Assembly (NCBI GenBank): GCA_041660865.1
Contig: JBAZVO010000002.1
Span: 153,395 to 217,394 of the forward strand
Direction: 5' to 3'
DNA: 64,000 bases
Source: Candidatus Woesearchaeota archaeon
GTDB lineage: Archaea; Nanobdellota; Nanobdellia; Woesearchaeales; 21-14-0-10-32-9
This document shows, piece by piece, positions 1 through 64,000 of the stretch. A program made the position numbers and the translations under genes. The notes under the pieces are model-generated. The model was given only the letters and a program-made list of their open reading frames with translations. It was not told where the DNA came from and did not search any database. Positions within the stretch are counted from its first letter, which is position 1; the number at the start of each line of letters is the position of its first letter.

Positions 1-2
1 TA

Positions 3-530
<528 letters not shown>

Positions 531-664
531 ATAACTTTTTTTTAATACTATTTTTGTTTTTTAAATTAACTTTATAATTTAATAATGTGACTTTGTAGAC
601 TGACGTTTTCTACAAAAAATCATAATGCACAAGTATTATATAACAAAGTAAACATAGTAACTTT

Positions 665-946
665 ATGAATAAAAACATATTTTTAATTGCATTAATTCCA
701 TTTATTTTCTTGTTTGCATTATCAATATTTTTTACATATCAAGATAATAGACCTACGGATAGAAGTTTGACCTTTGGATTTCCTCTCACAATGTATTCTC
801 AAACATTAAATAGAGGCTGTGAAATAAATCCTGAAGCTTGCGCGCCTAAAATAAATTATTTGTTTGCATTAATTAACATCGCAATAATATATTTAGTTAG
901 CTTGATGTTGATTTGGTTCTATAGAAAAACTAAACAGATGAGTTAA
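665..946 (+). CDS. Small hypothetical membrane protein (two hydrophobic segments)
   Basis: ATG-started 93-aa ORF with N- and C-terminal hydrophobic stretches. No recognisable family. Confidence 0.4.
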   Translation: MNKNIFLIALIPFIFLFALSIFFTYQDNRPTDRSLTFGFPLTMYSQTLNRGCEINPEACAPKINYLFALINIAIIYLVSLMLIWFYRKTKQMS

Positions 947-1082
947 ATATTAATTTCTTATTTTCTTGCCTTTCAAATACAAATAAAACCACAACTATTT
1001 TAATAAACCTAAAAAAATACTTAAAGAATAAACCTTAAATAAATATCTAAAGAAGAATTGATTAAAGAATTGATTAAAAAAA

Positions 1083-3059
1083 TTAGAATCTTACACTAAC
1101 AACATCTCTATCGAGTTTATCTTTTATTCTTAGAACTTTTTGTCGAAATTCTTCATCCATTGTCGCGTGTTGAATTTGTTGCAATAAATCAAGTATTTGT
1201 CGTATAAATCTTACGATATCGCCTTCAGGCATATTTGAATATTTCATTAAATCAATAAATTCACAACCCTCATACCACTCTGTTAAAAATGTTTCAAGTA
1301 AAAATATTTGATTTTTCTTAAAATAAACAAATAAATCTTTATTATCTGAGAGTTTTTTCATAATACTATTTGAGATGTTCTTCTTTTTTGTATCAAATCT
1401 AGTGTTCTTTTTTTCTTCAAAACTTATTCTTCCAACAAGAAGAAGAATTTCTTCCTCGGTAAATGATTTTGTTAGCATAGAACAAAATAAATCTGTAACA
1501 AGTAATTCTTGAGTATAAATTCTCATTGCGAAAAGTCCTTTTTCAGTTAAATCTGGTCCTTCTTTTGTATCAATTAAATATCCTGAACTATATAATTTAT
1601 TTTTCTTTTTTTCAAAACTCGCAATTATTTTAGCCATTCCTTGCTTTCCTACTTGTTGATATGAGAAAAAACTACTTCTAAGAATTATTTGTCTTTCTTT
1701 TTCTGTGTGATTTTTCATCAAATTAAGAATTGTATTGTATGATAATCTGAATTGCGATTTTAAAGATTCTTTATCAACGGTCGTTATTTCTTTTATTCTA
1801 TGTAAATCCGCTGATTGTCTATCAATTACACTTATTGAGAAACCTTCTTTATCAATTCCTCTTCTTCCTGCTCTTCCTGCAATTTGAAAATATTCTTTGC
1901 TATTAAGTGATCTAAAACTTATTCCGTCATATTTATCAAGAGAATCAAAACAAACGGTTTTCGCAGGCATGTTTATACCAACCGCGAAAGTTTCTGTTGC
2001 GAATAAAACTTTTATTAACCCTTTTGCAAAAAGCGTTTCTACCATTTCTTTTAAAACAGCAAGTATTCCTGCATGATGAAATCCTATTCCATGAGACAAA
2101 CATTCTCTTAATAATCTTGTTGTTTTAAGAGTTAAAACTGATGGATCGGTGTTTGAGAGTTTTTCTCTTACTATTTTTGAAACTTCAACTGCTTGTTCTG
2201 TTGTTAAATAATTTCTTTTTTGTTTTAACGACTCAGCTTTTTTCTCAGTTAAACTTCTTGAAAAACAAAAATAAATGCAAGGCAATTTACTTTCTCGTTC
2301 AAGAGTTTGTAAAAGATCTATATGAGATAATCTTTTTCTGTTTCTTAATTCGTCAAGATGTTGTTTTCTATTTTTAAAAGATTTATGAAACGAAGGATAT
2401 TTATCTAATTCTTTCCATTCAATTATTTGATCAATGGTTGCAAAACCATGTTCGTTATCATAAAATAAATGTGCGAGTGGAACTGCTCTTTTCTTTTCAA
2501 CAATAACATCAACAGGATGCTTTCGTATATGCTCTATCCAATTTGCAAATTGTTTCGCATTAGGTATTGTTGCTGAAAGACAAATAAATCTTGTATGACT
2601 TCGACTAAAAATTATACTCTCTTCCCAAACAGTTCCTCTTTCAGGATCTCCAAGAAAATGTATTTCATCGAAAATAACATAAACTAAATCATCAACGAAT
2701 GGATCATTTGCAATAAGCATATTTCTGTAAATTTCAGTTGTCATTATTAAAAGCGGAGCCTCGGGATTCATAGTAACGTCTCCCGTCATTATGCCCACAC
2801 TTTCAATACCATATTGCATTCTAAAATCAGAAAATTTTTGATTTGAAAGTGCTTTTATTGGAGCTGTATAAATAATTTTTTTGCCTTGTTTTAGATACTT
2901 ATCTATTACATAATCAGCAATTAATGTTTTTCCAGTTCCAGTTGCAGCGCTTACAACAACTGAATGATTATTCTCAATACTATTAATTGCTTCGATTTGA
3001 AATCTATCTAGTATAAAGTCTTTAAACTTGATAATACTTGCTTTATTTTCTTCGTTCAT
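1083..3059 (-). CDS. Ski2/HelY-like superfamily-2 RNA helicase
   Basis: Motif I AATGTGKT, motif II DEIH, motif III SAT, and QIAGRAGRRG (motif VI). The C-terminal MPEGDIVRFIRQILDLLQQI resembles the DSHCT tail of Ski2/Mtr4/HelY helicases. Confidence 0.8.
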   Translation of the reverse strand: MNEENKASIIKFKDFILDRFQIEAINSIENNHSVVVSAATGTGKTLIADYVIDKYLKQGKKIIYTAPIKALSNQKFSDFRMQYGIESVGIMTGDVTMNPEAPLLIMTTEIYRNMLIANDPFVDDLVYVIFDEIHFLGDPERGTVWEESIIFSRSHTRFICLSATIPNAKQFANWIEHIRKHPVDVIVEKKRAVPLAHLFYDNEHGFATIDQIIEWKELDKYPSFHKSFKNRKQHLDELRNRKRLSHIDLLQTLERESKLPCIYFCFSRSLTEKKAESLKQKRNYLTTEQAVEVSKIVREKLSNTDPSVLTLKTTRLLRECLSHGIGFHHAGILAVLKEMVETLFAKGLIKVLFATETFAVGINMPAKTVCFDSLDKYDGISFRSLNSKEYFQIAGRAGRRGIDKEGFSISVIDRQSADLHRIKEITTVDKESLKSQFRLSYNTILNLMKNHTEKERQIILRSSFFSYQQVGKQGMAKIIASFEKKKNKLYSSGYLIDTKEGPDLTEKGLFAMRIYTQELLVTDLFCSMLTKSFTEEEILLLVGRISFEEKKNTRFDTKKKNISNSIMKKLSDNKDLFVYFKKNQIFLLETFLTEWYEGCEFIDLMKYSNMPEGDIVRFIRQILDLLQQIQHATMDEEFRQKVLRIKDKLDRDVVSVRF

Positions 3060-3216
3060 GTTCTCTTATTAAAAACATAGGACATAGTATATAATTGTTT
3101 TTAATTTATATCCTTATTTACAAATTTAATCACGAATTTAATCACAAAGAGATTACTAGTCACATTTAAGCAAATTAACAGCAATAAATATAAACCTCCT
3201 ATTCATCCTATCTTAG

Positions 3217-4245
3217 ATGAAGGATAGCCACAAAGAAATTGAACTTAAAGGAACAGAAATTGAAGAACTTGATGAAACTTCAACTCATTTAAATCAATCT
3301 ATTTGGACTGAAAAATATAGACCTAGTGAATTTTCTGAAATTAAAGGTCAAGAAGAAATAGTTAAAAGAGTTAAAGCATTTGTTGAAACTCAAAATATGC
3401 CTCACATATTATTTTCGGGCCCACCAGGTGTTGGAAAAACTACACTTTCACTTGTAATTGTTAAACAAATGTTTAAAGATAACTGGAGAGAAAATTTTCT
3501 TGAACTTAACGCATCTGATGAAAGAGGAATAGATGTTGTTAGACAAAAAGTAAAAGACTTCGCAAGAACAAAATCCATGGGAAATGCACCATTTAAAATC
3601 ATATACTTAGATGAGTCGGATGCTTTAACAAAAGAAGCACAACAAGCACTTAGAAGAACTATGGAAAATTATACTCAAACAACAAGATTTATTTTATCTT
3701 GTAATTATAGCAGTAAAATTATTGATCCTATTCAAAGTCGATGTGCAGTATTCAAATTTAGACCTCTTTCCAAAAAAGATGTTTATGATATAATTGATCA
3801 CATATCTAAAAAAGAAGGTTTGAAAATAAGTGAAAAAGCAAAAGAAGCACTCTATTATGTTTCTGGCGGAGATTGTCGAAAACTTGAAAATCTGATGCAA
3901 AGCACAGCCTCAATGGGAAGTAAAATAGAAGAAGAAAATATTTATGCTATTGCAAGTTTTGCTGAACCTAAAGAAATAATTGAAGTTCTAGAAGCGTGCG
4001 TTAAAAGCGATTTTGAATTAGCAAAAAAGAAACTTCTTGATACAATGTTAAAACAAGGTCTTTCAGGTCTTGATGTTATTAGACAAATACAAAAAGAATG
4101 CTGGGGCGCAAAAGCTGATAATAATATAAAACTTCAAATGGTTAAAGAATGTGGAGAAGCTGAATTTAGAATGGTTGAAGGTAGCGATGAATTCATCCAA
4201 CTAGAAGCCCTTCTTGCAAAGTTTGTGCTGTTAAATGTGAAGTAA
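3217..4245 (+). CDS. rfcS: Replication factor C small subunit
   Basis: WTEKYRP (RFC box II), GPPGVGKT Walker A, IIYLDESD Walker B, and the QSRCAVFKF SRC motif. Length is 342 aa. Confidence 0.92.
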   Translation: MKDSHKEIELKGTEIEELDETSTHLNQSIWTEKYRPSEFSEIKGQEEIVKRVKAFVETQNMPHILFSGPPGVGKTTLSLVIVKQMFKDNWRENFLELNASDERGIDVVRQKVKDFARTKSMGNAPFKIIYLDESDALTKEAQQALRRTMENYTQTTRFILSCNYSSKIIDPIQSRCAVFKFRPLSKKDVYDIIDHISKKEGLKISEKAKEALYYVSGGDCRKLENLMQSTASMGSKIEEENIYAIASFAEPKEIIEVLEACVKSDFELAKKKLLDTMLKQGLSGLDVIRQIQKECWGAKADNNIKLQMVKECGEAEFRMVEGSDEFIQLEALLAKFVLLNVK

Positions 4246-4304
4246 GATTAATTATAAATATCTCAAACTGAAATATTTATATATATCATCGATAAAAATC
4301 TCTT

Positions 4305-5177
4305 ATGAAAATACTTGTTTTAGGCGCTGGCGCAATTGGCGTATATCTTGGAACTCTTCTTAATTCTAAAGGTAATGATGTGACTTTGGTTGGTAGAAAA
4401 AAACTCAAAAAACTTCATGAAACTTTACTTATTGATGATTCTTCTTATACTCTTCCAAAAAGAGCATATAAATTGCCAAATCATAAAAATTATGATATTA
4501 TATTTGTAACTTCAAAACTTTATGACTTAGAAAATAATCTAGAATCTATTAACACACATAAACTTTCTAGTAAATACTTAGTTAGCATTCAAAACGGCTT
4601 AGTTGATAATTCATTATATGAAAAATATATTCATTCTTTCAAATTTTGTACAGTTTCAGTTTTTGAAGGATTTAGACTTTTAGAAAATCAGCTATTTATT
4701 TCTAAATCAGAAACGGGTTGGAAAACTGATAATACTCAAAGTGGAAAAGAAATAGCTCTCCTTTTGAAACACTCAGGAATAAATTGCGCGACTGCAAAAG
4801 ACTTAGATCAAATAAAAGCTGAAAAAACAGTGATGAATTGCTCAGTTAATTTGCTCTCAGCCGTTGAAAAAAAAACATTCTATGAATTATGTAAAAATAA
4901 AGAAACTGCCAAAACAATCGATACTCTATTTAATGAAACATATGATATTATTAATAAAAAAGTCAAAATGAGACCGAAAGAAGAGTTAAGAAAATTACTC
5001 TATAGCACAATATCTAACATGAGACATTATTCTTCAACATATCAAGATGCCGTATCAAAACATAAAACTGAAGTTGATTTTTTAAATGGATTTGTATCTA
5101 ATTTAGGCAAAGAAGTAAACATATTAACTCCGTACAATAATCATCTTTTAGAAGAATTTAAGAAAAAATACAAATAA
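4305..5177 (+). CDS. Ketopantoate reductase (ApbA/PanE) family oxidoreductase
   Basis: N-terminal Rossmann motif MKILVLGAGAIGVYLG. Size and C-terminal helical region are typical of 2-dehydropantoate 2-reductase family proteins. Confidence 0.6.
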   Translation: MKILVLGAGAIGVYLGTLLNSKGNDVTLVGRKKLKKLHETLLIDDSSYTLPKRAYKLPNHKNYDIIFVTSKLYDLENNLESINTHKLSSKYLVSIQNGLVDNSLYEKYIHSFKFCTVSVFEGFRLLENQLFISKSETGWKTDNTQSGKEIALLLKHSGINCATAKDLDQIKAEKTVMNCSVNLLSAVEKKTFYELCKNKETAKTIDTLFNETYDIINKKVKMRPKEELRKLLYSTISNMRHYSSTYQDAVSKHKTEVDFLNGFVSNLGKEVNILTPYNNHLLEEFKKKYK

Positions 5178-5263
5178 CGATTAAAATATTACTTTCTAAA
5201 AAAATTCTATAAGAAAAAATACAAATCAATAAAAAAGAATTAATAAAAATAAAAAAATAATTC

Positions 5264-6208
5264 TTACTCAGGTGAGTGCTCTATAAGTATAGATGTGTCA
5301 ACAAACTTAAAGTAAGCATATGCCAATTTTATGTTAAATGGTTGTATTCTATTGTTTCTATTAACATATGTAACAGTACAACTTACATCTCGTGCTTGAC
5401 CTGGAACAAGAGTTATATATCCTGCATTTGATGTTCCGCCAGATAAACCAACACATTTTACTGAATCAATTGTACTCGCTCCTAAATCAGATACACTAAC
5501 AAATACTTTATTCTCATTTGAAGTTATTCTTTCACATTCACTATCTGATTTGTATATTTCTCCATTATCCATATTTTGTACAGTAAATGTAAATCTTGTT
5601 TTATCAGCGCCGGCAGTTGATTGTTTCAAACTAGTTATTTGAACAGGTCCTCCTGATGTTGATAATGATCTATCAGCATTTACTTGACATAAATCATCTA
5701 CTTTATTTGAATTAAAGTTTTCTTTTACACATAATTCAGCAGCAGCTTGAGTTTCATATTCATAACAAATATCTGCTCTTATAGGAAATGTTCTTGATGC
5801 AACTTCTACATCTTGATAATTAAATCCTGGAAATGTTACAGATACAACTGGCGGAGCAATTACTGTTCCATCAGGATTTTTTATATTCGCGTCTATTTTT
5901 TCAGGAGGTGATTTTTTAAGTGTTGCTATTGTTTGATCAAATGACTCAGGTGGAAATCCGCTTAATTTTACATAAACATCTTCAATTGCAACAGCATATT
6001 CTCCTCCATTTGTAATATCAACTATGACATCAAATTCTTGTTGTTTATTATCAGGAGTTGATGCAGGTGGCGCATTTGCATAAAATGCTATGTCAAGTCC
6101 TTTTACTCCACCAATAAATCCTGTGGATCCGTTGTTTGTTGTTGTGGTTGAACATGCAGCCACAAACATTGCTATCAATAAAAGCAAAGCGAGTATTGCC
6201 TTTCTCAT
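5264..6208 (-). CDS. Secreted lipoprotein-like protein, paralog family member (314 aa)
   Basis: Signal peptide MRKAILALLLLIAMFVAACS with a lipobox-like Cys. Shares ICYEYET...C...C...SGGPVQITSL and a terminal Y-x-Y beta-hairpin with the three upstream gene products. Confidence 0.7.
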   Translation of the reverse strand: MRKAILALLLLIAMFVAACSTTTTNNGSTGFIGGVKGLDIAFYANAPPASTPDNKQQEFDVIVDITNGGEYAVAIEDVYVKLSGFPPESFDQTIATLKKSPPEKIDANIKNPDGTVIAPPVVSVTFPGFNYQDVEVASRTFPIRADICYEYETQAAAELCVKENFNSNKVDDLCQVNADRSLSTSGGPVQITSLKQSTAGADKTRFTFTVQNMDNGEIYKSDSECERITSNENKVFVSVSDLGASTIDSVKCVGLSGGTSNAGYITLVPGQARDVSCTVTYVNRNNRIQPFNIKLAYAYFKFVDTSILIEHSPE

Positions 6209-6305
6209 TTTCGTTACCTCCTCAAATAATATGTATCATATTATCTTTATTTAATATATTTTTAACTATTTTATTATTTAATTTAATATTATTAATTTAA
6301 TATTT

Positions 6306-7616
6306 TTAATTTAATTTTCTTATTGTTAATTGCTGTGAAATAGTTTCTTCATAACCATACCATAATTCCATTCTTAATGGTATAGCATACGCGCTACCTA
6401 CATTATCAGCATCACTCATATCATATCTGCAAATAAATCTTGCATCTTTGGTTGTCGGATCAAGTCTTATTCTATAATAATTCGTACAATCAAGAGCTTT
6501 TGTTCCTATGTATGCATATCCTATGTAAACTGTATTTAACATGTTCGCTTTTACACTTCCAGGCATATAAGGACTACAACTCTCCATATATCCTGCATCC
6601 CAAACAGTTCCGGGGCCTATATTTTTTATTGTTATATCAAGAACAACTTCTTTTCCTGTATTTGTTTGTTGAAGTCTTGTAACAGCTACAGGTGCGCCTT
6701 GACTTCCGCCCCAAGTATAAGTTGAAGATGTACAAACTTTTTTCTCAGTTGAAAATGGATCAGGATCAATACAAATCATAGGACTTACAAAAGTTGTATA
6801 ACCATAACATGATTTTAATTGATAAGGTATTCTAAAATAATCTTGTCCTGCAGGCCAAGGTGCAATCATTTGAACTTGAAATGTTTTGAAATCTATATCT
6901 CCTCCTGGAGATACGGCATTATCACCTTTAAGAGTAAATGTACTTCCACCTATGGCTTCAAAATTCAATGAACTAATAACCATCATTAATGATCTACCAT
7001 AATTCATTACTCCAAAATCAGTTCCTATTCCGAAGTTCAAAATACCTTCATCATTCCATGCAATTTGAAGACTGCTAAGAGGAATATTCCATCCAAAACT
7101 TTTTGCTAAAGTCTCAATTGATTGAGCACCAATATTTAATCTTGTTGTTCCTCCAAATTGACTATATGAACTTCCAAGACAACCAAATAAGAAATTCCAA
7201 TTTCCGACTTCGTTATCTAAACTCATGACATCAAAAAAACAAGAACCATGATTTTTATTTATATTAACACAATTTTTTGATGTTGATGATACTTCACATA
7301 TTTTAAACATATCACCACTAAAACCTGATAAGAATACGGCGCCATAAGAATCTGATGCGCCATCATTTTTTAATCGAACATTAAAATCCATTGTATTTCC
7401 ATCTAGATTTGCCAAATCAGAAGATCTATAATAAAATGTTGATTGAGGATTATCAAGATACATCATAACTCCTCTTGAGCCTGTGTAAAATCTACAACTA
7501 TCTCCTTCGCTGCATTTACCTCTATTATCTCCTGAAAAACCTGAACAACCAGCAACAACTAGAGTTACAAGTAATAAAATCACTAGAACTGAACCCTTTA
7601 CAATGGACTTTCTCAT
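6306..7616 (-). CDS. Secreted lipoprotein-like protein, paralog family member (436 aa)
   Basis: Signal peptide ending VVAGCSG. Contains the motif SCYGYTTFVSPMICIDPDPF...VCTSSTYTWGGSQGAPVAVTRL and ends LRMELWYGYEETISQQLTIRK. Confidence 0.7.
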   Translation of the reverse strand: MRKSIVKGSVLVILLLVTLVVAGCSGFSGDNRGKCSEGDSCRFYTGSRGVMMYLDNPQSTFYYRSSDLANLDGNTMDFNVRLKNDGASDSYGAVFLSGFSGDMFKICEVSSTSKNCVNINKNHGSCFFDVMSLDNEVGNWNFLFGCLGSSYSQFGGTTRLNIGAQSIETLAKSFGWNIPLSSLQIAWNDEGILNFGIGTDFGVMNYGRSLMMVISSLNFEAIGGSTFTLKGDNAVSPGGDIDFKTFQVQMIAPWPAGQDYFRIPYQLKSCYGYTTFVSPMICIDPDPFSTEKKVCTSSTYTWGGSQGAPVAVTRLQQTNTGKEVVLDITIKNIGPGTVWDAGYMESCSPYMPGSVKANMLNTVYIGYAYIGTKALDCTNYYRIRLDPTTKDARFICRYDMSDADNVGSAYAIPLRMELWYGYEETISQQLTIRKLN

Positions 7617-7749
7617 TCTGCACCCTCTTAATTATCCTCTTTTTAATTAATATATAAACTTTTGTCTTCTTTCGTTAATATTTAATCAATATTAGTTATT
7701 TAAATATGATATTTAAATTAGTAAATTATTAAATTTTATTTTATTTAAA

Positions 7750-8847
7750 TTATGATACCCTCATAATTCTAACATCCCTTATAGTTGTTACTTTATAAAA
7801 ATATTCTGCTTCCAATTTTAATGGAAGCTCATAATTTCTATTTAATTCAAATTGACTCGGAACATCTTTTTCATCTATCCAACATCTGACACTTCCTTCA
7901 TTTGAATACATTTTTATTTCAGGTCTCGCGCATGTTAAAGGAATATTTCCAAGCATCGCGCTTATTCTTATGGCTTCACCTTTAGACGCAGGTCCCTCAG
8001 TACATGGATTTTCTATTTCATTTGACGCAAGTATTACTCCATTTTCAGCATTTTGAAAATAAATTCTAAAATTAGGCCTTAATATAATACTTTCACCTTC
8101 TTCTATTCCTTGACCTATACCTTCAAGGCCTCCTGAAGAATTTACAATAGGAACAGACCTTGTAATCGGATCAGTTACAACCCCTACAGGAATCATATCT
8201 ACATCCATTTTATTAACAATTACAGGTGCACCTTGACCTGAATATGTATAAGTGTTTTTATTTTTACAAATAGGAGTTTTTTCAAGCCCGTATAAATCTG
8301 AATCTATACATATACTTTCAGCAAAGTATGTTTTATATTGATAACAAGCACTTATTTCAATTCTAGTTGTGGGCGTTTCTCTTGTTCCGAGTATTTTATT
8401 TGCTTTTAGAGATACAATAGGAATTATTGTTTTTTCACCTATTGGCCAAACTGTTGATTTACCTGAAAGATATAAGGACATATACTCATCTTTAGCAAAT
8501 ATAGAATCTGTAGGTTTGCCTAAAATTTCCAAATAAACATCATCTACATTAATTGAAATCATTATAGGTTCATCATACATTTTTTTATCAGGAGTAAACG
8601 CGCCTTTATTCCATATTTCTGCAAGAATTAACATTTCTGATGATTCATAAATTTCTAACGGAGGATTGTTTTTTGTGAATTGAACAGTAACTCCTTGAGT
8701 TCCTGTATATATATTAACAGGCCCAACAGGATTATTTCCTGAGCAACTTGCAATAAATAAAGAACTTAAAATTAACACGAAAATCATACAACTTCTAAAT
8801 ATTATTCTGAATATTGAATTTTGATTTGATAAATTTAATTTGCTCAT
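7750..8847 (-). CDS. Secreted lipoprotein-like protein, paralog family member (365 aa)
   Basis: Signal peptide ending FIASCSG. Contains the motif SACYQYKTYFAESICIDSDLYG...ICKNKNTYTYSGQGAPVIVNKM. Its start overlaps the upstream stop by 1 nt (TAATG). Confidence 0.7.
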   Translation of the reverse strand: MSKLNLSNQNSIFRIIFRSCMIFVLILSSLFIASCSGNNPVGPVNIYTGTQGVTVQFTKNNPPLEIYESSEMLILAEIWNKGAFTPDKKMYDEPIMISINVDDVYLEILGKPTDSIFAKDEYMSLYLSGKSTVWPIGEKTIIPIVSLKANKILGTRETPTTRIEISACYQYKTYFAESICIDSDLYGLEKTPICKNKNTYTYSGQGAPVIVNKMDVDMIPVGVVTDPITRSVPIVNSSGGLEGIGQGIEEGESIILRPNFRIYFQNAENGVILASNEIENPCTEGPASKGEAIRISAMLGNIPLTCARPEIKMYSNEGSVRCWIDEKDVPSQFELNRNYELPLKLEAEYFYKVTTIRDVRIMRVS

Positions 8848-11189
8848 TATTGTGCTCCAGGTGTTTTTTGTACAGTTAATGGTATTTGTTTTGTTAATTT
8901 ATAATCATAATGAACAGTTCCAACTATTGATGTTATTGCAGGCGTATTAGCGCCTGGAATTATTTGAGATACTTTTTCTTTAGATATTTCAACATTACAA
9001 TTTAAAGTCATAAATGAACCTGAAAGGTTTAAATTTTGATTTGTGTTTTTAAATGTATAAATTTTATATCCTGGAACTAATTCATCATTAACTATTGTCG
9101 GTTCAACAGGCGCAGTACATTTATTGACAGTAAAATAATTAGGCATTCTAAGAGTATAATTATGCACTCTTACAACTTCGCCTTTAGCACCATTAACAGA
9201 TGGTTTATCATCAATAGTCATACCTAAAGGTAAATAATTATTTGATTCAGAACTTATCGCGAATGGCATTTCAAGTGCATCATCCATTCCAATCATCACA
9301 GGTCCGCTTGTGTATATTGTTTTTGTTTTTTGAGGAATTCCGAGTTTAATTACTGGATTTTCGCCGCTAGTTCTTAAGTATACTAAGTAATTTCTATCAA
9401 TAAAGAAATAAGGTTTATATGCCCATGTTTCGAATTCGAATTCTAATTTTAAAAATATTTGATATCGACCTGCAGGAAGTAAACCCTCTCCAGTACCTAT
9501 TCCGTCATTTCCAGGTTTTTCAAAAGTACAAATAACTCCTCTTTGATCTTCTATGTATATATTTTCAAGTATTGGCGGATCCGTTACTCCTTGATATATT
9601 ACTGATTTATTAGTTGTGCTTTGAGCATAACAAGATGTTTTTATTGTTACATTATCAACAAAACTTCTAGCCCTTACATATCCATATGCAACAACAGGCA
9701 TAGAATCATATTGGGTTCCTGTTAAATGAAAATCAGTAATAAAAACACCAGTATTCACAGTGTTTTGTTCTACTTGCCCCGTATAATACGAACTCATAGT
9801 ATCGTTTTTCCAAGCCTTATAATCGCCTTTGAGATCTTTACCTATTCCATTTATTGCATCAATTCCATTTTTCCAAGTAACACTTACAAATTCAGTAAAT
9901 ATTTCAACTGATGCTGTAGGATTAAATCCTGTATCTTCGGAGCCTGGAATTATTGATACACTTGGTACAACTATCGTTGACATTAACCAAAAAATAAAAA
10001 ACAATGCTAGCAAGATAAAATAAGCACCAACCCATTTAGATGGTCTTAATAATATTTTAAGAAGTCCTTTAGAGGATGCTTTTCCACTAGAATAATCTAA
10101 ATTTATTCCTAAATAATACTTTAAGTAAATTAACCAAACTGGGATTGCTAAAAATATTGTTCCTATTATATTTTTAACATTGGTTGTGACATCAAGCGCA
10201 TTTAACCCATTTGAAAGTATTGGAATTAAAAAAACAGGAATAAATGAAACTACACAAAAGAACGTTAATAACCCAAAAAAAATATTAACATTTAATACTA
10301 TGCATGCAAACATACTTAAAAGTAAATATGCCATTACTCGATTAATCATAACAGATTGTGACATTGAAAAATTCCATATGAATGCATCAACTAAATGAAC
10401 AATTATTGCGAATAAAAAAAGCGATTCAATTAAAAATTGTTTATGAAATTCGCCATTAGATAAATCTTCTATTTTATCTTTTAATTTTTTATTACCATTA
10501 GAAAATATTGAGCCTGCAGCCTTAAAAAAGCCACCTATTTTTGAAGGTCTTCGAGAAGAGTTGGAATTAGTCGAATTGGAATTGTTAAAATTAGAATTAT
10601 TGAAATTATTATTTTGCCACCCTGCATTCGCTGAAGATTCATCTCTTTGAGAGTTAAACTCATTATTTGTAGAATTTCTAGAAGACGCAGGTCTTTGTGA
10701 AAATGCGGGACCACGAGTTCTACGAACTTGAGAATTTCCAACTAAGCCAGTGGAATTTTGATTAGGTATTTCTTCAAATGGAGTATCTTCAGCTATTGCT
10801 GAAAGATTAAGTTTTGTTCTAGATTCAGATTTATCTTTCTCACTTATAACTCTCATATTACTTTGCTTTTTTTTAATATCTTGTTCGATAACTTGAGAAG
10901 CAATTACGCCTTCTGGTCCCGCCATATTAGCAGCAGCTGCAAGTTGTTGCTCTTTAGCAATTTCTTTTTCTATTTTTTCAACTTTTTCAACTTCTTTTTT
11001 TAATTTATCACGTATTTTTTTCCAGTCCTTTAATTGATCTTCCAAAGACTTGATTTTATTTTGTTGAGCTAGTTTATTATCAGAATCTGACATAGAATTT
11101 AATTTTTCTTTTTCAGCGTTTAAATTATTAGAAATGGTATCCACTATTAATATGGCATAATTGTAATTCTTCTTAACATCTCCACCCAT
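8847..11189 (-). CDS. Large membrane protein: N-terminal coiled coil, Asn/Ser low-complexity linker, polytopic TM block, C-terminal ectodomain related to the downstream lipoproteins
   Basis: 780-aa ORF. The N-terminal heptad-like K/E-rich region is SLEDQLKDWKKIRDKLKKEVEKVEKIEKEIAKEQ. The linker runs NNNFNNSNFNNSNSTNSNSS. About 6-7 hydrophobic helices span roughly aa 250-410. The ectodomain has FEFETWAYKPYFFID...IYTSGPVMIGMDD and terminal HYDYKLTKQIPLTVQK. Confidence 0.7.
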   Translation of the reverse strand: MGGDVKKNYNYAILIVDTISNNLNAEKEKLNSMSDSDNKLAQQNKIKSLEDQLKDWKKIRDKLKKEVEKVEKIEKEIAKEQQLAAAANMAGPEGVIASQVIEQDIKKKQSNMRVISEKDKSESRTKLNLSAIAEDTPFEEIPNQNSTGLVGNSQVRRTRGPAFSQRPASSRNSTNNEFNSQRDESSANAGWQNNNFNNSNFNNSNSTNSNSSRRPSKIGGFFKAAGSIFSNGNKKLKDKIEDLSNGEFHKQFLIESLFLFAIIVHLVDAFIWNFSMSQSVMINRVMAYLLLSMFACIVLNVNIFFGLLTFFCVVSFIPVFLIPILSNGLNALDVTTNVKNIIGTIFLAIPVWLIYLKYYLGINLDYSSGKASSKGLLKILLRPSKWVGAYFILLALFFIFWLMSTIVVPSVSIIPGSEDTGFNPTASVEIFTEFVSVTWKNGIDAINGIGKDLKGDYKAWKNDTMSSYYTGQVEQNTVNTGVFITDFHLTGTQYDSMPVVAYGYVRARSFVDNVTIKTSCYAQSTTNKSVIYQGVTDPPILENIYIEDQRGVICTFEKPGNDGIGTGEGLLPAGRYQIFLKLEFEFETWAYKPYFFIDRNYLVYLRTSGENPVIKLGIPQKTKTIYTSGPVMIGMDDALEMPFAISSESNNYLPLGMTIDDKPSVNGAKGEVVRVHNYTLRMPNYFTVNKCTAPVEPTIVNDELVPGYKIYTFKNTNQNLNLSGSFMTLNCNVEISKEKVSQIIPGANTPAITSIVGTVHYDYKLTKQIPLTVQKTPGAQ

Positions 11190-11211
11190 CTTTTTTACAC
11201 CAAGACTTTAA

Positions 11212-12408
11212 TTAAACGTATTTGAGTCTTATTTTTATTTCAGTCATAGACATATCCTGCAAAGGTTTTATTTCAACAGAATTTGTTCCAGGCTTTACAT
11301 GGCCATCAATTGGTTTAGTTTCTGCAATTCTTGCAGTATTAAATCCTAATTTTACGCCATTAATAAATATCTCAAATCGTTTCTGATTTGTATTTGGAAA
11401 TGTCATATCAAGAAACATGTCAACATTTGATCTTAATGCAAAATCTTCTGGATCATCAGGATTTGTAAAATTACCCTCATCGAGTTCGAAGTAATATATT
11501 GGATTAATATTTGTTTCAAACTTATTTGTAAGTCTTAATCTATCAATTAATATTGATCCTTTATCAACCCTAAATGTTAATTGATTTTGGCCTTCTCTTA
11601 ACATTCCACTTGCAACTGGCGCATAATTATACATTCCACAATCAGGAATTCCTTTGAAAATTAAAACACCATTAATTGAAACTTCTAAATTAGATATTTC
11701 ATAAAGATTACAAACCGGACTATATCTTAATTGTGCAGATTTTAAATTCGAAATATCTTTTTTAGTTAAAGATAAAGATTGTACACTTTCACTTTGCGAT
11801 TTATCTGTAACATCAGCTGTTATTTTTACGTCCTTTAATCTGTATTCATTATATCTCCAGAACGCAACACCAGGACTTGAAACTGAAATTCTTATTTCAT
11901 TACTAGCTTGAAGTTTTTTAGAATCAATTGCTATTGGCGGTGAATTGCCTACTTGAAGATTGGAATCAAGAATTGTTTCACCATTAAGAGTTATATGCAA
12001 TGCACCTTCAGCGGTTTCAATGTTAAATGATAACATCACATTATCCGTAACTTCTGGATTCGCAGTAAATAATATTACTTCTTCTTTTTTCTCAAAAGCT
12101 GAATTTTTAACATACAATGATGACCTAGATGTTAAAACTTCTCCTCTAACTTTATTGCTTATTGTAAATGCTGGAAAATCATAATCTATTTGATCATCTG
12201 CAATATAATTAAGAACACCAGGACTTTCTTTCATTAAAATTCTGCCAGTTGCTGAACTATTTGTTATGTGATTAGAATTATTAGAAAGTAATGCTTCTCT
12301 GTCTGCTGGCGGTAAAAATAAGATATACAACACAATTAGCGCCGTTATTATAATAATTAGAATAGCTGCATTTCCGCCTGCTTGACCAAACTTATTTAGC
12401 TTAACCAT
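11212..12408 (-). CDS. Membrane-anchored extracellular protein with pilin-like (class III-like) N-terminus
   Basis: The likely start is the ATG at 12408 (MVKLNKFGQAGGNAAILIIIITALIVLYILFL); the track ORF extends to 12459. Three internally similar segments are present (HITLNGETILDS, LEVSINGVLIFKG, FEIFINGVKLGFN). The gene lies 22 nt upstream of the 780-aa gene. Confidence 0.65.
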   Translation of the reverse strand: MVKLNKFGQAGGNAAILIIIITALIVLYILFLPPADREALLSNNSNHITNSSATGRILMKESPGVLNYIADDQIDYDFPAFTISNKVRGEVLTSRSSLYVKNSAFEKKEEVILFTANPEVTDNVMLSFNIETAEGALHITLNGETILDSNLQVGNSPPIAIDSKKLQASNEIRISVSSPGVAFWRYNEYRLKDVKITADVTDKSQSESVQSLSLTKKDISNLKSAQLRYSPVCNLYEISNLEVSINGVLIFKGIPDCGMYNYAPVASGMLREGQNQLTFRVDKGSILIDRLRLTNKFETNINPIYYFELDEGNFTNPDDPEDFALRSNVDMFLDMTFPNTNQKRFEIFINGVKLGFNTARIAETKPIDGHVKPGTNSVEIKPLQDMSMTEIKIRLKYV

Positions 12409-12497
12409 AATTCTCCCTCTAATAATCTCTCTGTTAAATATGAACCTAATAGATAGCAACTAAGAACTTTAATATATAAACGTTGCGTTTTAACGGG

Positions 12498-12622
12498 CTC
12501 TGTAGAAAGTCTTTTTCTGCAGGCGCCAGCTTTCGAAATTAAAATCGTATTTATTATCGAGTCTAATTTTTTCGAGATTTTTTCTATAAGCTGGCATGCC
12601 TGCACAGACTTTTTCTACAGAG
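12498..12622. repeat. ~125-nt hairpin (MITE-like) element, copy A
   Basis: Termini are CTCTGTAGAAA...TTTCTACAGAG. Internal arm segments AGTCT, TGCAGGC and CCAGCTT are also complementary. A near-identical copy lies at 34656-34781, and the element is GC-richer than its surroundings. Confidence 0.8.
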
Positions 12623-12732
12623 GCAACAGATAGCTTAGTTAACAACGCAGCCGTCAACATGCCTTCGGCGCTTGAGCGAATACATTCTTATAAATATTCA
12701 AACCTGAAAAAATTAGAAAAAATATCAACTCC

Positions 12733-12769
12733 ATAAACCTACTCAAGCCAAGACTTCGGATCCTTCAAC
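12733..12769. repeat. Duplicated copy of the 3' end of top6A (direct repeat of 12881-12918)
   Basis: ATAAACCT-ACTCAAGCCAAGACTTCGGATCCTTCAAC matches ATAAACCTTACTCAAGCCAAGACTTCGGATCCTTCAAC with one indel. Both copies are preceded by AAAAAATTAGA. Confidence 0.85.
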
Positions 12770-12799
12770 ACAACGGCAGCGCCCGTTGACAACGCACTA

Positions 12800-12831
12800 G
12801 AGTAGAACACTCGCTACGCTCAGTTCTACTC
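12800..12831. other. Perfect 9-bp stem hairpin downstream of top6A
   Basis: GAGTAGAAC - 14-nt loop - GTTCTACTC. It sits between the two copies of the top6A 3'-end repeat. No T-run follows on the minus strand, so a terminator role is uncertain. Confidence 0.35.
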
Positions 12832-12887
12832 CTTAATCCCTTACAGACATTTTATTTCAAAAGAACTTAAAAAAAATTAGATAAACC

Positions 12888-13979
12888 TTACTCAAGCCAA
12901 GACTTCGGATCCTTCAACTTTTCTGGAAGATAATTACTAATAACAAAATTAAGTCCATGCTTTGCAAGTGCTTGCTGTTCTGCTCTTTTCCCTTTTTGCA
13001 TTAATTCTTTTAACGCTACTTGCCAAGACTTGTATCTGTGTACAAAAGGATCGTTCTTTAAACCATCTTTAATTCTTTTGTTATCAACATCTTTTAGAGG
13101 ATGCGTTGGAAGTTTGTATTCTTCTATGTCTCTTGGCGTAATTCCGAGGAATTTTGCTCTTGGAACACAAAAGAATTCATTTATGTGTGCGGCATTTCCT
13201 GAGCCGACTTTTAATGTTCTATAAATATTCAAAAATCCGTATGGATCTCCATCAGTAAATACGAAAACATCAATATTGGCTTCATCGCTTAATCTTCTTA
13301 TGAATCGTCTACATGCTCTTGTTGGAACTCCACTCATACTAACAAGTATACAATTCGCCTTTTTCCAATATGTATGTTTATTTAACCTTTCAAACATACC
13401 TTGAGTTTCTATTGCAAGAACAAATTTTGCTTTAGTTTCAAATCTAAGATGTTCAACATCTGAGGGAATAGAATATGATCCGCTTCCAAATTTCGTACAA
13501 TCAATTTTTAATTCTTTTCCAGTATTTGGATCTTTATCAACAACAATTAATTCACCAGCAACACTTCCCCCGTGTTCATCAGCTATAAAACCTAATTGTT
13601 CACGATTAACTCCAAACATCGCTTCAATATCATCCATTACAGCATCAGATTCTGGTTGCTCGCTAAATCTTGCTTCGCCCCAGTTTTTACTTACGTAATA
13701 GGCTTCTCTTTTTGTTGCAATATCTACTGTTTCAATAAGATTTTTTGATAAAGCCATAACTCTTAGAGTTTGCGCGAAAGTTTTTACAGTGTTTGCAGTC
13801 AGAGTTCTTTTTTTTATTTGACCTTTAAGTTCAAAGTAACCATCTTTTTCATTGTAAAAAACGTTATTAAGACTTCTAACTGGCGCTTCAAGTTCTGCTT
13901 TTCTTCCTTGTAAAACATCTTGTCTTATGCCTTCAGCAGTACCTTTTATTTTTTTTATAACATCAGCTACAATAATCAC
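12888..13979 (-). CDS. top6A: DNA topoisomerase VI subunit A (Spo11 family)
   Basis: REAYYVS (catalytic Tyr region) and Toprim motifs [11 protein letters not shown] and FTDGDPYG. The GTG start overlaps the top6B stop (GTGA). Confidence 0.93.
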
Positions 13980-15922
13980 TCATCCCCTTCAACATCTTTT
14001 GATTTCTTTTTGGATTTCTTTTTAGAAGAATCTTTTTCTTCTATAGTTTCTCCATAACCATCATAATCATTGCCTTCTTGTTCTTCTTCCTCTTCTTTTC
14101 CAATATTTGCAAAATCTTCATCATATTCTTCATTTTTATTTGGATCAAAAGACATATCTTCGAGTTTGCCTCTTGTTTTTTCCATAAGAATTGATAACTT
14201 ATCTTCTATATCTTTTTTTTGCGAATCTGTTAATGAAAGTATTTCTTTTAATGCATCAGAAATATGAGGCATATAAAGTTCTATGTAACTTCTCTTTTTA
14301 AGTTCGTCACCAACTCTTCTTTTTTTACTTAAATATTTGTAAAGCTCACGTCCAACTTCTTGAACTGCAAGTTTTATTTCTTTAATCATTTCAGGATAAT
14401 GAGCTATTGCTTCTTTTGCTTCTGATGTGAATGGAACCCAAACTGATGCTACATGAACAACAAGAACAACTGGACCTTGAGGCATATTACTTCCTGATTG
14501 TTGAAGCCCATATTGTTTCCAATTAGTACTTGATACGGCTTCACTTACAGCGCAAGCGCCTTGTTGATAAAGTAATGGAACTCTGTTCGCGAATCTCATT
14601 ATATTCATCGAAGAATCCTTAGGAAGTGTTCCTCCATATGCTATTGCAGCCTCTATTAAAAAAGGATTTCCTCTATAAACATCAGGACTTCTACTAACTG
14701 ATGCATAAAATTCTGCGTTAACTTCTTTTTTTAACCCTTTTTCTAAAAGCTCTGAACCGATTGGAACAATACAATCTGTTGGAGGCATCATTATTTTTGT
14801 TCGCCTTATACCCTCAATTAATTTTTCCGCCATATCTCGACTAACATCGCCAGGTTTTGTGTTGCTTAACATAGATGAATTTTCAAGTATTTCTTCTGCC
14901 GTTTTATCTCCAACTCTTGAAAAGTCTTGCATTAAACATTGTTTAACATTTTTAGCAGTTGTATTACTTAACATCTTAATTAACATACCAATTTCTACAC
15001 CGTAAGGATGAGGTTTTATCTCATGTGCTTGTTTAGGTTTTTGATCTGTTGCTCTAACAAGCATTATTTGTTCTCCTTTTGGAGGTTGATAAATTATTGT
15101 AACATGAGGATTAATTATCGCGGTTTGTTTTAAATACTCATCAACTGATTGAGATCCTTTCGTATATGATGCTTCAAGTTCTAATTCTACTCTTGTTCCT
15201 GTATCTTTATGCCACTCTTTTGTTCCTTTAGCAATTATTTCAGGTTCATTTTTCTGCGTATTTATTTTTAATTCAAAATAATTAGCAGGTTCTGATGGAT
15301 GAATTTTACTTAATATTTTTGTAGATTTGCCTGTTGTTAATTGAGAATACATAACGGCCGCACTTATTCCAATTCCTTGCTGTCCTCTTTGCATTTTTAA
15401 TTTGTGAAATTTACTTCCATACAATAACTTTGCAAATATTTTAGGAATTTGTTTTTCAACTATGCCTGGTCCATTATCTTCGACAACAATTCTAAATCTA
15501 TCAGTGCCCATTTCTATTACTTCAACTACAATTTCAGGCAAAATATCTGACTCTTCACAAGCATCAAGACTATTATCTACAGCTTCTTTTATTGTTGTTA
15601 AAAGTGATTTTCTTTTATTATCAAAACCTAAAAGATGTCTATTCTTTTCAAAGAATTCAGCAATACTAATTTCTCTTTGACTCTTTGCAAGTTCATGCGC
15701 TTTTGCGTTTGCTGATGATTTTTCGGGTTTAATTTCAGAATTATTTGATAATTGTGTTTGAGAATTACTTGTGCTTGTTGAAGATTTATTCACAGGTTTA
15801 ATGATGGGGTTATTGATATCTTTAATTGTAATTTTACTTGCATCTATCGAACTTTTATCTGTAAATGAATCCAAAGAAACTGTTTTTTCTGCTCCTTTAT
15901 CTCCCTTTTCTTTCTTCTCCAT
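13976..15922 (-). CDS. top6B: DNA topoisomerase VI subunit B (GHKL ATPase)
   Basis: Bergerat-fold motifs [15 protein letters not shown] and GQQGIG, plus a transducer domain. The first ATG is at 15922 (the track's TTG is at 15937). A Ser/Asn-rich N-terminal extension of about 80 aa and an acidic/Lys-rich C-terminal tail are present. Confidence 0.92.
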
Positions 15923-16261
15923 AAATTTAAAGAACAACGCAAGGGTTTAATAAACTTTTTGATTAATAAATTTTGTACATAAAACTAAGAAATTAAACAA
16001 ATTAGTTTAATTAAAAAAAATATGACGACGAATTATAAAAAACAAATCAATACAATTTCCTCACTTGCCTCAACAACTATATTTAATTAGGTCTTGATAA
16101 AAAATAAAAAAAACGCGAATTAATATTAACTAAAGTTCCTATTCCATTCGTTACACTCATCAAAATTCCCGAGCTAACTTTTCACAAAACCAAAAACTTA
16201 AAATACTATTGTCTTCTTTGAGGTTATAAGGGATTGTGAAAAGGGTTAAAAGAGGATTTTA

Positions 16262-16729
16262 ATGGATAAGTTATCTGAGTTTGTATCAGAACAACTAAAA
16301 AAAGGAGTCAAACCACAAGAAATGAGAGAACACCTCATTATGAATGGATGGCATAAAGACGAAGTTGATTACACTATAAATTCAGCAATACATAAAAGAA
16401 TTCGACATAGAATTTTATATGCTGCAATTGGTTTAATTGTTCTTGGAGGATTAATTTTATCATTATTTTCTGTTGCAAATAATTTATTTAATGAAACAAC
16501 GCCAACACCAACTCCAAATATTCCTCCTCAAGATCTAACTCCTGTTGTTTCAAATTCTCAGGGCTGTTTAGATAAAGATACAAGTCTTGAAAAAGATGAA
16601 TGTTACAAAAATTTACTTCGAGCCGGATTTAAATGCGATGATTTAACTGAAGAAATAGAAAATGTTTATTGTTATAGAGCATTTGAAGAACTTTCACTAA
16701 AAGGTGTTGAAATAATTGAAGAAAATTAG
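16262..16729 (+). CDS. Hypothetical single-pass membrane protein
   Basis: 155-aa ORF with an N-terminal helical module (KKGVKPQEMREHLIMNGWHKDEVDYTINSA), one TM segment, and a Pro/Thr linker followed by a Cys-containing C-terminal domain. Confidence 0.5.
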   Translation: MDKLSEFVSEQLKKGVKPQEMREHLIMNGWHKDEVDYTINSAIHKRIRHRILYAAIGLIVLGGLILSLFSVANNLFNETTPTPTPNIPPQDLTPVVSNSQGCLDKDTSLEKDECYKNLLRAGFKCDDLTEEIENVYCYRAFEELSLKGVEIIEEN

Positions 16730-16789
16730 ATATTCTAACATTTATACATTTAATAATAAAAATATTATAAAATTACTAAAACTAATTAC

Positions 16790-17392
16790 CTACCAATCTT
16801 TGGCTCGTTTTTCTTTTGTTGCTCGTCTACTCTTTTCAAGCCATCTATAAACATTAGAATGCGGACTTCCTTGCAAAAGACTCTCTATTGCTTTCTTTGA
16901 TGTCACAACACCCTCAGAATCACCAATAATACTTATTGTTTTGCCATAAACTGAAATAAATGTACCTGTAAGACCTTCTATTGTTTGTCTTGATTTGCCT
17001 TCAGCACCTATTACTCGTCCTTTTAATCTTTCAAAATGATCTTTATTTTTTACATAATCTAAAAGATTTACAATTTCTAAAGCGTAATCTTGTTTTAAAA
17101 GTAATCTTGCAATTTCAGGATTAAACCCTCGACCTATGGCTTTTACGACCTCTCTTAGAGCATACATTTTTATTGAATCTCCGCCAGATATTCGAACATC
17201 TCCTTCTTTGGAATCTATGTCCATTTTACAATCTGTAAAGCCTTCGAGTTCTTTTTTAGTTTCTCCACTTTTACCTATAAGAACTGCAACTCTTTCTTTA
17301 GGAATTTTTATCTCAAAAGCATAATTCATACCATCTGAAGGCATAGTCTCTCCAAGATCAAAATCTTCCTTTTTAACAGTCTTTTTGGCCAT
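16790..17392 (-). CDS. KH-domain RNA-binding protein (archaeal Dim2/Pno1-like)
   Basis: Two KH GXXG motifs (VLIGKSGETKKELE and RVIGAEGKSRQTIE). It is adjacent to a RIO kinase, as is common in archaea. Confidence 0.8.
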   Translation of the reverse strand: MAKKTVKKEDFDLGETMPSDGMNYAFEIKIPKERVAVLIGKSGETKKELEGFTDCKMDIDSKEGDVRISGGDSIKMYALREVVKAIGRGFNPEIARLLLKQDYALEIVNLLDYVKNKDHFERLKGRVIGAEGKSRQTIEGLTGTFISVYGKTISIIGDSEGVVTSKKAIESLLQGSPHSNVYRWLEKSRRATKEKRAKDW

Positions 17393-17511
17393 AAATACTA
17401 GAAATGAATGTCCTTTTTTAAAGGTTTAGGAGAAAATAGCCAAACTCTAAAATTAACATATAATTTGTTTTTTTCAATTCAAAAAAACAATTTAAATTAA
17501 ACTTAAAATGT

Positions 17512-18246
17512 TTAATCCTCATTCATTTTTTTATCAAAATAATTCATGACTTCTTTTGTTATTTTGTCTTCATCAACTTTTATATGTCGTTTAAATGCTC
17601 TAAATACGTTCTTTAAATCTCTCTCTAAAAGTTCTCTCGCATTTTGCGTTTTTAGAGGAGTTGATTGACTCATATCAATAAATACTGGTTTTCCATTATA
17701 ATTAAGAATATTAAAATCTGATAAATCTCCGTGAATAAGTCCCGCATCAATTAATTTTTTCATGTTTTTAATTACTTGTTTAAAAAAATCAAGCCCATCT
17801 TCGGGAAATTCATCTTTAAGCATTGGCGCCGGATCATCATCTCCAATGTATTCCATAATTAAAATATTATCTTTAAAACCCAACGGTGTTGGAACGGTTA
17901 TTCTTTCCCTTGCAAGAAGCAAATTACGATATTCTCTTTGAACCCATGAAAAAACTATTTTTCTCTTCTGATTTTCTATACCTGCAAAACGAGGATCTGA
18001 ACTAATGTAATAAAACATGTTATTAAAATTTTTATTTTCAAGACGATAAATCTTTACAATAACTTTACTTCCATCTTCTTTTAATGCAAGAAAAACATTA
18101 GCTTCTTTACCAAGAGCAATCGGACTTACTAAATCTTTAAAATATCCTTGACTTGAAAGGCCGAAAATTAATCTCTCTACGTGTTGGTCAAATACATTTT
18201 TGTATGTTTTCCATTCTTCTCTTGATTTTCTTGATTTTCTAACCAC
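17512..18246 (-). CDS. RIO-type serine/threonine protein kinase (Rio1-like, no N-terminal wHTH)
   Basis: ALGKEANVF (P-loop-like), VIVKIYR (Lys), LIHGDLSDFNIL (catalytic loop) and FIDMSQS (metal-binding loop). The start appears to be GTG. Confidence 0.85.
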   Translation of the reverse strand: MVRKSRKSREEWKTYKNVFDQHVERLIFGLSSQGYFKDLVSPIALGKEANVFLALKEDGSKVIVKIYRLENKNFNNMFYYISSDPRFAGIENQKRKIVFSWVQREYRNLLLARERITVPTPLGFKDNILIMEYIGDDDPAPMLKDEFPEDGLDFFKQVIKNMKKLIDAGLIHGDLSDFNILNYNGKPVFIDMSQSTPLKTQNARELLERDLKNVFRAFKRHIKVDEDKITKEVMNYFDKKMNED

Positions 18247-18312
18247 AATCTCAGATAACAGTTGAGATTTATATTCTTTTAGAAAGATATTCTTTAAAAT
18301 CCTAAATATTCT

Positions 18313-19185
18313 TTAAATAAATAGTAACATAACACCAATCATCATAATTACAGTCGCGATTACTTTTCTTAAAATATTTTTTTCTCTAAATAACTCTCCC
18401 CCTAATATAACAACTAATAATGCAGAAAGTCTTTTTACGGTTGATACTAATGCGATATTTTCACGACTAACAGCAAAACTCCACGCGTATCTTGCACCAA
18501 CAGTTACAATCGCTCCGACTAAAATCCACCAACCTCCTTTAATTATTCCTTCTTTTATATCTGTTATTCCATTATGAAATATAATTATCATTATTAAAAA
18601 AACTAAAGCGACAAATAAATTAAAGAAGGCAAGATATGCTTCAGGTTGCATACCTAATCTGAAAAGTAAAATTCTGTCGATAAGCGCCGCACCACCAAAT
18701 AAAACTAACGCTAAAAAAATATATTTTACATATTTTGATTTTCCTATAACTTTGAATGGCTCTAATAATCCATGATGAGGTTTCATCTCTAAAATATATG
18801 CCCCCAAAACAATAATGATAATTCCTAGTATTTGAAATAATGTTAAATTTTCACCTAAAAAAAAGAACGCGAGAATCGCCGTTACAACAGGAATAAGCAC
18901 GAGAAATGGTGCGCTGGCACTAACTTCCATATGTCTTACACCTTTATTTGCAAAGAAAAAAGCAAGTGCTTCAATTAACGAAAAAAAGAAAATAATCCAG
19001 ATATGAGTCCAAGTAAGTAAAGAATAATCTATGAAAAAAAAGAAAGGAATCGCGACAATTAAACAAATAGTTGCAAGAGCAGCCGAGAATTGCATAGCGT
19101 GTTCACGCTTTAATTCTTTTTTCTCCATAAGTGCAAGTAAAGATGCGAGTATCGCAACGATTATTGCATAAAAAAACCACTCCAT
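18313..19185 (-). CDS. EamA/DMT-superfamily transporter
   Basis: 290 aa with about 10 hydrophobic helices arranged as two 5-TM halves, the typical DMT topology. Confidence 0.6.
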   Translation of the reverse strand: MEWFFYAIIVAILASLLALMEKKELKREHAMQFSAALATICLIVAIPFFFFIDYSLLTWTHIWIIFFFSLIEALAFFFANKGVRHMEVSASAPFLVLIPVVTAILAFFFLGENLTLFQILGIIIIVLGAYILEMKPHHGLLEPFKVIGKSKYVKYIFLALVLFGGAALIDRILLFRLGMQPEAYLAFFNLFVALVFLIMIIIFHNGITDIKEGIIKGGWWILVGAIVTVGARYAWSFAVSRENIALVSTVKRLSALLVVILGGELFREKNILRKVIATVIMMIGVMLLFI

Positions 19186-19318
19186 TATTTCTCTACCTCT
19201 CTTATTTATTAAGAAACGAAGATGAAGTCTATTTATAATTAACTAATTGTTCTATTAATTTAATCAATTCTTAACCAACCTCAATAAAATTAATAAATAA
19301 CCCCTCTTAACTTAGAGC

Positions 19319-20794
19319 ATGACATTAAATATTGATGAAATGGCCTCCTTTTGCAAGAGAAAAGGATTTATTTATTCAACTGCCGAAATATATGGCGGAC
19401 TCACGGGATTTTTTGATTATGGTCCATACGGATCTGAATTAAAAATGAATATTAAAAATAATTGGTGGCAATTTTTTGTTAGATCCAGAGAAGACATTGT
19501 TGGAATAGATGGTCCTATAATTACAAATCCTATGGTTTGGCGAGCATCAGGACATGCTGAAAATTTTGCAGATTTAATGCTCGAATCAGAAGATGGATCA
19601 ATCGAAGTTAGAGCAGATGTTTTTTTAGAAGAAAAACTCGGCAAAGCATTTGATGGAATAACTGCAAGCGATGTAAATAAACTTGTTGAAGAACACAAAT
19701 TAAAAGCATCAAACGGTAAACCCTTCAAAAAATGCGAATCATTTAACATGATGTTTACAACAAATGTAGGCCCTAAGCATGATGAAAAATCAAGAGCATA
19801 TCTAAGACCTGAAACAGCACAATTAATTTTTGCAGATTTCAAATTAATACAAGAAAATGCAAGATTAAAATTACCATTTGGCATTGCACAAATGGGTAAA
19901 GCATTTAGAAATGAAATAAGCCCACGAAATTTCTTGTTTAGATGTAGAGAATTTGAACAAATGGAAATAGAATTCTTTATTCATCCTCAAAAAAGAGATT
20001 GTCCATTTTTTGAAAATTATAAGAATTTTGAAATTATTATTTTTTCAGAAGAAATGCAAAAATCGAATAGCTCGCCTAAAAAAATGAAGATGAGTGAAGT
20101 TGTAGAACAAAAACTAATGAATGAATGGCATGCATATTTTGCCGCATTATATTTAACTTGGTTTAAAAATCTTGGAGCTGATCTTAATAATTTTAGAGCA
20201 AGACAACATTTAAAAGATGAACTCGCATTTTATAGTAGCGATTGCTGGGATATAGAATATAATTTTCCTTTTGGTTGGAAAGAACTCCAAGGTTTTGCTG
20301 ATAGATCAGATTACGATTTAAAACGACACATGGAATATAGCAAAAAAGATCTTTCATTATTCGACGAAGAAACAAAAGAAAAAATTGTTCCTCATGTAAT
20401 AGCTGAGCCTAGTTTAGGAGTTGATAGAGCATTCCTCGTATTCTTGTATGAAGCGTATGATGACGATAAAGAACGAGGAAATGTTGTTTTACATTTACAT
20501 CCAAAACTCGCACCAATAAATTTGGCAGTTCTTCCTTTACTTAAGAATAAACCTGAACTTATTTTAAAAACAAGACAATTATTTGAAGATTTAAAAAAAG
20601 ACTACACTTGTTTTTATGACGATTCAGGAAGCATAGGTAGACGATATGCTAGAATGGATGAAATAGGAACTCCATATTGCATAACTGTTGATTTTGATAC
20701 TCTTCAAGACGATACTGTTACAGTTAGAAACCGAGATAGCAAAGAACAAGAAAGAGTAAAGATAGAAGATTTGAAGAAGAAATTGATTCTTTAA
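19319..20794 (+). CDS. glyS: Glycyl-tRNA synthetase (archaeal/eukaryal alpha2 type)
   Basis: KRKGFIYSTAEIYGG, YLRPETAQ, FRNEISPR (motif 2) and EPSLGVDR (motif 3), followed by a C-terminal anticodon-binding domain. Confidence 0.92.
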   Translation: MTLNIDEMASFCKRKGFIYSTAEIYGGLTGFFDYGPYGSELKMNIKNNWWQFFVRSREDIVGIDGPIITNPMVWRASGHAENFADLMLESEDGSIEVRADVFLEEKLGKAFDGITASDVNKLVEEHKLKASNGKPFKKCESFNMMFTTNVGPKHDEKSRAYLRPETAQLIFADFKLIQENARLKLPFGIAQMGKAFRNEISPRNFLFRCREFEQMEIEFFIHPQKRDCPFFENYKNFEIIIFSEEMQKSNSSPKKMKMSEVVEQKLMNEWHAYFAALYLTWFKNLGADLNNFRARQHLKDELAFYSSDCWDIEYNFPFGWKELQGFADRSDYDLKRHMEYSKKDLSLFDEETKEKIVPHVIAEPSLGVDRAFLVFLYEAYDDDKERGNVVLHLHPKLAPINLAVLPLLKNKPELILKTRQLFEDLKKDYTCFYDDSGSIGRRYARMDEIGTPYCITVDFDTLQDDTVTVRNRDSKEQERVKIEDLKKKLIL

Positions 20795-20812
20795 ACTAAA
20801 AACTAGAAAAAA

Positions 20813-21304
20813 TTATTTTTTTAATTTAATCATTTTCTTATCAATTTTGAATTTTGCAGGTTTAGCTTTATCCCAACTTTTTTTTATTTTTGGAAGAAGC
20901 AATTTCAAATCTGGAGATAAATTATAGTTTTCTAACTTTGAAATTTCTAAATACTCAAATTTTTCAAAAGTTTCAGGTTCATTAACCTTTGGAATTCCAG
21001 ATTTTATTTGAGTAATAAATTTGTTTGCAACAGCAAGTCTACCATCAGGAATTTTGAATTCCACAGAGTCAAAATACACTAATGGTTCTGTTTCAAACTC
21101 AAGCCCTAGTTCTTCGTGTAATTCTCTTTTTGCGGTTCTCGCTAAATCATTAACTCCTATATTATTAAAATCTTCACAATCTTCAAAATCTACTTTTCCA
21201 CCCGGAGTTTCGTAATGCTTGTGATCTTTACGATAAAGCAATAAAATTCTTTTCTTATCATCCAAAATCAGACATCCTGAAAGAATTAATTTATTTGTAC
21301 TCAT
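20813..21304 (-). CDS. NUDIX hydrolase
   Basis: Nudix box GGKVDF...AKRELHEELGLE. The likely start is the ATG at 21304 (MSTNK); the track ORF's upstream extension to 21364 looks non-coding. Confidence 0.8.
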   Translation of the reverse strand: MSTNKLILSGCLILDDKKRILLLYRKDHKHYETPGGKVDFEDCEDFNNIGVNDLARTAKRELHEELGLEFETEPLVYFDSVEFKIPDGRLAVANKFITQIKSGIPKVNEPETFEKFEYLEISKLENYNLSPDLKLLLPKIKKSWDKAKPAKFKIDKKMIKLKK

Positions 21305-21428
21305 TTTAAATTTAAAATGTATTCGATAATATAAATGTTTAGAGAAATTTAAACTACAAAACAAAGAAACTCAACATCGCAATAAATTCTAAAAAAGAAA
21401 TCTAAAAAAGCCAATAAAAAAGAAATAA

Positions 21429-21731
21429 TTAAACTGTGGAACCGACAGCAGAAGTCATAATAATTCCAATAAAACTAAATAATGCTATTAAAACAAGTAA
21501 CATTATTGCTTGAAATACAAGACCAATTATTCCAGTTATAAGACCTGCGGTCGCCATAGAATTAGATTCTATTTTTCTTTGTTTGTTTGCAAACAATATT
21601 GCAAGAATTCCTGTAACGATTCCGATAACAGGTAAAACTATGCTAGATATTCCTAGTATTAAACTTGCAACAGCATAATCATCATTAACTTTTTTTTGCA
21701 ACTTTACAACTTTAGTTTTTTTTATTGTCAT
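21429..21731 (-). CDS. Small membrane protein (two TM pairs, DUF4190-like appearance)
   Basis: 100-aa ORF with hydrophobic segments ASLILGISSIVLPVIGIVTGILAILFA and GLITGIIGLVFQAIMLLVLIALF. Confidence 0.5.
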   Translation of the reverse strand: MTIKKTKVVKLQKKVNDDYAVASLILGISSIVLPVIGIVTGILAILFANKQRKIESNSMATAGLITGIIGLVFQAIMLLVLIALFSFIGIIMTSAVGSTV

Positions 21732-21746
21732 AATATCACCTTCAAA

Positions 21747-24413
21747 TTACTCATCATCCTCTTCTGATGCGCCTTTCTCAACAGGAATAAATAATTCTTC
21801 TTCTTTAACATCTTTTATTTCAGATGAATCATCTTTTTTTAATTCTTTAATTTCTTTTTTTTCTTCTTGATGTTTTTGCTCTTCTTCGCTTATAACTTCT
21901 GCCATATTTTCGTCATTTATAATTTTAGCAGCAGAAATTAGAGCATCACCTGATCTTAATTTTATTATTCTTACTCCTTGAGTGTTTCTTCCAATGACCG
22001 ATAAATCTTTCAAAGAAATTCTAATTATCATTCCTTGTTTTGAAACAAGCATTAAATCTTCAGAGCCAGTAACTGCTCTTATCGCAACAACGGGACCTGT
22101 TTTATCCGTCATATTTATGTTTCGTACTCCTTTTCCTCCTCTATTAATGAGGCGATATTCCGAAGCATCAGTTTGTTTTCCATAACCATTTGCAGTTAAT
22201 GTTAGAACTAAAGTATTATCTTCAACTAAAATCATACCAACAACTTCATCTTTTTCATTAAGTCTAATACCAATAACTCCTTTACCTGTTCTTCCAATTG
22301 ATCTTGCATCTTCTTCTTCAAATCGACAAGCAAGACCTTCTCTTGTTGCAAGTAAAATTTGTTTTTTACCATCAGTTAAAGAAACAGAAACTAAATCATC
22401 ATTCTCTTCAAGAGTTATAGCAATAATTCCACCATTTCTAGGTTTGGAATAAGCCATCAAATCAGTTTTTTTTATTATTCCTTTCTTTGTTGCAATAAGT
22501 AAAAAGTGATTTTCATCAAATGATTCTACAGGAATAATGGCACTTATTTTTTCATCTGCATCTATATTAATAAGATTAACTATAGGTTTACCTTTACTTT
22601 GTCTTGATGATTCTGGAATTCTATAAACTTTAAGCCAATGCACCATTCCAGTATTTGTAAAAATTAAAAGATGTGTATGAGTATTTGCAACAAAAACTCT
22701 TTCTATGAAATCATCCTCTTTACTATCGGCACCAATTACACCAACGCCTCCTCTTCTTTGCGTTTTATACGTATCAAGGGATGCGCGTTTTATGTAGCCT
22801 TCATGACTTAGAGTTACAACAACATCTTCTTCAGGAATTAAATCTTCTAAATCTAAATCTTCATCTTCATTTTCTAAAATCGATGTTTTTCTTTCATCGC
22901 CATATTTTTCTATAATTTCTTGCTGTTCGCCTTTTATTATTTTTAATATCTCTTTATCATCTGAGAGTATTTTAGTTAATTCAGAAATTATGACTTTAAT
23001 ATCCATAAAATCCTTCTTTATCTTTTCAGTTTCAAGTCTTGCAATCTTTTGCAATTTCATATCTAAAATAGCTTGACTTTGAATTTCAGATAATGAATAT
23101 TTCTCCATTAAAGAAGTTTTAGCGTCAAGTGCTGAACCTGCTTTTTTTATAAGTTCTATTGCTTCATCAATATGTTCAAGAGCAGTCATTAATCCCTCTA
23201 AGATGTGTGCTTTTTCTTCAGCTTTTCTTAAATCATACTCTGTTCTTTTACGAACAACTACTTGTCTATGTTTTAAGAATTCTTCAAGCAATCTTTTCAA
23301 TGGAAGAATTCTAGGTTTATTATCGACAAGACTTAAAAGAATTATTCCGAATGTTTCTTGTAATCTTGTAAAACTATAAAGCTGATTTTTAACAACATCG
23401 ATATTTGCATCCTTTTTTAACTCTATAACTATGCGCATACCATTTCTATCAGATTCATCTCTTAAATCAGAAATTCCTTCTATTTTTTTATCTTTTACAC
23501 ACTCAGCAATTTGTATTAAAAGATCCGCCTTACTCATCATATAAGGTATTTCATTTATAATTATTCTATTTTGTTTATTATGAACTTCATCTTTCATTCT
23601 AGCTTTAACTAACGCTTTTCCTCTTCCTGTAGTGTATGCTTGAAGTACTCCTGCTCTACCTTGAATTATTCCGCCAGTTGGAAAATCAGGACCTTTAACA
23701 TCAACACATAAGTCTCTATCCGTCGCTTCAGGATTATCGATTAATCTTATTACAGCAGAACATATTTCTTTAATATTATGAGGAGGAATATTTGTCGCCA
23801 TACCAACAGCAATTCCCGTACTACCGTTAATTAAAAGATTAGGAACTTTACATGGAAGAACAGTTGGTTCTTTTAAGCTACCATCAAAATTATCAGTAAA
23901 ACGAACTGTTTCTTTATCTATGTCTTGCAATAATTCATCTGAAAGTTTTGATAATCTAGCTTCAGTATATCTCATAGCAGCAGCACTATCACCATCAACA
24001 GAACCAAAATTTCCTTGTCCTTGAACAAGAGGATATCTTAATGAAAAAGTTTGCGCCATTCTAACTAAAGAATCATAAACTGCAGTATCGCCGTGCGGAT
24101 GATATTTACCTAGAACTTCTCCTACAATTCTTGCACATTTTTTATAAGAAGTATTCCACTTCATACCAAGATCATTCATTGCAAAAAGAATTCTTCTATG
24201 AACTGGTTTTAAACCATCTCTAATATCAGGGAGTGCTCTTCCAACAATTACTGACATAGAATAATCTAGATATGCTGAACGCATTTCTTCTGAGATTGAT
24301 GAAATAAGTATTTTGTCATGATCTTCGATTCCTGCTTGAACTACAGGCACTTCTGAAGTTATTTTTTCTTCTACTTTATCGACTGAATTTTCAGTGTTTT
24401 TATCCTCTTCCAT
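21747..24413 (-). CDS. gyrA: DNA gyrase subunit A (bacterial type IIA topoisomerase)
   Basis: [27 protein letters not shown] (catalytic Tyr), a C-terminal beta-pinwheel with QRRGGVG (GyrA box), and an acidic tail. The first ATG is at 24413. Confidence 0.93.
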
Positions 24414-24594
24414 AACATAAATAAGCAAAACTTCTTATTTTATAAGTGTTTTGGATATAGACGACAAAAAAGAAAAATAAACAAAAAAATAACAAAATAA
24501 AAATCTGAATAAAAAGCTAAATAACGCTTAACAAATATTAATTTTGCTTAAATTCATATTTTCAAAAAAAAATAAATAAAAACTTAATAGACAT

Positions 24595-25440
24595 TCAAGA
24601 ATTTAAAACTCGAAGATGATCTTCTTCTAATTCTTTTAATGCTTGTTCGTATTGGTCTTTATTTGGAACTACGCCGTGCCATTTGTAATTATTTTCAAAT
24701 AACTTTACACCTTTACCAGGAATAGTATTTGCAATTATAGCCAAAGGTTTTTGTCTTTCATAAGTTGATTTTTCTAAAGCTGATATTATTTCAGAAATAT
24801 TATTTCCATCAATTTCTATAACTCCCCAACCGAAAGATAAATATTTTTCTTTCAAAGAACCAAGAGGCATGACTTGCTCAGTATTTCCACTTATTTGAAT
24901 TCTATTTCTATCAATAAAAACGAGTAAATTATTCAAATGATATTTATGTGCAAACAGAACTGCTTCCCAATGATTTCCCTCATCATGCTCCCCATCAGAG
25001 GTTAAACATACAACTCTATTCTTTTTTTCATCGTTTTTAAGCGCGAGTGCTAGACCTGCTGCTTGACTTAGACCCGAACCTAATGGTCCTGAAGATGTTT
25101 CAACACCTGGAACTTGAGACCTGTGCGGATGACCTTGTAACATCGAATTTAATTTTCTTAAAGAAGATAATTCTTTTCTTTCAAAAAAACCTCTATTTGC
25201 AAGCGTAGCATATAACGCAGGACAAATATGTCCTGGTGATAAAATAAAATAATCACGAGATTCATCTAAGGGTTTTTTTGAATCTATATTTAAAAAATCA
25301 AAATATAATACGGTTAAAATATCCGTCGCACCAAGTGATCCTGCCGTATGACCTGAACCTGCGAAATATAATTCACTTAGAATATCTTTTCGTATTTCGT
25401 TAGCCTTAATTTTTAAATCTCTCACCCTTTTTTCTACCAT
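24595..25440 (-). CDS. Transketolase, N-terminal (TPP-binding) subunit
   Basis: GHTAGSLG, SPGHICPALYA, and SDGEHDEGNHWEA containing the GDG-like TPP motif. At 281 aa it corresponds to the split archaeal N-terminal half. Confidence 0.85.
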   Translation of the reverse strand: MVEKRVRDLKIKANEIRKDILSELYFAGSGHTAGSLGATDILTVLYFDFLNIDSKKPLDESRDYFILSPGHICPALYATLANRGFFERKELSSLRKLNSMLQGHPHRSQVPGVETSSGPLGSGLSQAAGLALALKNDEKKNRVVCLTSDGEHDEGNHWEAVLFAHKYHLNNLLVFIDRNRIQISGNTEQVMPLGSLKEKYLSFGWGVIEIDGNNISEIISALEKSTYERQKPLAIIANTIPGKGVKLFENNYKWHGVVPNKDQYEQALKELEEDHLRVLNS

Positions 25441-25521
25441 ACATTAATCACATCATTACTGATTTTAATAGTTTTCTATAATTATCATTTTAATTTATTT
25501 TAATATACAATTAATACACTC

Positions 25522-25596
25522 ACACAAAGAATAATAACACAAAGAATAATAACACAAAGAATAATAACACAAAGAATAATAACACAAAGAATAATA
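25522..25596. repeat. Perfect tandem repeat, 5 x 15 nt (ACACAAAGAATAATA)
   Basis: Read directly from the sequence. It lies between the rpe stop (25610) and the transketolase start (25440). Confidence 0.95.
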
Positions 25597-25609
25597 TTGT
25601 AAAAATTAT

Positions 25610-26245
25610 TTATTTTAGAAGTTCTAAAATTGCTTTTTTTGGGTCTAAACTATCGTTAATATATGACCCCGGATTTAAAATATCAGCTCCTGCAACAAAT
25701 AAAGATTTGGCAGTTTTTTTATTTACTCCCCCGTCTACTTGCACTATTATTTTATTTGAATACTTTTTTATTTTTTTTATTCTATTAAATGTTGACACAA
25801 TAACTTTTTGATGTTCAAGCCCCGGCCTCACACCCATTATTAAAACAAAATTGGTTAAAGAAATAAGTTCTAATACTTTTTTTGTAATTCTTGTTTCTGG
25901 ATTAATTGCAACAACCGGAATCATACCGAGAGCAGTTATTCTATCAACGAAACGAAGAAACTCATTTTCTTCAATCGTCTCTATATGAAAAATAACTTTT
26001 TTAAAACCTTTGCGTCTAAGCGACTCAATATATTTTTCAGGATGCTCGACCATTAAATGAGCCTCTAAAGTTAATTTTGATTTTGAAAAACTAGGAATCA
26101 ATGTCAAATCTAAAGTTTTTACAGGTACAAATTTACCATCACACATATCTATTTGTATTTTTTTTGAAGCAGAACTCATTTTATTTAATCTTTTAACAAA
26201 ACTCACTCTATCAAATGTAAAAACTGTAGGTATTATCTCTTTCAT
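25610..26245 (-). CDS. rpe: Ribulose-phosphate 3-epimerase (divergent)
   Basis: IQIDMCDGKFVP, HLMV, FHIE, GVRPG and QVDGGVN match the conserved Rpe TIM-barrel motifs in the correct order. Confidence 0.75.
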   Translation of the reverse strand: MKEIIPTVFTFDRVSFVKRLNKMSSASKKIQIDMCDGKFVPVKTLDLTLIPSFSKSKLTLEAHLMVEHPEKYIESLRRKGFKKVIFHIETIEENEFLRFVDRITALGMIPVVAINPETRITKKVLELISLTNFVLIMGVRPGLEHQKVIVSTFNRIKKIKKYSNKIIVQVDGGVNKKTAKSLFVAGADILNPGSYINDSLDPKKAILELLK

Positions 26246-26587
26246 AATACATTAGGAGTTAAAGTTGTTTTTAATTCTTTTGTAACCACGCAATAATTCT
26301 TTTAAATTTACCTTCTCTTATTTACAATTTTAACATAATTCAACTATAATAAAATAAATTTGATTAATTTTTTAATTTTTTAATCTTTAATTAATTTTTT
26401 CCTTAATTTGTTTAAACGCCCAAAATATCTAACCAACAGCTAACAAACACCTACTGATATTATTTCGTTAATTTATTAAAAAATAGAAATAAAAATCTAA
26501 TTCATATATGAAATAATACAATAATTTTATAAATAAACGAAATTAAATATAGATGTATAACAAAATAAATATTAAAATTTCAAACAC

Positions 26588-27199
26588 ATGAAACATATTA
26601 AAACAAAAAATAAACTAAACGTAAATGTCTCTTCTTTTTTCTTAGCAGTAGATAGAACTAAAACTCTAAGAGATGAAATATTACTTAAAACGCTTTTTGA
26701 AACAGGTTGTAGCCTATCTGAACTTGCCAAAATAAAAGTTAAAGATATCAAAACCCCTATTAATCATATTACTCCTCCTACAATAACATTCAATTCTAGA
26801 ATTTCCGTTATAAGTAAAGCACTCGCCGACAACATACTTAAATATATAAATGAACGAAATAGAAGAAATGAAGAATACATCTTCTCACAACAACCAACAA
26901 AACAATTCAGCGTAAAACGAATAGAACAAATAATTCAAACCACACTTTTGAATGAAAATACAAATTCTGACTCAACTAAAAATAAATATTTAAAAATTAA
27001 TCCTCAAGAAATAAGATATTTACACATCGCGCACGCTCTTTCAAAAAATCTATCTCTAGATACAATTTCTGCACAAACCGGTCTTTCAAAACAAAGACTT
27101 TTGCAAATCATAGACAGATTTAATTTCATAAATATACAATCATATTCTTCTTTTTTCGAAGACAAATATACAACAAAATCATATAGAGAGGGAAAATAA
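26588..27199 (+). CDS. Tyrosine-recombinase-like protein with degenerate catalytic residues
   Basis: LRDEILLKTLFETGCSLSELAKIKVKDI aligns to the integrase box I (..TG.R.SEL..L...DI) but has Ser in place of Arg. INPQEIRYLHIAHAL...TGLSKQRLLQII aligns to box II (H.LRH...../LGH....T..Y) but lacks the His residues and the Tyr nucleophile. Confidence 0.45.
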   Translation: MKHIKTKNKLNVNVSSFFLAVDRTKTLRDEILLKTLFETGCSLSELAKIKVKDIKTPINHITPPTITFNSRISVISKALADNILKYINERNRRNEEYIFSQQPTKQFSVKRIEQIIQTTLLNENTNSDSTKNKYLKINPQEIRYLHIAHALSKNLSLDTISAQTGLSKQRLLQIIDRFNFINIQSYSSFFEDKYTTKSYREGK

Positions 27200-27200
27200 A

Positions 27201-29183
27201 ATGAGGGAAATAAATAAAACAACAAAAAATAAATTTGTGACAAAAGTAGTTTTACTATTTTTGTTTGCACTTATGATAATTACCATAAATGCAAAAATAA
27301 ACATAGCAACACAAAATTTAATGGGTTTACAAGGAGATGTAAATTTAGAGGGCGTACCTGTGCAAACAGGCAATCTCACTGTTTTAATTTGGAATCAATC
27401 TACTGGAGGACAACTAATCTATAATTCGACTTCAGATTATTTAAATTCAATAATCGAGGGTAGATTTGATGTGATGCTTGGAAATGGAACTCAAGAACTC
27501 ATATTAGAATACGGAAAAATTTACTATATGGATTTAAGAGTTAACAATCAAGATTTAGATTTTGATGGTATAGAACGACGCGCATTTCAATCAAATGTAG
27601 GAAATATAACAAGTGCTAGTATAACTCCCTCAACAATTACTAACACACAAATAGCAGACGGCACTATAACAACACAAAAGCTAAGCACGATAAGTAAAAG
27701 TAAAATCAACACAACAAATACCTGGATTGAATCAGAAATTCCCTCTCTGAGCGCATCTTGGACAGGAACAATTGACTCTTCAAGAATTTCTTCACAAACA
27801 TCCCTTAATGTGAATAATTCTGAATATCTTCAAGGATATTCAGCAACAGCATTTCTAACAAATGATTCGAGTTTATCGTCAAGAATAAATACATTAAATT
27901 CGACAAAAGCAAATATAGGAACTTGCTCCTCAGGACAAGTAATTATGAACATAACAAGTACAGGAGTTGAATGTGTAACACAACAAGGAGGCCAAACATT
28001 TAATCAAAACCTTGATACAACAAGCAATGTTCAATTTAGAAATATTACTGCATCAAATATTAGTTCAACAAATTTATTTGGTAATTTAAATTGGTCTTAT
28101 TTGTTAAATATACCTAGTTTTGTAAAAGACTATGCTTCTGATTTATCTCTAAAATTAGATTTAACTGATCAGAGATATAATGATACAACAAAAATAAATT
28201 CTATAAATACAACCGCAAATATACAAAATTTAGGATTTAATACAACAACACAACTAAACAACATATATTATGGAATTAATAATATAAATAATTTTGTAAA
28301 TATAACAATAGGAGATAATAGATATCTAATAATAGCAGATCAAAGATATAATGAAAGCACAACAATAACTACAATTAACAATAGCCTGAACACAGAAACA
28401 ACAAATCGACAAAATAACGACACAACACTAAGCGCAGAAATTGATAGTGTAAATACATCTTTAATAAATGAAATTGGAAATAGAACTGCCGCTGATGAAA
28501 ACATAAATCTAAGTGATGTAAGATTAATGTCAACAGACGCAAATCCTAAACTTAGTAACTCGCTAGTTTTAGGAAGAGATGCGTTTTTATTTGATGATTT
28601 TTTAAGTGGTGCAGTTAGTGGAAGATATATTATTCTTGGAACACAAAGTGCAAATGTTGTTGATACAAATAATTGGGGCGTTTATAATTATGCAACAGGC
28701 ATAACTATCGGGAATGATGCTGGATTTTCTATTGGAGGATCAACAACAACTACAAGTCAAATATTCAACATAACCAATGTTATCAAATTTGAATTGCGCG
28801 CAAAACTTGTTGCGACAACAGGTCAAAGAACATACATAGGCCTTATGAAAACCGCCACAAGTCAAAATTTCGGCGCAATTAACGAAGGAGCAGTATTCTT
28901 TTACGATAGCACATCAAATGCTAATTGGTCTGCAAGAAATTGTAAAGCGGGTACGTGCACAGATGTAAATACAAATGTAAGTACAAACACTAATTTTCAT
29001 ACATTTACAATAAAACCATCTACAAGTGGCGTTGCATATTATATCGACGGAGTCTTTATTACAAATATAACCACAAATGTTCCAACTGCACGTGTAGCGT
29101 GGATAGGTATGGAAACAGAAACAACAGACACAACGGCAGACAACACAAGAGTAGATTATGTTTTATTTGAAGCCACAAGATAA
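27201..29183 (+). CDS. Large secreted/anchored fibre-like surface protein with C-terminal jelly-roll (lectin/LamG-like) domain
   Basis: N-terminal signal/anchor and very many N-x-S/T sequons. Contains ITPSTITNTQIADGTITTQKLS and repeated DQRYN(D/E)(T/S)T segments reminiscent of tail-fibre shafts. The last ~200 aa are beta-rich (FHTFTIKP...AYYIDGVFI...RVDYVLFE). The start lies 1 nt after the upstream stop. Confidence 0.65.
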   Translation: MREINKTTKNKFVTKVVLLFLFALMIITINAKINIATQNLMGLQGDVNLEGVPVQTGNLTVLIWNQSTGGQLIYNSTSDYLNSIIEGRFDVMLGNGTQELILEYGKIYYMDLRVNNQDLDFDGIERRAFQSNVGNITSASITPSTITNTQIADGTITTQKLSTISKSKINTTNTWIESEIPSLSASWTGTIDSSRISSQTSLNVNNSEYLQGYSATAFLTNDSSLSSRINTLNSTKANIGTCSSGQVIMNITSTGVECVTQQGGQTFNQNLDTTSNVQFRNITASNISSTNLFGNLNWSYLLNIPSFVKDYASDLSLKLDLTDQRYNDTTKINSINTTANIQNLGFNTTTQLNNIYYGINNINNFVNITIGDNRYLIIADQRYNESTTITTINNSLNTETTNRQNNDTTLSAEIDSVNTSLINEIGNRTAADENINLSDVRLMSTDANPKLSNSLVLGRDAFLFDDFLSGAVSGRYIILGTQSANVVDTNNWGVYNYATGITIGNDAGFSIGGSTTTTSQIFNITNVIKFELRAKLVATTGQRTYIGLMKTATSQNFGAINEGAVFFYDSTSNANWSARNCKAGTCTDVNTNVSTNTNFHTFTIKPSTSGVAYYIDGVFITNITTNVPTARVAWIGMETETTDTTADNTRVDYVLFEATR

Positions 29184-29240
29184 TTGCTAAAATAAATTTA
29201 GAAATTAAAAGAAAAACAAACGGAAAAAGAAAAAGAAAAA

Positions 29241-31949
29241 ATGACGACACCTAAGAATAAACAAATCATGAAGATTTGCACACTTTTTGTAGGTATGTTG
29301 CTATTCTTTTCTTTTTTAGCAACAACAAGCATAGCCACTTGGTCTGGTGGAAATATTACAACAAACGCAATTTTAACAATTGCACCAATAAAAGCAAATG
29401 GTGCAGGAGTTAATATTACTGGTTCAAGCAACTATATTTCAGGAAATTATAATTCGATTTATACAGGTGCATTTTGGAAATTCTATGAACAAACAAATAC
29501 TGCGCCAACCATTAATTTAATTTATCCAACAAGTGAAACAGTAACTAATTCTACTATCAATAATATAATTTATTATGTAACCGACTCTGATGGTGATTTA
29601 TTAAATTGCACATTATATCATTCAAATACAATTAATCCAACAATTTATGAAACTAACAATTCTATTAATAACATAAATGTAACAACACAAATAACATCTA
29701 ATGATGGAACATATTACTTTAAAGTTAATTGTAGTGATGGATCAACTAGCACACAAAGTCCAATCTTTAATTATACAATAGATACAACTAAACCAATAGT
29801 TACGTTAATAACTCCTGAAAATAATAGTCTACTTTTGAATAATCCGATAATCTTCAATTACAACATATCAGACATAGGAGAAATACAAAATTGCTCTCTT
29901 CTTATTAATACAACAGGAACTATGCAAATTATCCAAACAGAATTACTTCCAACTAAAAATTCGACAAATAATTTTCAAGAAAATTTAATCGAAGGAACTT
30001 ATCTTTGGGAAATACTATGCGTTGATGAAACAGGAAATACAAATATACAAAACTCAAAAATATTTGAAATAAATAATTTGCCTCCAAATACAATAACTAA
30101 CCTATTAAATATAAGCAGCACAAATTACAGTATAACGTGGACGTGGACAAATCCAACAAATAATGATTTTGAAGGAAACATCATATACCTAGATGGACTA
30201 AATATAATTAACACAACAAGTCAAACATATACTGCAAATGGATTTTTAGGCAATACTAGTCATACAATAAAAATAAACACATACGATACGAGTAATAACA
30301 TAAATACAACAAACATAACAAGTACCGCATCAACTTTAAAAACCATATTAAATCAATCTTCTACTATAATAATACTTGATCCCATTCAACATACAACAAC
30401 AGATAAATCAAACATTAGTCTTGCTTACAGCGTATCAAATCCTAATAATATTAATAGTTGTAAATATTATTTAGATAATGACTTAGTAAAAATAAATACG
30501 AATATAAGCACGACAAATATTAATTATGATTATATATCAAATGTGTCTGATGGACCACACATACTAAAAATAGGGTGCACCACTGAATATTTAAAATATG
30601 ATCTTTCATCAATTACAAATTTTAAAATCATAGATTTAAGTGGATTTGATATTAAAACAAATTTAACTAATACATCATTAAATAATGTAACTAATTTCAC
30701 ATTAGAACAAAATACTATAGGAAAAATAACATTTGGAGGAGCAATTGATTTAACAAATGTAATAGATATAGGGAAAAATATTGAAATAACAACAAGAAGT
30801 ATCAAAGTTAACTCGACCGCATTACCAACATTTAATATTTCTGCAACACTTGAAATATATGATGTGCCCTACAATAATATCCTCATATGGAAAGATGGAA
30901 TGATTTGTCAAACATGTCAAATCATATCAACAAATGATCAAAAACTCATCTTTAATGTATCAGGATTCTCAACATATGTTATTACAAGTACTAGTAGTCT
31001 TAATACATGGGATTCATCAGATCTTGAAACAATATATGCAAATGAAACGATGAGTGTATTTGCAAATTACTCCGATATAATACTAGGCAATCCTCTAACA
31101 GGAACATGTAATATTACTATTTACGATACAACTTGGAGCACACCTACAATTATGAATTATAACTCAACAACTAAACTTCACACATACACAACTACACTTA
31201 CAAACGACGGACAACACCCATATAATATAAGTTGTGTAACTTCAACTGATGGATTTGATAATTTGACCGTTAGCGACATAATAGAAATATCTCCTATTCC
31301 AACAGTAACTCAAAGTTTTGCAAGTGTTAATATAACACAAATAGAATCATCAGCCTACAATGAAACACACATAGTAACAGGCGTTGAAGGAACACATGGA
31401 AACACCAGCCAACTTATGCTAAATATTACTATTGCAACAGATGCATGGCAAGGATATTATGGAAACATAACAACAACATTATTATTACTAGATGCCGATA
31501 GAAATACATTTTATAGTTGGAATACGTCATTAAAAACTGGCCAAATATTCGCATCAAGAACCGATGTCATAACGTGGGCCACAGTAGATTGTGCCACTCA
31601 AAACGTTCTAAATACTGAAGATTTAACTTTAGAAAAAAATGAAAGCGAAAGAGATAGCGTAAATAATACGTTCAGCATCACAACTCACCCTCAATTCGTT
31701 GTAGGTACATCACTAATAAAACATTGCAGATCAACTTTAATTCCTGGTGATGAAATCGCAGGGACTAACTTTTGGAATATTATAATCGCCGATGATTTCG
31801 GAACTGGAAGCGCAATATACACAGGCATAATAAATTCTAGCACACCAGGATTTAAAAACCTCGACGTTGATTTCGAACTTTTAGTTCCAGTAAATGGAAA
31901 AACACCTAATAATATTGTTCCATATTACTTCTTTTTGGAACTAGATTAG
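29241..31949 (+). CDS. Very large secreted surface protein with Ig/FN3-like repeats
   Basis: Signal peptide, Asn/Thr-rich sequence, dense N-x-S/T sequons and repeated ~90-aa beta modules. One module is FN3-like (YSITWTWTNPTNNDFEGNIIYLDG...HTIKINTYDTSNN). Confidence 0.65.
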   Translation: MTTPKNKQIMKICTLFVGMLLFFSFLATTSIATWSGGNITTNAILTIAPIKANGAGVNITGSSNYISGNYNSIYTGAFWKFYEQTNTAPTINLIYPTSETVTNSTINNIIYYVTDSDGDLLNCTLYHSNTINPTIYETNNSINNINVTTQITSNDGTYYFKVNCSDGSTSTQSPIFNYTIDTTKPIVTLITPENNSLLLNNPIIFNYNISDIGEIQNCSLLINTTGTMQIIQTELLPTKNSTNNFQENLIEGTYLWEILCVDETGNTNIQNSKIFEINNLPPNTITNLLNISSTNYSITWTWTNPTNNDFEGNIIYLDGLNIINTTSQTYTANGFLGNTSHTIKINTYDTSNNINTTNITSTASTLKTILNQSSTIIILDPIQHTTTDKSNISLAYSVSNPNNINSCKYYLDNDLVKINTNISTTNINYDYISNVSDGPHILKIGCTTEYLKYDLSSITNFKIIDLSGFDIKTNLTNTSLNNVTNFTLEQNTIGKITFGGAIDLTNVIDIGKNIEITTRSIKVNSTALPTFNISATLEIYDVPYNNILIWKDGMICQTCQIISTNDQKLIFNVSGFSTYVITSTSSLNTWDSSDLETIYANETMSVFANYSDIILGNPLTGTCNITIYDTTWSTPTIMNYNSTTKLHTYTTTLTNDGQHPYNISCVTSTDGFDNLTVSDIIEISPIPTVTQSFASVNITQIESSAYNETHIVTGVEGTHGNTSQLMLNITIATDAWQGYYGNITTTLLLLDADRNTFYSWNTSLKTGQIFASRTDVITWATVDCATQNVLNTEDLTLEKNESERDSVNNTFSITTHPQFVVGTSLIKHCRSTLIPGDEIAGTNFWNIIIADDFGTGSAIYTGIINSSTPGFKNLDVDFELLVPVNGKTPNNIVPYYFFLELD

Positions 31950-31962
31950 TTCAAAAGATAGA

Positions 31963-31975
31963 AAATAATATAAAG
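31963..31975 (+). promoter_or_regulatory. TATA-box-like element upstream of tRNA-Phe
   Basis: AAATAATATAAAG is centred about 30 nt upstream of tRNA position 1, the spacing expected for an archaeal promoter. Confidence 0.4.
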
Positions 31976-32000
31976 CGAAGGCCTGTCCTTAGACGCAGAG

Positions 32001-32091
32001 GGGACTTTAGCTCAGACTGGGAGAGCGCCACGCTGAAGACCTAAAAAGGACAGAGACGTGGAAGTCCTGGGTTCAAATCCCAGAGGTCCCA
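32001..32091 (+). tRNA. tRNA-Phe (GAA) with 17-nt canonical (37/38) intron
   Basis: Acceptor stem GGGACTT/AGGTCCC, D arm GCTC-AGACTGGGA-GAGC, anticodon stem CCACG/CGTGG with loop CT-GAA-G[intron]A, and T arm CTGGG-TTCAAAT-CCCAG. No CCA is encoded and a T-run follows. Confidence 0.93.
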
Positions 32092-32094
32092 TCC

Positions 32095-32101
32095 TTTTTT
32101 T
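32095..32101 (+). terminator. Oligo-T terminator after tRNA-Phe
   Basis: Seven consecutive T residues lie directly 3' of the tRNA. Confidence 0.4.
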
Positions 32102-32115
32102 ATTAAATGACAAGC

Positions 32116-32137
32116 ACCCAGTCAATCTTGTTATTTT
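32116..32137. repeat. 22-bp direct repeat, left copy (ACCCAGTCAATCTTGTTATTTT)
   Basis: Perfect match to 32858-32879. It lies 25 nt downstream of tRNA-Phe. Confidence 0.9.
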
Positions 32138-32240
32138 CTTTTAGTATATTTTTTATTCAATTAAGATTATAAAATATAAAATCACATTAATTAAAACAAA
32201 CACTAATAAAATATTTAAACCATACACTCAATTCACAATC

Positions 32241-32771
32241 ATGGATCTTAATACTTCAAAATTACCAGAAAAGATAAGCCTTGATAACGCTAAGAAAAAT
32301 AAATTGTTCTACGTAGTTGCAAATGTTATTGTTTACAGAGAAACTGATGGACGATGCCTTATTTTAAAAAGAAGCGATAGAGAAATAGCCCATCCAGGAA
32401 AATACTGTGTTCCTGGTGGAAAACTTGAGTGGAAAGATTTAGATGTTAATAATCCCACTAGAATTAATGGTGATGTTTTAGATTATGAAGATGCTGTCGA
32501 AAAATTATTAATTCGCGAAACAGAAGAAGAAGCAGGCATCGAAATAGAACACGAATTTAAGTACATAAATAGTGTTGCATACATTAGACCTGATGAAGTC
32601 CCAACATTTATGTTTAAACTTGCAGCAAAATACAAATCAGGAAAAGTAAAACTCGAAGAAGATTCTTTTTCAGATTTTGCTTGGGTAAATAAAGATGAAG
32701 TTGATAATTACGAGTGCATTAAGGGCATTCCTGAAGAAATAAAAAAAACCATTGATTTATTTGAAAAATAA
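32241..32771 (+). CDS. NUDIX hydrolase
   Basis: Nudix box GGKLEW...EKLLIRETEEEAGIE. Length is 176 aa. Confidence 0.8.
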   Translation: MDLNTSKLPEKISLDNAKKNKLFYVVANVIVYRETDGRCLILKRSDREIAHPGKYCVPGGKLEWKDLDVNNPTRINGDVLDYEDAVEKLLIRETEEEAGIEIEHEFKYINSVAYIRPDEVPTFMFKLAAKYKSGKVKLEEDSFSDFAWVNKDEVDNYECIKGIPEEIKKTIDLFEK

Positions 32772-32857
32772 ATATACATTAATTCAAATTCCTCTTTAAG
32801 TAGCACATCTATTCTTTACAAGATTAAAAACTAGATTGAAAAATAAAAAATACGAGT

Positions 32858-32879
32858 ACCCAGTCAATCTTGTTATTTT
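32858..32879. repeat. 22-bp direct repeat, right copy
   Basis: Perfect match to 32116-32137. It abuts the stop codon of the minus-strand gene 32879-33595. Confidence 0.9.
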
Positions 32880-33595
32880 TAAGAATATATTTTCTCAAAG
32901 GCTATGCCTTTAAAATCAGATCTAAAATTATTAAATAAGTAAAACGCATCATTACAATAACTAAGAACAGATACAGAACCTGACTTATATGATTGAAAAT
33001 CACTATCATACCATCTCTCTTCTCTTGACTCTTGACTAGGAGTCCAAATCATTATTTTATTACTCACAAATCCCGTCAAAGCAGATAAAGTATCCTCTAT
33101 TTTTGAAGCATCATTTGAAGTATTAAACAAAACTTGTAAATATTTTAACCCAACTTCTGTAGATAAAACATTATTAAGACTTACACCTTGATAATCAGGA
33201 ACTAATACTTTTCTTGGTTGTTCTTTATTAATTCTTGTTGAGTTATCAATAATTGTTGCTTCAAGAGAATCAGGTAAATACAAATGCGAAGTACTAACAA
33301 TAAGATAAGGATCTCCTTTTGAGTGTTTTCTAAATTTTGAAATATTTTTAGACTCTTCTATCTTCACATTAAATTGTTGCATATATAAAAGCGCATCTGC
33401 ACTAGCCTCATAATAATCGGGTAGGTCCGCCATAATTCTAGTTGGATAATCTACGTTAAACCCTAATTTAAGTAAATACGCTTTCATTATTAAATTAAAT
33501 CCCGTAGGTTTAATTCTTAAATTTATTAGATGTTCATTTAGCGTTGCTTCTAATGGAAAATTTTTATTAGTTTGTATAATTTCAAAATCTAACAT
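32879..33595 (-). CDS. Hypothetical protein, tandem paralog 1 (238 aa)
   Basis: Shares long identical blocks with the next gene (SLEATIIDNSTRINKEQPRKVLVPDY, VLSTEVGLKYLQVLFNTSNDASKIED, IAFEKI). No recognisable family. Confidence 0.65.
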   Translation of the reverse strand: MLDFEIIQTNKNFPLEATLNEHLINLRIKPTGFNLIMKAYLLKLGFNVDYPTRIMADLPDYYEASADALLYMQQFNVKIEESKNISKFRKHSKGDPYLIVSTSHLYLPDSLEATIIDNSTRINKEQPRKVLVPDYQGVSLNNVLSTEVGLKYLQVLFNTSNDASKIEDTLSALTGFVSNKIMIWTPSQESREERWYDSDFQSYKSGSVSVLSYCNDAFYLFNNFRSDFKGIAFEKIYS

Positions 33596-33715
33596 TTGTT
33601 GCCTCGCATAACTAATTATACTTTAATTCATACAACATAGCCGAACCAATATATAAATGTTTTGAAGTGTTTTCACTATTAAGTGACTTTTTAAACAAGA
33701 TTTATGAATTTATCA

Positions 33716-34435
33716 TCACTTAGATCCTATTTTTTCAAAAGCTATACTTTTGACATCAGCTCTTAAATAATTATTAAAGAAATTAAACTCATTATTGAGA
33801 TACCAAAGACCTGTTATCGCACCCGATGTAGGTGATTGCATATCATTATACTCTTTATCTTCTCTTGACCTTTTAATAGGAGTCCATAATTTTATTCTAC
33901 TAAGGGGATTTCCTGTTAAATAAAACAAATTATCCTTAATTTTTGAAGCATCATCAGACGTATTAAATAAAACTTGTAAATATTTTAATCCTACATCCGT
34001 CGATAAAACCTCGTTAAGTCTCGCACCTTTATAAGAATAATCTGGAACTATTACTTTTCTTGGTTGTTCTTTATGAACGCGTGTCGCATTATCAATAATT
34101 GTCGCTTCAAGAGAATCAGAGGAATACCAATGCAAATTATTAGCAATAATACATTTAGAACTTTTAGCATATTTTCTAAATTCAGAAATATTTTGATGTA
34201 TCTCTATTTTTTCACTATTACTATTATTATTCTCAACACTCGCGCCGAGTTCATAAAAATCGTGTGCATCTGCAAGTATTCTAGATTGCGAAGCCACACC
34301 AAATCCTAATTTAAATAAATCATATTTTATTATCGATTTAAATTCTTCAGGTATAATTCCTAAATTAATTAGATGAATATTTAACGTTGCATTCAACGGA
34401 ATATTCATCGCATTTTTTATAATTTTAATAGCCAT
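33716..34435 (-). CDS. Hypothetical protein, tandem paralog 2 (239 aa)
   Basis: Shares SLEATIIDNATRVHKEQPRKVIVPDY, VLSTDVGLKYLQVLFNTSDDASKIKD and IAFEKI with its neighbour. Confidence 0.65.
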   Translation of the reverse strand: MAIKIIKNAMNIPLNATLNIHLINLGIIPEEFKSIIKYDLFKLGFGVASQSRILADAHDFYELGASVENNNSNSEKIEIHQNISEFRKYAKSSKCIIANNLHWYSSDSLEATIIDNATRVHKEQPRKVIVPDYSYKGARLNEVLSTDVGLKYLQVLFNTSDDASKIKDNLFYLTGNPLSRIKLWTPIKRSREDKEYNDMQSPTSGAITGLWYLNNEFNFFNNYLRADVKSIAFEKIGSK

Positions 34436-34655
34436 CGTATTATTTCCAGCCTTTAATTAGCCTGTAATTTATTGTGAATACTATCTAATATTTAAATATA
34501 TTTGATTGTTTTTACTCTCGAGTGAAGTTTTATTATCATCAATAAGTATTATTAATTTAATTCATTTTAACTATTTACATTCAGATAATTTGCACACGAT
34601 AATCATACAATAATTATACACGATAATCACACAATTAATGCACACAACAATCGAG

Positions 34656-34781
34656 CTCTGTAGAAATTCTTTTTCTGTAGGCGCCAGCTTTCGACATTAA
34701 AGTCACATTTATTATCGAGTCTAGTTTTTTCTAGATTGTGCTCTATTAGCTAGCATGCCTGCACAGACTTTTTCTACAGAG
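34656..34781. repeat. ~125-nt hairpin (MITE-like) element, copy B
   Basis: CTCTGTAGAAATTCTTTTTCTGTAGGCGCCAGCTTTCGACATT...GCATGCCTGCACAGACTTTTTCTACAGAG is collinear with copy A at 12498-12622, with scattered substitutions. Confidence 0.8.
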
Positions 34782-34922
34782 TCCGACAATCCCCCATAAA
34801 TAAAAAACAAAAAAATCATGTGAGTCTATCCTTCACAAGATTGAAAAAGCCACAATCATTATCAACGATTACAAAAAGAACTAAAATTAAAAAACAGAAC
34901 AATAAATACCATAGGTGAAAAA

Positions 34923-35528
34923 ATGAAATTCCATGAAATAGTTACTCTACGATATGCAACAAAAAAATTCGATGGACAAATAATTCCTGAAGAAAAAATA
35001 GATCAATTGCTTGAATTAATAAGACTTTCAGCATCATCAGTTAATCTTCTTCCATGGAAAGTTAAAATCGTAAAAGATCAAGCGACAAAAGAACTATTAC
35101 TTCCCGCATCATATAATCAAGCACAAATAACAACTTGTTCTCACTTGCTTATTTTTTGCGCAGAAACTAAATTACATGAAAAAAATAAAAAACTAGAAAA
35201 AATAATGCATCAAGAAAATATTCCTGAAGAACAAATAAAAGGCTTTACAGGAATGATTGATGGATTGTTAAATTCGATGTCTGATAAAGATATGTTAATT
35301 TGGGCGCAAAAACAAACATATATTGCTTTAGGTAATGCAATAAATGGTGCAAAAGCTCTAGGTTTTGATAGTTGCCCTATGGAAGGATTTAATCCTGTAG
35401 AATACTCGAGAATTTTAAAATTACCAGAACATCTTGTACCAACAGTTATATGCCCTATAGGCTACGCTGCAACAAATGATGTTAAACAAAACAAAGTTAG
35501 ATTTTCTCGAGAAGAACAATTTTTCTAA
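34923..35528 (+). CDS. Nitroreductase-family NAD(P)H-flavin oxidoreductase
   Basis: N-terminal RYATKKFD (the R-x-S/A-x-R/K-x-F signature), the size (201 aa) and the central/C-terminal pattern (QTYIALGNAINGAKALGFDSCPMEGF) match the NfsB/NfnB-like fold. Confidence 0.75.
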   Translation: MKFHEIVTLRYATKKFDGQIIPEEKIDQLLELIRLSASSVNLLPWKVKIVKDQATKELLLPASYNQAQITTCSHLLIFCAETKLHEKNKKLEKIMHQENIPEEQIKGFTGMIDGLLNSMSDKDMLIWAQKQTYIALGNAINGAKALGFDSCPMEGFNPVEYSRILKLPEHLVPTVICPIGYAATNDVKQNKVRFSREEQFF

Positions 35529-35571
35529 ACATAGAATTTTAACCCACTAAATTTTTATTTTTTTAAATTAT

Positions 35572-37242
35572 TTAATTTTTAATGTTTAGCTCAACGTTAG
35601 TTAAATATTTAGCTTTTATAAAATCCAATGCTTCTTCAGACGTATCAAAAATATTATTATCTGCAATAAGTTTTTTAAATTCTTCATCATCAAAAATTAC
35701 TTCTTTAACTTTAGGTTGAAGTGTTGTTAAAAATACTTTATTTCCGCCTTTATTTCTACTTTCTATAAATGATTTCATACGCTCAATACCACTGCTATCA
35801 ATTAAAGGAACATGCTTCATTCTTATAATAAGATATTTCTTTTTTACATCGATATGCTCCTCAACTTTACTATCAAATACATTCATTGCACCAAAAAAGA
35901 AAGGCCCTGCCATCGTATATATTCCCACATCTTTTAATGAATGATCAGCATTTAATCTTTTTGAAAGTTCTTTGTTAGGTGCGAACTTAGTATACTCATC
36001 AAACTCAACAAGTTTTGATAATCTTAAAAATAATAAAAACACCGCAAGCATCATACCTACTTGGACCGCGAAAACTAAATCAGTAAATAATGTTAGTGAA
36101 AAAGTCAAAATAAGAACCACTCCTTCTTCTTTACTTATTTTGAATATCGTTTTGAATTCTTTAAAATTAATCATTCTTATTGCAACAAACATCAAAACAC
36201 CTGCAAGGAACGCTTTAGGAATATACTGCGCGATTGGTGCAAAGAATAATATGATTAGAAGAATAATTAACGCATGATAAACACCAGCCATTCTTGTTCT
36301 TGCACCTTCCCTTATATTTACTGCACTTCTAGCAATAGCAGCTGTTGACGGCATACCTCCAAAAAAAGGAAGAACAATATTTGTTGTACCTTGCGCTATA
36401 AGTTCTTTATTACTCTTGTGTTTAGTGCCAGTCATTCCATCGCAAACAACAGCACACAAAAGCGCTTCTATTGCCCCAAGTAATGCTATAGTGAACGCTG
36501 CAGGTAAAACATTTTCAACAAGTTGTAAATTTATATTAAAAAAATTAAATGCTGGAAGACTTGATGATATGTGCCCCACTTGAGGAATCGATAAACTAAA
36601 AGAATATGCGGCAAATGTCGCAAGTATTAAAGCAATCATCGACGCAGGTACCGCTTTTAAAGATATTTTTGCGAGAATTCTTGGCATAAATATTAAAATT
36701 AAAAGAGTCCCTATCGCGATTAAAACTGCAGCTAAATTAACAGCACCAATATTTTTGATAACTTCTAAAATTGTTTCTCCTACGTGTTCTTTAGCAGGTA
36801 TTATTAATCCTAAAAAATTAGGAATTTGTCCTATAAAAATTATGGCACCAATACCTGCAGTAAAACCAGAAACAATTGGAAGAGGAATAAATTTTACAAG
36901 TCTTCCTAAACGAATAACTCCTAAAATTATTTGTATTACCCCTGCAAGAAACCCTGCAACAAGAAGCCCTTCGAGTCCAAATTTTCCAACTGTTGTAAGA
37001 ATTATTATAGCCATAGCGCCAGTAGGCCCTGTGATTGAAAATGTACTTCCGCCGAAAATAGATGCTAAAATACCTGCAATTATAGCAGTATATATACCCA
37101 TCATAGGATTTACTCCTGATGCGATTGCAAACGCAATGGCGAGAGGCAAAGCCACAATGGCAGTTATGAATCCTGCTTTCAAATCAGACGAGAAATCGTC
37201 TTTAAAATAGTTTTTCACCCTCATTAAGACGCTAAAGAACAT
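35572..37242 (-). CDS. SulP-family anion (sulfate/bicarbonate) transporter with C-terminal STAS domain
   Basis: DLKAGFITAIVALPLAIAFAIASG, a polytopic core with GGMPSTAAIARSAVN, and a C-terminal STAS-like region (YLIIRMKHVPLIDSSGIERMKSF). Confidence 0.88.
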   Translation of the reverse strand: MFFSVLMRVKNYFKDDFSSDLKAGFITAIVALPLAIAFAIASGVNPMMGIYTAIIAGILASIFGGSTFSITGPTGAMAIIILTTVGKFGLEGLLVAGFLAGVIQIILGVIRLGRLVKFIPLPIVSGFTAGIGAIIFIGQIPNFLGLIIPAKEHVGETILEVIKNIGAVNLAAVLIAIGTLLILIFMPRILAKISLKAVPASMIALILATFAAYSFSLSIPQVGHISSSLPAFNFFNINLQLVENVLPAAFTIALLGAIEALLCAVVCDGMTGTKHKSNKELIAQGTTNIVLPFFGGMPSTAAIARSAVNIREGARTRMAGVYHALIILLIILFFAPIAQYIPKAFLAGVLMFVAIRMINFKEFKTIFKISKEEGVVLILTFSLTLFTDLVFAVQVGMMLAVFLLFLRLSKLVEFDEYTKFAPNKELSKRLNADHSLKDVGIYTMAGPFFFGAMNVFDSKVEEHIDVKKKYLIIRMKHVPLIDSSGIERMKSFIESRNKGGNKVFLTTLQPKVKEVIFDDEEFKKLIADNNIFDTSEEALDFIKAKYLTNVELNIKN

Positions 37243-37373
37243 TTAGTTTATTTATAAAATTTATGCATCAAGTATTTTATAAATATTTAACAACTCTTAT
37301 CACTATCCATTAACATAAATATTATTTTTGCACCAACATATACTTGACTCTAGACCACACTTATACAACAAGC

Positions 37374-38327
37374 TTAATTTTCAACAACAATATTTTTTAT
37401 TGCGAGTGTCGCGTATACTCCTTTACTTAGAAAAAAACGAAGAGTTACTTTTTTCATGCCTGAATTTAAATCATCATCAATCATATCATCAATTTTTAAA
37501 TTTTTAATTTCTGCTCTAACCAATCTATTTGCTCCTTCAAGACTTATTTCTGGAAAATCTCTTAAAATAAAATCTCTTTGAGTTAATTTTTCTACAGTTA
37601 AAATTTTCTCATATTCCTCTTTTATTCGTCCAATTAATTCTACTCCAAATCCTATTAATGGCACTTCTACAATTGATTCTTTTTCTAATAATTCTACAAC
37701 TCTATTCCAGAGTAAACTTTGATAAGCGTGAACATAAATCAATAACACTTTTCTTGGAACAATTTTTAAAGCATTTAAAAAAGCATTAGCGTTTTTAGAA
37801 AGACGCTCTTTTATTTTGTTTGAAATTACAGACTCTTCCTCGAGCAAAAGCTCGCATGCCTTTTTATAATCTTTTTTTATTATTGCTTTTCCTATATCTG
37901 CATTATTTTTCGAAAACCTTTGTGTATCAAAATAATTAATGAATTCTGAAATAGGTAAAATTTTGATTTTGTCAGAATCTATATTTCTAATAGTTATAAC
38001 AAAATTATTTCCTAACAAATCACCTAAAGATAAAGGACTAGATGTCTCTCCAACATACTTTAATGATATATCTTTCAACTCTATATCTTGTTTTGGAACT
38101 CCACTAATAGTTATATATTGAGACGTTAAAGCATTTCTATCTTTAGTTCCAGCGTATGAAATATTTTTTCTTTGAACCCTTAAAAAATCTGAAAGCCTAA
38201 TGATTGCATCTTCCGTGTTATAATTTCGTTTATTTAATAAAAACATAGCATATCGTCCATTATTAAATTCTCTATTAGTTACTTCTTCAACTATAAAATC
38301 TTCAGGAATTTGTTTCAATTCATACAT
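37374..38327 (-). CDS. truD: tRNA pseudouridine synthase TruD/Pus7 family
   Basis: N-terminal PEDFIVEEV and the catalytic motif YAGTKDRNALTSQYI (GxKD...A.T.Q). It is short (317 aa). Confidence 0.8.
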   Translation of the reverse strand: MYELKQIPEDFIVEEVTNREFNNGRYAMFLLNKRNYNTEDAIIRLSDFLRVQRKNISYAGTKDRNALTSQYITISGVPKQDIELKDISLKYVGETSSPLSLGDLLGNNFVITIRNIDSDKIKILPISEFINYFDTQRFSKNNADIGKAIIKKDYKKACELLLEEESVISNKIKERLSKNANAFLNALKIVPRKVLLIYVHAYQSLLWNRVVELLEKESIVEVPLIGFGVELIGRIKEEYEKILTVEKLTQRDFILRDFPEISLEGANRLVRAEIKNLKIDDMIDDDLNSGMKKVTLRFFLSKGVYATLAIKNIVVEN

Positions 38328-38581
38328 AAAGCTCGAAAATCGCCTTTACTTAAAATTGTTTTCTAAAAAAAAGAAAAATAGAACAAAAAATTAGATATAA
38401 ATCTAAAAAGAATCAAAACTAAAGAAAATATAAAACCAAAAGATACCAAAACAAGATACTAAAAAAACCAAAAGATACCAAAAACAAAAAATATGAAAAA
38501 AAGACAAAAAAAGACAAAATCTACAAAATAGATGAAAAAAACAATAATTCTTTTAAACAAAAATACATCACTATATTTATT

Positions 38582-38675
38582 GCACCTGTAGCGCAGCTTG
38601 GATAGCGCGGCAGCCTCCTATGTGAACTAAACGAGAGCGAGTTGCAGGTCGTGGGTTCGAATCCCATCAGGTGCG
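38582..38675 (+). tRNA. tRNA-Arg (CCT) with 19-nt canonical (37/38) intron
   Basis: Acceptor stem GCACCTG/CAGGTGC, D arm GCGC-AGCTTGGATA-GCGC, anticodon stem GCAGC/GTTGC with loop CT-CCT-A[intron]A, and T arm GTGGG-TTCGAAT-CCCAT. Confidence 0.9.
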
Positions 38676-38799
38676 TAGAAACAAAAAAATAAATAACACA
38701 ATAATATTTTGTTAATTTATACAATTAGCACATAATTGACGATAAATTTATAACAATTAACAATAATTAATTAAAATACTAATCACGAGACACATTTAA

Positions 38800-39948
38800 A
38801 TGAAAAAAGATAAAGCGCCAAAAATATTTAATAGCAAAAAAATAATTCTAACCCTATCAATTATTTTAGGAATTGCGGCAATAATTTTTATGTATAAAGT
38901 TCTCGACATAAAAGAAGTTATTAGAAGTTTTCAAAACGTAACTTTAGAACTAATAATTTATTATATTTTAATTCAACTCGCAATGATGTTAATTCTTACT
39001 TGGAGATGGAAGATGATACTCAAATCCCAAGGAATAACTCATGTTAGTATGTATAAATTAAATAAATATAGACTTGTAGGTCAGGGAGTTAGTTTTCTTA
39101 CACCTTCAGGAAAACTCGGGGGAGAACCTATCAGAGCAGGCCTTGTTTCATCAAGAGAAAATATCGAATTTGATAAAGCATTATCAAGCGTTGTAATTGA
39201 TAGAGTTATTGATATAACTGCAGCCATGTTATTTTTTGTTATTGGTTTAATACTTGTAATATTCTTTTTTGTTATGTCAAAATTACTTGTTGAAATAGTT
39301 CTTGTCGCATCTTTGATTGTTTTAGGATTACTTGCCATATTTAACTATCGAATGCTAAAAGGTAAAAAAGTACTCCATCACGTTTATAAATTTTTTAGAT
39401 TACATAAATTTAAAAAACTTAAAAATTTTGAAAAAAAACTTGAAGATGTTGAAACTCTTATAATAAAATTTTACCATCAAGATACAAAATATTTTTATTA
39501 TGCAATGGGAATATCACTTGCAGCTTGGGGAATTATGCTTTTAGAATATAAAATCGCAGCATTAATTGTTGGACAAAACCTTACAGCGATGCAATCATTC
39601 TTAATATTTTCATTCGTAGGCGCAGCATACATAGTCCCAGTACCTATGGCCCTAGGATCATTGGAAGCTAGTCAAATTTCTGCATTTTCAATAATAGGAA
39701 TTAGCACTGCTGCTGGACTTGCTTTAAGTTTCCTTGTTAGATTAAAAGATTTAATTATTGCAATAATAGGAATTATTATTCTCGGACTTTATGGTTTGAA
39801 TATAAGAAAAACAATCAAAGATACAGATTATTTAGATGACGAAGTTGAAAAACTCGAGAAAACAGCTAATTCTAAAAAAGTCAAATCAAAAAACATACTA
39901 ACTAAACAAAACACAAAAAACCAGAAAAAAATAATTTTAAAAAAATAA
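38800..39948 (+). CDS. Flippase-like membrane protein (lysylphosphatidylglycerol-synthase TM region / UPF0104 family)
   Basis: About 8 TM helices, the family-typical TPSGKLGGEPIRAGLV loop, and a Lys-rich C-terminal tail. Confidence 0.55.
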   Translation: MKKDKAPKIFNSKKIILTLSIILGIAAIIFMYKVLDIKEVIRSFQNVTLELIIYYILIQLAMMLILTWRWKMILKSQGITHVSMYKLNKYRLVGQGVSFLTPSGKLGGEPIRAGLVSSRENIEFDKALSSVVIDRVIDITAAMLFFVIGLILVIFFFVMSKLLVEIVLVASLIVLGLLAIFNYRMLKGKKVLHHVYKFFRLHKFKKLKNFEKKLEDVETLIIKFYHQDTKYFYYAMGISLAAWGIMLLEYKIAALIVGQNLTAMQSFLIFSFVGAAYIVPVPMALGSLEASQISAFSIIGISTAAGLALSFLVRLKDLIIAIIGIIILGLYGLNIRKTIKDTDYLDDEVEKLEKTANSKKVKSKNILTKQNTKNQKKIILKK

Positions 39949-40000
39949 AAATAATAACAAATAAATCATATCTAAGATTTATTCAAAAAAATTAAAAAAT

Positions 40001-41527
40001 TTATTTTAATTTTAAATCTAGTAAAATCATAACTTTTTTACCATCTGCTTTTCCTTTAAGAGCGGACATAACTTTGCCCATAATTAGTCCTTTATTCGCA
40101 CCAGGGTTTTCAACAATAATTTTTTCTATAATATTTTCTATTTCAGAATCATCAACTTGTTTATATTTTTCAGATTTAAATTCTCCTGAACTTGCAACAT
40201 CAAATAAAACATCAGGTAAAGAAGATGAGGCTATATTTCCTGATGAAACACTCGTAAATAAAGGATCTTTAATTTTAAACCAATTTAATTTATTTCCAGA
40301 TTTTTTTTCAGCTTCAGGCACATTAATTAATATGCTACTAACAATATTTGAAGAGGAGAGATATTCTGAGCAATACTTGTTAAAATCATCTTCAAATGTA
40401 TATCCCTCTTCATTTTTGCTTTCATACTTAACTGCGAGAGCTGAAAGATCGTTGCTTAAACCATATTTTTTTACATAATGTTGCTCACGTTCTTTTAAAG
40501 TTAAAGGCTTATCTACATGAATATTACTTGAATCTATTGTTTCTATATCGGTTTCTGGATACATACGATCAGCGCCAGGCATAGGTCTTAAAAATGAAGT
40601 TGACATATCAGATTCTGCTTTTCTAACTTCAGATTCTATTTTTTTATTACTAATTTTTGCATCTTTAATTAAATTTATTTGTCTTTTAATTTCATTATCT
40701 ATAACAATCGGGATACTTCTTATATCTTGAAATCCTTTAATTTCAATTCGAGAACTTCCTTTAATTGAAATATTTACATCCTGTCTAATGGTTCCTATTC
40801 CTCTTAAAATTTTTCCCGTGCTTCTTAAAAGCATACCTATGTGTCCTGCAACTTCTTTACATTCATTAGGACTTCTAATATCAGGCGCAGTTGCAATTTC
40901 TATTAAAGGAATCCCAAGTCTTGATAAATTGTAAACATCTTTGTCATTTTTTCTCTCTATAACTTGACATGCGTCTTCTTCAAGACATAAAGTATCTACA
41001 CAAATTTTTTTACCATTAACTTCAACAAACCCATCATATCCTATAAGTGCTGTTCTTTGAAAACCTGATGTGTTTGATCCATCAATTACTGTTTTTCTCA
41101 TAAATTGTATACTATCAACAATTTTCATGTTAAGAAGTTTTGCCGCAATTAATGCAGCCTCTATTGATACCATATTTACAGGATGTGGTGGCTCTTCATC
41201 CATCTCAACAAGACACGTAGAATCATTGTATCCAAGATATTCAAATATTTTAGATTTTTGCTGTTCATGCAAAGCGGCCTTGTCAACTTTTCCAAGTTCT
41301 CCCGCGCTCGCTCTTAGTCTTCTTATAATAGAAAAATCAGGCACATCCTTTCTAATCTGACAAGGACAATTACAAAATAATTTTTTACCTGCAAGTTGCT
41401 GATGAATTTCAATCCCGCATTTAAACCCTAATTCTTCGTAATCGAAAACATTTTTAGATACAACTATTTCCTCTTTAACACTATTTTCTTGAGCAGGTTT
41501 ATCTTTTTTTATAATATGTTCACTCAT
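40001..41527 (-). CDS. gatE: Glu-tRNA(Gln) amidotransferase subunit E
   Basis: GFKCGIEIHQQL...KLFCNCPC, CLVEMDEEPPHPVN, GSNTSGFQRTALIG, GIPLIEIATAPDI and GTIRQDVNISI. It overlaps gatD by 4 nt. At 508 aa it seems shorter than the GatE proteins I recall. Confidence 0.85.
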   Translation of the reverse strand: MSEHIIKKDKPAQENSVKEEIVVSKNVFDYEELGFKCGIEIHQQLAGKKLFCNCPCQIRKDVPDFSIIRRLRASAGELGKVDKAALHEQQKSKIFEYLGYNDSTCLVEMDEEPPHPVNMVSIEAALIAAKLLNMKIVDSIQFMRKTVIDGSNTSGFQRTALIGYDGFVEVNGKKICVDTLCLEEDACQVIERKNDKDVYNLSRLGIPLIEIATAPDIRSPNECKEVAGHIGMLLRSTGKILRGIGTIRQDVNISIKGSSRIEIKGFQDIRSIPIVIDNEIKRQINLIKDAKISNKKIESEVRKAESDMSTSFLRPMPGADRMYPETDIETIDSSNIHVDKPLTLKEREQHYVKKYGLSNDLSALAVKYESKNEEGYTFEDDFNKYCSEYLSSSNIVSSILINVPEAEKKSGNKLNWFKIKDPLFTSVSSGNIASSSLPDVLFDVASSGEFKSEKYKQVDDSEIENIIEKIIVENPGANKGLIMGKVMSALKGKADGKKVMILLDLKLK

Positions 41528-42918
41528 AAAAAATCCTCGTTTTCCAATCTATCTAAAATTTCTCCTCGAAGATTTTTTGAATAAAGTTTTTTTGTATCAT
41601 CAAGAGAATAATTACTTAAAAGCCAAACAAGTTTAATATATGCAGTTTCAGTTGTCATATTAAGATTATGCCCAAGCACCCCTAAATCTTTAAGTGTACG
41701 TCCTGGCGAATAAACATTCAAATTTATTCTGCCAAAAACCGTCTGAGAAGTCATACACGCAACTTTCTTTGAAGCGATTTCTTCTATTATTTTCAATATT
41801 TCTTTATTTTGTTTTGTTGACTCATCAAATTGATCTATTGGAAAATGTCCAAGACCCGTTCCTTCTAAAATTAATCCATCAAATTTTTCGTAAATTTTTA
41901 ATTCTTCAGGAAGTAAACCTGGTCTTGATCTTATTATTCCTACCTTTATTGAAGGGTCGAATAATTTTAAAATTTTATTTTTTATAGTTGCAGGTTCATA
42001 CTGCATATTATTATGCAAAAAATTAATTGATTTATTTTCAAAATTTACTTTAGCAAAAATTCCGCCACTTATAACTTTAAATGCGTCACGTCTAGTAGAA
42101 TGGAGTTTTCTAACATTATGTGCTGGCAAAATAACACAAGAATCATCACTACTACTCTCATGCATACAAATAAATACTCCATTTGTATTATTTTCTTTTG
42201 ATTTTGAAATAAAATACGCTGCACTAAGTAAATTAAGCGCTGAATCACTACTAGGCCTATCGCTACTTCTCTGAGCGCCAACAATCACAATTGGAATAGG
42301 TAAATTTTCAAACATAAAAGAAAGCGCGGAAGAAGTATAATGCACCGTATCTGTTCCTTGTGTTAAAATTATACCTTTAATAGATTTAAGAGCGAGTGCT
42401 AACTCTATTGCTTTTGCCATTTCATTATAATGATAAAAATTTAAATCATCAGAAGGCATGTTACTTATTAATTTACTATCTATCTTCGCTATGTCTTTTA
42501 ATTCAGGAAAAAGTGAAATCATTTCACTAGGTGTAAATTTTGCATTAACTGCGCCTGTTGAATAATCAACTTTACTTGCAATAGTTCCGCCCGTATGTAA
42601 AATTATTATTTCTGAGTCTTTATCAAACTGAGTATTTTCTGAAATAATATTTGAAGAATCAAAAAAAGATTTGTGCGAATTTGCATGTAACTTACTAGAA
42701 GATTCTTTTAATAAATGAGACTTATCCTCTAAATCCATATTTACGCAAGATTTAATGTTCTTTTTTAAAATACCCATATTATATCCTGAATTTAATTTTA
42801 AATAAATAAATTCATTATTTTCAAAAACAAATATACCTTCATGCATAGAAGAATTACTCAATTCTAATTTATATTTTTCTCCTTGAACAAAGTTTTTTTC
42901 TTTCATCTTTTCACTCAT
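41524..42918 (-). CDS. gatD: Glu-tRNA(Gln) amidotransferase subunit D (asparaginase-like)
   Basis: ILHTGGTIASKVDYSTGAV (asparaginase Thr motif) and GIILTQGTDT. An N-terminal extra domain is present and the gene is paired with gatE. Confidence 0.9.
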   Translation of the reverse strand: MSEKMKEKNFVQGEKYKLELSNSSMHEGIFVFENNEFIYLKLNSGYNMGILKKNIKSCVNMDLEDKSHLLKESSSKLHANSHKSFFDSSNIISENTQFDKDSEIIILHTGGTIASKVDYSTGAVNAKFTPSEMISLFPELKDIAKIDSKLISNMPSDDLNFYHYNEMAKAIELALALKSIKGIILTQGTDTVHYTSSALSFMFENLPIPIVIVGAQRSSDRPSSDSALNLLSAAYFISKSKENNTNGVFICMHESSSDDSCVILPAHNVRKLHSTRRDAFKVISGGIFAKVNFENKSINFLHNNMQYEPATIKNKILKLFDPSIKVGIIRSRPGLLPEELKIYEKFDGLILEGTGLGHFPIDQFDESTKQNKEILKIIEEIASKKVACMTSQTVFGRINLNVYSPGRTLKDLGVLGHNLNMTTETAYIKLVWLLSNYSLDDTKKLYSKNLRGEILDRLENEDFL

Positions 42919-43251
42919 AAACCTTAGAGGAACAAATCATATTTAAAGATTGTTATGACTTGTATAAAAACAGGAATAATAGTTAAGGACATAAATAATA
43001 TATAGTGCCAAGCTCGCCACTTGATTAATATATCTATTACACTAGACTCGACACACAATGCAAATAAATATCTGTCGGCGGGCGCACTATAGGAAACTAT
43101 TGTCATAAACTATAATAGAGAAAAGAATATAAACCCAAAGTAAAAGTAAGCTAATACATAACACATATAATACACTGTAAACTATTATAGCGTACGACAT
43201 TATATTATACATAATTCATAATAATTTTAAAAAAAGGGGTTGTAATTTCCA

Positions 43252-46086
43252 ATGGGGATAGAGCTAGAAGATAAATCAGGAAGCAAATTAGAAAATATTA
43301 CCGAACATAAAAAATGGCATCTTAGATCAAGTGATGAAATTCTTAAAGATTTAAACACAACCCATAAAGGCATAAGTACTAAAGATGCGCAATCTCGTTT
43401 AAATAAATACGGCTTAAATACCATTGCAAAAGAAAATAAAAATAGCGCTCTAAAAATTCTTATAAAAAATTTTAACAGCATAATAATTTATGTTCTTCTC
43501 GGAAGTGCAATAATATCTCTTTTAACTAATCACTCTTTGGAATTTATAGTAATTTGTTGCATAATTTTACTTACAGGAATTCTCGGATTTGTTCAAGAAT
43601 ATAGAGCAGGTAAAGCAGTTGATGCACTCTCTAAACTCACTGCAAAAAAAGTTATCGTAGAACGAGAGGGAGTAGAACAAGAAATACTCTCAGAATATCT
43701 AGTTCCAGGAGATCTTGTAATATTAAGAAGAGGTATGGTAGTTCCCGCAGATATAAGAATCATAGATTCTAAAGGATTAACTGCTGATGAATCAATTCTT
43801 ACAGGCGAAGCCATTTCAAAACTAAAACATTCAGAGAGACTTGAAAAAGACTCAATAATTAGCGAACAAAGCAATATTATTTTTAGTGGAACAAATATAA
43901 CCGCAGGCTCTGGAAAAGGTATTGTTGTTGAAACAGGACTTAATTCTGAACTTGGAAAAATTTCAGAAACAATGAAAGAAATAGATGAAAAACAAAGCCC
44001 ATTACAAAAAAAAATAGACAAAATGAGTAAAAAATTATCATATAGCGTTCTAATAATAACTGCTCTTTTCTTCATTGTTCTTTTACTAAAAGGCTTTAGC
44101 TTATTTGATACATTAATGCTCGTTTGCGCCGTTGCAGTCTCAGGTATACCTGAAAGTTTTCCTTTAGCTTTAACTCTTGCACTTTCAAAAGGAGTTAGAA
44201 ATATGGCGAAATCTAATGCTCTTGTAAAAGATCTTAATGCTGTTGAAACTCTTGGAACCACAACTGTTATTTGTACAGATAAAACAGGAACATTAACAGA
44301 AAATAAGATGAGAGTTGTAAGATTTATGCTTCCTGATGGAAAAGAAGTAGAGCTTGAAGGAAGAGGTTATGAACCAAAATCAATATTTAGAATTTCTGGA
44401 AAAGAAATAGATACTAAGATCTTAAAAAAACAAGAAGAATTATTTAAAACATTTATTCTATGTAATAATTCAGAACTTAAATTTGATGATAGTACCGGCT
44501 CTTGGATAATTTCAGGAGAATCAACTGAAGGAGCATTATTAACTCTTGCAAAAAGCGCAGGTTATGATGATTCGGCATTAAAAGAAACAAATAAAAGAAT
44601 TTACGAAATACCATTCGATCCTTCAATTAAATACATGATAAGTGTTAATGAAGAAATAGGAAAAGCCAAAAACAAAAAAGGAAAACAAACAGCATACATG
44701 AAAGGCGCTGTTGAAAAAATAATCGAAAAATGTAGTCACATAAAACTTAGTAATGGAAAATTAAAAATATTATCAAAAACAGAAAAAGAAACAATTCTAA
44801 AACAAGTTGAAACATATAGCTCCGCACCATTACGAGTTATGGGATTTGCATCAAAAAAAATATCTAAAAATTTAACTCCTGATACACATGGAAAATTAAA
44901 AGATATACAAGTAAAACAACTAGAAAAAAACTTCGTATTTGAAGGCATAGTTGGAATCGAGGATCCTATAAGACCTGACGTTTTTGACGCCATAAAAACA
45001 TGCCATGAAGCAGGAATAAAAGTAATAATAGTAACTGGAGATCATAAATCAACTGCCGAAAGCATTGGTAAAAAATTAGGTCTTATAAAAAATAAAGCCG
45101 ATCTTGTAATTGAAGGTTCAGAACTTGACAAAATGAATGATGAAGATTTAGATTCTTCAATAAATAATGTTGTAATTTTTGCAAGAACAACACCGCATCA
45201 TAAATTAAGAATAGTAAGTTCTCTTCAAAGAAATGGAGAAGTTGTTGCAATGACGGGAGATGGTGTAAATGATGCGCCCGCTCTTAAAAAAGCAGACATA
45301 GGAATAAGTATGGGTAAAAATGGAACAGATGTTGCACGAGAAGCGTCAAATATGATTCTTGCCGATGATAATTTTAGTACAATTGTAAAAGCTGTAAAAG
45401 AAGGCAGATCAATTTATAGCAATATACGAAGATTTGTTCATTACTTGCTTACTGGAAACTTCACAGAAGTGTCCTTAATGGTTGTAACAACACTTATGGG
45501 AATAATAACGCCGTTAAGTGCTATAATGATTTTGTTTGTAAATATTGTAACAAGCACATTTCCATCACTTGCATTAAGCATAGAACCACCACATCAAAAA
45601 GTGATGAAACAACATCCAAGAAACCCAAAAGAAAGCTTGTTATCAAGCTATATAATGCTAAAAACTCTTGTTTTAGTGCCATTGATGTTTGGAGGAACAC
45701 TATTATTATTTATTTGGGAGCTCGCTGTAAAAAACTCAGGAATAGACAAAGCAAGAACAATTGCCTTTGCCACATTAATTATGTTTGAATTATTCCACGC
45801 ATACAACTCAAGATCATTACATACAACCATATTTAATAAGAATTTCTTCAAAAATAAAATGATGTTTATTGCAACAGGCATATCATTCACAGTTTTGATG
45901 CTCTGCGTATATACTGGCATCGGTCAGCTTATATTCAAAACCGTTCCATTAGGCATTTTTGACTGGCTTGCAATATTCCTTGTAAGTGGACTTGTAATTG
46001 CAGCTTCAGAAATAATTAAACTATTAATTAGAAGCGAATTTGAAGAACAAGGAAAACTCAAAGGAATGGATATGAAAGTTGAATAA
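43252..46086 (+). CDS. P-type cation-transporting ATPase (type II, Ca2+/Na+-pump-like)
   Basis: TGES/TGEA, ICTDKTGTLTEN (phospho-Asp), KGAVE, TGDHKSTA and MTGDGVNDAPALKKADIGISMG, with 10 predicted TM segments. Confidence 0.92.
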   Translation: MGIELEDKSGSKLENITEHKKWHLRSSDEILKDLNTTHKGISTKDAQSRLNKYGLNTIAKENKNSALKILIKNFNSIIIYVLLGSAIISLLTNHSLEFIVICCIILLTGILGFVQEYRAGKAVDALSKLTAKKVIVEREGVEQEILSEYLVPGDLVILRRGMVVPADIRIIDSKGLTADESILTGEAISKLKHSERLEKDSIISEQSNIIFSGTNITAGSGKGIVVETGLNSELGKISETMKEIDEKQSPLQKKIDKMSKKLSYSVLIITALFFIVLLLKGFSLFDTLMLVCAVAVSGIPESFPLALTLALSKGVRNMAKSNALVKDLNAVETLGTTTVICTDKTGTLTENKMRVVRFMLPDGKEVELEGRGYEPKSIFRISGKEIDTKILKKQEELFKTFILCNNSELKFDDSTGSWIISGESTEGALLTLAKSAGYDDSALKETNKRIYEIPFDPSIKYMISVNEEIGKAKNKKGKQTAYMKGAVEKIIEKCSHIKLSNGKLKILSKTEKETILKQVETYSSAPLRVMGFASKKISKNLTPDTHGKLKDIQVKQLEKNFVFEGIVGIEDPIRPDVFDAIKTCHEAGIKVIIVTGDHKSTAESIGKKLGLIKNKADLVIEGSELDKMNDEDLDSSINNVVIFARTTPHHKLRIVSSLQRNGEVVAMTGDGVNDAPALKKADIGISMGKNGTDVAREASNMILADDNFSTIVKAVKEGRSIYSNIRRFVHYLLTGNFTEVSLMVVTTLMGIITPLSAIMILFVNIVTSTFPSLALSIEPPHQKVMKQHPRNPKESLLSSYIMLKTLVLVPLMFGGTLLLFIWELAVKNSGIDKARTIAFATLIMFELFHAYNSRSLHTTIFNKNFFKNKMMFIATGISFTVLMLCVYTGIGQLIFKTVPLGIFDWLAIFLVSGLVIAASEIIKLLIRSEFEEQGKLKGMDMKVE

Positions 46087-46222
46087 ACTAAGTTTATTTC
46101 TTTTTTATTTTTTTAATTAAATATTATTAGCTATGCTAATCCCCTCATTAAATTTATAATTAAAAAAGCATAAAAACTATAAAGAAAAAATAAACTGAAA
46201 AAAATATCAAATACGATAAAAA

Positions 46223-46552
46223 TTAAAAATATTTTTTTAAAACTGCTAAAACTTCTGAACTTGATCCTATTTCTGATAAGGGAATATAAACTTCACCTTG
46301 ATTCAAAGATGTTTTCTTATATTTTCTGTCCAATACTGTGTTTTCAAAATTGTTAAAATTATTACTTAAATCTGCATATAGTTCTTGAGTGAATTTTGTT
46401 GATTGTACTCCTTTTCCTTCAAGCCCCCAACCCCAAATCATCCATTCGGATGTTGATTCAGACCATCCATGACTTGCGCCATAAAGTCTTATATGCTCTA
46501 TGTTATCATGAGAAATAGAGTCTAATGTTTTGATTGAATTTTTTTTGGCCAT
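46223..46552 (-). CDS. Hypothetical protein (109 aa)
   Basis: ATG-started ORF with no overlapping longer ORF. No recognisable motifs. Confidence 0.4.
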   Translation of the reverse strand: MAKKNSIKTLDSISHDNIEHIRLYGASHGWSESTSEWMIWGWGLEGKGVQSTKFTQELYADLSNNFNNFENTVLDRKYKKTSLNQGEVYIPLSEIGSSSEVLAVLKKYF

Positions 46553-46746
46553 GACTCATAGAATCAAATAATAGTATAAAAAGCTTCCTGTTGTTTCTCC
46601 TAATAAAGAGTAACCTGACTCGCTTTGACAAAACTGGGCATCATGGAGCATTACTATCGAATTTGTATTTTCTAAAACACGTTAAAAAAAGAAAAAAGAA
46701 AAACTAATTTAATAACGAGTCTAAATATTTTAAATTCTATAACTAA

Positions 46747-47100
46747 TTACAATTCTTCTAATAAACTATCTAACGCATCAACTGCTCCTTGATTACCTGC
46801 TCTTTGAAAATCATAAGTATTTGATTTGCTATCAAATTGAATTCTCTTTTCAGAAATTTTCTTCACCAAAGATCGTTTCGCTTCTCTTCTAGAATACAAA
46901 GAAACAGCATAAGGCAAAACATAAGGAAAAACTGCCTTCAATGTCCCTTGAATATAATGTCCATTTGAAAAATCATCCAATATTCCTTGAAAATGAGACG
47001 CGCTCAACATAACGCTGTATAAATGTATTCCAGTACCAACAACCCCTGCTGTTTTTAAACATGCAGAATCATAGACTTTTGTCAAATTGTTATAGTTCAT
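46747..47100 (-). CDS. Hypothetical protein (~117 aa)
   Basis: ORF with its first ATG at 47100 (the track's GTG is at 47109). No recognisable motifs. Confidence 0.4.
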   Translation of the reverse strand: MNYNNLTKVYDSACLKTAGVVGTGIHLYSVMLSASHFQGILDDFSNGHYIQGTLKAVFPYVLPYAVSLYSRREAKRSLVKKISEKRIQFDSKSNTYDFQRAGNQGAVDALDSLLEEL

Positions 47101-47176
47101 TTGTTTCACCTATTCATATTAAAGCGAAATAACTACTTATATATTATCTCCTCCTTAGGTAGGATGAATAATAAGA

Positions 47177-47186
47177 TTTATATATA
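47177..47186 (+). promoter_or_regulatory. TATA-box-like element upstream of trmB-like gene
   Basis: TTTATATATA is centred about 25 nt upstream of the ATG at 47206, consistent with a leaderless archaeal transcript. Confidence 0.35.
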
Positions 47187-47205
47187 GTTCTTGCACAATA
47201 ACCTC

Positions 47206-47967
47206 ATGGATGTATTAGTAATATCTCAAGAACTTGAACAAATAGGATTAAATAAATCAGAAATAAAAGTATATCTTTCACTTTTAAAATTAGGCGCTTC
47301 AACAACAGGACCCATTATTAATGATTCAAAAACTGCCAATTCTAAAATTTATGAAGTATTAGAAAAACTTATTCAAAAAGGATTAGTAAGTTACTTCACA
47401 AAAGAAAATGTGAAACACTACAAAGCTACAAATCCCAACATGCTAAAAGAATACTTAAATGAAAAAGCTGAAAAAATTGAAAAAGAAAAAGAAAAATTAG
47501 CCAAACTATTACCTTTATTGATGTCATTTTCTCAAGAAAAAGAAGAAGAAAAAGAAGCAGTAATATTTTCAGGATCAAGAGGTGTAAAAACTGCGTTCAC
47601 TAATCTTGTTGATGAATTAAACCCTGATGAAGAAGTACATATAATGGGAGTTTACGATTTTGGTAAAAGTTTCATGAACTCTGCTATTTATTTTCAAAAA
47701 ATACGATCAAATAAAAAAATTAAAGCGAAATTCCTAATAAATCCTGAAGCGAAACATATTGCGAATGAATTTGAAAAATATCCACCTGTAGAAATAAGAT
47801 ATCTTCCTAAAGGAACATTTACACCCGCCATATTTCTTATTTACAAAGATAAAGTTATAATTAATATCGCAAAAGAAATGACCTTCTTCGTATTAAAAAG
47901 TAAAAGCGCAAAAGAAACATTTGATGCTTATTTTAATCTGATGTGGACTACTGCGAAAAAATCTTGA
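47206..47967 (+). CDS. TrmB-family transcriptional regulator
   Basis: N-terminal wHTH LGLNKSEIKVYLSLLKLGASTTGPIINDSKTANSKIYEVLEKLIQKGLVS, a coiled-coil linker and a C-terminal effector-like domain. The ATG is at 47206 (the track's TTG is at 47191). Confidence 0.8.
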   Translation: MDVLVISQELEQIGLNKSEIKVYLSLLKLGASTTGPIINDSKTANSKIYEVLEKLIQKGLVSYFTKENVKHYKATNPNMLKEYLNEKAEKIEKEKEKLAKLLPLLMSFSQEKEEEKEAVIFSGSRGVKTAFTNLVDELNPDEEVHIMGVYDFGKSFMNSAIYFQKIRSNKKIKAKFLINPEAKHIANEFEKYPPVEIRYLPKGTFTPAIFLIYKDKVIINIAKEMTFFVLKSKSAKETFDAYFNLMWTTAKKS

Positions 47968-48056
47968 AAAAAATCCACCCGACTAAAATCTTTTCGCATC
48001 AGATAATTTCTGCAATCTCAAAGTTATTTTCGATTTCATCATAATATCTCTTTTAT

Positions 48057-50381
48057 TTATCCGTAGTAAGATGGTTTCTCATCTTTTAATTGTTTACCAC
48101 CTGCGGATCTAAAAAAGTTTTGTAATTCGATGTATTCATTTTCTATTTCTTCGCTCATCGAAGGTCTAACTTTCTTTAAAGCTTCTTTGAACGATTCCAT
48201 TTTAACTTCTTTTGAATTTATATCCTTTCTCAAAGTTAGCATAGCTGCTTCACGACATAAATTTTCTATGTCTGCGCCAGAATACCATTTAGTTGAATCA
48301 AGCAAAAATTGCATATCGAAATCTTTAGACTTAGGCATATTTTTTAGATGTATCTTTAAAATCTTTTCTCTTGCATCAGCATCTGGAGCTCCAACTAAAA
48401 TTATTCTATCAAACCTGCCAGGTCTCATTAATGCAGGATCGAGTAATTGAGGCCTATTTGTTGCACCAATTATTACTATGTCATTTAATTCTTGCATTCC
48501 ATCCATTTCAGAAAGTATTTGATTAACAGCATTCATCCCCATCGAAGATAAACGTCCGTCAGCATCTCCAACTGATCGGCTACTTGCAATTGCATCTATT
48601 TCATCAAGAAATATTATTGAGGGTGCAACTTGTCTTGCTTTATCAAAAACTCTTTTTACTAATTGAGGTGTTTCATTTACCCACTTAGAAAGTAAATCTG
48701 AACCTTTTATTGCAATAAAATTCGCACCTGATTCTTTAGCTACAGCTTTTGCAAGAAGTGTTTTTCCAGTACCTGGTGGACCATAAAGAAGAACACCTTT
48801 AGGTGGTTTTACGCCTAAATTTTTAAATGCCTCTTTATGACTTAAAGGCCACTCTACCATCTCTTTTAGTTCTTGTTTGGTTTCTTCTAAACCGCCAACA
48901 TCATCCCATGAAACATTAGGAGGCTCAACTAAAACTTCTCTTAATGCAGAAGGTCTAACTGTTTTTAATGATTCTTTAAAATCATCCATTGTAATTATCA
49001 TTTTATTTAATAATTCTTCAGATATTTCGGCATCCCCATCTAAATTTAAAGAAGAAGATAAACGCCTCAAAACATTCATCGCAGCTTCCTTAGTTAAACT
49101 TCCAAGATCTGCTCCAACAAAACCATATGTGACTTCTGCTAGTTTTTCAAGTGAAACATCTTTGTCTAATGGCATATTTCTTGTATGAATTTTTAATATT
49201 TTCAATCTGCCTTCATATTGAGGAACGCCTATTACTAATTCTCGATCAAATCTACCTGGTCTTCTAAGTGCAGGATCTAAAGAATTAGGTATATTTGTTG
49301 CCGCAATAACAACAACTTTTCCTCTTGATTTTAAACCATCCATTAATGCTAAAAGTTGAGCTACAACTCTTCTTTCAACATCTCCTTTACTCTCTTCTCT
49401 TTTTGTTGCTATCGCATCTATTTCATCAAAGAAAATAATTGCAGGCGCATTTTTTTCAGCTTCTTCGAATATTTTTCTTAGATTCGCTTCGCTTTCTCCA
49501 TAAAATTTACTCATAATTTCAGGACCATTAATAACGTAGAAATTGCTATTTGTTTCATTTGCAACAGCTTTTGCCATCAATGTTTTTCCAGTACCTGGCG
49601 GACCATGAAGTAAAACTCCTTTAGGAGGCTCAATTCCGAGTCTTTGAAATATTTCAGGATGCTTTAATGGTAATTCTACCATTTCACGTATTTTTTTTAT
49701 CTCCTCATCAAGACCTCCGACGTCTTCATAAGATACTTCAAAAACGGGTGCTTGCTCTTCATCTTTTGGTTCAACACCTTCTTTTTTAAGATCTAAAATA
49801 GTATTATCAGTTATTATAATCGGTCCTTGCTTTGGATTAGTTTCAGTTACAACAAATCTTAAATCTCCAAGACCTAACATGCTTCCAAATACTTCATCAA
49901 GTTTTGGTTTGGAATAAGGATTAACGGACCTATTATCATAAAGTGCAGGTCTTAATGGAGGTGCTGCAATCATGTCTCCATTCATAACTGCTCGTCCAAG
50001 AAAATGCATTTTAAATAAAGTAGGATTATTAGTGCTAATGATTACTCCTTCTCTTGCGGGCGCTATTGTTATTTTTTTAGCTTCAACAACATCTGCTCTT
50101 TTAACAATTACAGTTTCCCCAACACCTGACCTAGAATTTTTTCTAAGAAGACCATCCATTCTAATTATTGGTAAACCTATATCACCTGGAAGCGCTCTTT
50201 GAACCACTGCAACTGTAATTCTTTGACCTTTAACCATTACATATTGGCCTTCTCTAACGCCAAGTTGTTTCATATACCCAACATCAATTCTTACAATACC
50301 TCTATTGACATCATCTTGTATCGTCTCAGAAACCTTTAATTTTATTTCGTTATCTTTTTCTTTTACAGCGTGTTCGGTCAT
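48057..50381 (-). CDS. cdc48: CDC48/VCP-like AAA+ ATPase (two AAA domains)
   Basis: The N-domain ([19 protein letters not shown]) is followed by two GPPGTGKT Walker A motifs, two DEID Walker B motifs, and RPGRFDR twice. The ATG is at 50381. Confidence 0.92.
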
Positions 50382-50463
50382 GGTCTCTCCCTTCCTATAA
50401 TTTATGCCACATAGTGCATACATACCGAAATAGAACTCTAGTTTTTATAACTTATGGTAGAAA

Positions 50464-51453
50464 TTACCTCTTTTCTTCGCCACAGTCTATTTTTGAAATA
50501 TTAAGCTGCGTTAAAGTTTCTTCTATGTCAAAAAACATACTTATAAGTTCATTGATTTCTATTTGGTACTCTTTTTCTAATTTTTTAGTTTTTTTAATTA
50601 ATTCTTGTCTTTTATTATCAAACTCTGAAAGCTTAACTAAATTAAATTTGACAAATAATACTGCTTCTTCCCTATATAAATTTCTTATGTCTAAAATAAT
50701 TTCTTGAATGTGCTTACTTGTTTCTTTTTGTTCTCCTATCTTTTTTAATAAAGAACATAATCTATCTGAAAATATTTCAAGAAATTTTATGTGCTCTGAA
50801 ATTATTCCCTGCGCGCTTGAGGGAACATATCCATAAAGATTAATATTTCTAAAAGCCATACTAACATAAGTATTTATTAAATAATCTCTTTTTTTTATAT
50901 TAGATAAAACTTCCCAATTTTTAGTTTTAATTGAATTTAACGAATCATCAATTATTGATATTGTAAGATTACGTATTCTGCTCATTAATTGTTGAAGATC
51001 AAAATCTTCTTGAATCGCGATATTTTTTAATTTTATAATATCTTTTTTTTCATCATAAATTATAAGGCCTGGAAATAATTGAACAATTTTTACAAAATTA
51101 TCTCTTTGAGTTTGATTTTTTGTTTCAATACTAATTTCATTATATCCTGTCATGTAAATTGCATCAATTATCATCCAAACTAATTTATCATTTACATCTT
51201 TAATGCTAAAGAATATTTGTTTTTTAGATTCGTTAATTCCTTTTGATATTACTATGAGATTGTCTTTTTCTTCAAGAAATAAGTCATCGCCTTTTTTTAC
51301 ATTATTTTTCTTAAGCCAACTCGTCGGTAAAGACACAACACTAGTGCTTGTTGATAATCTTATTACCTTTCGATTCATTACTTTCTGACCCAATACTTTA
51401 TGACTCATTACATTCTGATTCGATACTTTTTGAGGCATTACTTTTCCATTCAT
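50464..51453 (-). CDS. AbrB/SpoVT-domain plus PhoU-like-domain regulator
   Basis: VIRLSTSTSVVSLPTSWLKKNNVKKGDDLFL is AbrB-like and is followed by a helical PhoU-like region. The N-terminus is built from 30-nt repeats giving in-frame ATGs at 51453, 51438, 51408 and 51378, so the start is ambiguous. Confidence 0.5.
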   Translation of the reverse strand: MNGKVMPQKVSNQNVMSHKVLGQKVMNRKVIRLSTSTSVVSLPTSWLKKNNVKKGDDLFLEEKDNLIVISKGINESKKQIFFSIKDVNDKLVWMIIDAIYMTGYNEISIETKNQTQRDNFVKIVQLFPGLIIYDEKKDIIKLKNIAIQEDFDLQQLMSRIRNLTISIIDDSLNSIKTKNWEVLSNIKKRDYLINTYVSMAFRNINLYGYVPSSAQGIISEHIKFLEIFSDRLCSLLKKIGEQKETSKHIQEIILDIRNLYREEAVLFVKFNLVKLSEFDNKRQELIKKTKKLEKEYQIEINELISMFFDIEETLTQLNISKIDCGEEKR

Positions 51454-51526
51454 AAAATATAACTAGTTAAGCTAGTATATATACCTTATGCTAAAAGTAT
51501 AACTATTCGCCTTCATTTATCTAATT

Positions 51527-52447
51527 ATGATAAATCAAATTAAACAAACAACAAATAACCTAGAACAACCAATAAATAGTCTAGAACAAATAACAACTAA
51601 CATAGAACTAACAACAAATAACATAGATCCAACAACAACCAAATCGAAACAAAAAGAATATGTTGGAGTTACGGGGTTTAAAACAAAAGAAGAAATTGAA
51701 ATAGCATCTAATGCATTTAAAATCGCAGGCATAAATAAAAACAGCAAGATTACTGGAATGTATGGATTTCTAATCACGGATGATCAAATATTTGATTTTA
51801 AAGAAAAAGGAGTATTATCTCCATCGTTAAATGCACTTCCAAATCTTATTAAAACTGTTCCTAAAGGCATGATGCCCACAATTCATTATTGTAGTCGTAC
51901 AAGAGATTTAAATTTAGATAAATTAATGCATCTTTTATATCATGTTAATACATTTAGCGACTGTAACTTTTTGCAATTAAATCTTGATTGGCCGAACCCA
52001 AAAAAAATAGAGACACTAAAAAAAATAATGCCTAACATGTATATAATTTTACAACTCGATCCAGAACAACAATCAATAAATGATGCTATAAAAAAAATCA
52101 TAATAAACTATGAAGGACTTGCAGATAAAATTTTAATTGACTCGTCGCACGGAGCAGGAATACCTTATGATTCCAAAACAACATCTAAAATGATGATGAA
52201 AATTGATGCTGATACATCTATGTTTTCGTACACGATATGTGGTGGTTTAACTGAAAACAATGTTTACAAAAGAATCATTGAACTAAAACAAATTATCAAA
52301 CAAGAATATCCATACATGCGATCGAAAATTCCTTTTTCCGTAGATGCTCAAGGGCAACTTAGAACTTTTGATAATTCGAATCTAAATTACGAGCGCGTAA
52401 CTAATTATATTTGCAACGCTGTTAAAGGCTTGAAAGATAGAATTTGA
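51527..52447 (+). CDS. Hypothetical TIM-barrel-like protein (weak resemblance to phosphoribosylanthranilate isomerase)
   Basis: YVGVTGF, LIDSSHGAGIPYD and CGGLTENNV loosely recall TrpF motifs. The Thr/Asn-rich N-terminus is encoded by degenerate DNA repeats. Confidence 0.3.
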   Translation: MINQIKQTTNNLEQPINSLEQITTNIELTTNNIDPTTTKSKQKEYVGVTGFKTKEEIEIASNAFKIAGINKNSKITGMYGFLITDDQIFDFKEKGVLSPSLNALPNLIKTVPKGMMPTIHYCSRTRDLNLDKLMHLLYHVNTFSDCNFLQLNLDWPNPKKIETLKKIMPNMYIILQLDPEQQSINDAIKKIIINYEGLADKILIDSSHGAGIPYDSKTTSKMMMKIDADTSMFSYTICGGLTENNVYKRIIELKQIIKQEYPYMRSKIPFSVDAQGQLRTFDNSNLNYERVTNYICNAVKGLKDRI

Positions 52448-52452
52448 AATAT

Positions 52453-52546
52453 CAAAAAAAGAAAACAAAAAAAGAAAACAAAAAAAGAAAACAAAAAAAG
52501 AAAACAAAAAAAGAAAACAAAAAAAGAAAACAAAAAAAGAAAACAA
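52453..52546. repeat. Tandem repeat, about 7 x 13 nt (CAAAAAAAGAAAA)
   Basis: Read directly from the sequence. It lies in the convergent intergenic region between 52447 and 52576. Confidence 0.95.
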
Positions 52547-52575
52547 TCAAAAAAAATTAAATAAATTTAAATTAA

Positions 52576-53043
52576 TTATTTTTTCTTTTTAACATCAACT
52601 TTTTCTTTAGATGCAACTTTTGCTTGTGTCGCTGCTGCACCTTCAGCTTTTATTGATGGCAAAGGTATTGGTGAAGGTAAACCTAATTCTTTTGAAAGAA
52701 TTATAACTTCTAAAGCACATCTATTCATAACACTATTAAGTATTGTTCTTGCTGATTCCGGATCTAATTTCTTTTCTTTACTCCATTGAGTTGTTACTTT
52801 TGTAACCTCTTCATTAGAGCCTAAAACGAGAATTTCTCCTTTTAATTCTATTGTTGCGAAATTTGGATTGTAATCTGTTTTGAAACTAAAGCCAACTTTG
52901 AATGCTTGCTTTGTTGGACTTGCTCCCATTTTTGCTTCATCTACTGATTCTATTTTTACATTATTAGCAATAGAAAGTCCCCCTCTTGGTATCGCTGTTC
53001 TATTCGCATTTATGTTTGTAAAACTTATATTGATTATATTCAT
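52576..53043 (-). CDS. Hypothetical protein (155 aa), possible SecB-like fold
   Basis: The size and the pattern of beta strands followed by a long helix (IINISFTNINA / NVKIESV / FKVGFSFKTDY / ATIELKGEILVLG / ARTILNSVMNRCALEVIILSKELGLPSPIPLP) resemble SecB. This is pattern-level only. Confidence 0.3.
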   Translation of the reverse strand: MNIINISFTNINANRTAIPRGGLSIANNVKIESVDEAKMGASPTKQAFKVGFSFKTDYNPNFATIELKGEILVLGSNEEVTKVTTQWSKEKKLDPESARTILNSVMNRCALEVIILSKELGLPSPIPLPSIKAEGAAATQAKVASKEKVDVKKKK

Positions 53044-53156
53044 ATTATCACCTACTACTCCGGAGGAGATTATGTTTTATAAATCTTTTTGTAAAATGCA
53101 TAAATTAGTTCAATCTAATAATTAAATTTAAAAAATAAATTAAAAAATGATAAGAA

Positions 53157-54587
53157 TTATTTTAAACCATAGCCTATAGTAATTACTGGTTTGAAACCAA
53201 GAGCGTTTAATTTATCATCATTTAAAAATTCAGAGGATTGTTTTTCTATAGCTTCAACATAAGATGCGCCAAATGCAGTTTTTCTTCCGCGAGCTCTTTC
53301 GTTTCTTGAAAACTGATAAACGATGATTCCATCTTCATTGCTTGTTTTTTTCAAAACTAAATCCGTATTATCAACAATTATATGATTTACAAGATCAGTT
53401 AAATACGCGCTATCCTTATTGCTCTTTGTCATTAATCGAGGAATATACGCATCAACAACTAAACCTTCTTCTCTTCTAACATCAATAAATATTTCTAATT
53501 TTTGATTTTCTTCTTTTCTTTTATCGACGGCCTTCACAACATCTAAATATGAAACGAATTCTTCTTCGTATTGACTTATTTTGCTTAATATGTCTTTACT
53601 TTTTTTATATGTACTTATAGCTTGATTGGCCATCTTTTCAAAAACAACAAGTTCTTGTTCTTTTTTGAAAATAGCTTCTTCAGTTTGAACAATAAGAGCC
53701 TCCACACCAGAATTTTGTAGCACTGATTTTGCACTATTCAAAGAGTCTAATTGCGCTAATGCTTCAGCATATTTTTTAACAGGACCTAAATCTTCTTCTT
53801 TTGAAACAAGAGTTGTTTTTTTCCAATTATCAAAATCAGATTCATTAACCATATTATGATGAAAATAAAGTGATTTGAGAAAACTCATAAAATTTGGCGA
53901 ACGAACTGTAGAAGTTTCAGCTTTCAAAAGACTTAACATATCATTTGAAATAAATTCCAAATCATCGCCTAAATTATCATAACGTCCAACGCTTGCTTTT
54001 ACTTCACTTATTATAAATTCAGATCTAGATTTTGGAACACGTAATAGTTTATTTTCTAAGAAGATAGATTTATTTCGAAACAGTTCAGATTCTACATCCA
54101 TTAACTCCATTGATACAATATTCATACCTATTTCTTTTTCATACTCTTTTAATTTATCATTTAACGTTTGAATAATTCCGACATATTCACAAGATTTACA
54201 ATTAGGTTCAATGTTCTGGGCGCTTTCTTTTACTGCATTATCTAGATAGCTTTGAAATATAGGCGTCATTTCTAAATTTAATCCTTCTTTTATTCTGTTA
54301 TTTATTCTACCGCTTTTTAATGCCTCAGTCATTATTGAAGATGGATCCAAAAAACCAACTTTATTATCAAAATACAAATCTAATTGAATTTCAAATTTGT
54401 TTGAATTTGTGTCTAAAATAGTAGTTCTAAATGTAGGCGTGAGACTTAAAAGATATTTAGTTTTTAGAACATTATCAAGAGCCGTTTTAACAGTGTGTCC
54501 TACGCCCTTTTCACCTTTAACGCCCGCTCCAAAAGTTCCTTGAACTAATACACTTAAGTAAGGTTGATTATTATTTCCGTTTGCCAT
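53157..54587 (-). CDS. Hypothetical protein (476 aa)
   Basis: Long ATG-started ORF with a coiled-coil-like central region. No recognisable catalytic motifs. It lies directly upstream of the 155-aa gene. Confidence 0.55.
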   Translation of the reverse strand: MANGNNNQPYLSVLVQGTFGAGVKGEKGVGHTVKTALDNVLKTKYLLSLTPTFRTTILDTNSNKFEIQLDLYFDNKVGFLDPSSIMTEALKSGRINNRIKEGLNLEMTPIFQSYLDNAVKESAQNIEPNCKSCEYVGIIQTLNDKLKEYEKEIGMNIVSMELMDVESELFRNKSIFLENKLLRVPKSRSEFIISEVKASVGRYDNLGDDLEFISNDMLSLLKAETSTVRSPNFMSFLKSLYFHHNMVNESDFDNWKKTTLVSKEEDLGPVKKYAEALAQLDSLNSAKSVLQNSGVEALIVQTEEAIFKKEQELVVFEKMANQAISTYKKSKDILSKISQYEEEFVSYLDVVKAVDKRKEENQKLEIFIDVRREEGLVVDAYIPRLMTKSNKDSAYLTDLVNHIIVDNTDLVLKKTSNEDGIIVYQFSRNERARGRKTAFGASYVEAIEKQSSEFLNDDKLNALGFKPVITIGYGLK

Positions 54588-54749
54588 AACTTCAGAAGAA
54601 TAAACTCATTTATAAAGTTTTTGTTACTTACTAGTAAATACCTTGTTTGTTTATTCTTCGTAATTTAAAATTTAAAATTATCAAATAAAACAAACAATTA
54701 ACAAATCGTTAACAAAAAAACATTTAAGTAACATTATATCGCAAATTAC

Positions 54750-55316
54750 ATGTCAAATATAATTATTATTCATGGATCTTTTGGAAATCCAAAAGAAAAT
54801 TGGTTTCCATATATGAAAAAAGAACTTGAATTAAAAGGACACAGAGTTTTTATTCCAAAATTTCCAACACCAAAACAATCATTAACTTCATGGATGAAAA
54901 TTTTTGAAAAATATCAAAAATACTTGAATGAAAATACAATAATTATAGGACATAGTTTAGGCCCCTCGTTTTTACTTAGTGTTCTTGAAAAATCAAATAT
55001 TAAAATTAAAGCCGCATATTTTGTTTCAGGTTTTATTGGTGACCTTGGTAACAACGAATTTGATAAAATTAATAAAACATTCACGACCAAAAAATTTAAT
55101 TGGTCTTTGATAAAAAATAATTGTAAATATTTTTGCGTAATAAATTCAAATGATGATCCTTATGTTCCGTTAAAAAAAGGAAAAGAACTTTCAAAAAAAA
55201 TAAATGCTGAATTTATAATTTTAAAAAATGCAGGACATATTAACACGTCTTCAAATTATAAAACATTTCCCTTTCTTCTTAATAAAGTATTAAAAAAAAT
55301 AGAACATGACTCTTAA
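54750..55316 (+). CDS. Alpha/beta serine hydrolase (YdeN/RBBP9-like)
   Basis: IIIIHGSFGNPKENWF, the nucleophile elbow IIGHSLG, and later NSNDDPYVP and NAGHIN give a Ser-Asp-His order in a 188-aa protein. Confidence 0.6.
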   Translation: MSNIIIIHGSFGNPKENWFPYMKKELELKGHRVFIPKFPTPKQSLTSWMKIFEKYQKYLNENTIIIGHSLGPSFLLSVLEKSNIKIKAAYFVSGFIGDLGNNEFDKINKTFTTKKFNWSLIKNNCKYFCVINSNDDPYVPLKKGKELSKKINAEFIILKNAGHINTSSNYKTFPFLLNKVLKKIEHDS

Positions 55317-57062
55317 TTAATCTAGAATTTCAAAATCTAAACAAATTCTAAACACTCTTGGAGCGTGTTGACCGCATTTTACAAGTGCAATTTTTTTCCA
55401 TGTTTTGCCTACTCTTTTACATGCTTCATCAACTAATTTTTCGGCTTCTATAAAATTATCGACGTGTAAAAAGTAATAAAAATGAATAATGGTTCCTTTT
55501 TTAGATGCAATAATTGCACTATCAAGAAAATCTCCTGCGCTTTTTGGCAAAGGCATCAATATTCTATCGAATTTTTTTTGCAAAGAAATTATTTTTCTAT
55601 AACTATTTATCATTTCTTCTGCTTTAGATTCATTTGAATTTATAACTTCTATAATTCCTAAATTAACTAAAGGTAAAATTTTGTCAAAGTCTATTTTTCC
55701 AGATCCTATTACTAGCCCTTCTTTTTGACCATCAGAATCTGAAAGATGAAAATAAGTATTAAAATTCTCTTGCATAACTTTTATATGATTAATTAATTTA
55801 TCATTATCCTTATAAAAAATATATAAATGTGAAACATCTATGCACATATTTTTTATTTGAGCAGCTTTACCTATTCTTAATATTTCATAAGTATCGCTAA
55901 AATTGAGAATTGCATTTTCAAAATAAAAATAATCGTAATATTCTTTAAGTTTTTTTATATTATTTATTAATTCATCCTCCGATATTTCAGGTAATGCAAT
56001 ACCTACATGCACTATTGCTTTAATATCATATTGCTTACATATACTTCCAAGAGAGTTTAATACTTTAAAAACTTCAGTTGTATCTTTTGACCCAAGCCAG
56101 CAGCTTTTATTTTCTGGAAATGGCATGTGAAGAAATATTTTTATTCCTTTCTTTTTTAATTCGACGATATTTTTTTCTAATTTCGATCTATTACTAAACA
56201 AATCCTCAGGAAATAAATGAAACTCCATCAAAGTTGGATTTTCTGCAAGTCTTAATGATAATTCATTCTCAATTATCGCTGATTTTAAACCAATTATGTT
56301 AGAATATAATTTTGGAACAACTAACTTAACATCTCCATTAATTAAAGTTACATTTTTTATTTTATTTAATTCTAAATTCTTAAGACCGTATCTGTGTCCT
56401 TCGGGATTTATTTCAATTCCAGTTATCGTTTTGGCTTTCGTATTTTTTGCAAGAGTGCAAGGATAAGGCGCACAACCTGAAAACATAACAAGTACATCTT
56501 CACCTGATTTTATTTCTTCTGAAATTCTTTTTCTTTCAGTTGATAATCTTGGAGAAAAATATACTTCTTCAACATTTAAAAGTAAATTAACTCCGTTTTC
56601 TTTATGAATAGTTTCTTTTGTATTTTCTCCTGCAAGCCATTTCATTTTTTGAGTTCTAAATTCTCCATCATGCTTGTCATCTTTTCTAAGAACTGTTTTT
56701 ATATGAGGATTTGATTTTAATAAAGCTTCAGCGATTATATTTTCTTTTTTTCTTAAATCGTCATCAATTTCTAAAATTGCTATAGTCCCAACAGTATCAA
56801 ATGCTGTTTTTAATAAATCAAATTCTCCATTTGATAATTGCCCAACAAGCAACGTCTTAAGATCTCTTGCTGTTCCAACTTCTTTTTTAATGAATTCTTT
56901 TTCAACTATTTCAAAACCTACAAAATTAGGCATTCTTTTTAGCGGGAAAAACATTACGTCTTCATTTTTTTCAAAAAAATAATTTTGATCTAGAATATCT
57001 TCTTCTATTATTTTCTTTTTTGCTTTTTCAGCATCTATTAAATTAACTTTAAGTCCGAACAT
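55317..57062 (-). CDS. trm5: Trm5/Taw22-type tRNA (m1G37) methyltransferase with an inserted xylose-isomerase-like TIM-barrel domain
   Basis: The Met_10-type N-part (FDTVGTIAILEI, VYFSPRLSTERKRI, VLVMFSGCAPY, TGIEINP, LINGDV) and C-part (FDRILMPLPKSAGDFLD, GTIIHFYYF) are separated by about 245 aa. That segment carries AP-endonuclease-2/sugar-isomerase TIM-barrel motifs (FLHMPF, AIVHVG, FENA, CIDVSHLY, FHLSDSDG...GSGKIDF). The ATG is at 57062 (the track's TTG is at 57122). Confidence 0.75.
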   Translation of the reverse strand: MFGLKVNLIDAEKAKKKIIEEDILDQNYFFEKNEDVMFFPLKRMPNFVGFEIVEKEFIKKEVGTARDLKTLLVGQLSNGEFDLLKTAFDTVGTIAILEIDDDLRKKENIIAEALLKSNPHIKTVLRKDDKHDGEFRTQKMKWLAGENTKETIHKENGVNLLLNVEEVYFSPRLSTERKRISEEIKSGEDVLVMFSGCAPYPCTLAKNTKAKTITGIEINPEGHRYGLKNLELNKIKNVTLINGDVKLVVPKLYSNIIGLKSAIIENELSLRLAENPTLMEFHLFPEDLFSNRSKLEKNIVELKKKGIKIFLHMPFPENKSCWLGSKDTTEVFKVLNSLGSICKQYDIKAIVHVGIALPEISEDELINNIKKLKEYYDYFYFENAILNFSDTYEILRIGKAAQIKNMCIDVSHLYIFYKDNDKLINHIKVMQENFNTYFHLSDSDGQKEGLVIGSGKIDFDKILPLVNLGIIEVINSNESKAEEMINSYRKIISLQKKFDRILMPLPKSAGDFLDSAIIASKKGTIIHFYYFLHVDNFIEAEKLVDEACKRVGKTWKKIALVKCGQHAPRVFRICLDFEILD

Positions 57063-57199
57063 ATTTCTTAAGAGCGCAGCGTTATTTATAACTTTTTTTA
57101 ATAAATTTAAAGAATAGTTCAAATAAATAACTCATAAAGAACTCATAACGAAGTTATAAAAAAATCATAAATAATTTGTAAAGAACTTATAAAATATTA

Positions 57200-58234
57200 T
57201 TAAAACCAAGAACTAAGTCCTTTTTGCTCGTTTTGTTTTTTATATTTTTCGAGTTTTTCAAGAGATGATTGTACTCTTTCCTCAGAAAAATCATGTTCAT
57301 CAACAAGAATTTTTTTTATTTTATCAAAATCTGGATCTTTGAATACTATTTCATAATCTTTTTTTAAAGGCATATCTTTTATTGTGTCAAATATTCTTTG
57401 CCAACTAACAAATCCTGTATCTTCCCATTTTGCTTCTTCAAATATTTTTGTATAATCATCTTTATATTTTTTAACAAGTGCGAGTGCTTTTTTCGGGCCT
57501 ATTCCTTTAACACCACCATAATTATAATCAGTACCTACAAGAATTGCAAGAATTATAAGTTGATCTTGAGTTAAATCCATTTCTTTTAAATTTTGCTGCA
57601 AATCAAGTAACTCAGGAACAACATTTTTGAATGCATGAGTTCCGGGAATTTTTCGTCTTCCAGTTATTGACAAATTTCTTATTGTTCTAGGTGCACCTGA
57701 AAGTAAACTATCTGCATCTTGACTCATAACTGCGAATGCGTCTCCGTTTTTTACAAGAAATGCTGCTTGCGATTCGCCTTCGCTTGGTGCAAGTATTATA
57801 GGCATACCCATAGCCTCTATTAATTCTTTTGCTTCAGCGATCATTTCTTTTGAAAGAATCGCGGTTCTTGCCGCATATTTTTTCATATTCTCTACATGTT
57901 CTTGCTCTTTTGCTTCTTCATAGAGTTTGGTTGCTTCCTCTTTTAACTGTTTTCGTCTTTCTCTTTCTTCTCTTTTTAATTCAGGCGCCAAACCATCAAA
58001 CACAAAAATAAATTTTACTCCTTTTTCCATCAAATTTGAAAATCTAGAAAAAAGACCTACAAGATGGCTTGTTATTCGTCCTTGAGAATCCGTTAACGGA
58101 CTACCATCAGGTCCTCTTATTGTTGTTATGAACATATATAAAATATTAAAGGAATCAACAGCTAGTATTTTGCCTTTTAAATCTTCTATTTTTAATTCTT
58201 CAGATTTAAGAATATTTGATATTGCAGCGCCCAT
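57200..58234 (-). CDS. fen1: Flap endonuclease 1
   Basis: MGAAISNIL start, AVDSFNILY, FVFDG, PSEGESQAA, MSQDADSLL, the H3TH motif LVGTDYN..VKGIGPKKA, and a C-terminal PIP-like SSWF. Confidence 0.93.
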   Translation of the reverse strand: MGAAISNILKSEELKIEDLKGKILAVDSFNILYMFITTIRGPDGSPLTDSQGRITSHLVGLFSRFSNLMEKGVKFIFVFDGLAPELKREERERRKQLKEEATKLYEEAKEQEHVENMKKYAARTAILSKEMIAEAKELIEAMGMPIILAPSEGESQAAFLVKNGDAFAVMSQDADSLLSGAPRTIRNLSITGRRKIPGTHAFKNVVPELLDLQQNLKEMDLTQDQLIILAILVGTDYNYGGVKGIGPKKALALVKKYKDDYTKIFEEAKWEDTGFVSWQRIFDTIKDMPLKKDYEIVFKDPDFDKIKKILVDEHDFSEERVQSSLEKLEKYKKQNEQKGLSSWF

Positions 58235-58376
58235 AATTTTAAGATAGAATGTATGCTTTAATAAGTTTATTGTTAAAAAATAATACTCTTTTACGAAATA
58301 ACTAACAAATAGATATAATTAAGAAAATAGCCTAAAAATGAGGAAAAAATAAAAAGTCCAAGAAAAATAACCCTTT

Positions 58377-59783
58377 ATGCATTCAAGATTTAGCCAAGAA
58401 AGAGAAAAAGCCGAAAGACATGGTCAAGATCACATCTTCAAATTTTGGCATGAATTAAATGATGAACAAAAAGAACAAATTCTAAAACATTCAGAAAAAA
58501 TAGATTATGGATTCATAAATAAATTATATGCGGATTGTATTAAAGAGAAAAAAATAGAAAAATTTTCAAAACTTGAAAGCCCAGATGTCATATACAAATA
58601 CCCTCATACCAAAGAAAATGAAACTGCTAAAAAAATAGGAGAAGATGCCATAAAAAGAAATGAACTCGCAATATTTCTTGTTGCCGGAGGACAAGGATCA
58701 AGACTTGGATACGATGGACCTAAAGGTTGTTATCCTGGAACTGAATTAACAAAAAAACCATTATTTAGAATATTTTCTGAAAGAATTAAAGCTGCAGAAA
58801 ATAAATATGAAGTCGTATTTGATTGGTTTATAATGACTAGTGAAGAAAACAACAAAACCACAGAAAAGTTTTTTGAAGAAAATAATTATTTTAAATTAAA
58901 TAAAGATCAAATTCATTTTTTTATTCAAGGATCTTTGCCTTCAGTTAGCAAAGAAGGTAAAATATTAATGAAAAGTAAACATGAAATATTTTTTAATCCT
59001 GATGGAACAGGTGGAATATATTATGCACTTCATAAATCTGGGATGTTAGAAATTATGAAAAATAAAGGCATTAAATATTTGTCATATGTCCAAATAGATA
59101 ATCCTTTATCTCAAGTTGTCGATCCAACTTATTTAGGCATACATATTCTAACTCAATCTGAATTAACTCCAAAAGTTATTCCAAAAAGACACGCTCATGA
59201 ATCTGTTGGGCTTGTTGTAAAAGTTGATGGCAAACAACAAATAATAGAATATTATCTTTTATCAAAAGAGGATGCGGAAAAACGAGATGAAAAAGGCGAA
59301 CTCGCATTTAGATGTGGAAACACAGCTAAATTCATGATGAGTGTTGATTTCATAAATAAAGTTAGAGAAAATAAACTAATACATTTCAAAGGCGCTCTTA
59401 AAAAAATCACACACATAGATGAAGATGGAAATCTTCTTCTACCAGATAAACCAAATGGATATAAATTTGAAAGTTTTTCATTTGACCCTATGCCCTATGT
59501 TAAAAGTGTTGCTTTTGAAGTTAAACGAGAAGAAGAATTTGCGCCAATAAAAAACGCTGAAGGTGAAGATAGTCCTGAAGTTTCGTATGAAATGCAAAAT
59601 TATCTCTATAAAGATTGGCTTCGCCATGCTAAAATTCCACAAGAAATAAATGATAGCGTTAAAATTGTTGAAGTTTCTCCTCTTTTCGCAAATGATAAAG
59701 AAGAATTTGCTCTAAGAATAGAAAAAAATAGAAAAAAATATGAAGAAGAACTTGAAAAATCGGAGAATTATTATTTCGAATAA
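58377..59783 (+). CDS. UDP-N-acetylhexosamine (UDP-sugar) pyrophosphorylase, UAP1-like
   Basis: LVAGGQGSRLGYDGPKGCYP, PDGTGG, VQIDNPL and FESFSFD are motifs of the eukaryote-type UDPGP family. Confidence 0.8.
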   Translation: MHSRFSQEREKAERHGQDHIFKFWHELNDEQKEQILKHSEKIDYGFINKLYADCIKEKKIEKFSKLESPDVIYKYPHTKENETAKKIGEDAIKRNELAIFLVAGGQGSRLGYDGPKGCYPGTELTKKPLFRIFSERIKAAENKYEVVFDWFIMTSEENNKTTEKFFEENNYFKLNKDQIHFFIQGSLPSVSKEGKILMKSKHEIFFNPDGTGGIYYALHKSGMLEIMKNKGIKYLSYVQIDNPLSQVVDPTYLGIHILTQSELTPKVIPKRHAHESVGLVVKVDGKQQIIEYYLLSKEDAEKRDEKGELAFRCGNTAKFMMSVDFINKVRENKLIHFKGALKKITHIDEDGNLLLPDKPNGYKFESFSFDPMPYVKSVAFEVKREEEFAPIKNAEGEDSPEVSYEMQNYLYKDWLRHAKIPQEINDSVKIVEVSPLFANDKEEFALRIEKNRKKYEEELEKSENYYFE

Positions 59784-59797
59784 TCTAAACAACTAAT

Positions 59798-60781
59798 CTA
59801 AAACTCATCTGGTAAAAAATTAAGTTTTAGTTCTTCTGAAATTATAACTGATTCTGTTTTCTTTATTATATCTGGAAATTTATTTCTTATTTCATGAGTT
59901 ATAGCATAAAATTGATCAACATTTTCTGTTTCTATTTCTAACTCTAATTCCCATGGCCCGAAAGATTCTATAACATGAAGCACGTTTGGATGTTCTAAAC
60001 AATATTGTATAAATATATTCAAATAATTCTCATAATTTTTTAAATAAATACACAACTTAAAGAATGTATACCCTATTTTCTTTGTATCAAGAAATGTAAC
60101 ATATCCTCTAATTACGCCTTCTTTTTCTAATCTTTCTATTCTTTTCTGAACTGTCTTAATATTTAAATTCAATTTAATTGCAAGAGTTGTATAACTAAAA
60201 CGCGCATCATTCGCAATTAATTTTAACAACAATTTATCATGTTTATCTAAAATAACTTTTTCTTTGCTTACAAAATGTTTTACATTCATTGATGTCATAG
60301 TTTTTTTTGAAAGCAGATATGTTCTTTGTGATGTATGACCTTCAGCAATAAATATAATATCATAATTCGCTATGTATTTTTCAAATCGTTTAAAAAAATC
60401 TTTTTTTATCTCAATAAAATTTTCCATTGTAGATATAGTGCCAATCATTAAATCCCATCTACCTTCACATTTTGCAATCCAAGTTATTCTTTTATCGTTG
60501 TGTAAATATGAATATATTTTTCGTTCATCTTCCTCTGAATAACCTGATAATTGTAAATATATTTTTCCAGCAAGAAAACCGAGTTTCCCTATAGATGGTT
60601 GCATTACAAATTTCTTTATTATCCCCTTCTCGAGAAGTCTTTGAACTCGATATTGTACATTATTTTTTCCTATCTTAAGTTTTTTTGCCACTTTAGAAAA
60701 ACTTATTCTGGCATTAGTATCAAGTTCCAAGAGGATTTTTCTATCTACTAAATCTAGTTTTTCTACGTTCTCAATTATCAT
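59798..60781 (-). CDS. Tandem (duplicated) Lrp/AsnC-family transcriptional regulator
   Basis: Two HTH_AsnC modules (DLVDRKILLELDTNARISFSKVAKKLKIGKNNVQYRVQRLLEKGIIK and DKHDKLLLKLIANDARFSYTTLAIKLNLNIKTVQKRIERLEKEGVIR), each followed by an effector-like domain. The ATG is at 60781. Confidence 0.8.
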   Translation of the reverse strand: MIIENVEKLDLVDRKILLELDTNARISFSKVAKKLKIGKNNVQYRVQRLLEKGIIKKFVMQPSIGKLGFLAGKIYLQLSGYSEEDERKIYSYLHNDKRITWIAKCEGRWDLMIGTISTMENFIEIKKDFFKRFEKYIANYDIIFIAEGHTSQRTYLLSKKTMTSMNVKHFVSKEKVILDKHDKLLLKLIANDARFSYTTLAIKLNLNIKTVQKRIERLEKEGVIRGYVTFLDTKKIGYTFFKLCIYLKNYENYLNIFIQYCLEHPNVLHVIESFGPWELELEIETENVDQFYAITHEIRNKFPDIIKKTESVIISEELKLNFLPDEF

Positions 60782-60889
60782 TTTGTTCAAATATCCTTTT
60801 TTATATATAAATATTACTAAAATGACCAAAAAAACAATGAATAGTTTTATTATTTTGTTATCATTAACTGGTTGTAATGAGGTGAAAAT

Positions 60890-61540
60890 ATGGTTGATAA
60901 ATTATCAAATATATCTAGAATTAGAGAAGAAGATAATTTAAAAAAAATTTTGAGCGCACACGAAATTGAAAATTTTGATTACCAAAGATATGCAAATGAC
61001 TTATATGTTGTGTTTGAAGACAAACATTTATTGAAATTCCATTCCGGGTTAGATTCTCTTCGCTGCACATACATTCTTCCGGAAGAATACAACCTAGGAC
61101 TATTACCTATAAACTTAAATGCATCTAAAGAAACATATCAAAACTTAAAGAACAACATCACTCAATACATGTACCTAGGAGCTTTTGAAAATATTCACAA
61201 CAAAGAACATGTTGCAGCAGGCATTAAATTTAGCGCTAAATGGGATTTGTCACAAACAAAAATGATTCTTGATGAATGTGACATAACTATAAACAATGAA
61301 TTACTGAGATCTACTAAATCAAATAAAACATTTTTAGCTAGTTTTACTAGAAAATTTCCAAATCTTAGTTTTATGTTTAACCAAGCGCAATATCAATACA
61401 ACAAATACATAACTGAAAGAACTGAAGAATTTGCTCTATCTGCGTATCCATTAATAGAATCCAGATTTATATATGAAAGAATACGCGGATTTTATCAAAG
61501 ATCTATAAATGAAATCGAAAATAAATTAAAAAAAAGGTGA
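60890..61540 (+). CDS. Hypothetical protein (216 aa), first gene of a four-gene operon
   Basis: The ATG is preceded by GAGGTGA. The protein looks soluble, with no recognisable motifs. Confidence 0.5.
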   Translation: MVDKLSNISRIREEDNLKKILSAHEIENFDYQRYANDLYVVFEDKHLLKFHSGLDSLRCTYILPEEYNLGLLPINLNASKETYQNLKNNITQYMYLGAFENIHNKEHVAAGIKFSAKWDLSQTKMILDECDITINNELLRSTKSNKTFLASFTRKFPNLSFMFNQAQYQYNKYITERTEEFALSAYPLIESRFIYERIRGFYQRSINEIENKLKKR

Positions 61541-61545
61541 AAAAA

Positions 61546-62061
61546 ATGAATAAAATCATTAAAAGAACATTGCAAACTCTTACTGCAGTAGCGATTGTTA
61601 GTGGCACGTATTTTGGCAGAGGACACGATGATTTTCCTCCATTATATTCTCATAAAACTGGTGATTCATATGGAGCAAATGTCGCAATTTATACAAAAAT
61701 AGAGTCGGGAGCATCAATTAATGGACTTAACCTCTCAATTATTACAAATAATTACGGACAAATAAACGGATTAAATGCCGGAATTAGAAAAAATAATTTT
61801 TCAGAAATCAATGGCGTTAGCATTCAACTCGCAAATTATAGTAAAGATAATAGTTCAGTGAATGGTTTAGAAATAGGAGTTGTTAATGCAGGAAATGCTA
61901 ACATAAAAAATTTTAATAGACTCAAAGAATGCGCCGATCTTAACGGAGTTGCAGTCGGAGTAATTAATTCTCATCAATCGCTAGATGGTTTACAAATTGG
62001 GATTTGGAACGAAACCAGAAACAATGCAGGCCTAATTATGAATGTTGATTATCAAAAATAA
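61546..62061 (+). CDS. Secreted repeat protein (NGL/GxxxG(I/V)xN beta-repeat)
   Basis: The ATG at 61546 lies 6 nt after AGGTGA. A signal-like N-terminus is followed by repeats: INGLNLSII, INGLNAGI, INGVSIQL, VNGLEIGVVN, LNGVAVGVIN, LDGLQIGIWN. Confidence 0.55.
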   Translation: MNKIIKRTLQTLTAVAIVSGTYFGRGHDDFPPLYSHKTGDSYGANVAIYTKIESGASINGLNLSIITNNYGQINGLNAGIRKNNFSEINGVSIQLANYSKDNSSVNGLEIGVVNAGNANIKNFNRLKECADLNGVAVGVINSHQSLDGLQIGIWNETRNNAGLIMNVDYQK

Positions 62062-62074
62062 ATAGGTGAAAAAA

Positions 62075-62344
62075 ATGAACAATGAAAATAAAAAAGAAAA
62101 TACAAACATTTTAGAAAACTTAATCGGAAATTATCCTGTTACAACAGGCTGCATAATTGGAATGCTATTTACGAATTTCGTATATTTTGTATCTCCACCA
62201 ATAGATCCTCCATTAAACATCGAAATTAAATATGTAAATTCTGACACGATAAAAGATGCAATTATAACAACAAAAAATGAAAGAACATACATCTTATTTG
62301 GACAAAACGACGTATCTTATAAGACATCAAATCAAAAAAGGTGA
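62075..62344 (+). CDS. Small membrane protein (89 aa)
   Basis: The ATG at 62075 follows AGGTGAAAAAA. An MNNENKKEN N-terminus is followed by one TM segment. Confidence 0.5.
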   Translation: MNNENKKENTNILENLIGNYPVTTGCIIGMLFTNFVYFVSPPIDPPLNIEIKYVNSDTIKDAIITTKNERTYILFGQNDVSYKTSNQKR

Positions 62345-62349
62345 AAGAA

Positions 62350-62694
62350 ATGAACAATGACATAAATCCTGATGAAAATAATACTAAAGATAATCATACT
62401 ATAAAAACCAGAATGTCAACATTCAAAGAACGAATGTACATGATCTTAACAGGTGCAATAATAACTGCATGTAGCATGTATGGTTCAAAAAAAATCAATG
62501 AAAGTTATATTAAAAATAATTTTAATAAACAAGCAGTTATTCAAGAAAAAATACGTTGGGATTACAAAGATATAAACAATGATGATAGTTTAGAAACTAT
62601 ATGTAACTATAAAGGACAAAATTTAATTGTGAAAGAAAGATCTAACGGAGGATTTGAAGCAATACCTTATTCTATAGGTATTGTTCTTAAATAA
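62350..62694 (+). CDS. Small membrane protein (114 aa)
   Basis: The ATG at 62350 follows AGGTGAAAGAA. An MNNDINPDEN N-terminus is followed by one TM segment. Confidence 0.5.
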   Translation: MNNDINPDENNTKDNHTIKTRMSTFKERMYMILTGAIITACSMYGSKKINESYIKNNFNKQAVIQEKIRWDYKDINNDDSLETICNYKGQNLIVKERSNGGFEAIPYSIGIVLK

Positions 62695-62704
62695 ATGAAC
62701 AAAC

Positions 62705-64000
62705 TTACTTCGTCAATTTTTTTAATTCTTCTATTTCTTCTTTTATCATGTCGAAGCCTTTTTGCCAGAATGCTTCCGAACTAGGATTAGCACCCATTGC
62801 AAGCATTATGTCTGTTGTTGATTTACTCGCTCCAGAAGAAAGAAATTCAATATACTTATCAACAAATTTTGCACCTTGTTCTTTATACATTGCATAAAAT
62901 GCGAGCACAAGTAAATTTCCCCACGCGTAAGCATAGGTATAAAATGGAGTATGATGTATGTGCGGAATATAATTCCATTCGTGATCAAAAATTTCGGGAA
63001 TATTCATCTCTCCAAATTGTTCGACTAAAAGCGAATGATAGTAATCGTCCATTTCTTTTTTTGTAGCGCCTTCTTTAATACGTTCATGCGCCCAAATTTC
63101 AAATAACACTAAATATGTTTGTCTTGGTATTGATTGATAATGTGAATCAATAGAACTTATGAGCAGCGCAATTTTTTCTTTTTTATCTTTGGATTCTTTA
63201 ATTAATCTGTGCTCAAGTAATGTCTCAGCAAAAATAGATGCTGTTTCAGCTAATGGAATTTTTGGATGCGCGAGTAAATCAGTTTGCTTTGATGAAAAAA
63301 CATCATGCACTGCATGACCTAATTCGTGCATCATCGTCGATACATCTCTTAATTTTTCAGTATAATTTAAAAGAACATACGGAGTTATAGATTTGTTAAT
63401 TGATGAGCAAAATGCGCCTCCTCTTTTTCCAGGGGATGGATGCGAATGAATATGTTTTTCATCAAACACTTTTTTTGCAGCATCATAAAATCTGACATCG
63501 AATGATTTGAACGTATCAAGAACCATTTTCTTTGACTCTAAATAAGAATATTTTTTTTCTTTTAATTCAAATGGTGCATATATGTGAACTCTTGAAAATT
63601 CATATTTTTGACCACTTAAATTTAATATTTTATGTTTTAATTTAAAATATTCTGCAAACATAGGAGTATTTTTTCTTACAACTTTTAAAAATATTTCAAC
63701 AGATTTATCATCTATTTTATTACTCATATTTCTTGCAGAAATAGATGATTTGTAGCCTCTTATTTTAACAATTTCATTATACCAATCAAGAACTATGCTT
63801 TTATATATTTCTGAAAGAAAAACGCTATCCTCTTTATATTTTGAATAAATTAATTCGTATGCTTTTTTTCTAAGTTTAGGATTTGGCGATGTATAAAATG
63901 ACATAACTTCTTCTTGTGTAGCCTCTTTTTTATCCATAAATTTAAATTTATAAGAACTAACATGCATATCATAAAGTGAAGAAAACGAATCTCCTCCAGT
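62705..64000 (-). CDS. pepF: Oligoendopeptidase F / M3B-family zinc metallopeptidase (N-terminus beyond window end)
   Basis: HELGHAVH zinc motif with a downstream ETASIFAE Glu. The reading frame stays open to position 64000, upstream of the track's Met. Confidence 0.85.
   Translation of the reverse strand, partial: TGGDSFSSLYDMHVSSYKFKFMDKKEATQEEVMSFYTSPNPKLRKKAYELIYSKYKEDSVFLSEIYKSIVLDWYNEIVKIRGYKSSISARNMSNKIDDKSVEIFLKVVRKNTPMFAEYFKLKHKILNLSGQKYEFSRVHIYAPFELKEKKYSYLESKKMVLDTFKSFDVRFYDAAKKVFDEKHIHSHPSPGKRGGAFCSSINKSITPYVLLNYTEKLRDVSTMMHELGHAVHDVFSSKQTDLLAHPKIPLAETASIFAETLLEHRLIKESKDKKEKIALLISSIDSHYQSIPRQTYLVLFEIWAHERIKEGATKKEMDDYYHSLLVEQFGEMNIPEIFDHEWNYIPHIHHTPFYTYAYAWGNLLVLAFYAMYKEQGAKFVDKYIEFLSSGASKSTTDIMLAMGANPSSEAFWQKGFDMIKEEIEELKKLTK

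Follow-up and report, generated by a model that had tools for sequence, protein, structure and literature searches.

The closest described counterpart of the locus reported here is a collection of protein families rather than a gene cluster. In the same phyla, Castelle et al. 2021 noted large extracellular proteins with an SLT/GH23 (murein lytic transglycosylase) domain and proposed bacterial hosts (PMC8204110). Their module 98 comprises 51 families that are lineage-specific and for the most part without a known function (PMC8204110), among which the proteins described here plausibly fall. That account of module 98/fam00969 shares with ours the phyla, the SLT/GH23 domain and the idea of extracellular wall binding or degradation, but neither a gene cluster nor paralogy, a lipoprotein module or a membrane base figures in it, and our own proteins, in contrast to fam00969, carry no SLT domain. 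Lipoproteins and a candidate lipidation enzyme, AliA, are reported to be prevalent in DPANN archaea (PMC12462473), and the sugar-binding proteins of archaeal bindosomes bear a class-III-like signal (10.64898/2026.04.22.720090). Here we describe five adjacent genes, A–E, and tentatively explain their products as an undescribed heteromeric surface platform that contacts another cell's envelope and that in some lineages bears wall-lytic enzymes. If this explanation is true, A–E may be the structure by which tiny uncultivated archaea contact their hosts.

The window, a 64,000-nt stretch from a genome of the Nanoarchaeia (Woesearchaeota-type, 29% GC), contains the five co-oriented genes between topoisomerase VI and RFC (Table 1). 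All five open reading frames (ORFs) lie where the preliminary description had placed them, with the junctions it gave: a 22-nt gap between A and B, a 1-nt TAATG overlap between B and C, and spacers of 133 nt (C–D) and 97 nt (D–E). The tight, co-oriented packing behind its operon claim is real, the operon itself being unproven; because TTTATATA-like boxes are present in the C–D and D–E spacers, internal promoters are possible. Each product has a predicted export or anchor signal and an even number of conserved ectodomain cysteines. Pfam/NCBIfam searches and the neighbouring genes bear out the initial view that the cluster contains no visible ATPase, known S-layer motif, pilus-assembly gene or enzyme domain, the last also by our own SLT hidden Markov model (HMM), and reveal no permease or substrate-binding-protein family in or beside it. 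The mature domains likewise fall outside characterized families, as proposed: the window proteins reached no curated Pfam/NCBIfam cut-off, and A–E gave no match to S-layer Pfam families. PHROGs and PADLOC searches of the window proteins yielded marginal matches at most (best E about 0.003), and PDB sequence-profile searches yielded none below E 0.1.

Table 1. Coordinates of the A–E genes and of the regions of B in the window
Feature	Coordinates	Strand	Description
ORF A (ORF list)	11212–12459	minus	
Gene A	11212–12408	minus	398 aa; class-III (prepilin)-like N terminus and β-rich ectodomain of about 350 aa
ORF B (ORF list)	8847–11189	minus	780 aa
B N-terminal region	10455–11189	minus	Residues 1 to about 245; predicted cytoplasmic; hypervariable
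B membrane block	9939–10445	minus	Residues about 249–417; about five hydrophobic helices
B ectodomain	8850–9929	minus	Residues about 421–780; all-β; invariant Cys C520, C554, C691 and C731
Gene C (same in ORF list)	7750–8847	minus	365 aa; lipobox FIAS-C35; two-part all-β Ig-like body
Gene D (same in ORF list)	6306–7616	minus	436 aa; lipobox VVAG-C24; 13 Cys
Gene E (same in ORF list)	5264–6208	minus	314 aa; lipobox FVAA-C19; full-length homologue of C

The lipobox-like ends that had been proposed for the signal peptides of C, D and E were found in all three, are conserved in orthologues and occur in 136 of the 145 distant members of the family. Their pattern, [LVI][ASTVI][GAS]C after a signal-peptide-like h-region, is shared with archaeal AliA/AliB-dependent lipoproteins (PMC12462473); this likeness concerns the anchoring mechanism and not function, and no lipoprotein family described so far includes the mature domains. 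We infer that C, D and E are lipidated and contain disulfide bonds. Their suspected paralogy is significant both by BLASTP (1e-8, 3e-7 and 5e-5 among the three) and by hhalign (C–D, 98.6%, E 1.3e-15; C–E, 97.9%, E 4e-13 over 276 columns; D–E, 94.8%, E 5.5e-8), and the motifs first picked out by eye (CY.Y.T, two further cysteines, GQGAPV, the N.G strand and a terminal Y.Y) correspond to columns that are invariant or nearly so in an alignment of 146 sequences. The β-hairpin of C domain 2 (residues 209–266) is lengthened by about 30 aa, an extension specific to the C subfamily; the N-terminal half of D is specific to D, and its C-terminal 165 aa share homology with the second domain of both C and E. 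Mean column identity is 71% in the D alignment and 72% in the E alignment. The 18 close homologues of C all come from Nanoarchaeia metagenome-assembled genomes (MAGs) or metagenomes.

The B protein is divided into three regions. In the window, the N-terminal region comprises a K/E-rich coiled-coil-like segment followed by an Asn/Ser-rich low-complexity linker; the alignment of orthologues has in its place a Cys4 zinc-ribbon segment (loci L003 and L005; DUF7895, E 9e-7) or other short domains (L001, L007 and L008), and the shortest B (P0043, 513 aa) nearly lacks it. Hydropathy and AlphaFold helices indicate about five transmembrane helices (fragment residues 8–32, 39–59, 64–92, 97–122 and 136–167) instead of the six to seven first suggested, in a block modelled at low confidence (pLDDT 60–73); this odd number is consistent with an N-in/C-out topology. 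Conserved residues of the block are H262/D265, R284, Y288, P323, P350, Y355 and P383. The ectodomain is modelled as a β-sandwich (pLDDT about 85). Its proposed relationship to C, D and E was not detected by BLASTP or shallow profiles and emerged weakly from deep ones: hhalign gave P 5.3e-4, colinear over 270 columns, against 0.09–0.29 for controls, at a probability of 30%. The B ectodomain and C also share a predicted order of secondary structure (N-terminal sandwich, long strand and terminal long Y.Y strand), and the B ectodomain is probably a fourth, highly divergent version of the module found in C, D and E.

The fold class of these modules is common. The AlphaFold model of C is all-β (pLDDT 84.9, pTM 0.73), and Foldseek matches it to tandem Ig-like domains at a TM score of about 0.2 (integrin legs, SspB, C3 MG, cohesin and DUF11); B gives generic matches at a similar score (AglB/STT3 C-terminal domain, transglutaminase barrels and integrin legs). 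For C and the B ectodomain, E values against tandem Ig-like proteins range from 1e-5 to 1e-3. Archaeal S-layer proteins, SspB, SdrG and the legs of integrin alpha share the fold class, and N.G strands occur in both domains, as in tandem Ig-like/CARDB/DUF11-type proteins, but TM scores are about 0.2, there is no sequence-level membership, and the conserved six-Cys pattern with CY.Y.T...GQGAPV is specific to this family. Being similar to everything at this level, the Ig-like folds of C and the B ectodomain are generic and convey no functional information. The top Foldseek matches of B (3vu1 and 2zag, E 1e-5) are to AglB/STT3, likewise a polytopic membrane protein with a β-rich extracytoplasmic C-terminal domain. 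We rejected this identity: the TM score is 0.19 with an r.m.s.d. of 13 Å, B has about five transmembrane helices versus 13, Pfam STT3 gives no match, and the WWDYG motif is absent from 75 of 75 B sequences.

The ORF of gene A can be extended upstream to a TTG at 12459, the start originally assigned; the ATG at 12408 (MVKLNK...) is more likely, as in all orthologues. The pilin-like N terminus noted earlier proved to be a class-III (prepilin)-like signature conserved among 41 orthologues; in the window protein it reads KFG/QAGGNAA (slash, putative cleavage site), about 22 hydrophobic residues and then LPPADREALL. Position −3 is K/R in 38, −1 is A/G in 40 and +1 is Q in 38 of the 41, and about 93% keep both [KR]-x-[AG]/Q and the hydrophobic helix. 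The basic residues, A/G at −1, Q at +1 and long helix are those of type IV pilins, bindosome proteins and FlaF/FlaG; unlike these proteins, A has a spacer of 4–8 small residues ahead of the hydrophobic stretch, which begins, atypically, 5–8 residues past the putative cleavage site, and the Pfam model of class III signals gives no match to A. Prepilin-type processing of A would follow from the conserved signature. The ectodomain has two invariant cysteines (C233 and C257) and is unrelated to known pilins; mean column identity is 74% (six sequences). Nothing significant was found among PDB sequences, and all domain-search matches to galactose-binding or CBM-like jelly rolls were sub-threshold, recurring as BetaGal_ABD2 (5 of 41 orthologues), CBM-like and sialidase N-terminal domains.

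The family comprises 2,852 clusters at 50% identity. The preliminary description had called for the genes to be syntenic in related genomes, and the synteny is far stronger than that. The five-gene order is kept in nine MAG or contig loci with DNA, and all 80 metagenomic loci, taken as every locus of at least 9 kb with at least A-B-C (shorter contigs give a partial order), agree with the order A-B-C-(C/D)-E-(E), after which RFC lies on the opposite strand. At least three lipoprotein paralogues are always present. The A–E order persists where RFC identity falls to 57–77%. The median B–C junction is −4 nt (69 loci), and 60 of the 69 are at most 10 nt; translational coupling of B and C is the usual case. 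Identity of A, D and E is 36–43% where that of TopoVI-A is 77–81%, and the variable parts are the cytoplasmic domain of B, the hairpin insert of C and the C-terminal extensions. On our best reading, the cluster belongs to the core of Woesearchaeota/Pacearchaeota-type Nanoarchaeia and defines this lineage. Proteins for host contact usually change rapidly and differ in copy number; the conserved, single-copy A–E core among housekeeping genes runs counter to this, and a housekeeping envelope machine fits equally well.

Some relatives carry murein-lytic domains on these same proteins. By our own SLT HMM, 13 of the 80 loci contain an SLT domain, always at the C terminus of B or C, behind the ectodomain and with the catalytic motifs E-S, GLMQ and AYNxG intact. 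Pfam SLT exceeds its gathering threshold in two C proteins, those of L081 (with DUF2272) and L084, and in two B proteins, those of L088 and L093, and among 86 family members scanned SLT occurs in five, 3D in three and DUF2272 in one. To our knowledge, archaea have no murein, so the SLT substrate must be foreign, and these fusions lend independent support to the host-contact reading; for the window cluster, the lytic link is based on orthologues from other lineages. VirB1, EtgA and FlgJ are specialized lytic transglycosylases tied to bacterial envelope machines, where they open peptidoglycan locally. By analogy, SLT is here physically joined to a multi-subunit envelope apparatus; the machines are not homologous, however, and whereas the bacterial enzymes open their own cell's wall, the archaeal target would be another cell.

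These observations suggest a model in which A–E are subunits of a single membrane-anchored extracytoplasmic assembly. B would form the integral-membrane base, with about five transmembrane helices, a cytoplasmic N-terminal domain that varies between lineages and an outward β-sandwich ectodomain, onto or around which its lipid-anchored paralogues C, D and E would pack; A would be a fifth, pilin-like subunit, anchored N-terminally and exposing its ectodomain. The assembly may act as a platform for docking onto the envelope of a host cell. Lineages with SLT/GH23, 3D or DUF2272 at the distal C terminus of B or C could breach bacterial peptidoglycan locally, and the window version would be the unarmed core. 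Both the physical complex and its host-contact role are inferred.

Adjacency could instead reflect a low local rearrangement rate among five independent secreted proteins, given that the flanking RIO1, KH, TopoVI-B/A, RFC and Ski2 genes are also syntenic in close relatives. We consider this the least probable reading: in distant loci, TopoVI is often not adjacent and extra genes are inserted, yet A-B-C-D-E stay contiguous and co-oriented, the B–C overlap is conserved, and one module is common to four of the five proteins. Scarcely more probable is a module accessory to a type-IV-filament system whose genes lie elsewhere, with A, matured by a prepilin peptidase, as a minor pilin or tip adhesin and B–E as membrane and stator partners. 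The conserved A signal fits such a role, and archaeal FlaF/FlaG-type stator proteins also unite a pilin-like helix at the N terminus with an Ig-like domain; but the TFF ATPase, platform protein and prepilin peptidase are absent in and beside the cluster across about 90 loci, and the atypical spacing and unmatched class III model of A speak against it. An uptake or transfer device for lipids, wall fragments or other nutrients from environment or host, with B as conduit and the lipoproteins and A as binding proteins in analogy to bindosome/lipoprotein-assisted transport, is unlikely. The class-III-like signal of A, as in bindosome sugar-binding proteins (10.64898/2026.04.22.720090), its recurring jelly-roll similarity, the polar residues (H, D/E and R) conserved inside the B helices, the muropeptides that SLT would free, and small genomes (a 938-kb contig bears the cluster) in organisms reported to depend on scavenging (PMC8204110) favour uptake. 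Against it, no ATPase, permease or substrate-binding-protein family was detected in or beside the cluster, every CBM-like match is sub-threshold, and the transmembrane block is modelled at low confidence.

A housekeeping envelope scaffold with no specific host-contact role is doubtful but the strongest competitor of the docking platform. It could be a layer close to the membrane, an anchor or spacer of the S-layer, or a surface structure tied to cell shape or division, with the lytic fusions as secondary add-ons exploiting an abundant surface anchor. A single-copy, syntenic cluster in every examined locus, amid replication genes, would suit such a scaffold, as would the fairly well conserved core subunits and the 67 of 80 loci that lack the lytic domain. 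Archaeal S-layer proteins are usually built from tandem Ig-like domains, and the Foldseek matches are of this generic type. However, five different subunits and a polytopic base are unlike known one- or two-protein S-layers, no S-layer Pfam family matches, and in Woesearchaeota MAGs S-layer genes have already been annotated separately and are highly expressed (PMC11606122). A, C, D and E are, moreover, almost free of N-glycosylation sequons (0–0.8 per 100 aa, with no NxS/T across the 436 aa of D), in contrast to Ig-like/S-layer surface proteins, which argues against a glycosylated S-layer. Two other secreted proteins of the window, at 27201–31949, have 4.2 and 5.0 sequons per 100 aa and are better S-layer candidates.

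The ORF list of the window, an archaeal chromosome segment with a GC content of 29%, places five co-oriented minus-strand genes (A–E) between RFC and topoisomerase VI A (TopoVI-A), exactly where the preliminary description had put them. For this cluster it is established that five exported or membrane-anchored proteins are encoded, as judged by predicted signals, and that strict, deep synteny is combined with translational coupling. A and B are separated by 22 nt, B and C overlap by 1 nt (TAATG), and the C–D and D–E gaps measure 133 and 97 nt; orthologue alignments favour the ATG at 12408 over an upstream TTG as the start codon of A. Further housekeeping genes in the window encode a Ski2-type helicase, gyrase A, Cdc48 and GatB. 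The gyrase A is of bacterial type and full length (PF00521, E = 1e-162, plus six GyrA C-terminal blades), and coexists with topoisomerase VI.

Features of the window, with positions, strands and products
Feature	Position	Strand	Description
RFC small subunit	3217-4245	+	housekeeping gene
E	5264-6208	-	314 aa
D	6306-7616	-	436 aa
C	7750-8847	-	365 aa
B	8847-11189	-	780 aa
B cytoplasmic N-terminal domain	10455-11189		variable domain
A	11212-12408	-	398 aa
A/TopoVI-A spacer	12409-12887		480 nt
Hairpin core in spacer	12497-12625		~130-nt element
Topoisomerase VI A and B	12888-15937	-	housekeeping genes
Gyrase A	21747-24428	-	housekeeping gene
Candidate surface glycoprotein	27201-29183	+	660 aa
Candidate surface glycoprotein	29241-31949	+	902 aa
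tRNA match	32001-32091	+	91 nt
Tandem paralogue	32879-33595	-	~238 aa
Tandem paralogue	33716-34435	-	~238 aa
Hairpin copy	34655-34784		intergenic
tRNA match	38582-38675	+	94 nt

A word-indexed search returned only 18–34 relatives, all from 'Candidatus Nanoarchaeia' MAGs or metagenomes, and one related species representative is labelled Candidatus Woesearchaeota. By exhaustive profile search, the C/D/E module forms a large family, with representatives of 2,852 clusters (50% identity) at E up to 1e-3 and of 1,148 at E up to 1e-30. We read gene context from nine MAG or contig loci with DNA and one gene list without DNA, and from 80 metagenomic loci retrieved with a distant sub-family pattern (26–44% identical to that sub-family's query), in which all ORFs were scanned with HMMs of A–E and with the TopoVI, RFC and Ski2 of the window. 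A-B-C is the minimum seen in any metagenomic locus of 9 kb or longer, and the gene order of each of the 80 loci reads as a substring of A-B-C-(D or a second C-like gene)-E-(second E)-RFC, with RFC on the opposite strand. The B–C junction has a median of −4 nt and is 10 nt or shorter in 60 of 69 cases. Because the RFC of these 80 loci is only 57–77% identical to that of the window, the conservation of the cluster is deep. The synteny that the preliminary description had asked to be tested is seen in the nine MAG or contig loci, and the 80 metagenomic ones are consistent with it; each related locus that we examined has the cluster, throughout a major lineage of uncultivated archaea. Its periphery is variable, namely the cytoplasmic domain of B, a hairpin of C and C-terminal enzyme modules.

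Identity to the window in the closest and the most distant relative
Protein	Closest relative	Most distant relative
TopoVI-A	94%	77%
A	74%	36%
D	70%	41%
E	70%	41%
C	61%	28%
B	51%	24%

The surroundings of the cluster show features of their own. Wherever a metagenomic locus extends far enough (38 loci), RFC lies directly downstream on the opposite strand; two loci have an RFC ORF of ~850 aa instead of ~320 (for example L070, 6477-9017, and L088, 11499-14063), a length that hints at an intein or insertion. Some relatives have extra large genes (807–960 aa), with at most a faint Pfam match, between TopoVI-A and A, and L009 has a Por_Secre_tail (T9SS-type C-terminal sorting) protein there as well (L003, 4048-6471 (-); L005, 4219-6645 (-); L009, 2625-5507 (+) and 483-2015 (-)); the window has a structured spacer only. 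This spacer has a high GC content and pronounced structure (z = −3.3 on the minus strand and −4.9 on the plus strand), and Rfam returns nothing for it at E up to 1. It contains a ~130-nt long-stem hairpin, a ~90%-identical copy of which lies in another intergenic region 22 kb away; the element may be either a MITE-like repeat or one of a few related structured RNAs that are not annotated.

C, D and E are, by sequence comparison, true paralogues, as the preliminary description had proposed: BLASTP relates C to D at E = 1e-8, C to E at 3e-7 and D to E at 5e-5, and hhalign gives probabilities of 98.6% (E = 1.3e-15), 97.9% over the full length (E = 4e-13) and 94.8% (E = 5.5e-8), respectively. The motifs that had been aligned by eye correspond to invariant or near-invariant columns in an alignment of 146 family sequences. 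These columns comprise Y.GT.G after the lipobox and an N.G strand in domain 1, then CY.Y.T followed by C.D.D, C and GQGAPV, a second N.G strand and, C-terminally, two to three further cysteines and a terminal Y.Y strand. Six ectodomain cysteines are conserved, a number that fits three predicted disulfides. The signal-peptide-like N-termini close with lipoboxes (I-A-S-C35 in C, V-A-G-C24 in D and V-A-A-C19 in E) that match [LVI][ASTVI][GAS]-C, and the lipobox cysteine is nearly invariant among orthologues. A lipobox-like motif recurs in 136 of the 145 top profile matches, distant family members in which the module is N-terminal in every case. The candidate lipidation enzyme AliA is reported from DPANN 'with some gaps' (PMC12462473). 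An AlphaFold2 model of C from a 33-sequence alignment (pLDDT 84.9, pTM 0.73) is predicted to be all-beta, its strands forming an N-terminal and a C-terminal group, the latter with very long strands (160–181, 209–235, 241–266 and 339–362). Foldseek matches of C in PDB and BFVD are generic tandem Ig-like folds only (TM ~0.2), including integrin alpha leg domains, SspB, complement MG domains, cohesin and DUF11. The 27-residue strands prompted a pore-forming toxin reading, which we rejected: the hairpin 209–266 is an elongation, specific to the C subfamily, of an ordinary sandwich hairpin that stays short in D and E without the insertion, and no toxin is found among the Foldseek matches of C.

B was modelled as fragment 240–780 with nine sequences (pLDDT 68). 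The model has five membrane helices of modest confidence, two low-confidence helices and an all-beta ectodomain (pLDDT ~85) whose predicted order of elements mirrors that of C. The preliminary description had regarded this ectodomain as related to those of C, D and E. BLASTP and shallow profiles find no such relation; a deep hhalign comparison of 65 B ectodomains from metagenomic loci with 146 C/D/E members gives P = 5.3e-4 (probability 30%), against 0.09–0.29 in controls with reversed profiles or with A against either profile. Over 270 colinear columns, the two profiles pair YYTGQVE..GVFI with Y.GT.GV..F, FEFETWAY with CYPY.T, IYTNGPVMIG with GQGAPVAVT and the final HYDYKL strand with EAEYFYK. 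This weak match suggests that the B ectodomain is probably a fourth copy of the module. Lineages have exchanged the cytoplasmic N-terminal domain of B: the window and L006 have a coiled coil with an Asn/Ser linker, L003 (7858-9813) and L005 (8023-9957) a Cys4 zinc-ribbon-like segment with a match to DUF7895 (E = 9e-7), and L001, L007 and L008 another small domain; the 513-aa minimal B, P0043, almost lacks the domain. The best Foldseek match of B is the C-terminal globular domain of Pyrococcus AglB/STT3 (E = 1e-5), followed by transglutaminase barrels and integrins. We rejected an identity as this oligosaccharyltransferase, given ~5 TM helices against 13 and a TM score of only 0.19; the WWD[YWFN]G motif occurs in none of 75 B sequences, and B has no match to the STT3 Pfam domain.

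The pilin-like N-terminus that had been noted for A agrees with the class-III pattern only in part. Among 41 orthologues, position −3 is K/R in 38, −2 is K/R in only 29, −1 is A/G in 40 and +1 is Q in 38, and the putative cleavage site is followed by 4–8 small residues, ~22 hydrophobic residues and a conserved LPPxxRxxLL. The N-terminus is thereby predicted to be class-III (prepilin)-like, atypical for that class because a spacer precedes the hydrophobic run, which begins 5–8 residues past the site; the Pfam class-III model does not match A. A has no sequence relation to B, C, D or E. Its ectodomain gives sub-threshold matches only, among which galactose-binding or CBM-like jelly rolls recur (BetaGal_ABD2 in 5 of 41), and we regard a carbohydrate-binding-like jelly roll as a lead rather than a finding.

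A pointer to function comes from domain fusions in relatives. C-terminal extensions, consisting of a Cys-rich linker and further domains, are present in 46 of 145 family members, and Pfam scans of 86 members identified SLT in five, 3D in three and DUF2272 in one. SLT exceeds the Pfam gathering threshold in the C-position proteins of loci L081 (together with DUF2272) and L084, and in the B-position proteins of L088 and L093. By an SLT HMM that we built from the above-threshold proteins, 13 of 80 loci carry the domain, nine of them in B, two in C and two in truncated ORFs just upstream of C, which are probably C-termini of B. The domain follows the B ectodomain, and its E-S, GLMQ and AYNxG motifs are intact. 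Neither Pfam nor this HMM detects an SLT/GH23 domain in the ORFs of the window. Archaea are not known to make murein; a GH23 domain that sits extracellularly, at the far end of a surface protein, therefore points at the wall of another cell. Castelle et al. 2021 (PMC8204110) reported 51 lineage-specific families common to Pacearchaeota and Woesearchaeota ('module 98'), most of them without known function, as well as large extracellular SLT proteins in these archaea, and suggested bacterial hosts.

We tentatively propose, as a possible rather than a probable reading, that A–E are an undescribed, lineage-defining, multi-subunit surface machine of Woesearchaeota and Pacearchaeota that docks onto another cell, and whose versions armed with murein-lytic modules on B or C would cut bacterial peptidoglycan. 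In the less far-reaching reading, which we take as the best explanation, A–E would form one complex, in which B would be the membrane base, C, D and E would be its lipid-anchored partners and the pilin-like A would be the fifth subunit; this complex would serve as a platform for contact with the envelope of another cell, armed in certain lineages with wall-lytic enzymes. Its main competitor is the view that the cluster encodes a housekeeping envelope scaffold or a structure associated with the S-layer, which the universal, single-copy and conserved core favours. However, where S-layer proteins are as a rule heavily N-glycosylated, A, C, D and E are nearly free of N-glycosylation sequons (0–0.8 per 100 aa), whereas the 660-aa and 902-aa products encoded elsewhere in the window (4.2 and 5.0 per 100 aa) look better as S-layer glycoproteins; in addition, S-layer genes are annotated separately, and highly expressed, in Woesearchaeota MAGs (PMC11606122), and A–E match no S-layer family in Pfam or NCBIfam.

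The earlier statement that no named system explains the cluster is supported: each of the other families and systems that we considered lacks a defining feature that we looked for, donor-strand filaments (such as archaeal threads and bundling pili) apart, and CfaB and Caf1, which are of that chaperone-usher type, appear only among generic Foldseek matches. Pfam, NCBIfam, PHROGs and PADLOC scans of A–E gave nothing significant, the PHROGs and PADLOC matches being marginal (E ~0.003 or weaker) and assigning none of A–E to a defence system or phage family. PDB profile searches with alignments of the window proteins, including the 41-sequence alignment of A, returned nothing. No TFF secretion ATPase, platform protein or prepilin peptidase is present in the cluster or its flanks in the window and ~90 related loci. 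CARDB and DUF11 Pfam models do not match A–E even at E up to 1, the likeness to DUF11 being at the fold level only (for example, a Tupanvirus DUF11 protein, E = 3.7e-5, TM 0.2). In these tests, the only Pfam match on a relative to reach the cut-off is to a domain of unknown function, and none on A–E comes from families of known function; the positive or partly positive results, lipobox and class-III signal, concern anchoring and not function. We also rejected a viral or mobile origin, as the chromosomal position beside core genes is fixed in all loci, PHROG matches are lacking and BFVD matches are generic.

The folds are ordinary, and the system is real and, with no published description of the cluster found in the literature, apparently undescribed; its function is what we infer. 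It is distinct by its combination of a 5-TM base, at least three lipoprotein paralogues, a pilin-like subunit and recurrent murein hydrolase fusions. Woesearchaeota and Pacearchaeota rank with the most widespread of uncultivated archaea, and the locus, easily recognised between TopoVI and RFC, offers a concrete five-subunit candidate for how they attach to their partners, be these bacteria or archaea. If the docking reading is true, cross-domain (archaeon-on-bacterium) episymbiosis would thereby gain its first proposed molecular apparatus, whose base, lipoproteins and pilin-like subunit would be unrelated to known secretion, pilus and S-layer systems. Fusion of SLT, 3D and DUF2272 to two different subunits predicts that armed variants mark lineages with bacterial hosts, and the locus provides a handle for antibodies, cryo-ET labelling and metaproteomics. 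Even a housekeeping role would make the cluster a new type of archaeal envelope component, and would warrant that three or more protein families be newly defined (A, B and the C/D/E module).

Elsewhere in the window, the adjacent genes for the 660-aa and 902-aa proteins encode N-terminal signal or anchor segments and 28 and 45 NxS/T sites, respectively, and have no Pfam match at E up to 1e-5; their sequences make them S-layer or surface glycoprotein candidates. Two tRNA matches, covering model positions 1–71 over their extended spans, are probably intron-containing archaeal tRNA genes. The two adjacent ORFs of ~238 aa each are tandem paralogues with ~75% DNA identity over ~370 nt (repeat families D1 and D2).

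What the first reader, a model, noticed from the sequence alone, without database searches (positions are those of the whole stretch)
55575..56312. A complete TIM-barrel (xylose-isomerase/AP-endonuclease-2-like) domain is inserted inside the catalytic Rossmann fold of Trm5
In Trm5/Taw22 enzymes the strand ending ...GD(A/V) is normally followed within about 10 residues by the D-R-(I/V)-x-M-x-L-P substrate-binding motif. Here LINGDV (aa ~261-265 of the 601-aa track ORF) and FDRILMPLP (aa ~518-526) are separated by about 245 residues.

The intervening residues carry an ordered set of TIM-barrel sugar-isomerase/endonuclease-IV-family motifs: FLHMPF, AIVHVG, FENA, CIDVSHLY and FHLSDSDG..GSGKIDF.

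The ORF is continuous and in frame. There are no intein-like boundary residues (no Cys/Ser start and no His-Asn end).

This is a nested-domain architecture that I do not recognise as described. It could couple tRNA G37 methylation or wyosine-type chemistry with a second metal-dependent activity. It could also be a fixed domain insertion that the fold tolerates.
Basis: partly seen in the sequence, partly recalled or inferred. Interest (0 to 1): 0.65.

Follow-up and report, generated by a model that had tools for sequence, protein, structure and literature searches.

The report
Endonuclease-IV-like barrel nested inside Trm5
A groundwater DPANN archaeon (Woesearchaeota-type) encodes a tRNA G37 methyltransferase (Trm5) with a complete metal-binding TIM-barrel enzyme domain spliced into its catalytic fold; the design recurs in many related uncultured archaea, and I found no published description of it.

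Summary

**The gene.** It lies at window 55317-57062 on the minus strand and encodes 581 aa from the ATG. The upstream TTG that would give 601 aa has no homolog support.

**The host.** It is a full Trm5 with D1, D2 and Rossmann D3 domains.

**The insert.** D3 is interrupted between strand β3 (INGD244V) and the β4 / NPPY-like motif (FDRILMPLPK) by about 245 aa (Y253-K497, window 55572-56306).
- Alone, the insert passes Pfam PF01261.
- It folds as a complete (β/α)8 barrel (AF2 pLDDT 96).
- It keeps an endonuclease-IV-type set of metal ligands that is invariant in 111 homologs.
- Its nearest characterised relatives are endonuclease IV and the CbiR phosphodiesterase. It is a member of neither.

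**Distribution.**
- More than 100 protein clusters share the design, as do at least 32 of the 80 best GTDB species loci.
- Syntenic orthologs about 80% identical lack the insert cleanly.
- One lineage keeps a ligand-less copy.

**Checks.** Independent assemblies confirm continuity. No paper in the searchable library describes this architecture.

**Reading.** The most likely reading is a bifunctional enzyme: an m1G37 methyltransferase (possibly Taw22-like) plus an active metal-dependent phosphoesterase. The barrel's substrate is unknown; tRNA or another nucleic acid is inference only.

**Novelty.** This is a new variant of a known kind.

The parts
55317..57062 (-). Whole gene: nested Trm5 / TIM-barrel protein, 581 aa plus stop. 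The TTG at 57122 is an unsupported upstream extension.
   Evidence: ORF list. The database twin P0001 is 581 aa. Homologs all start at MFGLKV/MLxxK. AF2 of the full length gives pLDDT 94.0 and pTM 0.84.
56865..57062 (-). Trm5 D1 domain (about aa 1-66), the tRNA-elbow-sensing domain found in Trm5b-type enzymes.
   Evidence: Pfam PF18093 Trm5_N at 24.2 bits, against a gathering score of 22.7. It is the least conserved region, with mean pairwise identity 0.32. About a quarter of nested homologs lack it.
56619..56861 (-). Trm5 D2 domain (about aa 68-148). It includes R136, which aligns with MjTrm5 R145.
   Evidence: Pfam PF25133 TYW2_N_2 at E=8.5e-19. Residue mapping comes from the 2yx1 alignment and position check. 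R136 is invariant in 60 sequences.
56307..56612 (-). Rossmann D3 domain, N-terminal half (aa 151-252), comprising β1-β3. It carries Y168, E176, the MFSG motif, E217 and D244, which align with MjTrm5 Y177, E185, D223 and D251.
   Evidence: PF02475 stretch 1, profile positions 1-106 of 164. Alignment to 2yx1 and 5yac. These residues are invariant or nearly invariant.
55572..56306 (-). Inserted (β/α)8 TIM barrel, Y253-K497. It belongs to the PF01261 superfamily and is endonuclease IV / CbiR-like. In insert-less orthologs it is replaced by three residues (NRT).
   Evidence: - PF01261 E=3e-8 for the insert alone, and 22 of 26 homolog inserts match.
- A profile of the inserts against PDB sequences hits only Mtb endonuclease IV, 5zhz, at E=2e-5.
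- AF2 gives pLDDT 96.1.
- Foldseek hits include 3wqo, 5zhz, 2nq9, 2j6v and 10nh.
- Boundaries come from the alignment with P0059 and P0072 and from the codon-level comparison.
55647..56285 (-). Span holding the conserved putative catalytic and metal-ligand residues of the barrel:
- K260 (56283-56285)
- E280 (56223-56225)
- H312 (56127-56129)
- H352 (56007-56009)
- E382 (55917-55919)
- D409 (55836-55838)
- H412 (55827-55829)
- H439 (55746-55748)
- D442 (55737-55739)
- E448 (55719-55721)
- E472 (55647-55649)
   Evidence: - K, E, H, H, E, D, H, H and E are invariant or at least 98% conserved in 111 inserts. D442 is 93% conserved.
- Position 448 is H, E or D in 101 of 111 sequences.
- The residues align with E. 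coli Nfo H69, H109, E145, D179, H182 and H216, the D229/H231 loop, and E261. The Nfo ligand numbering is from my own knowledge of Hosfield et al. 1999, a paper cited in PMC7733943.
- Coordinates were checked.
55320..55571 (-). Rossmann D3 domain, C-terminal half (F498-D581), comprising β4-β7. It includes the NPPY-like motif P504-L-P506-K507 (55542-55553).
   Evidence: - PF02475 stretch 2. 5yac residues 258-344 align here.
- FDRILMPLP is invariant.
- Pro at the first NPPY position is the aTrm5a/Taw22-type variant (PMC5113207, PMC5714064).

Best explanation
The gene encodes a single polypeptide with two enzyme modules.

**Host module.** The host is an archaeal Trm5 with D1, D2 and a class-I Rossmann D3 domain. 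It keeps every residue known to be needed for G37 N1-methylation. Its NPPY-like motif is PLPK, the Pro-type variant associated with bifunctional Trm5a/Taw22 enzymes.

**Guest module.** The guest is a compact but complete (β/α)8 barrel of the AP_endonuc_2 / xylose-isomerase-like superfamily. It is inserted with very short linkers into the β3-β4 connection of D3, about 6 residues upstream of the β4 / NPPY catalytic strand.

**Metal site.** The barrel keeps a multi-metal ligand constellation of the endonuclease IV type. This comprises His on β3 and β4, Glu on β5, Asp-x-x-His on β6, His on β7, an acidic or His residue in the β7 loop, and Glu on β8.

**Proposed function.** I therefore propose that the barrel is an active metal-dependent phosphoesterase, cleaving an O3'-P type bond as Endo IV and CbiR do. 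On this proposal the Trm5 scaffold, which docks the anticodon loop, delivers it to a nucleic-acid substrate. The most likely such substrate is tRNA, for example end-healing or cleavage at or near a damaged or processed position 37/38.

**Shown here.**
- The architecture.
- Integrity of both folds.
- Conservation of both active sites.
- Wide distribution of the design.
- Clean secondary loss in close orthologs.

**Inferred only.**
- Catalytic activity of the barrel (about 0.75).
- Phosphoesterase rather than sugar-isomerase chemistry (about 0.55).
- tRNA as the substrate (about 0.3).

The overall confidence given (0.5) refers to the statement 'bifunctional Trm5 with an active metal-dependent phosphoesterase barrel'; the architecture itself is near-certain and the tRNA-substrate step is the weakest link.
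For: **Architecture.**
- Both Trm5 halves flank the insert and are contiguous in solved Trm5 structures.
- The full-length AF2 model has pLDDT 94 and pTM 0.84. Foldseek alignments to Trm5b, Trm5a and MjTrm5-tRNA complexes span the insert with TMt 0.68-0.74, and to TYW2 with TMt 0.86-0.88.

**Host active site.** R136, Y168, E176, E217, D244 and P506 align with MjTrm5 R145, Y177, E185, D223, D251 and P267, and are invariant or nearly invariant.

**Guest fold and family.**
- PF01261 is above its gathering score.
- The isolated domain has pLDDT 96.
- Structural neighbours are MJ1311 (3wqo), Endo IV (5zhz, 2nq9, 4k1g), UVDE and APN1.
- A profile of 26 inserts against all PDB sequences hits only Mtb endonuclease IV significantly (E=2e-5). 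None of the sugar epimerases in PDB is hit.
- NCBIfam sub-threshold hits go mostly to the CbiR phosphodiesterase and to deoxyribonuclease IV.

**Metal ligands.** The ligand positions are invariant in 111 homologs, although the insert as a whole is only 38% identical pairwise. Each maps one-to-one onto the Nfo ligands.

**Wider distribution and orthology.**
- The design occurs in more than 100 clusters and in at least 32 GTDB species.
- Synteny confirms orthology with insert-less forms.
- CbiR shows that this superfamily includes non-DNA phosphodiesterases acting on a nucleoside 3'-phosphodiester (PMC7733943).
Against: - There is no biochemical evidence of any kind.
- Foldseek cannot separate Endo IV from ketose 3-epimerases: the top hit is the DTE-like MJ1311, and TM-scores are similar.
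- All matches to nfo and CbiR models are far below their family cut-offs. E. coli Nfo does not detect the insert by phmmer, and hhalign gives only 19% probability.
- Standalone relatives of the insert sit in heterogeneous contexts, some sugar-related. These include a GFO/IDH/MocA oxidoreductase neighbour, a DegT aminotransferase cluster, and NeuB fusions.
- The insert has been lost in close orthologs and has lost its ligands in L068, so its function is dispensable or replaceable.
- The insert is not basic: pI is 5.8 here and 7.6 on average.
- Model coordinates are not exposed, so the distance and orientation between the two active sites are unknown. From topology, the barrel termini lie on the face opposite its catalytic face, and the insertion point is at the N-terminal end of β4. 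The two sites may therefore point away from each other. This is inference.
Confidence: 0.5

Rival explanations
1. The barrel is an independent small-molecule enzyme with no mechanistic link to tRNA. It could be a sugar, sugar-phosphate or nucleotide-derivative isomerase, epimerase, dehydratase or phosphodiesterase. On this reading, a standalone gene of a small TIM-barrel family landed in a permissive surface loop of Trm5. It is retained because the barrel's own function is useful, and the host merely tolerates it.
For: - Standalone homologs of 250-290 aa exist that begin exactly at the IGLKS strand and keep the same ligands.
- Some lie next to sugar-type genes or are fused to NeuB-like synthases.
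- The best Foldseek hit is a D-tagatose-3-epimerase-like protein.
- The E-D-H-E core of the ligand set is shared with ketose epimerases (own knowledge; superfamily overview in PMC7733943).
- Clean loss of the insert leaves an apparently normal Trm5 at the same locus.
Against: - His on β3 and β4 and the β7-loop ligand are invariant. These are Endo IV-type positions that mononuclear epimerases do not need.
- By sequence, the only significant PDB relative is Endo IV.
- The nesting has been maintained across sequences down to about 43% identity, and in divergent Trm5 subtypes. Over that span gene fission would be expected if the two modules were unrelated.
- The linkers are short and the full-length pTM is high, which suggests an integrated unit.
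Confidence: 0.3
2. The barrel now serves mainly a structural role and does no catalysis. Possible roles are an extra RNA-binding surface, an oligomerisation module, or a stabiliser of D3.
For: - L068 (Ca. Nanoarchaeia STD2_164) keeps a same-sized insert in which 8 of 9 ligand positions are replaced (H>K, H>P, E>S, H>I, H>G and so on).
- Some nested forms lack D1, which might be compensated by the barrel.
Against: - In the window protein and in 111 homologs all ligand positions are intact and are the most conserved columns of an otherwise fast-evolving domain. That is the signature of a working active site.
- L068 is the only degenerate case seen among 33 nested GTDB loci.
Confidence: 0.1
3. 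The feature is an artefact or a mobile insertion: a chimeric assembly, an intein, an intron-like element, or two genes wrongly read as one.
For: None was found. The insertion is precise enough to be lost cleanly, which superficially recalls a mobile element.
Against: - The reading frame is continuous.
- A Logan contig from the raw run is identical over 2.6 kb, and a contig from a second study crosses the N-side junction.
- The same nesting occurs in more than 100 independent assemblies.
- There is no intein or Hint domain, and the fold is a TIM barrel.
- No repeat or duplication is visible at the junction codons.
Confidence: 0.01

Closest known systems
Archaeal Trm5 (aTrm5b MJ0883 / PAB Trm5b; aTrm5a/Taw22 PAB2272), PDB 2yx1, 2zzn, 5yac, 5wt1
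   Same: - The D1-D2-D3 organisation is the same.
- PF18093, PF25133 and PF02475 are all above their thresholds.
- The catalytic Arg, Tyr, Glu and Pro residues and the AdoMet-binding acidic residues are conserved.
- It is probably the only Trm5 of its clade in each genome.
- The first position of the NPPY-like motif is Pro, as in Trm5a/Taw22.
   Different: - A 245-aa TIM barrel is inserted between β3 and β4 of the Rossmann fold. No described Trm5, Taw21, Taw22 or Taw2 has this.
- NCBIfam equivalog cut-offs are not reached (231 bits against 600 for Trm5b, and 184 against 550 for Taw22).
- The motif is PLPK, a hybrid of NLPK (Trm5b) and PTPK (Trm5a).
Endonuclease IV (Nfo/End/Apn1), PDB 5zhz, 2nq9, 10nh
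   Same: - Both are (β/α)8 barrels.
- His, His, Glu, Asp-x-x-His, His, an acidic or His loop residue, and Glu sit at the C-terminal ends of β3-β8, matching the three-metal site.
- The H-x-P-[FY] motif after the first His is shared.
- Endo IV is the only significant PDB hit by sequence profile.
   Different: - Sequence similarity is very weak (E=2e-5 by profile only; phmmer with Nfo finds nothing).
- The barrel is about 40 residues shorter, so the DNA-binding loops are probably trimmed.
- The H231-equivalent is Glu in the window protein.
- It has an invariant Lys on β1 and Glu on β2 that are not Endo IV features.
- It is embedded in another enzyme.
CbiR cobamide-remodelling phosphodiesterase (Akkermansia muciniphila; NF041277)
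   Same: - It belongs to the same superfamily.
- It is the most frequent named NCBIfam hit for the inserts (4 of 26) and for their standalone relatives (6 of 8).
- It shows that this fold can hydrolyse a nucleoside 3'-phosphodiester outside DNA.
   Different: - Scores are 19-29 bits against a cut-off of 105.
- There is no cobamide gene context here.
- CbiR is a standalone, oxygen-sensitive bacterial enzyme.
MJ1311 D-tagatose-3-epimerase-like protein (PDB 3wqo) and ketose 3-epimerases (2zvr, 4xsl, 3cqj)
   Same: - They are the best or near-best structural neighbours (E 5.5e-11, TM 0.66-0.78).
- The E-D-H-E core ligands are shared.
   Different: - No significant sequence-profile match was found.
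- The additional invariant His residues on β3 and β4 and the β7-loop ligand are not part of the mononuclear epimerase site.
Standalone 'IGLKS' TIM-barrel proteins of uncultured archaea and bacteria (e.g. P0130, P0148, P0154; unnamed)
   Same: - They are true family members of the insert (E 1e-55 to 1e-17 over the whole profile).
- They have the same start (IGLKS strand), the same ligands and the same length.
   Different: - They are free-standing genes, or rarely NeuB-fused.
- Their function is unknown, and their genomic contexts are heterogeneous.

Membership tests
Trm5 / TYW2 methyltransferase (Pfam PF02475 with PF25133 and PF18093) | Domain models score above Pfam gathering scores, and both halves of the MTase domain are present. 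| tested here: met
   PF02475 scores 127.5 bits (gathering score 28) in two stretches. PF25133 scores 67.9 bits (27.7) and PF18093 scores 24.2 bits (22.7). The two halves are contiguous in 5yac, 5wt1 and 2yx1.
Trm5 (m1G37 methyltransferase) | Catalytic and AdoMet-binding residues are conserved: MjTrm5 R145, Y177, E185, D223, D251 and P267. | tested here: met
   R136, Y168, E176, E217 (Asp to Glu), D244 and P506 align to these residues. They are invariant or at least 90% conserved in 60 nested homologs. The roles of the residues are taken from PMC5113207 and PMC5714064 and from my own knowledge.
NCBIfam equivalogs Trm5b (NF047730) and Taw22 (NF047728) | Whole-protein score is above the curated cut-off. 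| tested here: not met
   Trm5b scores 230.8 bits against a cut-off of 600. Taw22 scores 184.2 bits against 550. The protein is therefore a Trm5-family member by domain, but no curated subfamily can be assigned.
Trm5 | Enzymatic m1G37 formation (and imG2 formation if Taw22-like) on tRNA. | not testable with these tools
   This needs an in vitro methylation assay.
AP_endonuc_2 / xylose-isomerase-like TIM barrel superfamily (PF01261) | The profile match is above the gathering score and the fold is a (β/α)8 barrel. | tested here: met
   - The insert alone scores 34.0-34.2 bits against a gathering score of 31.1.
- 22 of 26 homolog inserts match, with best E 9.6e-15.
- In the full-length protein the hit is masked.
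- The AF2 model has 8 strands and 8 helices at pLDDT 96.
- Foldseek gives probability 1.0 to family structures.
Endonuclease IV (Nfo) | Nine ligands of the trinuclear metal site: H69, H109, E145, D179, H182, H216, D229, H231 and E261. | tested here: inconclusive
   - Seven positions align directly with invariant residues: H312, H352, E382, D409, H412, H439 and E472.
- The D229/H231 loop aligns within one residue. It has D442/D444 and E448 in the window protein, and H in 78 of 111 homologs.
- Metal content is not testable here.
Endonuclease IV (Nfo) | The curated family model is matched (TIGR00587 / NF002198). | tested here: not met
   Only 2 of 26 inserts give sub-threshold hits, with best E 1.6e-4 and cut-offs around 244 bits. 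phmmer with E. coli Nfo finds nothing.
Endonuclease IV (Nfo) | DNA-binding and nucleotide-flipping loops are present, and the protein has AP-endonuclease activity. | not tested
   Only the aromatic residue at the Y72-equivalent position (F315 in HMPF) was noted. Loop geometry needs coordinates, and activity needs an assay.
CbiR cobamide-remodelling phosphodiesterase (NF041277) | The score is above the cut-off (105 bits), and the gene lies in a cobamide biosynthesis context. | tested here: not met
   The best score is 28.9 bits. No cobamide genes are among the 20 window genes scanned.
Intein / mobile protein insertion | A Hint domain is present, with Cys/Ser/Thr at the N-terminal splice junction and His-Asn plus a nucleophile at the C-terminal junction. 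| tested here: not met
   No intein family was hit. The insert starts YSNIIGLK and ends ISLQKK|F. Its fold is a TIM barrel.

The most novel reading that the evidence does not exclude
The nested barrel may be a tRNA-directed metallo-phosphoesterase. On this reading it uses the Trm5 scaffold to reach the anticodon loop and carries out a so far unknown step at or next to position 37.

Candidate steps are:
- processing or healing of the 37/38 phosphodiester, which is the canonical archaeal intron site (the window's own tRNA-Phe gene has an insertion in the anticodon loop; its placement after G37 was read by eye);
- cleavage of tRNA that has lost its labile wyosine-type base.

This would be the first Endo IV-superfamily enzyme acting on tRNA. 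It would also be the first tRNA methyltransferase with an internal second catalytic domain.
Probability: 0.2. Interest if true: 0.85.

Novelty: new variant of a known kind. Interest (0 to 1): 0.62.

Why it matters
**For tRNA biology.** Trm5 is one of the best-studied tRNA modification enzymes and is essential for reading-frame maintenance. A lineage-wide version that carries a second, apparently active metallo-enzyme inside its catalytic domain was not anticipated. It points to an unknown activity linked, physically at least, to position-37 chemistry in DPANN archaea. These organisms have minimal genomes and a poorly understood RNA-processing repertoire.

**For protein evolution.** This is a clean natural example of a domain inserted into a Rossmann fold a few residues from the catalytic strand. 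Natural controls are available:
- orthologs about 80% identical without the insert;
- one ortholog with a catalytically dead insert;
- free-standing relatives of the insert.

**For annotation.** Hundreds of database entries are currently labelled 'hypothetical', 'TIM barrel protein' or plain Trm5.

Tried and rejected
1. **Misassembly, intein or two fused genes.** Rejected.

2. **A second Trm5 or a free copy of the barrel elsewhere in the window.** None was found with HMMs of the insert and of the full protein. No canonical Nfo was found in the window or in 90 loci.

3. **The two unannotated genes between FEN1 and the insert-less Trm5 in L002 as an excised copy of the barrel.** They are unrelated to it.

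4. **Function from the genomic context of standalone relatives.** Seven loci were inspected and the contexts are heterogeneous. They include:
   - an RsmB-type MTase;
   - a GFO/IDH/MocA oxidoreductase;
   - a DegT sugar cluster;
   - CTP synthase and SRAP;
   - PBP;
   - defence genes.
   No consistent signal emerged.

5. **Profile-profile comparison with E. coli Nfo alone.** It gave only a partial alignment at 19% probability.

6. **Surface charge as a hint of nucleic-acid binding.** It was uninformative, because E. coli Nfo itself is acidic.

7. **The search for related loci with the insert-only alignment.** It failed because no stretch was conserved enough. The full-length alignment was used instead.

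8. **Geometry of the two active sites.** Model coordinates are not exposed by the tools (one search shows no model files), so this could not be measured.

9. **Literature.** Five searches found no description of this architecture.
Full report
**1. The observation**

The region lies inside one uninterrupted ORF on the minus strand, 55317..57122 (601 aa from a TTG). The identical database protein P0001 is 581 aa. All homologs begin at the ATG 20 codons downstream (MFGLKV...), so the real gene is 55317-57062. All residue numbers below use this 581-aa protein.

The host domains are recovered on both sides of the insert.
- Pfam finds Trm5_N (D1), TYW2_N_2 (D2) and the TRM5-TYW2 methyltransferase domain in two separate stretches.
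- Against solved structures, P. abyssi Trm5b (5yac), P. abyssi Trm5a (5wt1, 5hji) and M. jannaschii Trm5 (2yx1) each align in two pieces.
- These pieces are adjacent in the crystal chain (for example 5yac residues 20-257 and 258-344) but about 246 residues apart in the query.

Boundaries come from alignment with close homologs that lack the insert. Those read ...INGDVxxEVPKL-NRT-FDRILMPLP. The window protein reads ...VPKL252|Y253...K497|F498DRILMPLP. The insert is therefore 245 aa at window 55572-56306, replacing three residues.

**2. The insert is a complete, independently folding TIM barrel**

- In the full-length scan the barrel is masked. Scanned alone, it passes the Pfam gathering score for PF01261 (AP_endonuc_2 / xylose-isomerase-like TIM barrel; 34 bits against 31.1, E=3e-8). 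22 of 26 diverse homologous inserts also match, with best E 9.6e-15.
- AlphaFold2 of the insert alone, with a 26-sequence alignment, gives pLDDT 96.1 and pTM 0.93. The model has eight β-strands alternating with helices.
- Foldseek against the PDB returns only this superfamily at the top (E 5e-11 to 1e-8). Hits are MJ1311 'D-tagatose-3-epimerase-like' (3wqo), M. tuberculosis and E. coli endonuclease IV (5zhz, 2nq9, 4k1g), UV-damage endonuclease, Apn1 and ketose 3-epimerases.
- The full-length model, built with 60 sequences, has pLDDT 94.0 and pTM 0.84. Its Foldseek alignments to Trm5 structures run across the insert, with TM normalised to target of 0.68-0.74 for three-domain Trm5 and 0.86-0.88 for TYW2. 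The Rossmann fold is therefore predicted to be intact around the guest.

**3. It is not an artefact**

- The window sequence is present in two groundwater metagenome runs from different studies.
- A 19.9-kb Logan contig of one run covers 54900-57500 with no difference. A 712-nt contig of the other run crosses the N-side junction.
- The same nested design occurs in more than 100 protein clusters at 43-66% identity from independent assemblies.
- It also occurs in at least 32 of the 80 best GTDB species loci. Their records are mostly labelled Woesearchaeota, Nanoarchaeota, Nanoarchaeia or Nanobdellota; many binned MAGs are labelled 'uncultured Methanosarcinales'.
- It is not an intein. There is no Hint match, the fold is a TIM barrel, and there are no splice-junction residues.

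**4. The host looks like a working Trm5**

From the 2yx1 alignment and coordinate check, the window residues map as follows:

| Window residue | MjTrm5 residue |
|---|---|
| R136 | R145 |
| Y168 | Y177 |
| E176 | E185 (general base) |
| E217 | D223 |
| D244 | D251 |
| P506 | P267 |

All are invariant or at least 90% conserved in 60 nested homologs.

The NPPY-like motif is P504-L-P-K, whereas MjTrm5 has N265 at the first position. Published work states that aTrm5b/c have Asn or Asp at this position and aTrm5a/Taw22 have Pro or Thr. It also reports that Asn sterically excludes the tricyclic imG-14 (PMC5113207 and PMC5714064). The protein could therefore be Taw22-like and bifunctional; this is inference only.

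NCBIfam ranks Trm5b first and Taw22 second, both far below the equivalog cut-offs. Among the first 63 of the 80 best GTDB loci (L008-L070) no assembly contributes two loci. This is weak support for a single Trm5 of this clade per genome.

**5. What kind of barrel?**

Conservation within the insert is uneven.
- Across 111 inserts the domain as a whole evolves faster than the host. Mean pairwise identity is 0.38, against about 0.60 for D2 and D3.
- A small set of residues is invariant or nearly so: K260, E280, H312, H352, E382, D409, H412, H439, D442 (93%), G469 and E472.
- Position 448 is H, E or D in 101 of 111 sequences, and is Glu in the window protein.

These residues match the Endo IV metal site.
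- They sit at the C-terminal ends of β1-β8 of the model.
- In the HMMER alignment to Mtb Endo IV and the MAFFT alignment to E. coli Nfo, seven of them align directly with Nfo ligands H69, H109, E145, D179, H182, H216 and E261 (E261 only by its position on β8). The D229/H231 loop aligns within one residue.
- The H-x-P-[FY] and C-x-D-x-x-H motifs are also shared.
- The Nfo ligand list is from my own knowledge of Hosfield et al. 1999, a paper cited in PMC7733943.

Other comparisons point the same way.
- A profile of 26 inserts searched against all PDB sequences hits only Mtb endonuclease IV significantly (E=2.1e-5). That set contains many ketose epimerases and isomerases of this fold, and none of them is hit.
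- Against NCBIfam, inserts and their standalone relatives give sub-threshold hits most often to the CbiR cobamide-remodelling phosphodiesterase, and next to deoxyribonuclease IV.
- CbiR is a recently characterised member of this superfamily. [quoted passage not shown]

The sequence evidence therefore places the insert nearer the phosphodiesterase branches than the sugar-isomerase branches. It belongs to none of the named families.
- A search of 1.84 billion representative proteins with the insert profile finds only 324 proteins at E<=1e-3. This is a small, distinct family.
- Foldseek alone cannot discriminate between the branches, because MJ1311 and the epimerases score as well as Endo IV.

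**6. Origin and evolutionary dynamics**

The insert has free-standing relatives.
- The representative search recovers proteins of 245-290 aa that cover the whole profile, begin at the same IGLKS strand and keep the same ligands (P0130, P0138, P0148, P0151, P0153, P0154 and others).
- More distant copies are fused behind NeuB-like sialic-acid synthase domains (P0259, P0263).
- A whole gene of this family was therefore inserted into Trm5.
- The contexts of the free-standing genes are heterogeneous and give no functional signal.

The insert has also been lost.
- Seven of the 120 best full-length hits are 338-341-aa Trm5 proteins without the insert.
- Over the Trm5 part alone they are 76-83% identical to the window protein. 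That is as close as, or closer than, the nearest insert-bearing homologs at about 79%.
- In a neighbour-joining tree of the Trm5 part, six of them are interleaved with the window protein and P0002 inside the large insert-bearing clade.
- One of them, P0072, lies in the same gene neighbourhood as the window gene: UDPGP, FEN1, Trm5, a MazE-like gene and CDC48.
- The simplest reading is an ancestral insertion followed by one or more clean secondary losses.

Other variants show further states.
- In L068 (Ca. Nanoarchaeia STD2_164) a same-sized insert persists, but 8 of 9 ligand positions are replaced.
- More divergent nested forms still keep the ligands. Some of them have FDH, FDC or FEH in place of FDR before the NPPY motif.

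**7. Mechanism: what is shown and what is inferred**

Shown:
- A single polypeptide with an intact Trm5 and an intact, conserved metal-site barrel in the β3-β4 connection.
- Linkers of five residues or fewer, with the insertion point about six residues before the β4 / NPPY strand.

Inferred:
- The barrel is catalytically active, because its ligands are the most conserved columns of a fast-evolving domain.
- It is a metal-dependent phosphoesterase, judged from its nearest characterised relatives and the Endo IV-type ligand set.
- Because it is rigidly mounted on a protein whose job is to dock the tRNA anticodon loop, its substrate may be tRNA or another nucleic acid.

One contextual note bears on the third inference. 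The window's own tRNA-Phe(GAA) gene carries a 17-nt insertion in the anticodon loop. Read by eye, it is a canonical intron directly after G37. The phosphodiester next to Trm5's target nucleotide would then be a processing site in this organism, as in archaea generally.

Points against a tRNA-coupled role:
- The insert can be lost.
- Standalone relatives exist, sometimes in sugar-type contexts.
- From topology, the barrel's catalytic face may point away from the Rossmann active site. I could not measure this because model coordinates are not exposed.

I put the chance that the barrel is active at about 0.75, phosphoesterase chemistry at about 0.55, and tRNA as the substrate at about 0.3.

**8. 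Comparison with what is known, and novelty**

- The host is a Trm5-family member by domain and by active-site criteria. It cannot be assigned to a curated subfamily.
- The guest is a member of the PF01261 superfamily. It is not a member of Nfo, CbiR or any named epimerase family.
- Five full-text searches returned no description of this architecture. The combinations searched were Trm5 + TIM barrel + insertion; Trm5 + DPANN; Trm5 + xylose isomerase-like; Woesearchaeota + tRNA methyltransferase / endonuclease IV; and the Trm5a structure literature.
- Source annotations are 'hypothetical protein', 'TIM barrel protein' or plain Trm5.

I therefore rate it a new variant of a known kind. It is real, lineage-wide and apparently undescribed, with natural insert-less and dead-insert controls that make the question directly testable.

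Noticed in passing
window 57063-57122 (minus strand): The mechanical ORF starts at a TTG 20 codons upstream of the ATG. No homolog covers these 20 residues, and the database protein starts at the ATG (581 aa).
   Followed up: yes
window 32001-32091 (+) and 38582-38675 (+): Two tRNA genes of 91 and 94 nt have 17- and 19-nt insertions in the anticodon loop. The first reads by eye as tRNA-Phe(GAA), with G37 followed by a canonical-position intron. The second appears to be tRNA-Arg(CCU). ARAGORN found only the second and could not type it.
   Followed up: partly
L068 3647-5404 (JAQUVJ010000012.1, Ca. Nanoarchaeia archaeon STD2_164): This nested Trm5 keeps the size of the insert (585-aa protein) but has lost 8 of 9 metal-ligand positions (H>K, H>P, E>S, H>I, H>G and so on). 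It looks like a natural 'dead barrel' variant.
   Followed up: partly
L002 (GCA_053576915.1 JBNGFE010000003.1) 7317-11026: A syntenic insert-less ortholog (P0072, 341 aa, about 81% identical over D2+D3) lies here. Two extra unannotated genes (237 and 230 aa, opposite strand) sit between FEN1 and Trm5 and are absent from the window. They are unrelated to the barrel.
   Followed up: yes
P0259, P0263, P0266 (representative-library hits): Distant relatives of the insert are fused to the C-terminus of NeuB/PseI-like sialic-acid synthase domains. This hints that part of the wider family works in nonulosonic-acid or sugar pathways.
   Followed up: no
P0208, P0214, P0217 (nested, 568-611 aa): Divergent nested Trm5 forms replace the otherwise invariant FDR before the NPPY-like motif by FDH, FDC or FEH, and have YRLEEL instead of FRTQK. 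This may be a second Trm5 subtype carrying the same insert.
   Followed up: no
L009, L012, L015, L021 and many other loci: Many GTDB records that carry this Woesearchaeota-type gene are titled 'uncultured Methanosarcinales archaeon' (binchicken and SRP co-assemblies). One protein cluster is labelled Alphaproteobacteria. These are probably taxonomic mislabels in the source records.
   Followed up: no
window 27201-29180 (+), 29241-31946 (+), 53160-54587 (-), 51527-52444 (+), 52579-53043 (-): Several ORFs of 155 to 902 aa have no Pfam match at all.
   Followed up: no
window 54750-55316 (+) / 55317 (-): A convergent Ser_hydrolase (PF06821) gene ends at 55316. This directly abuts the stop codon of the Trm5 gene (55317-55319), so there is no intergenic spacer for a terminator.
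   Followed up: no
window 40004-42918 (-) and 37377-38327 (-): GatE-like (GatB_N) and GatD-like (asparaginase) genes lie next to each other, and a TruD-type pseudouridine synthase gene is nearby. This is consistent with an archaeal origin of the contig.
   Followed up: no
L089 (LFCJ01011776.1) 2034-5170: A standalone relative of the insert (P0156) lies about 1.8 kb from an SRAP-domain gene. SRAP is an abasic-site-sensing family. This is a single occurrence and is not conserved in other loci.
   Followed up: no
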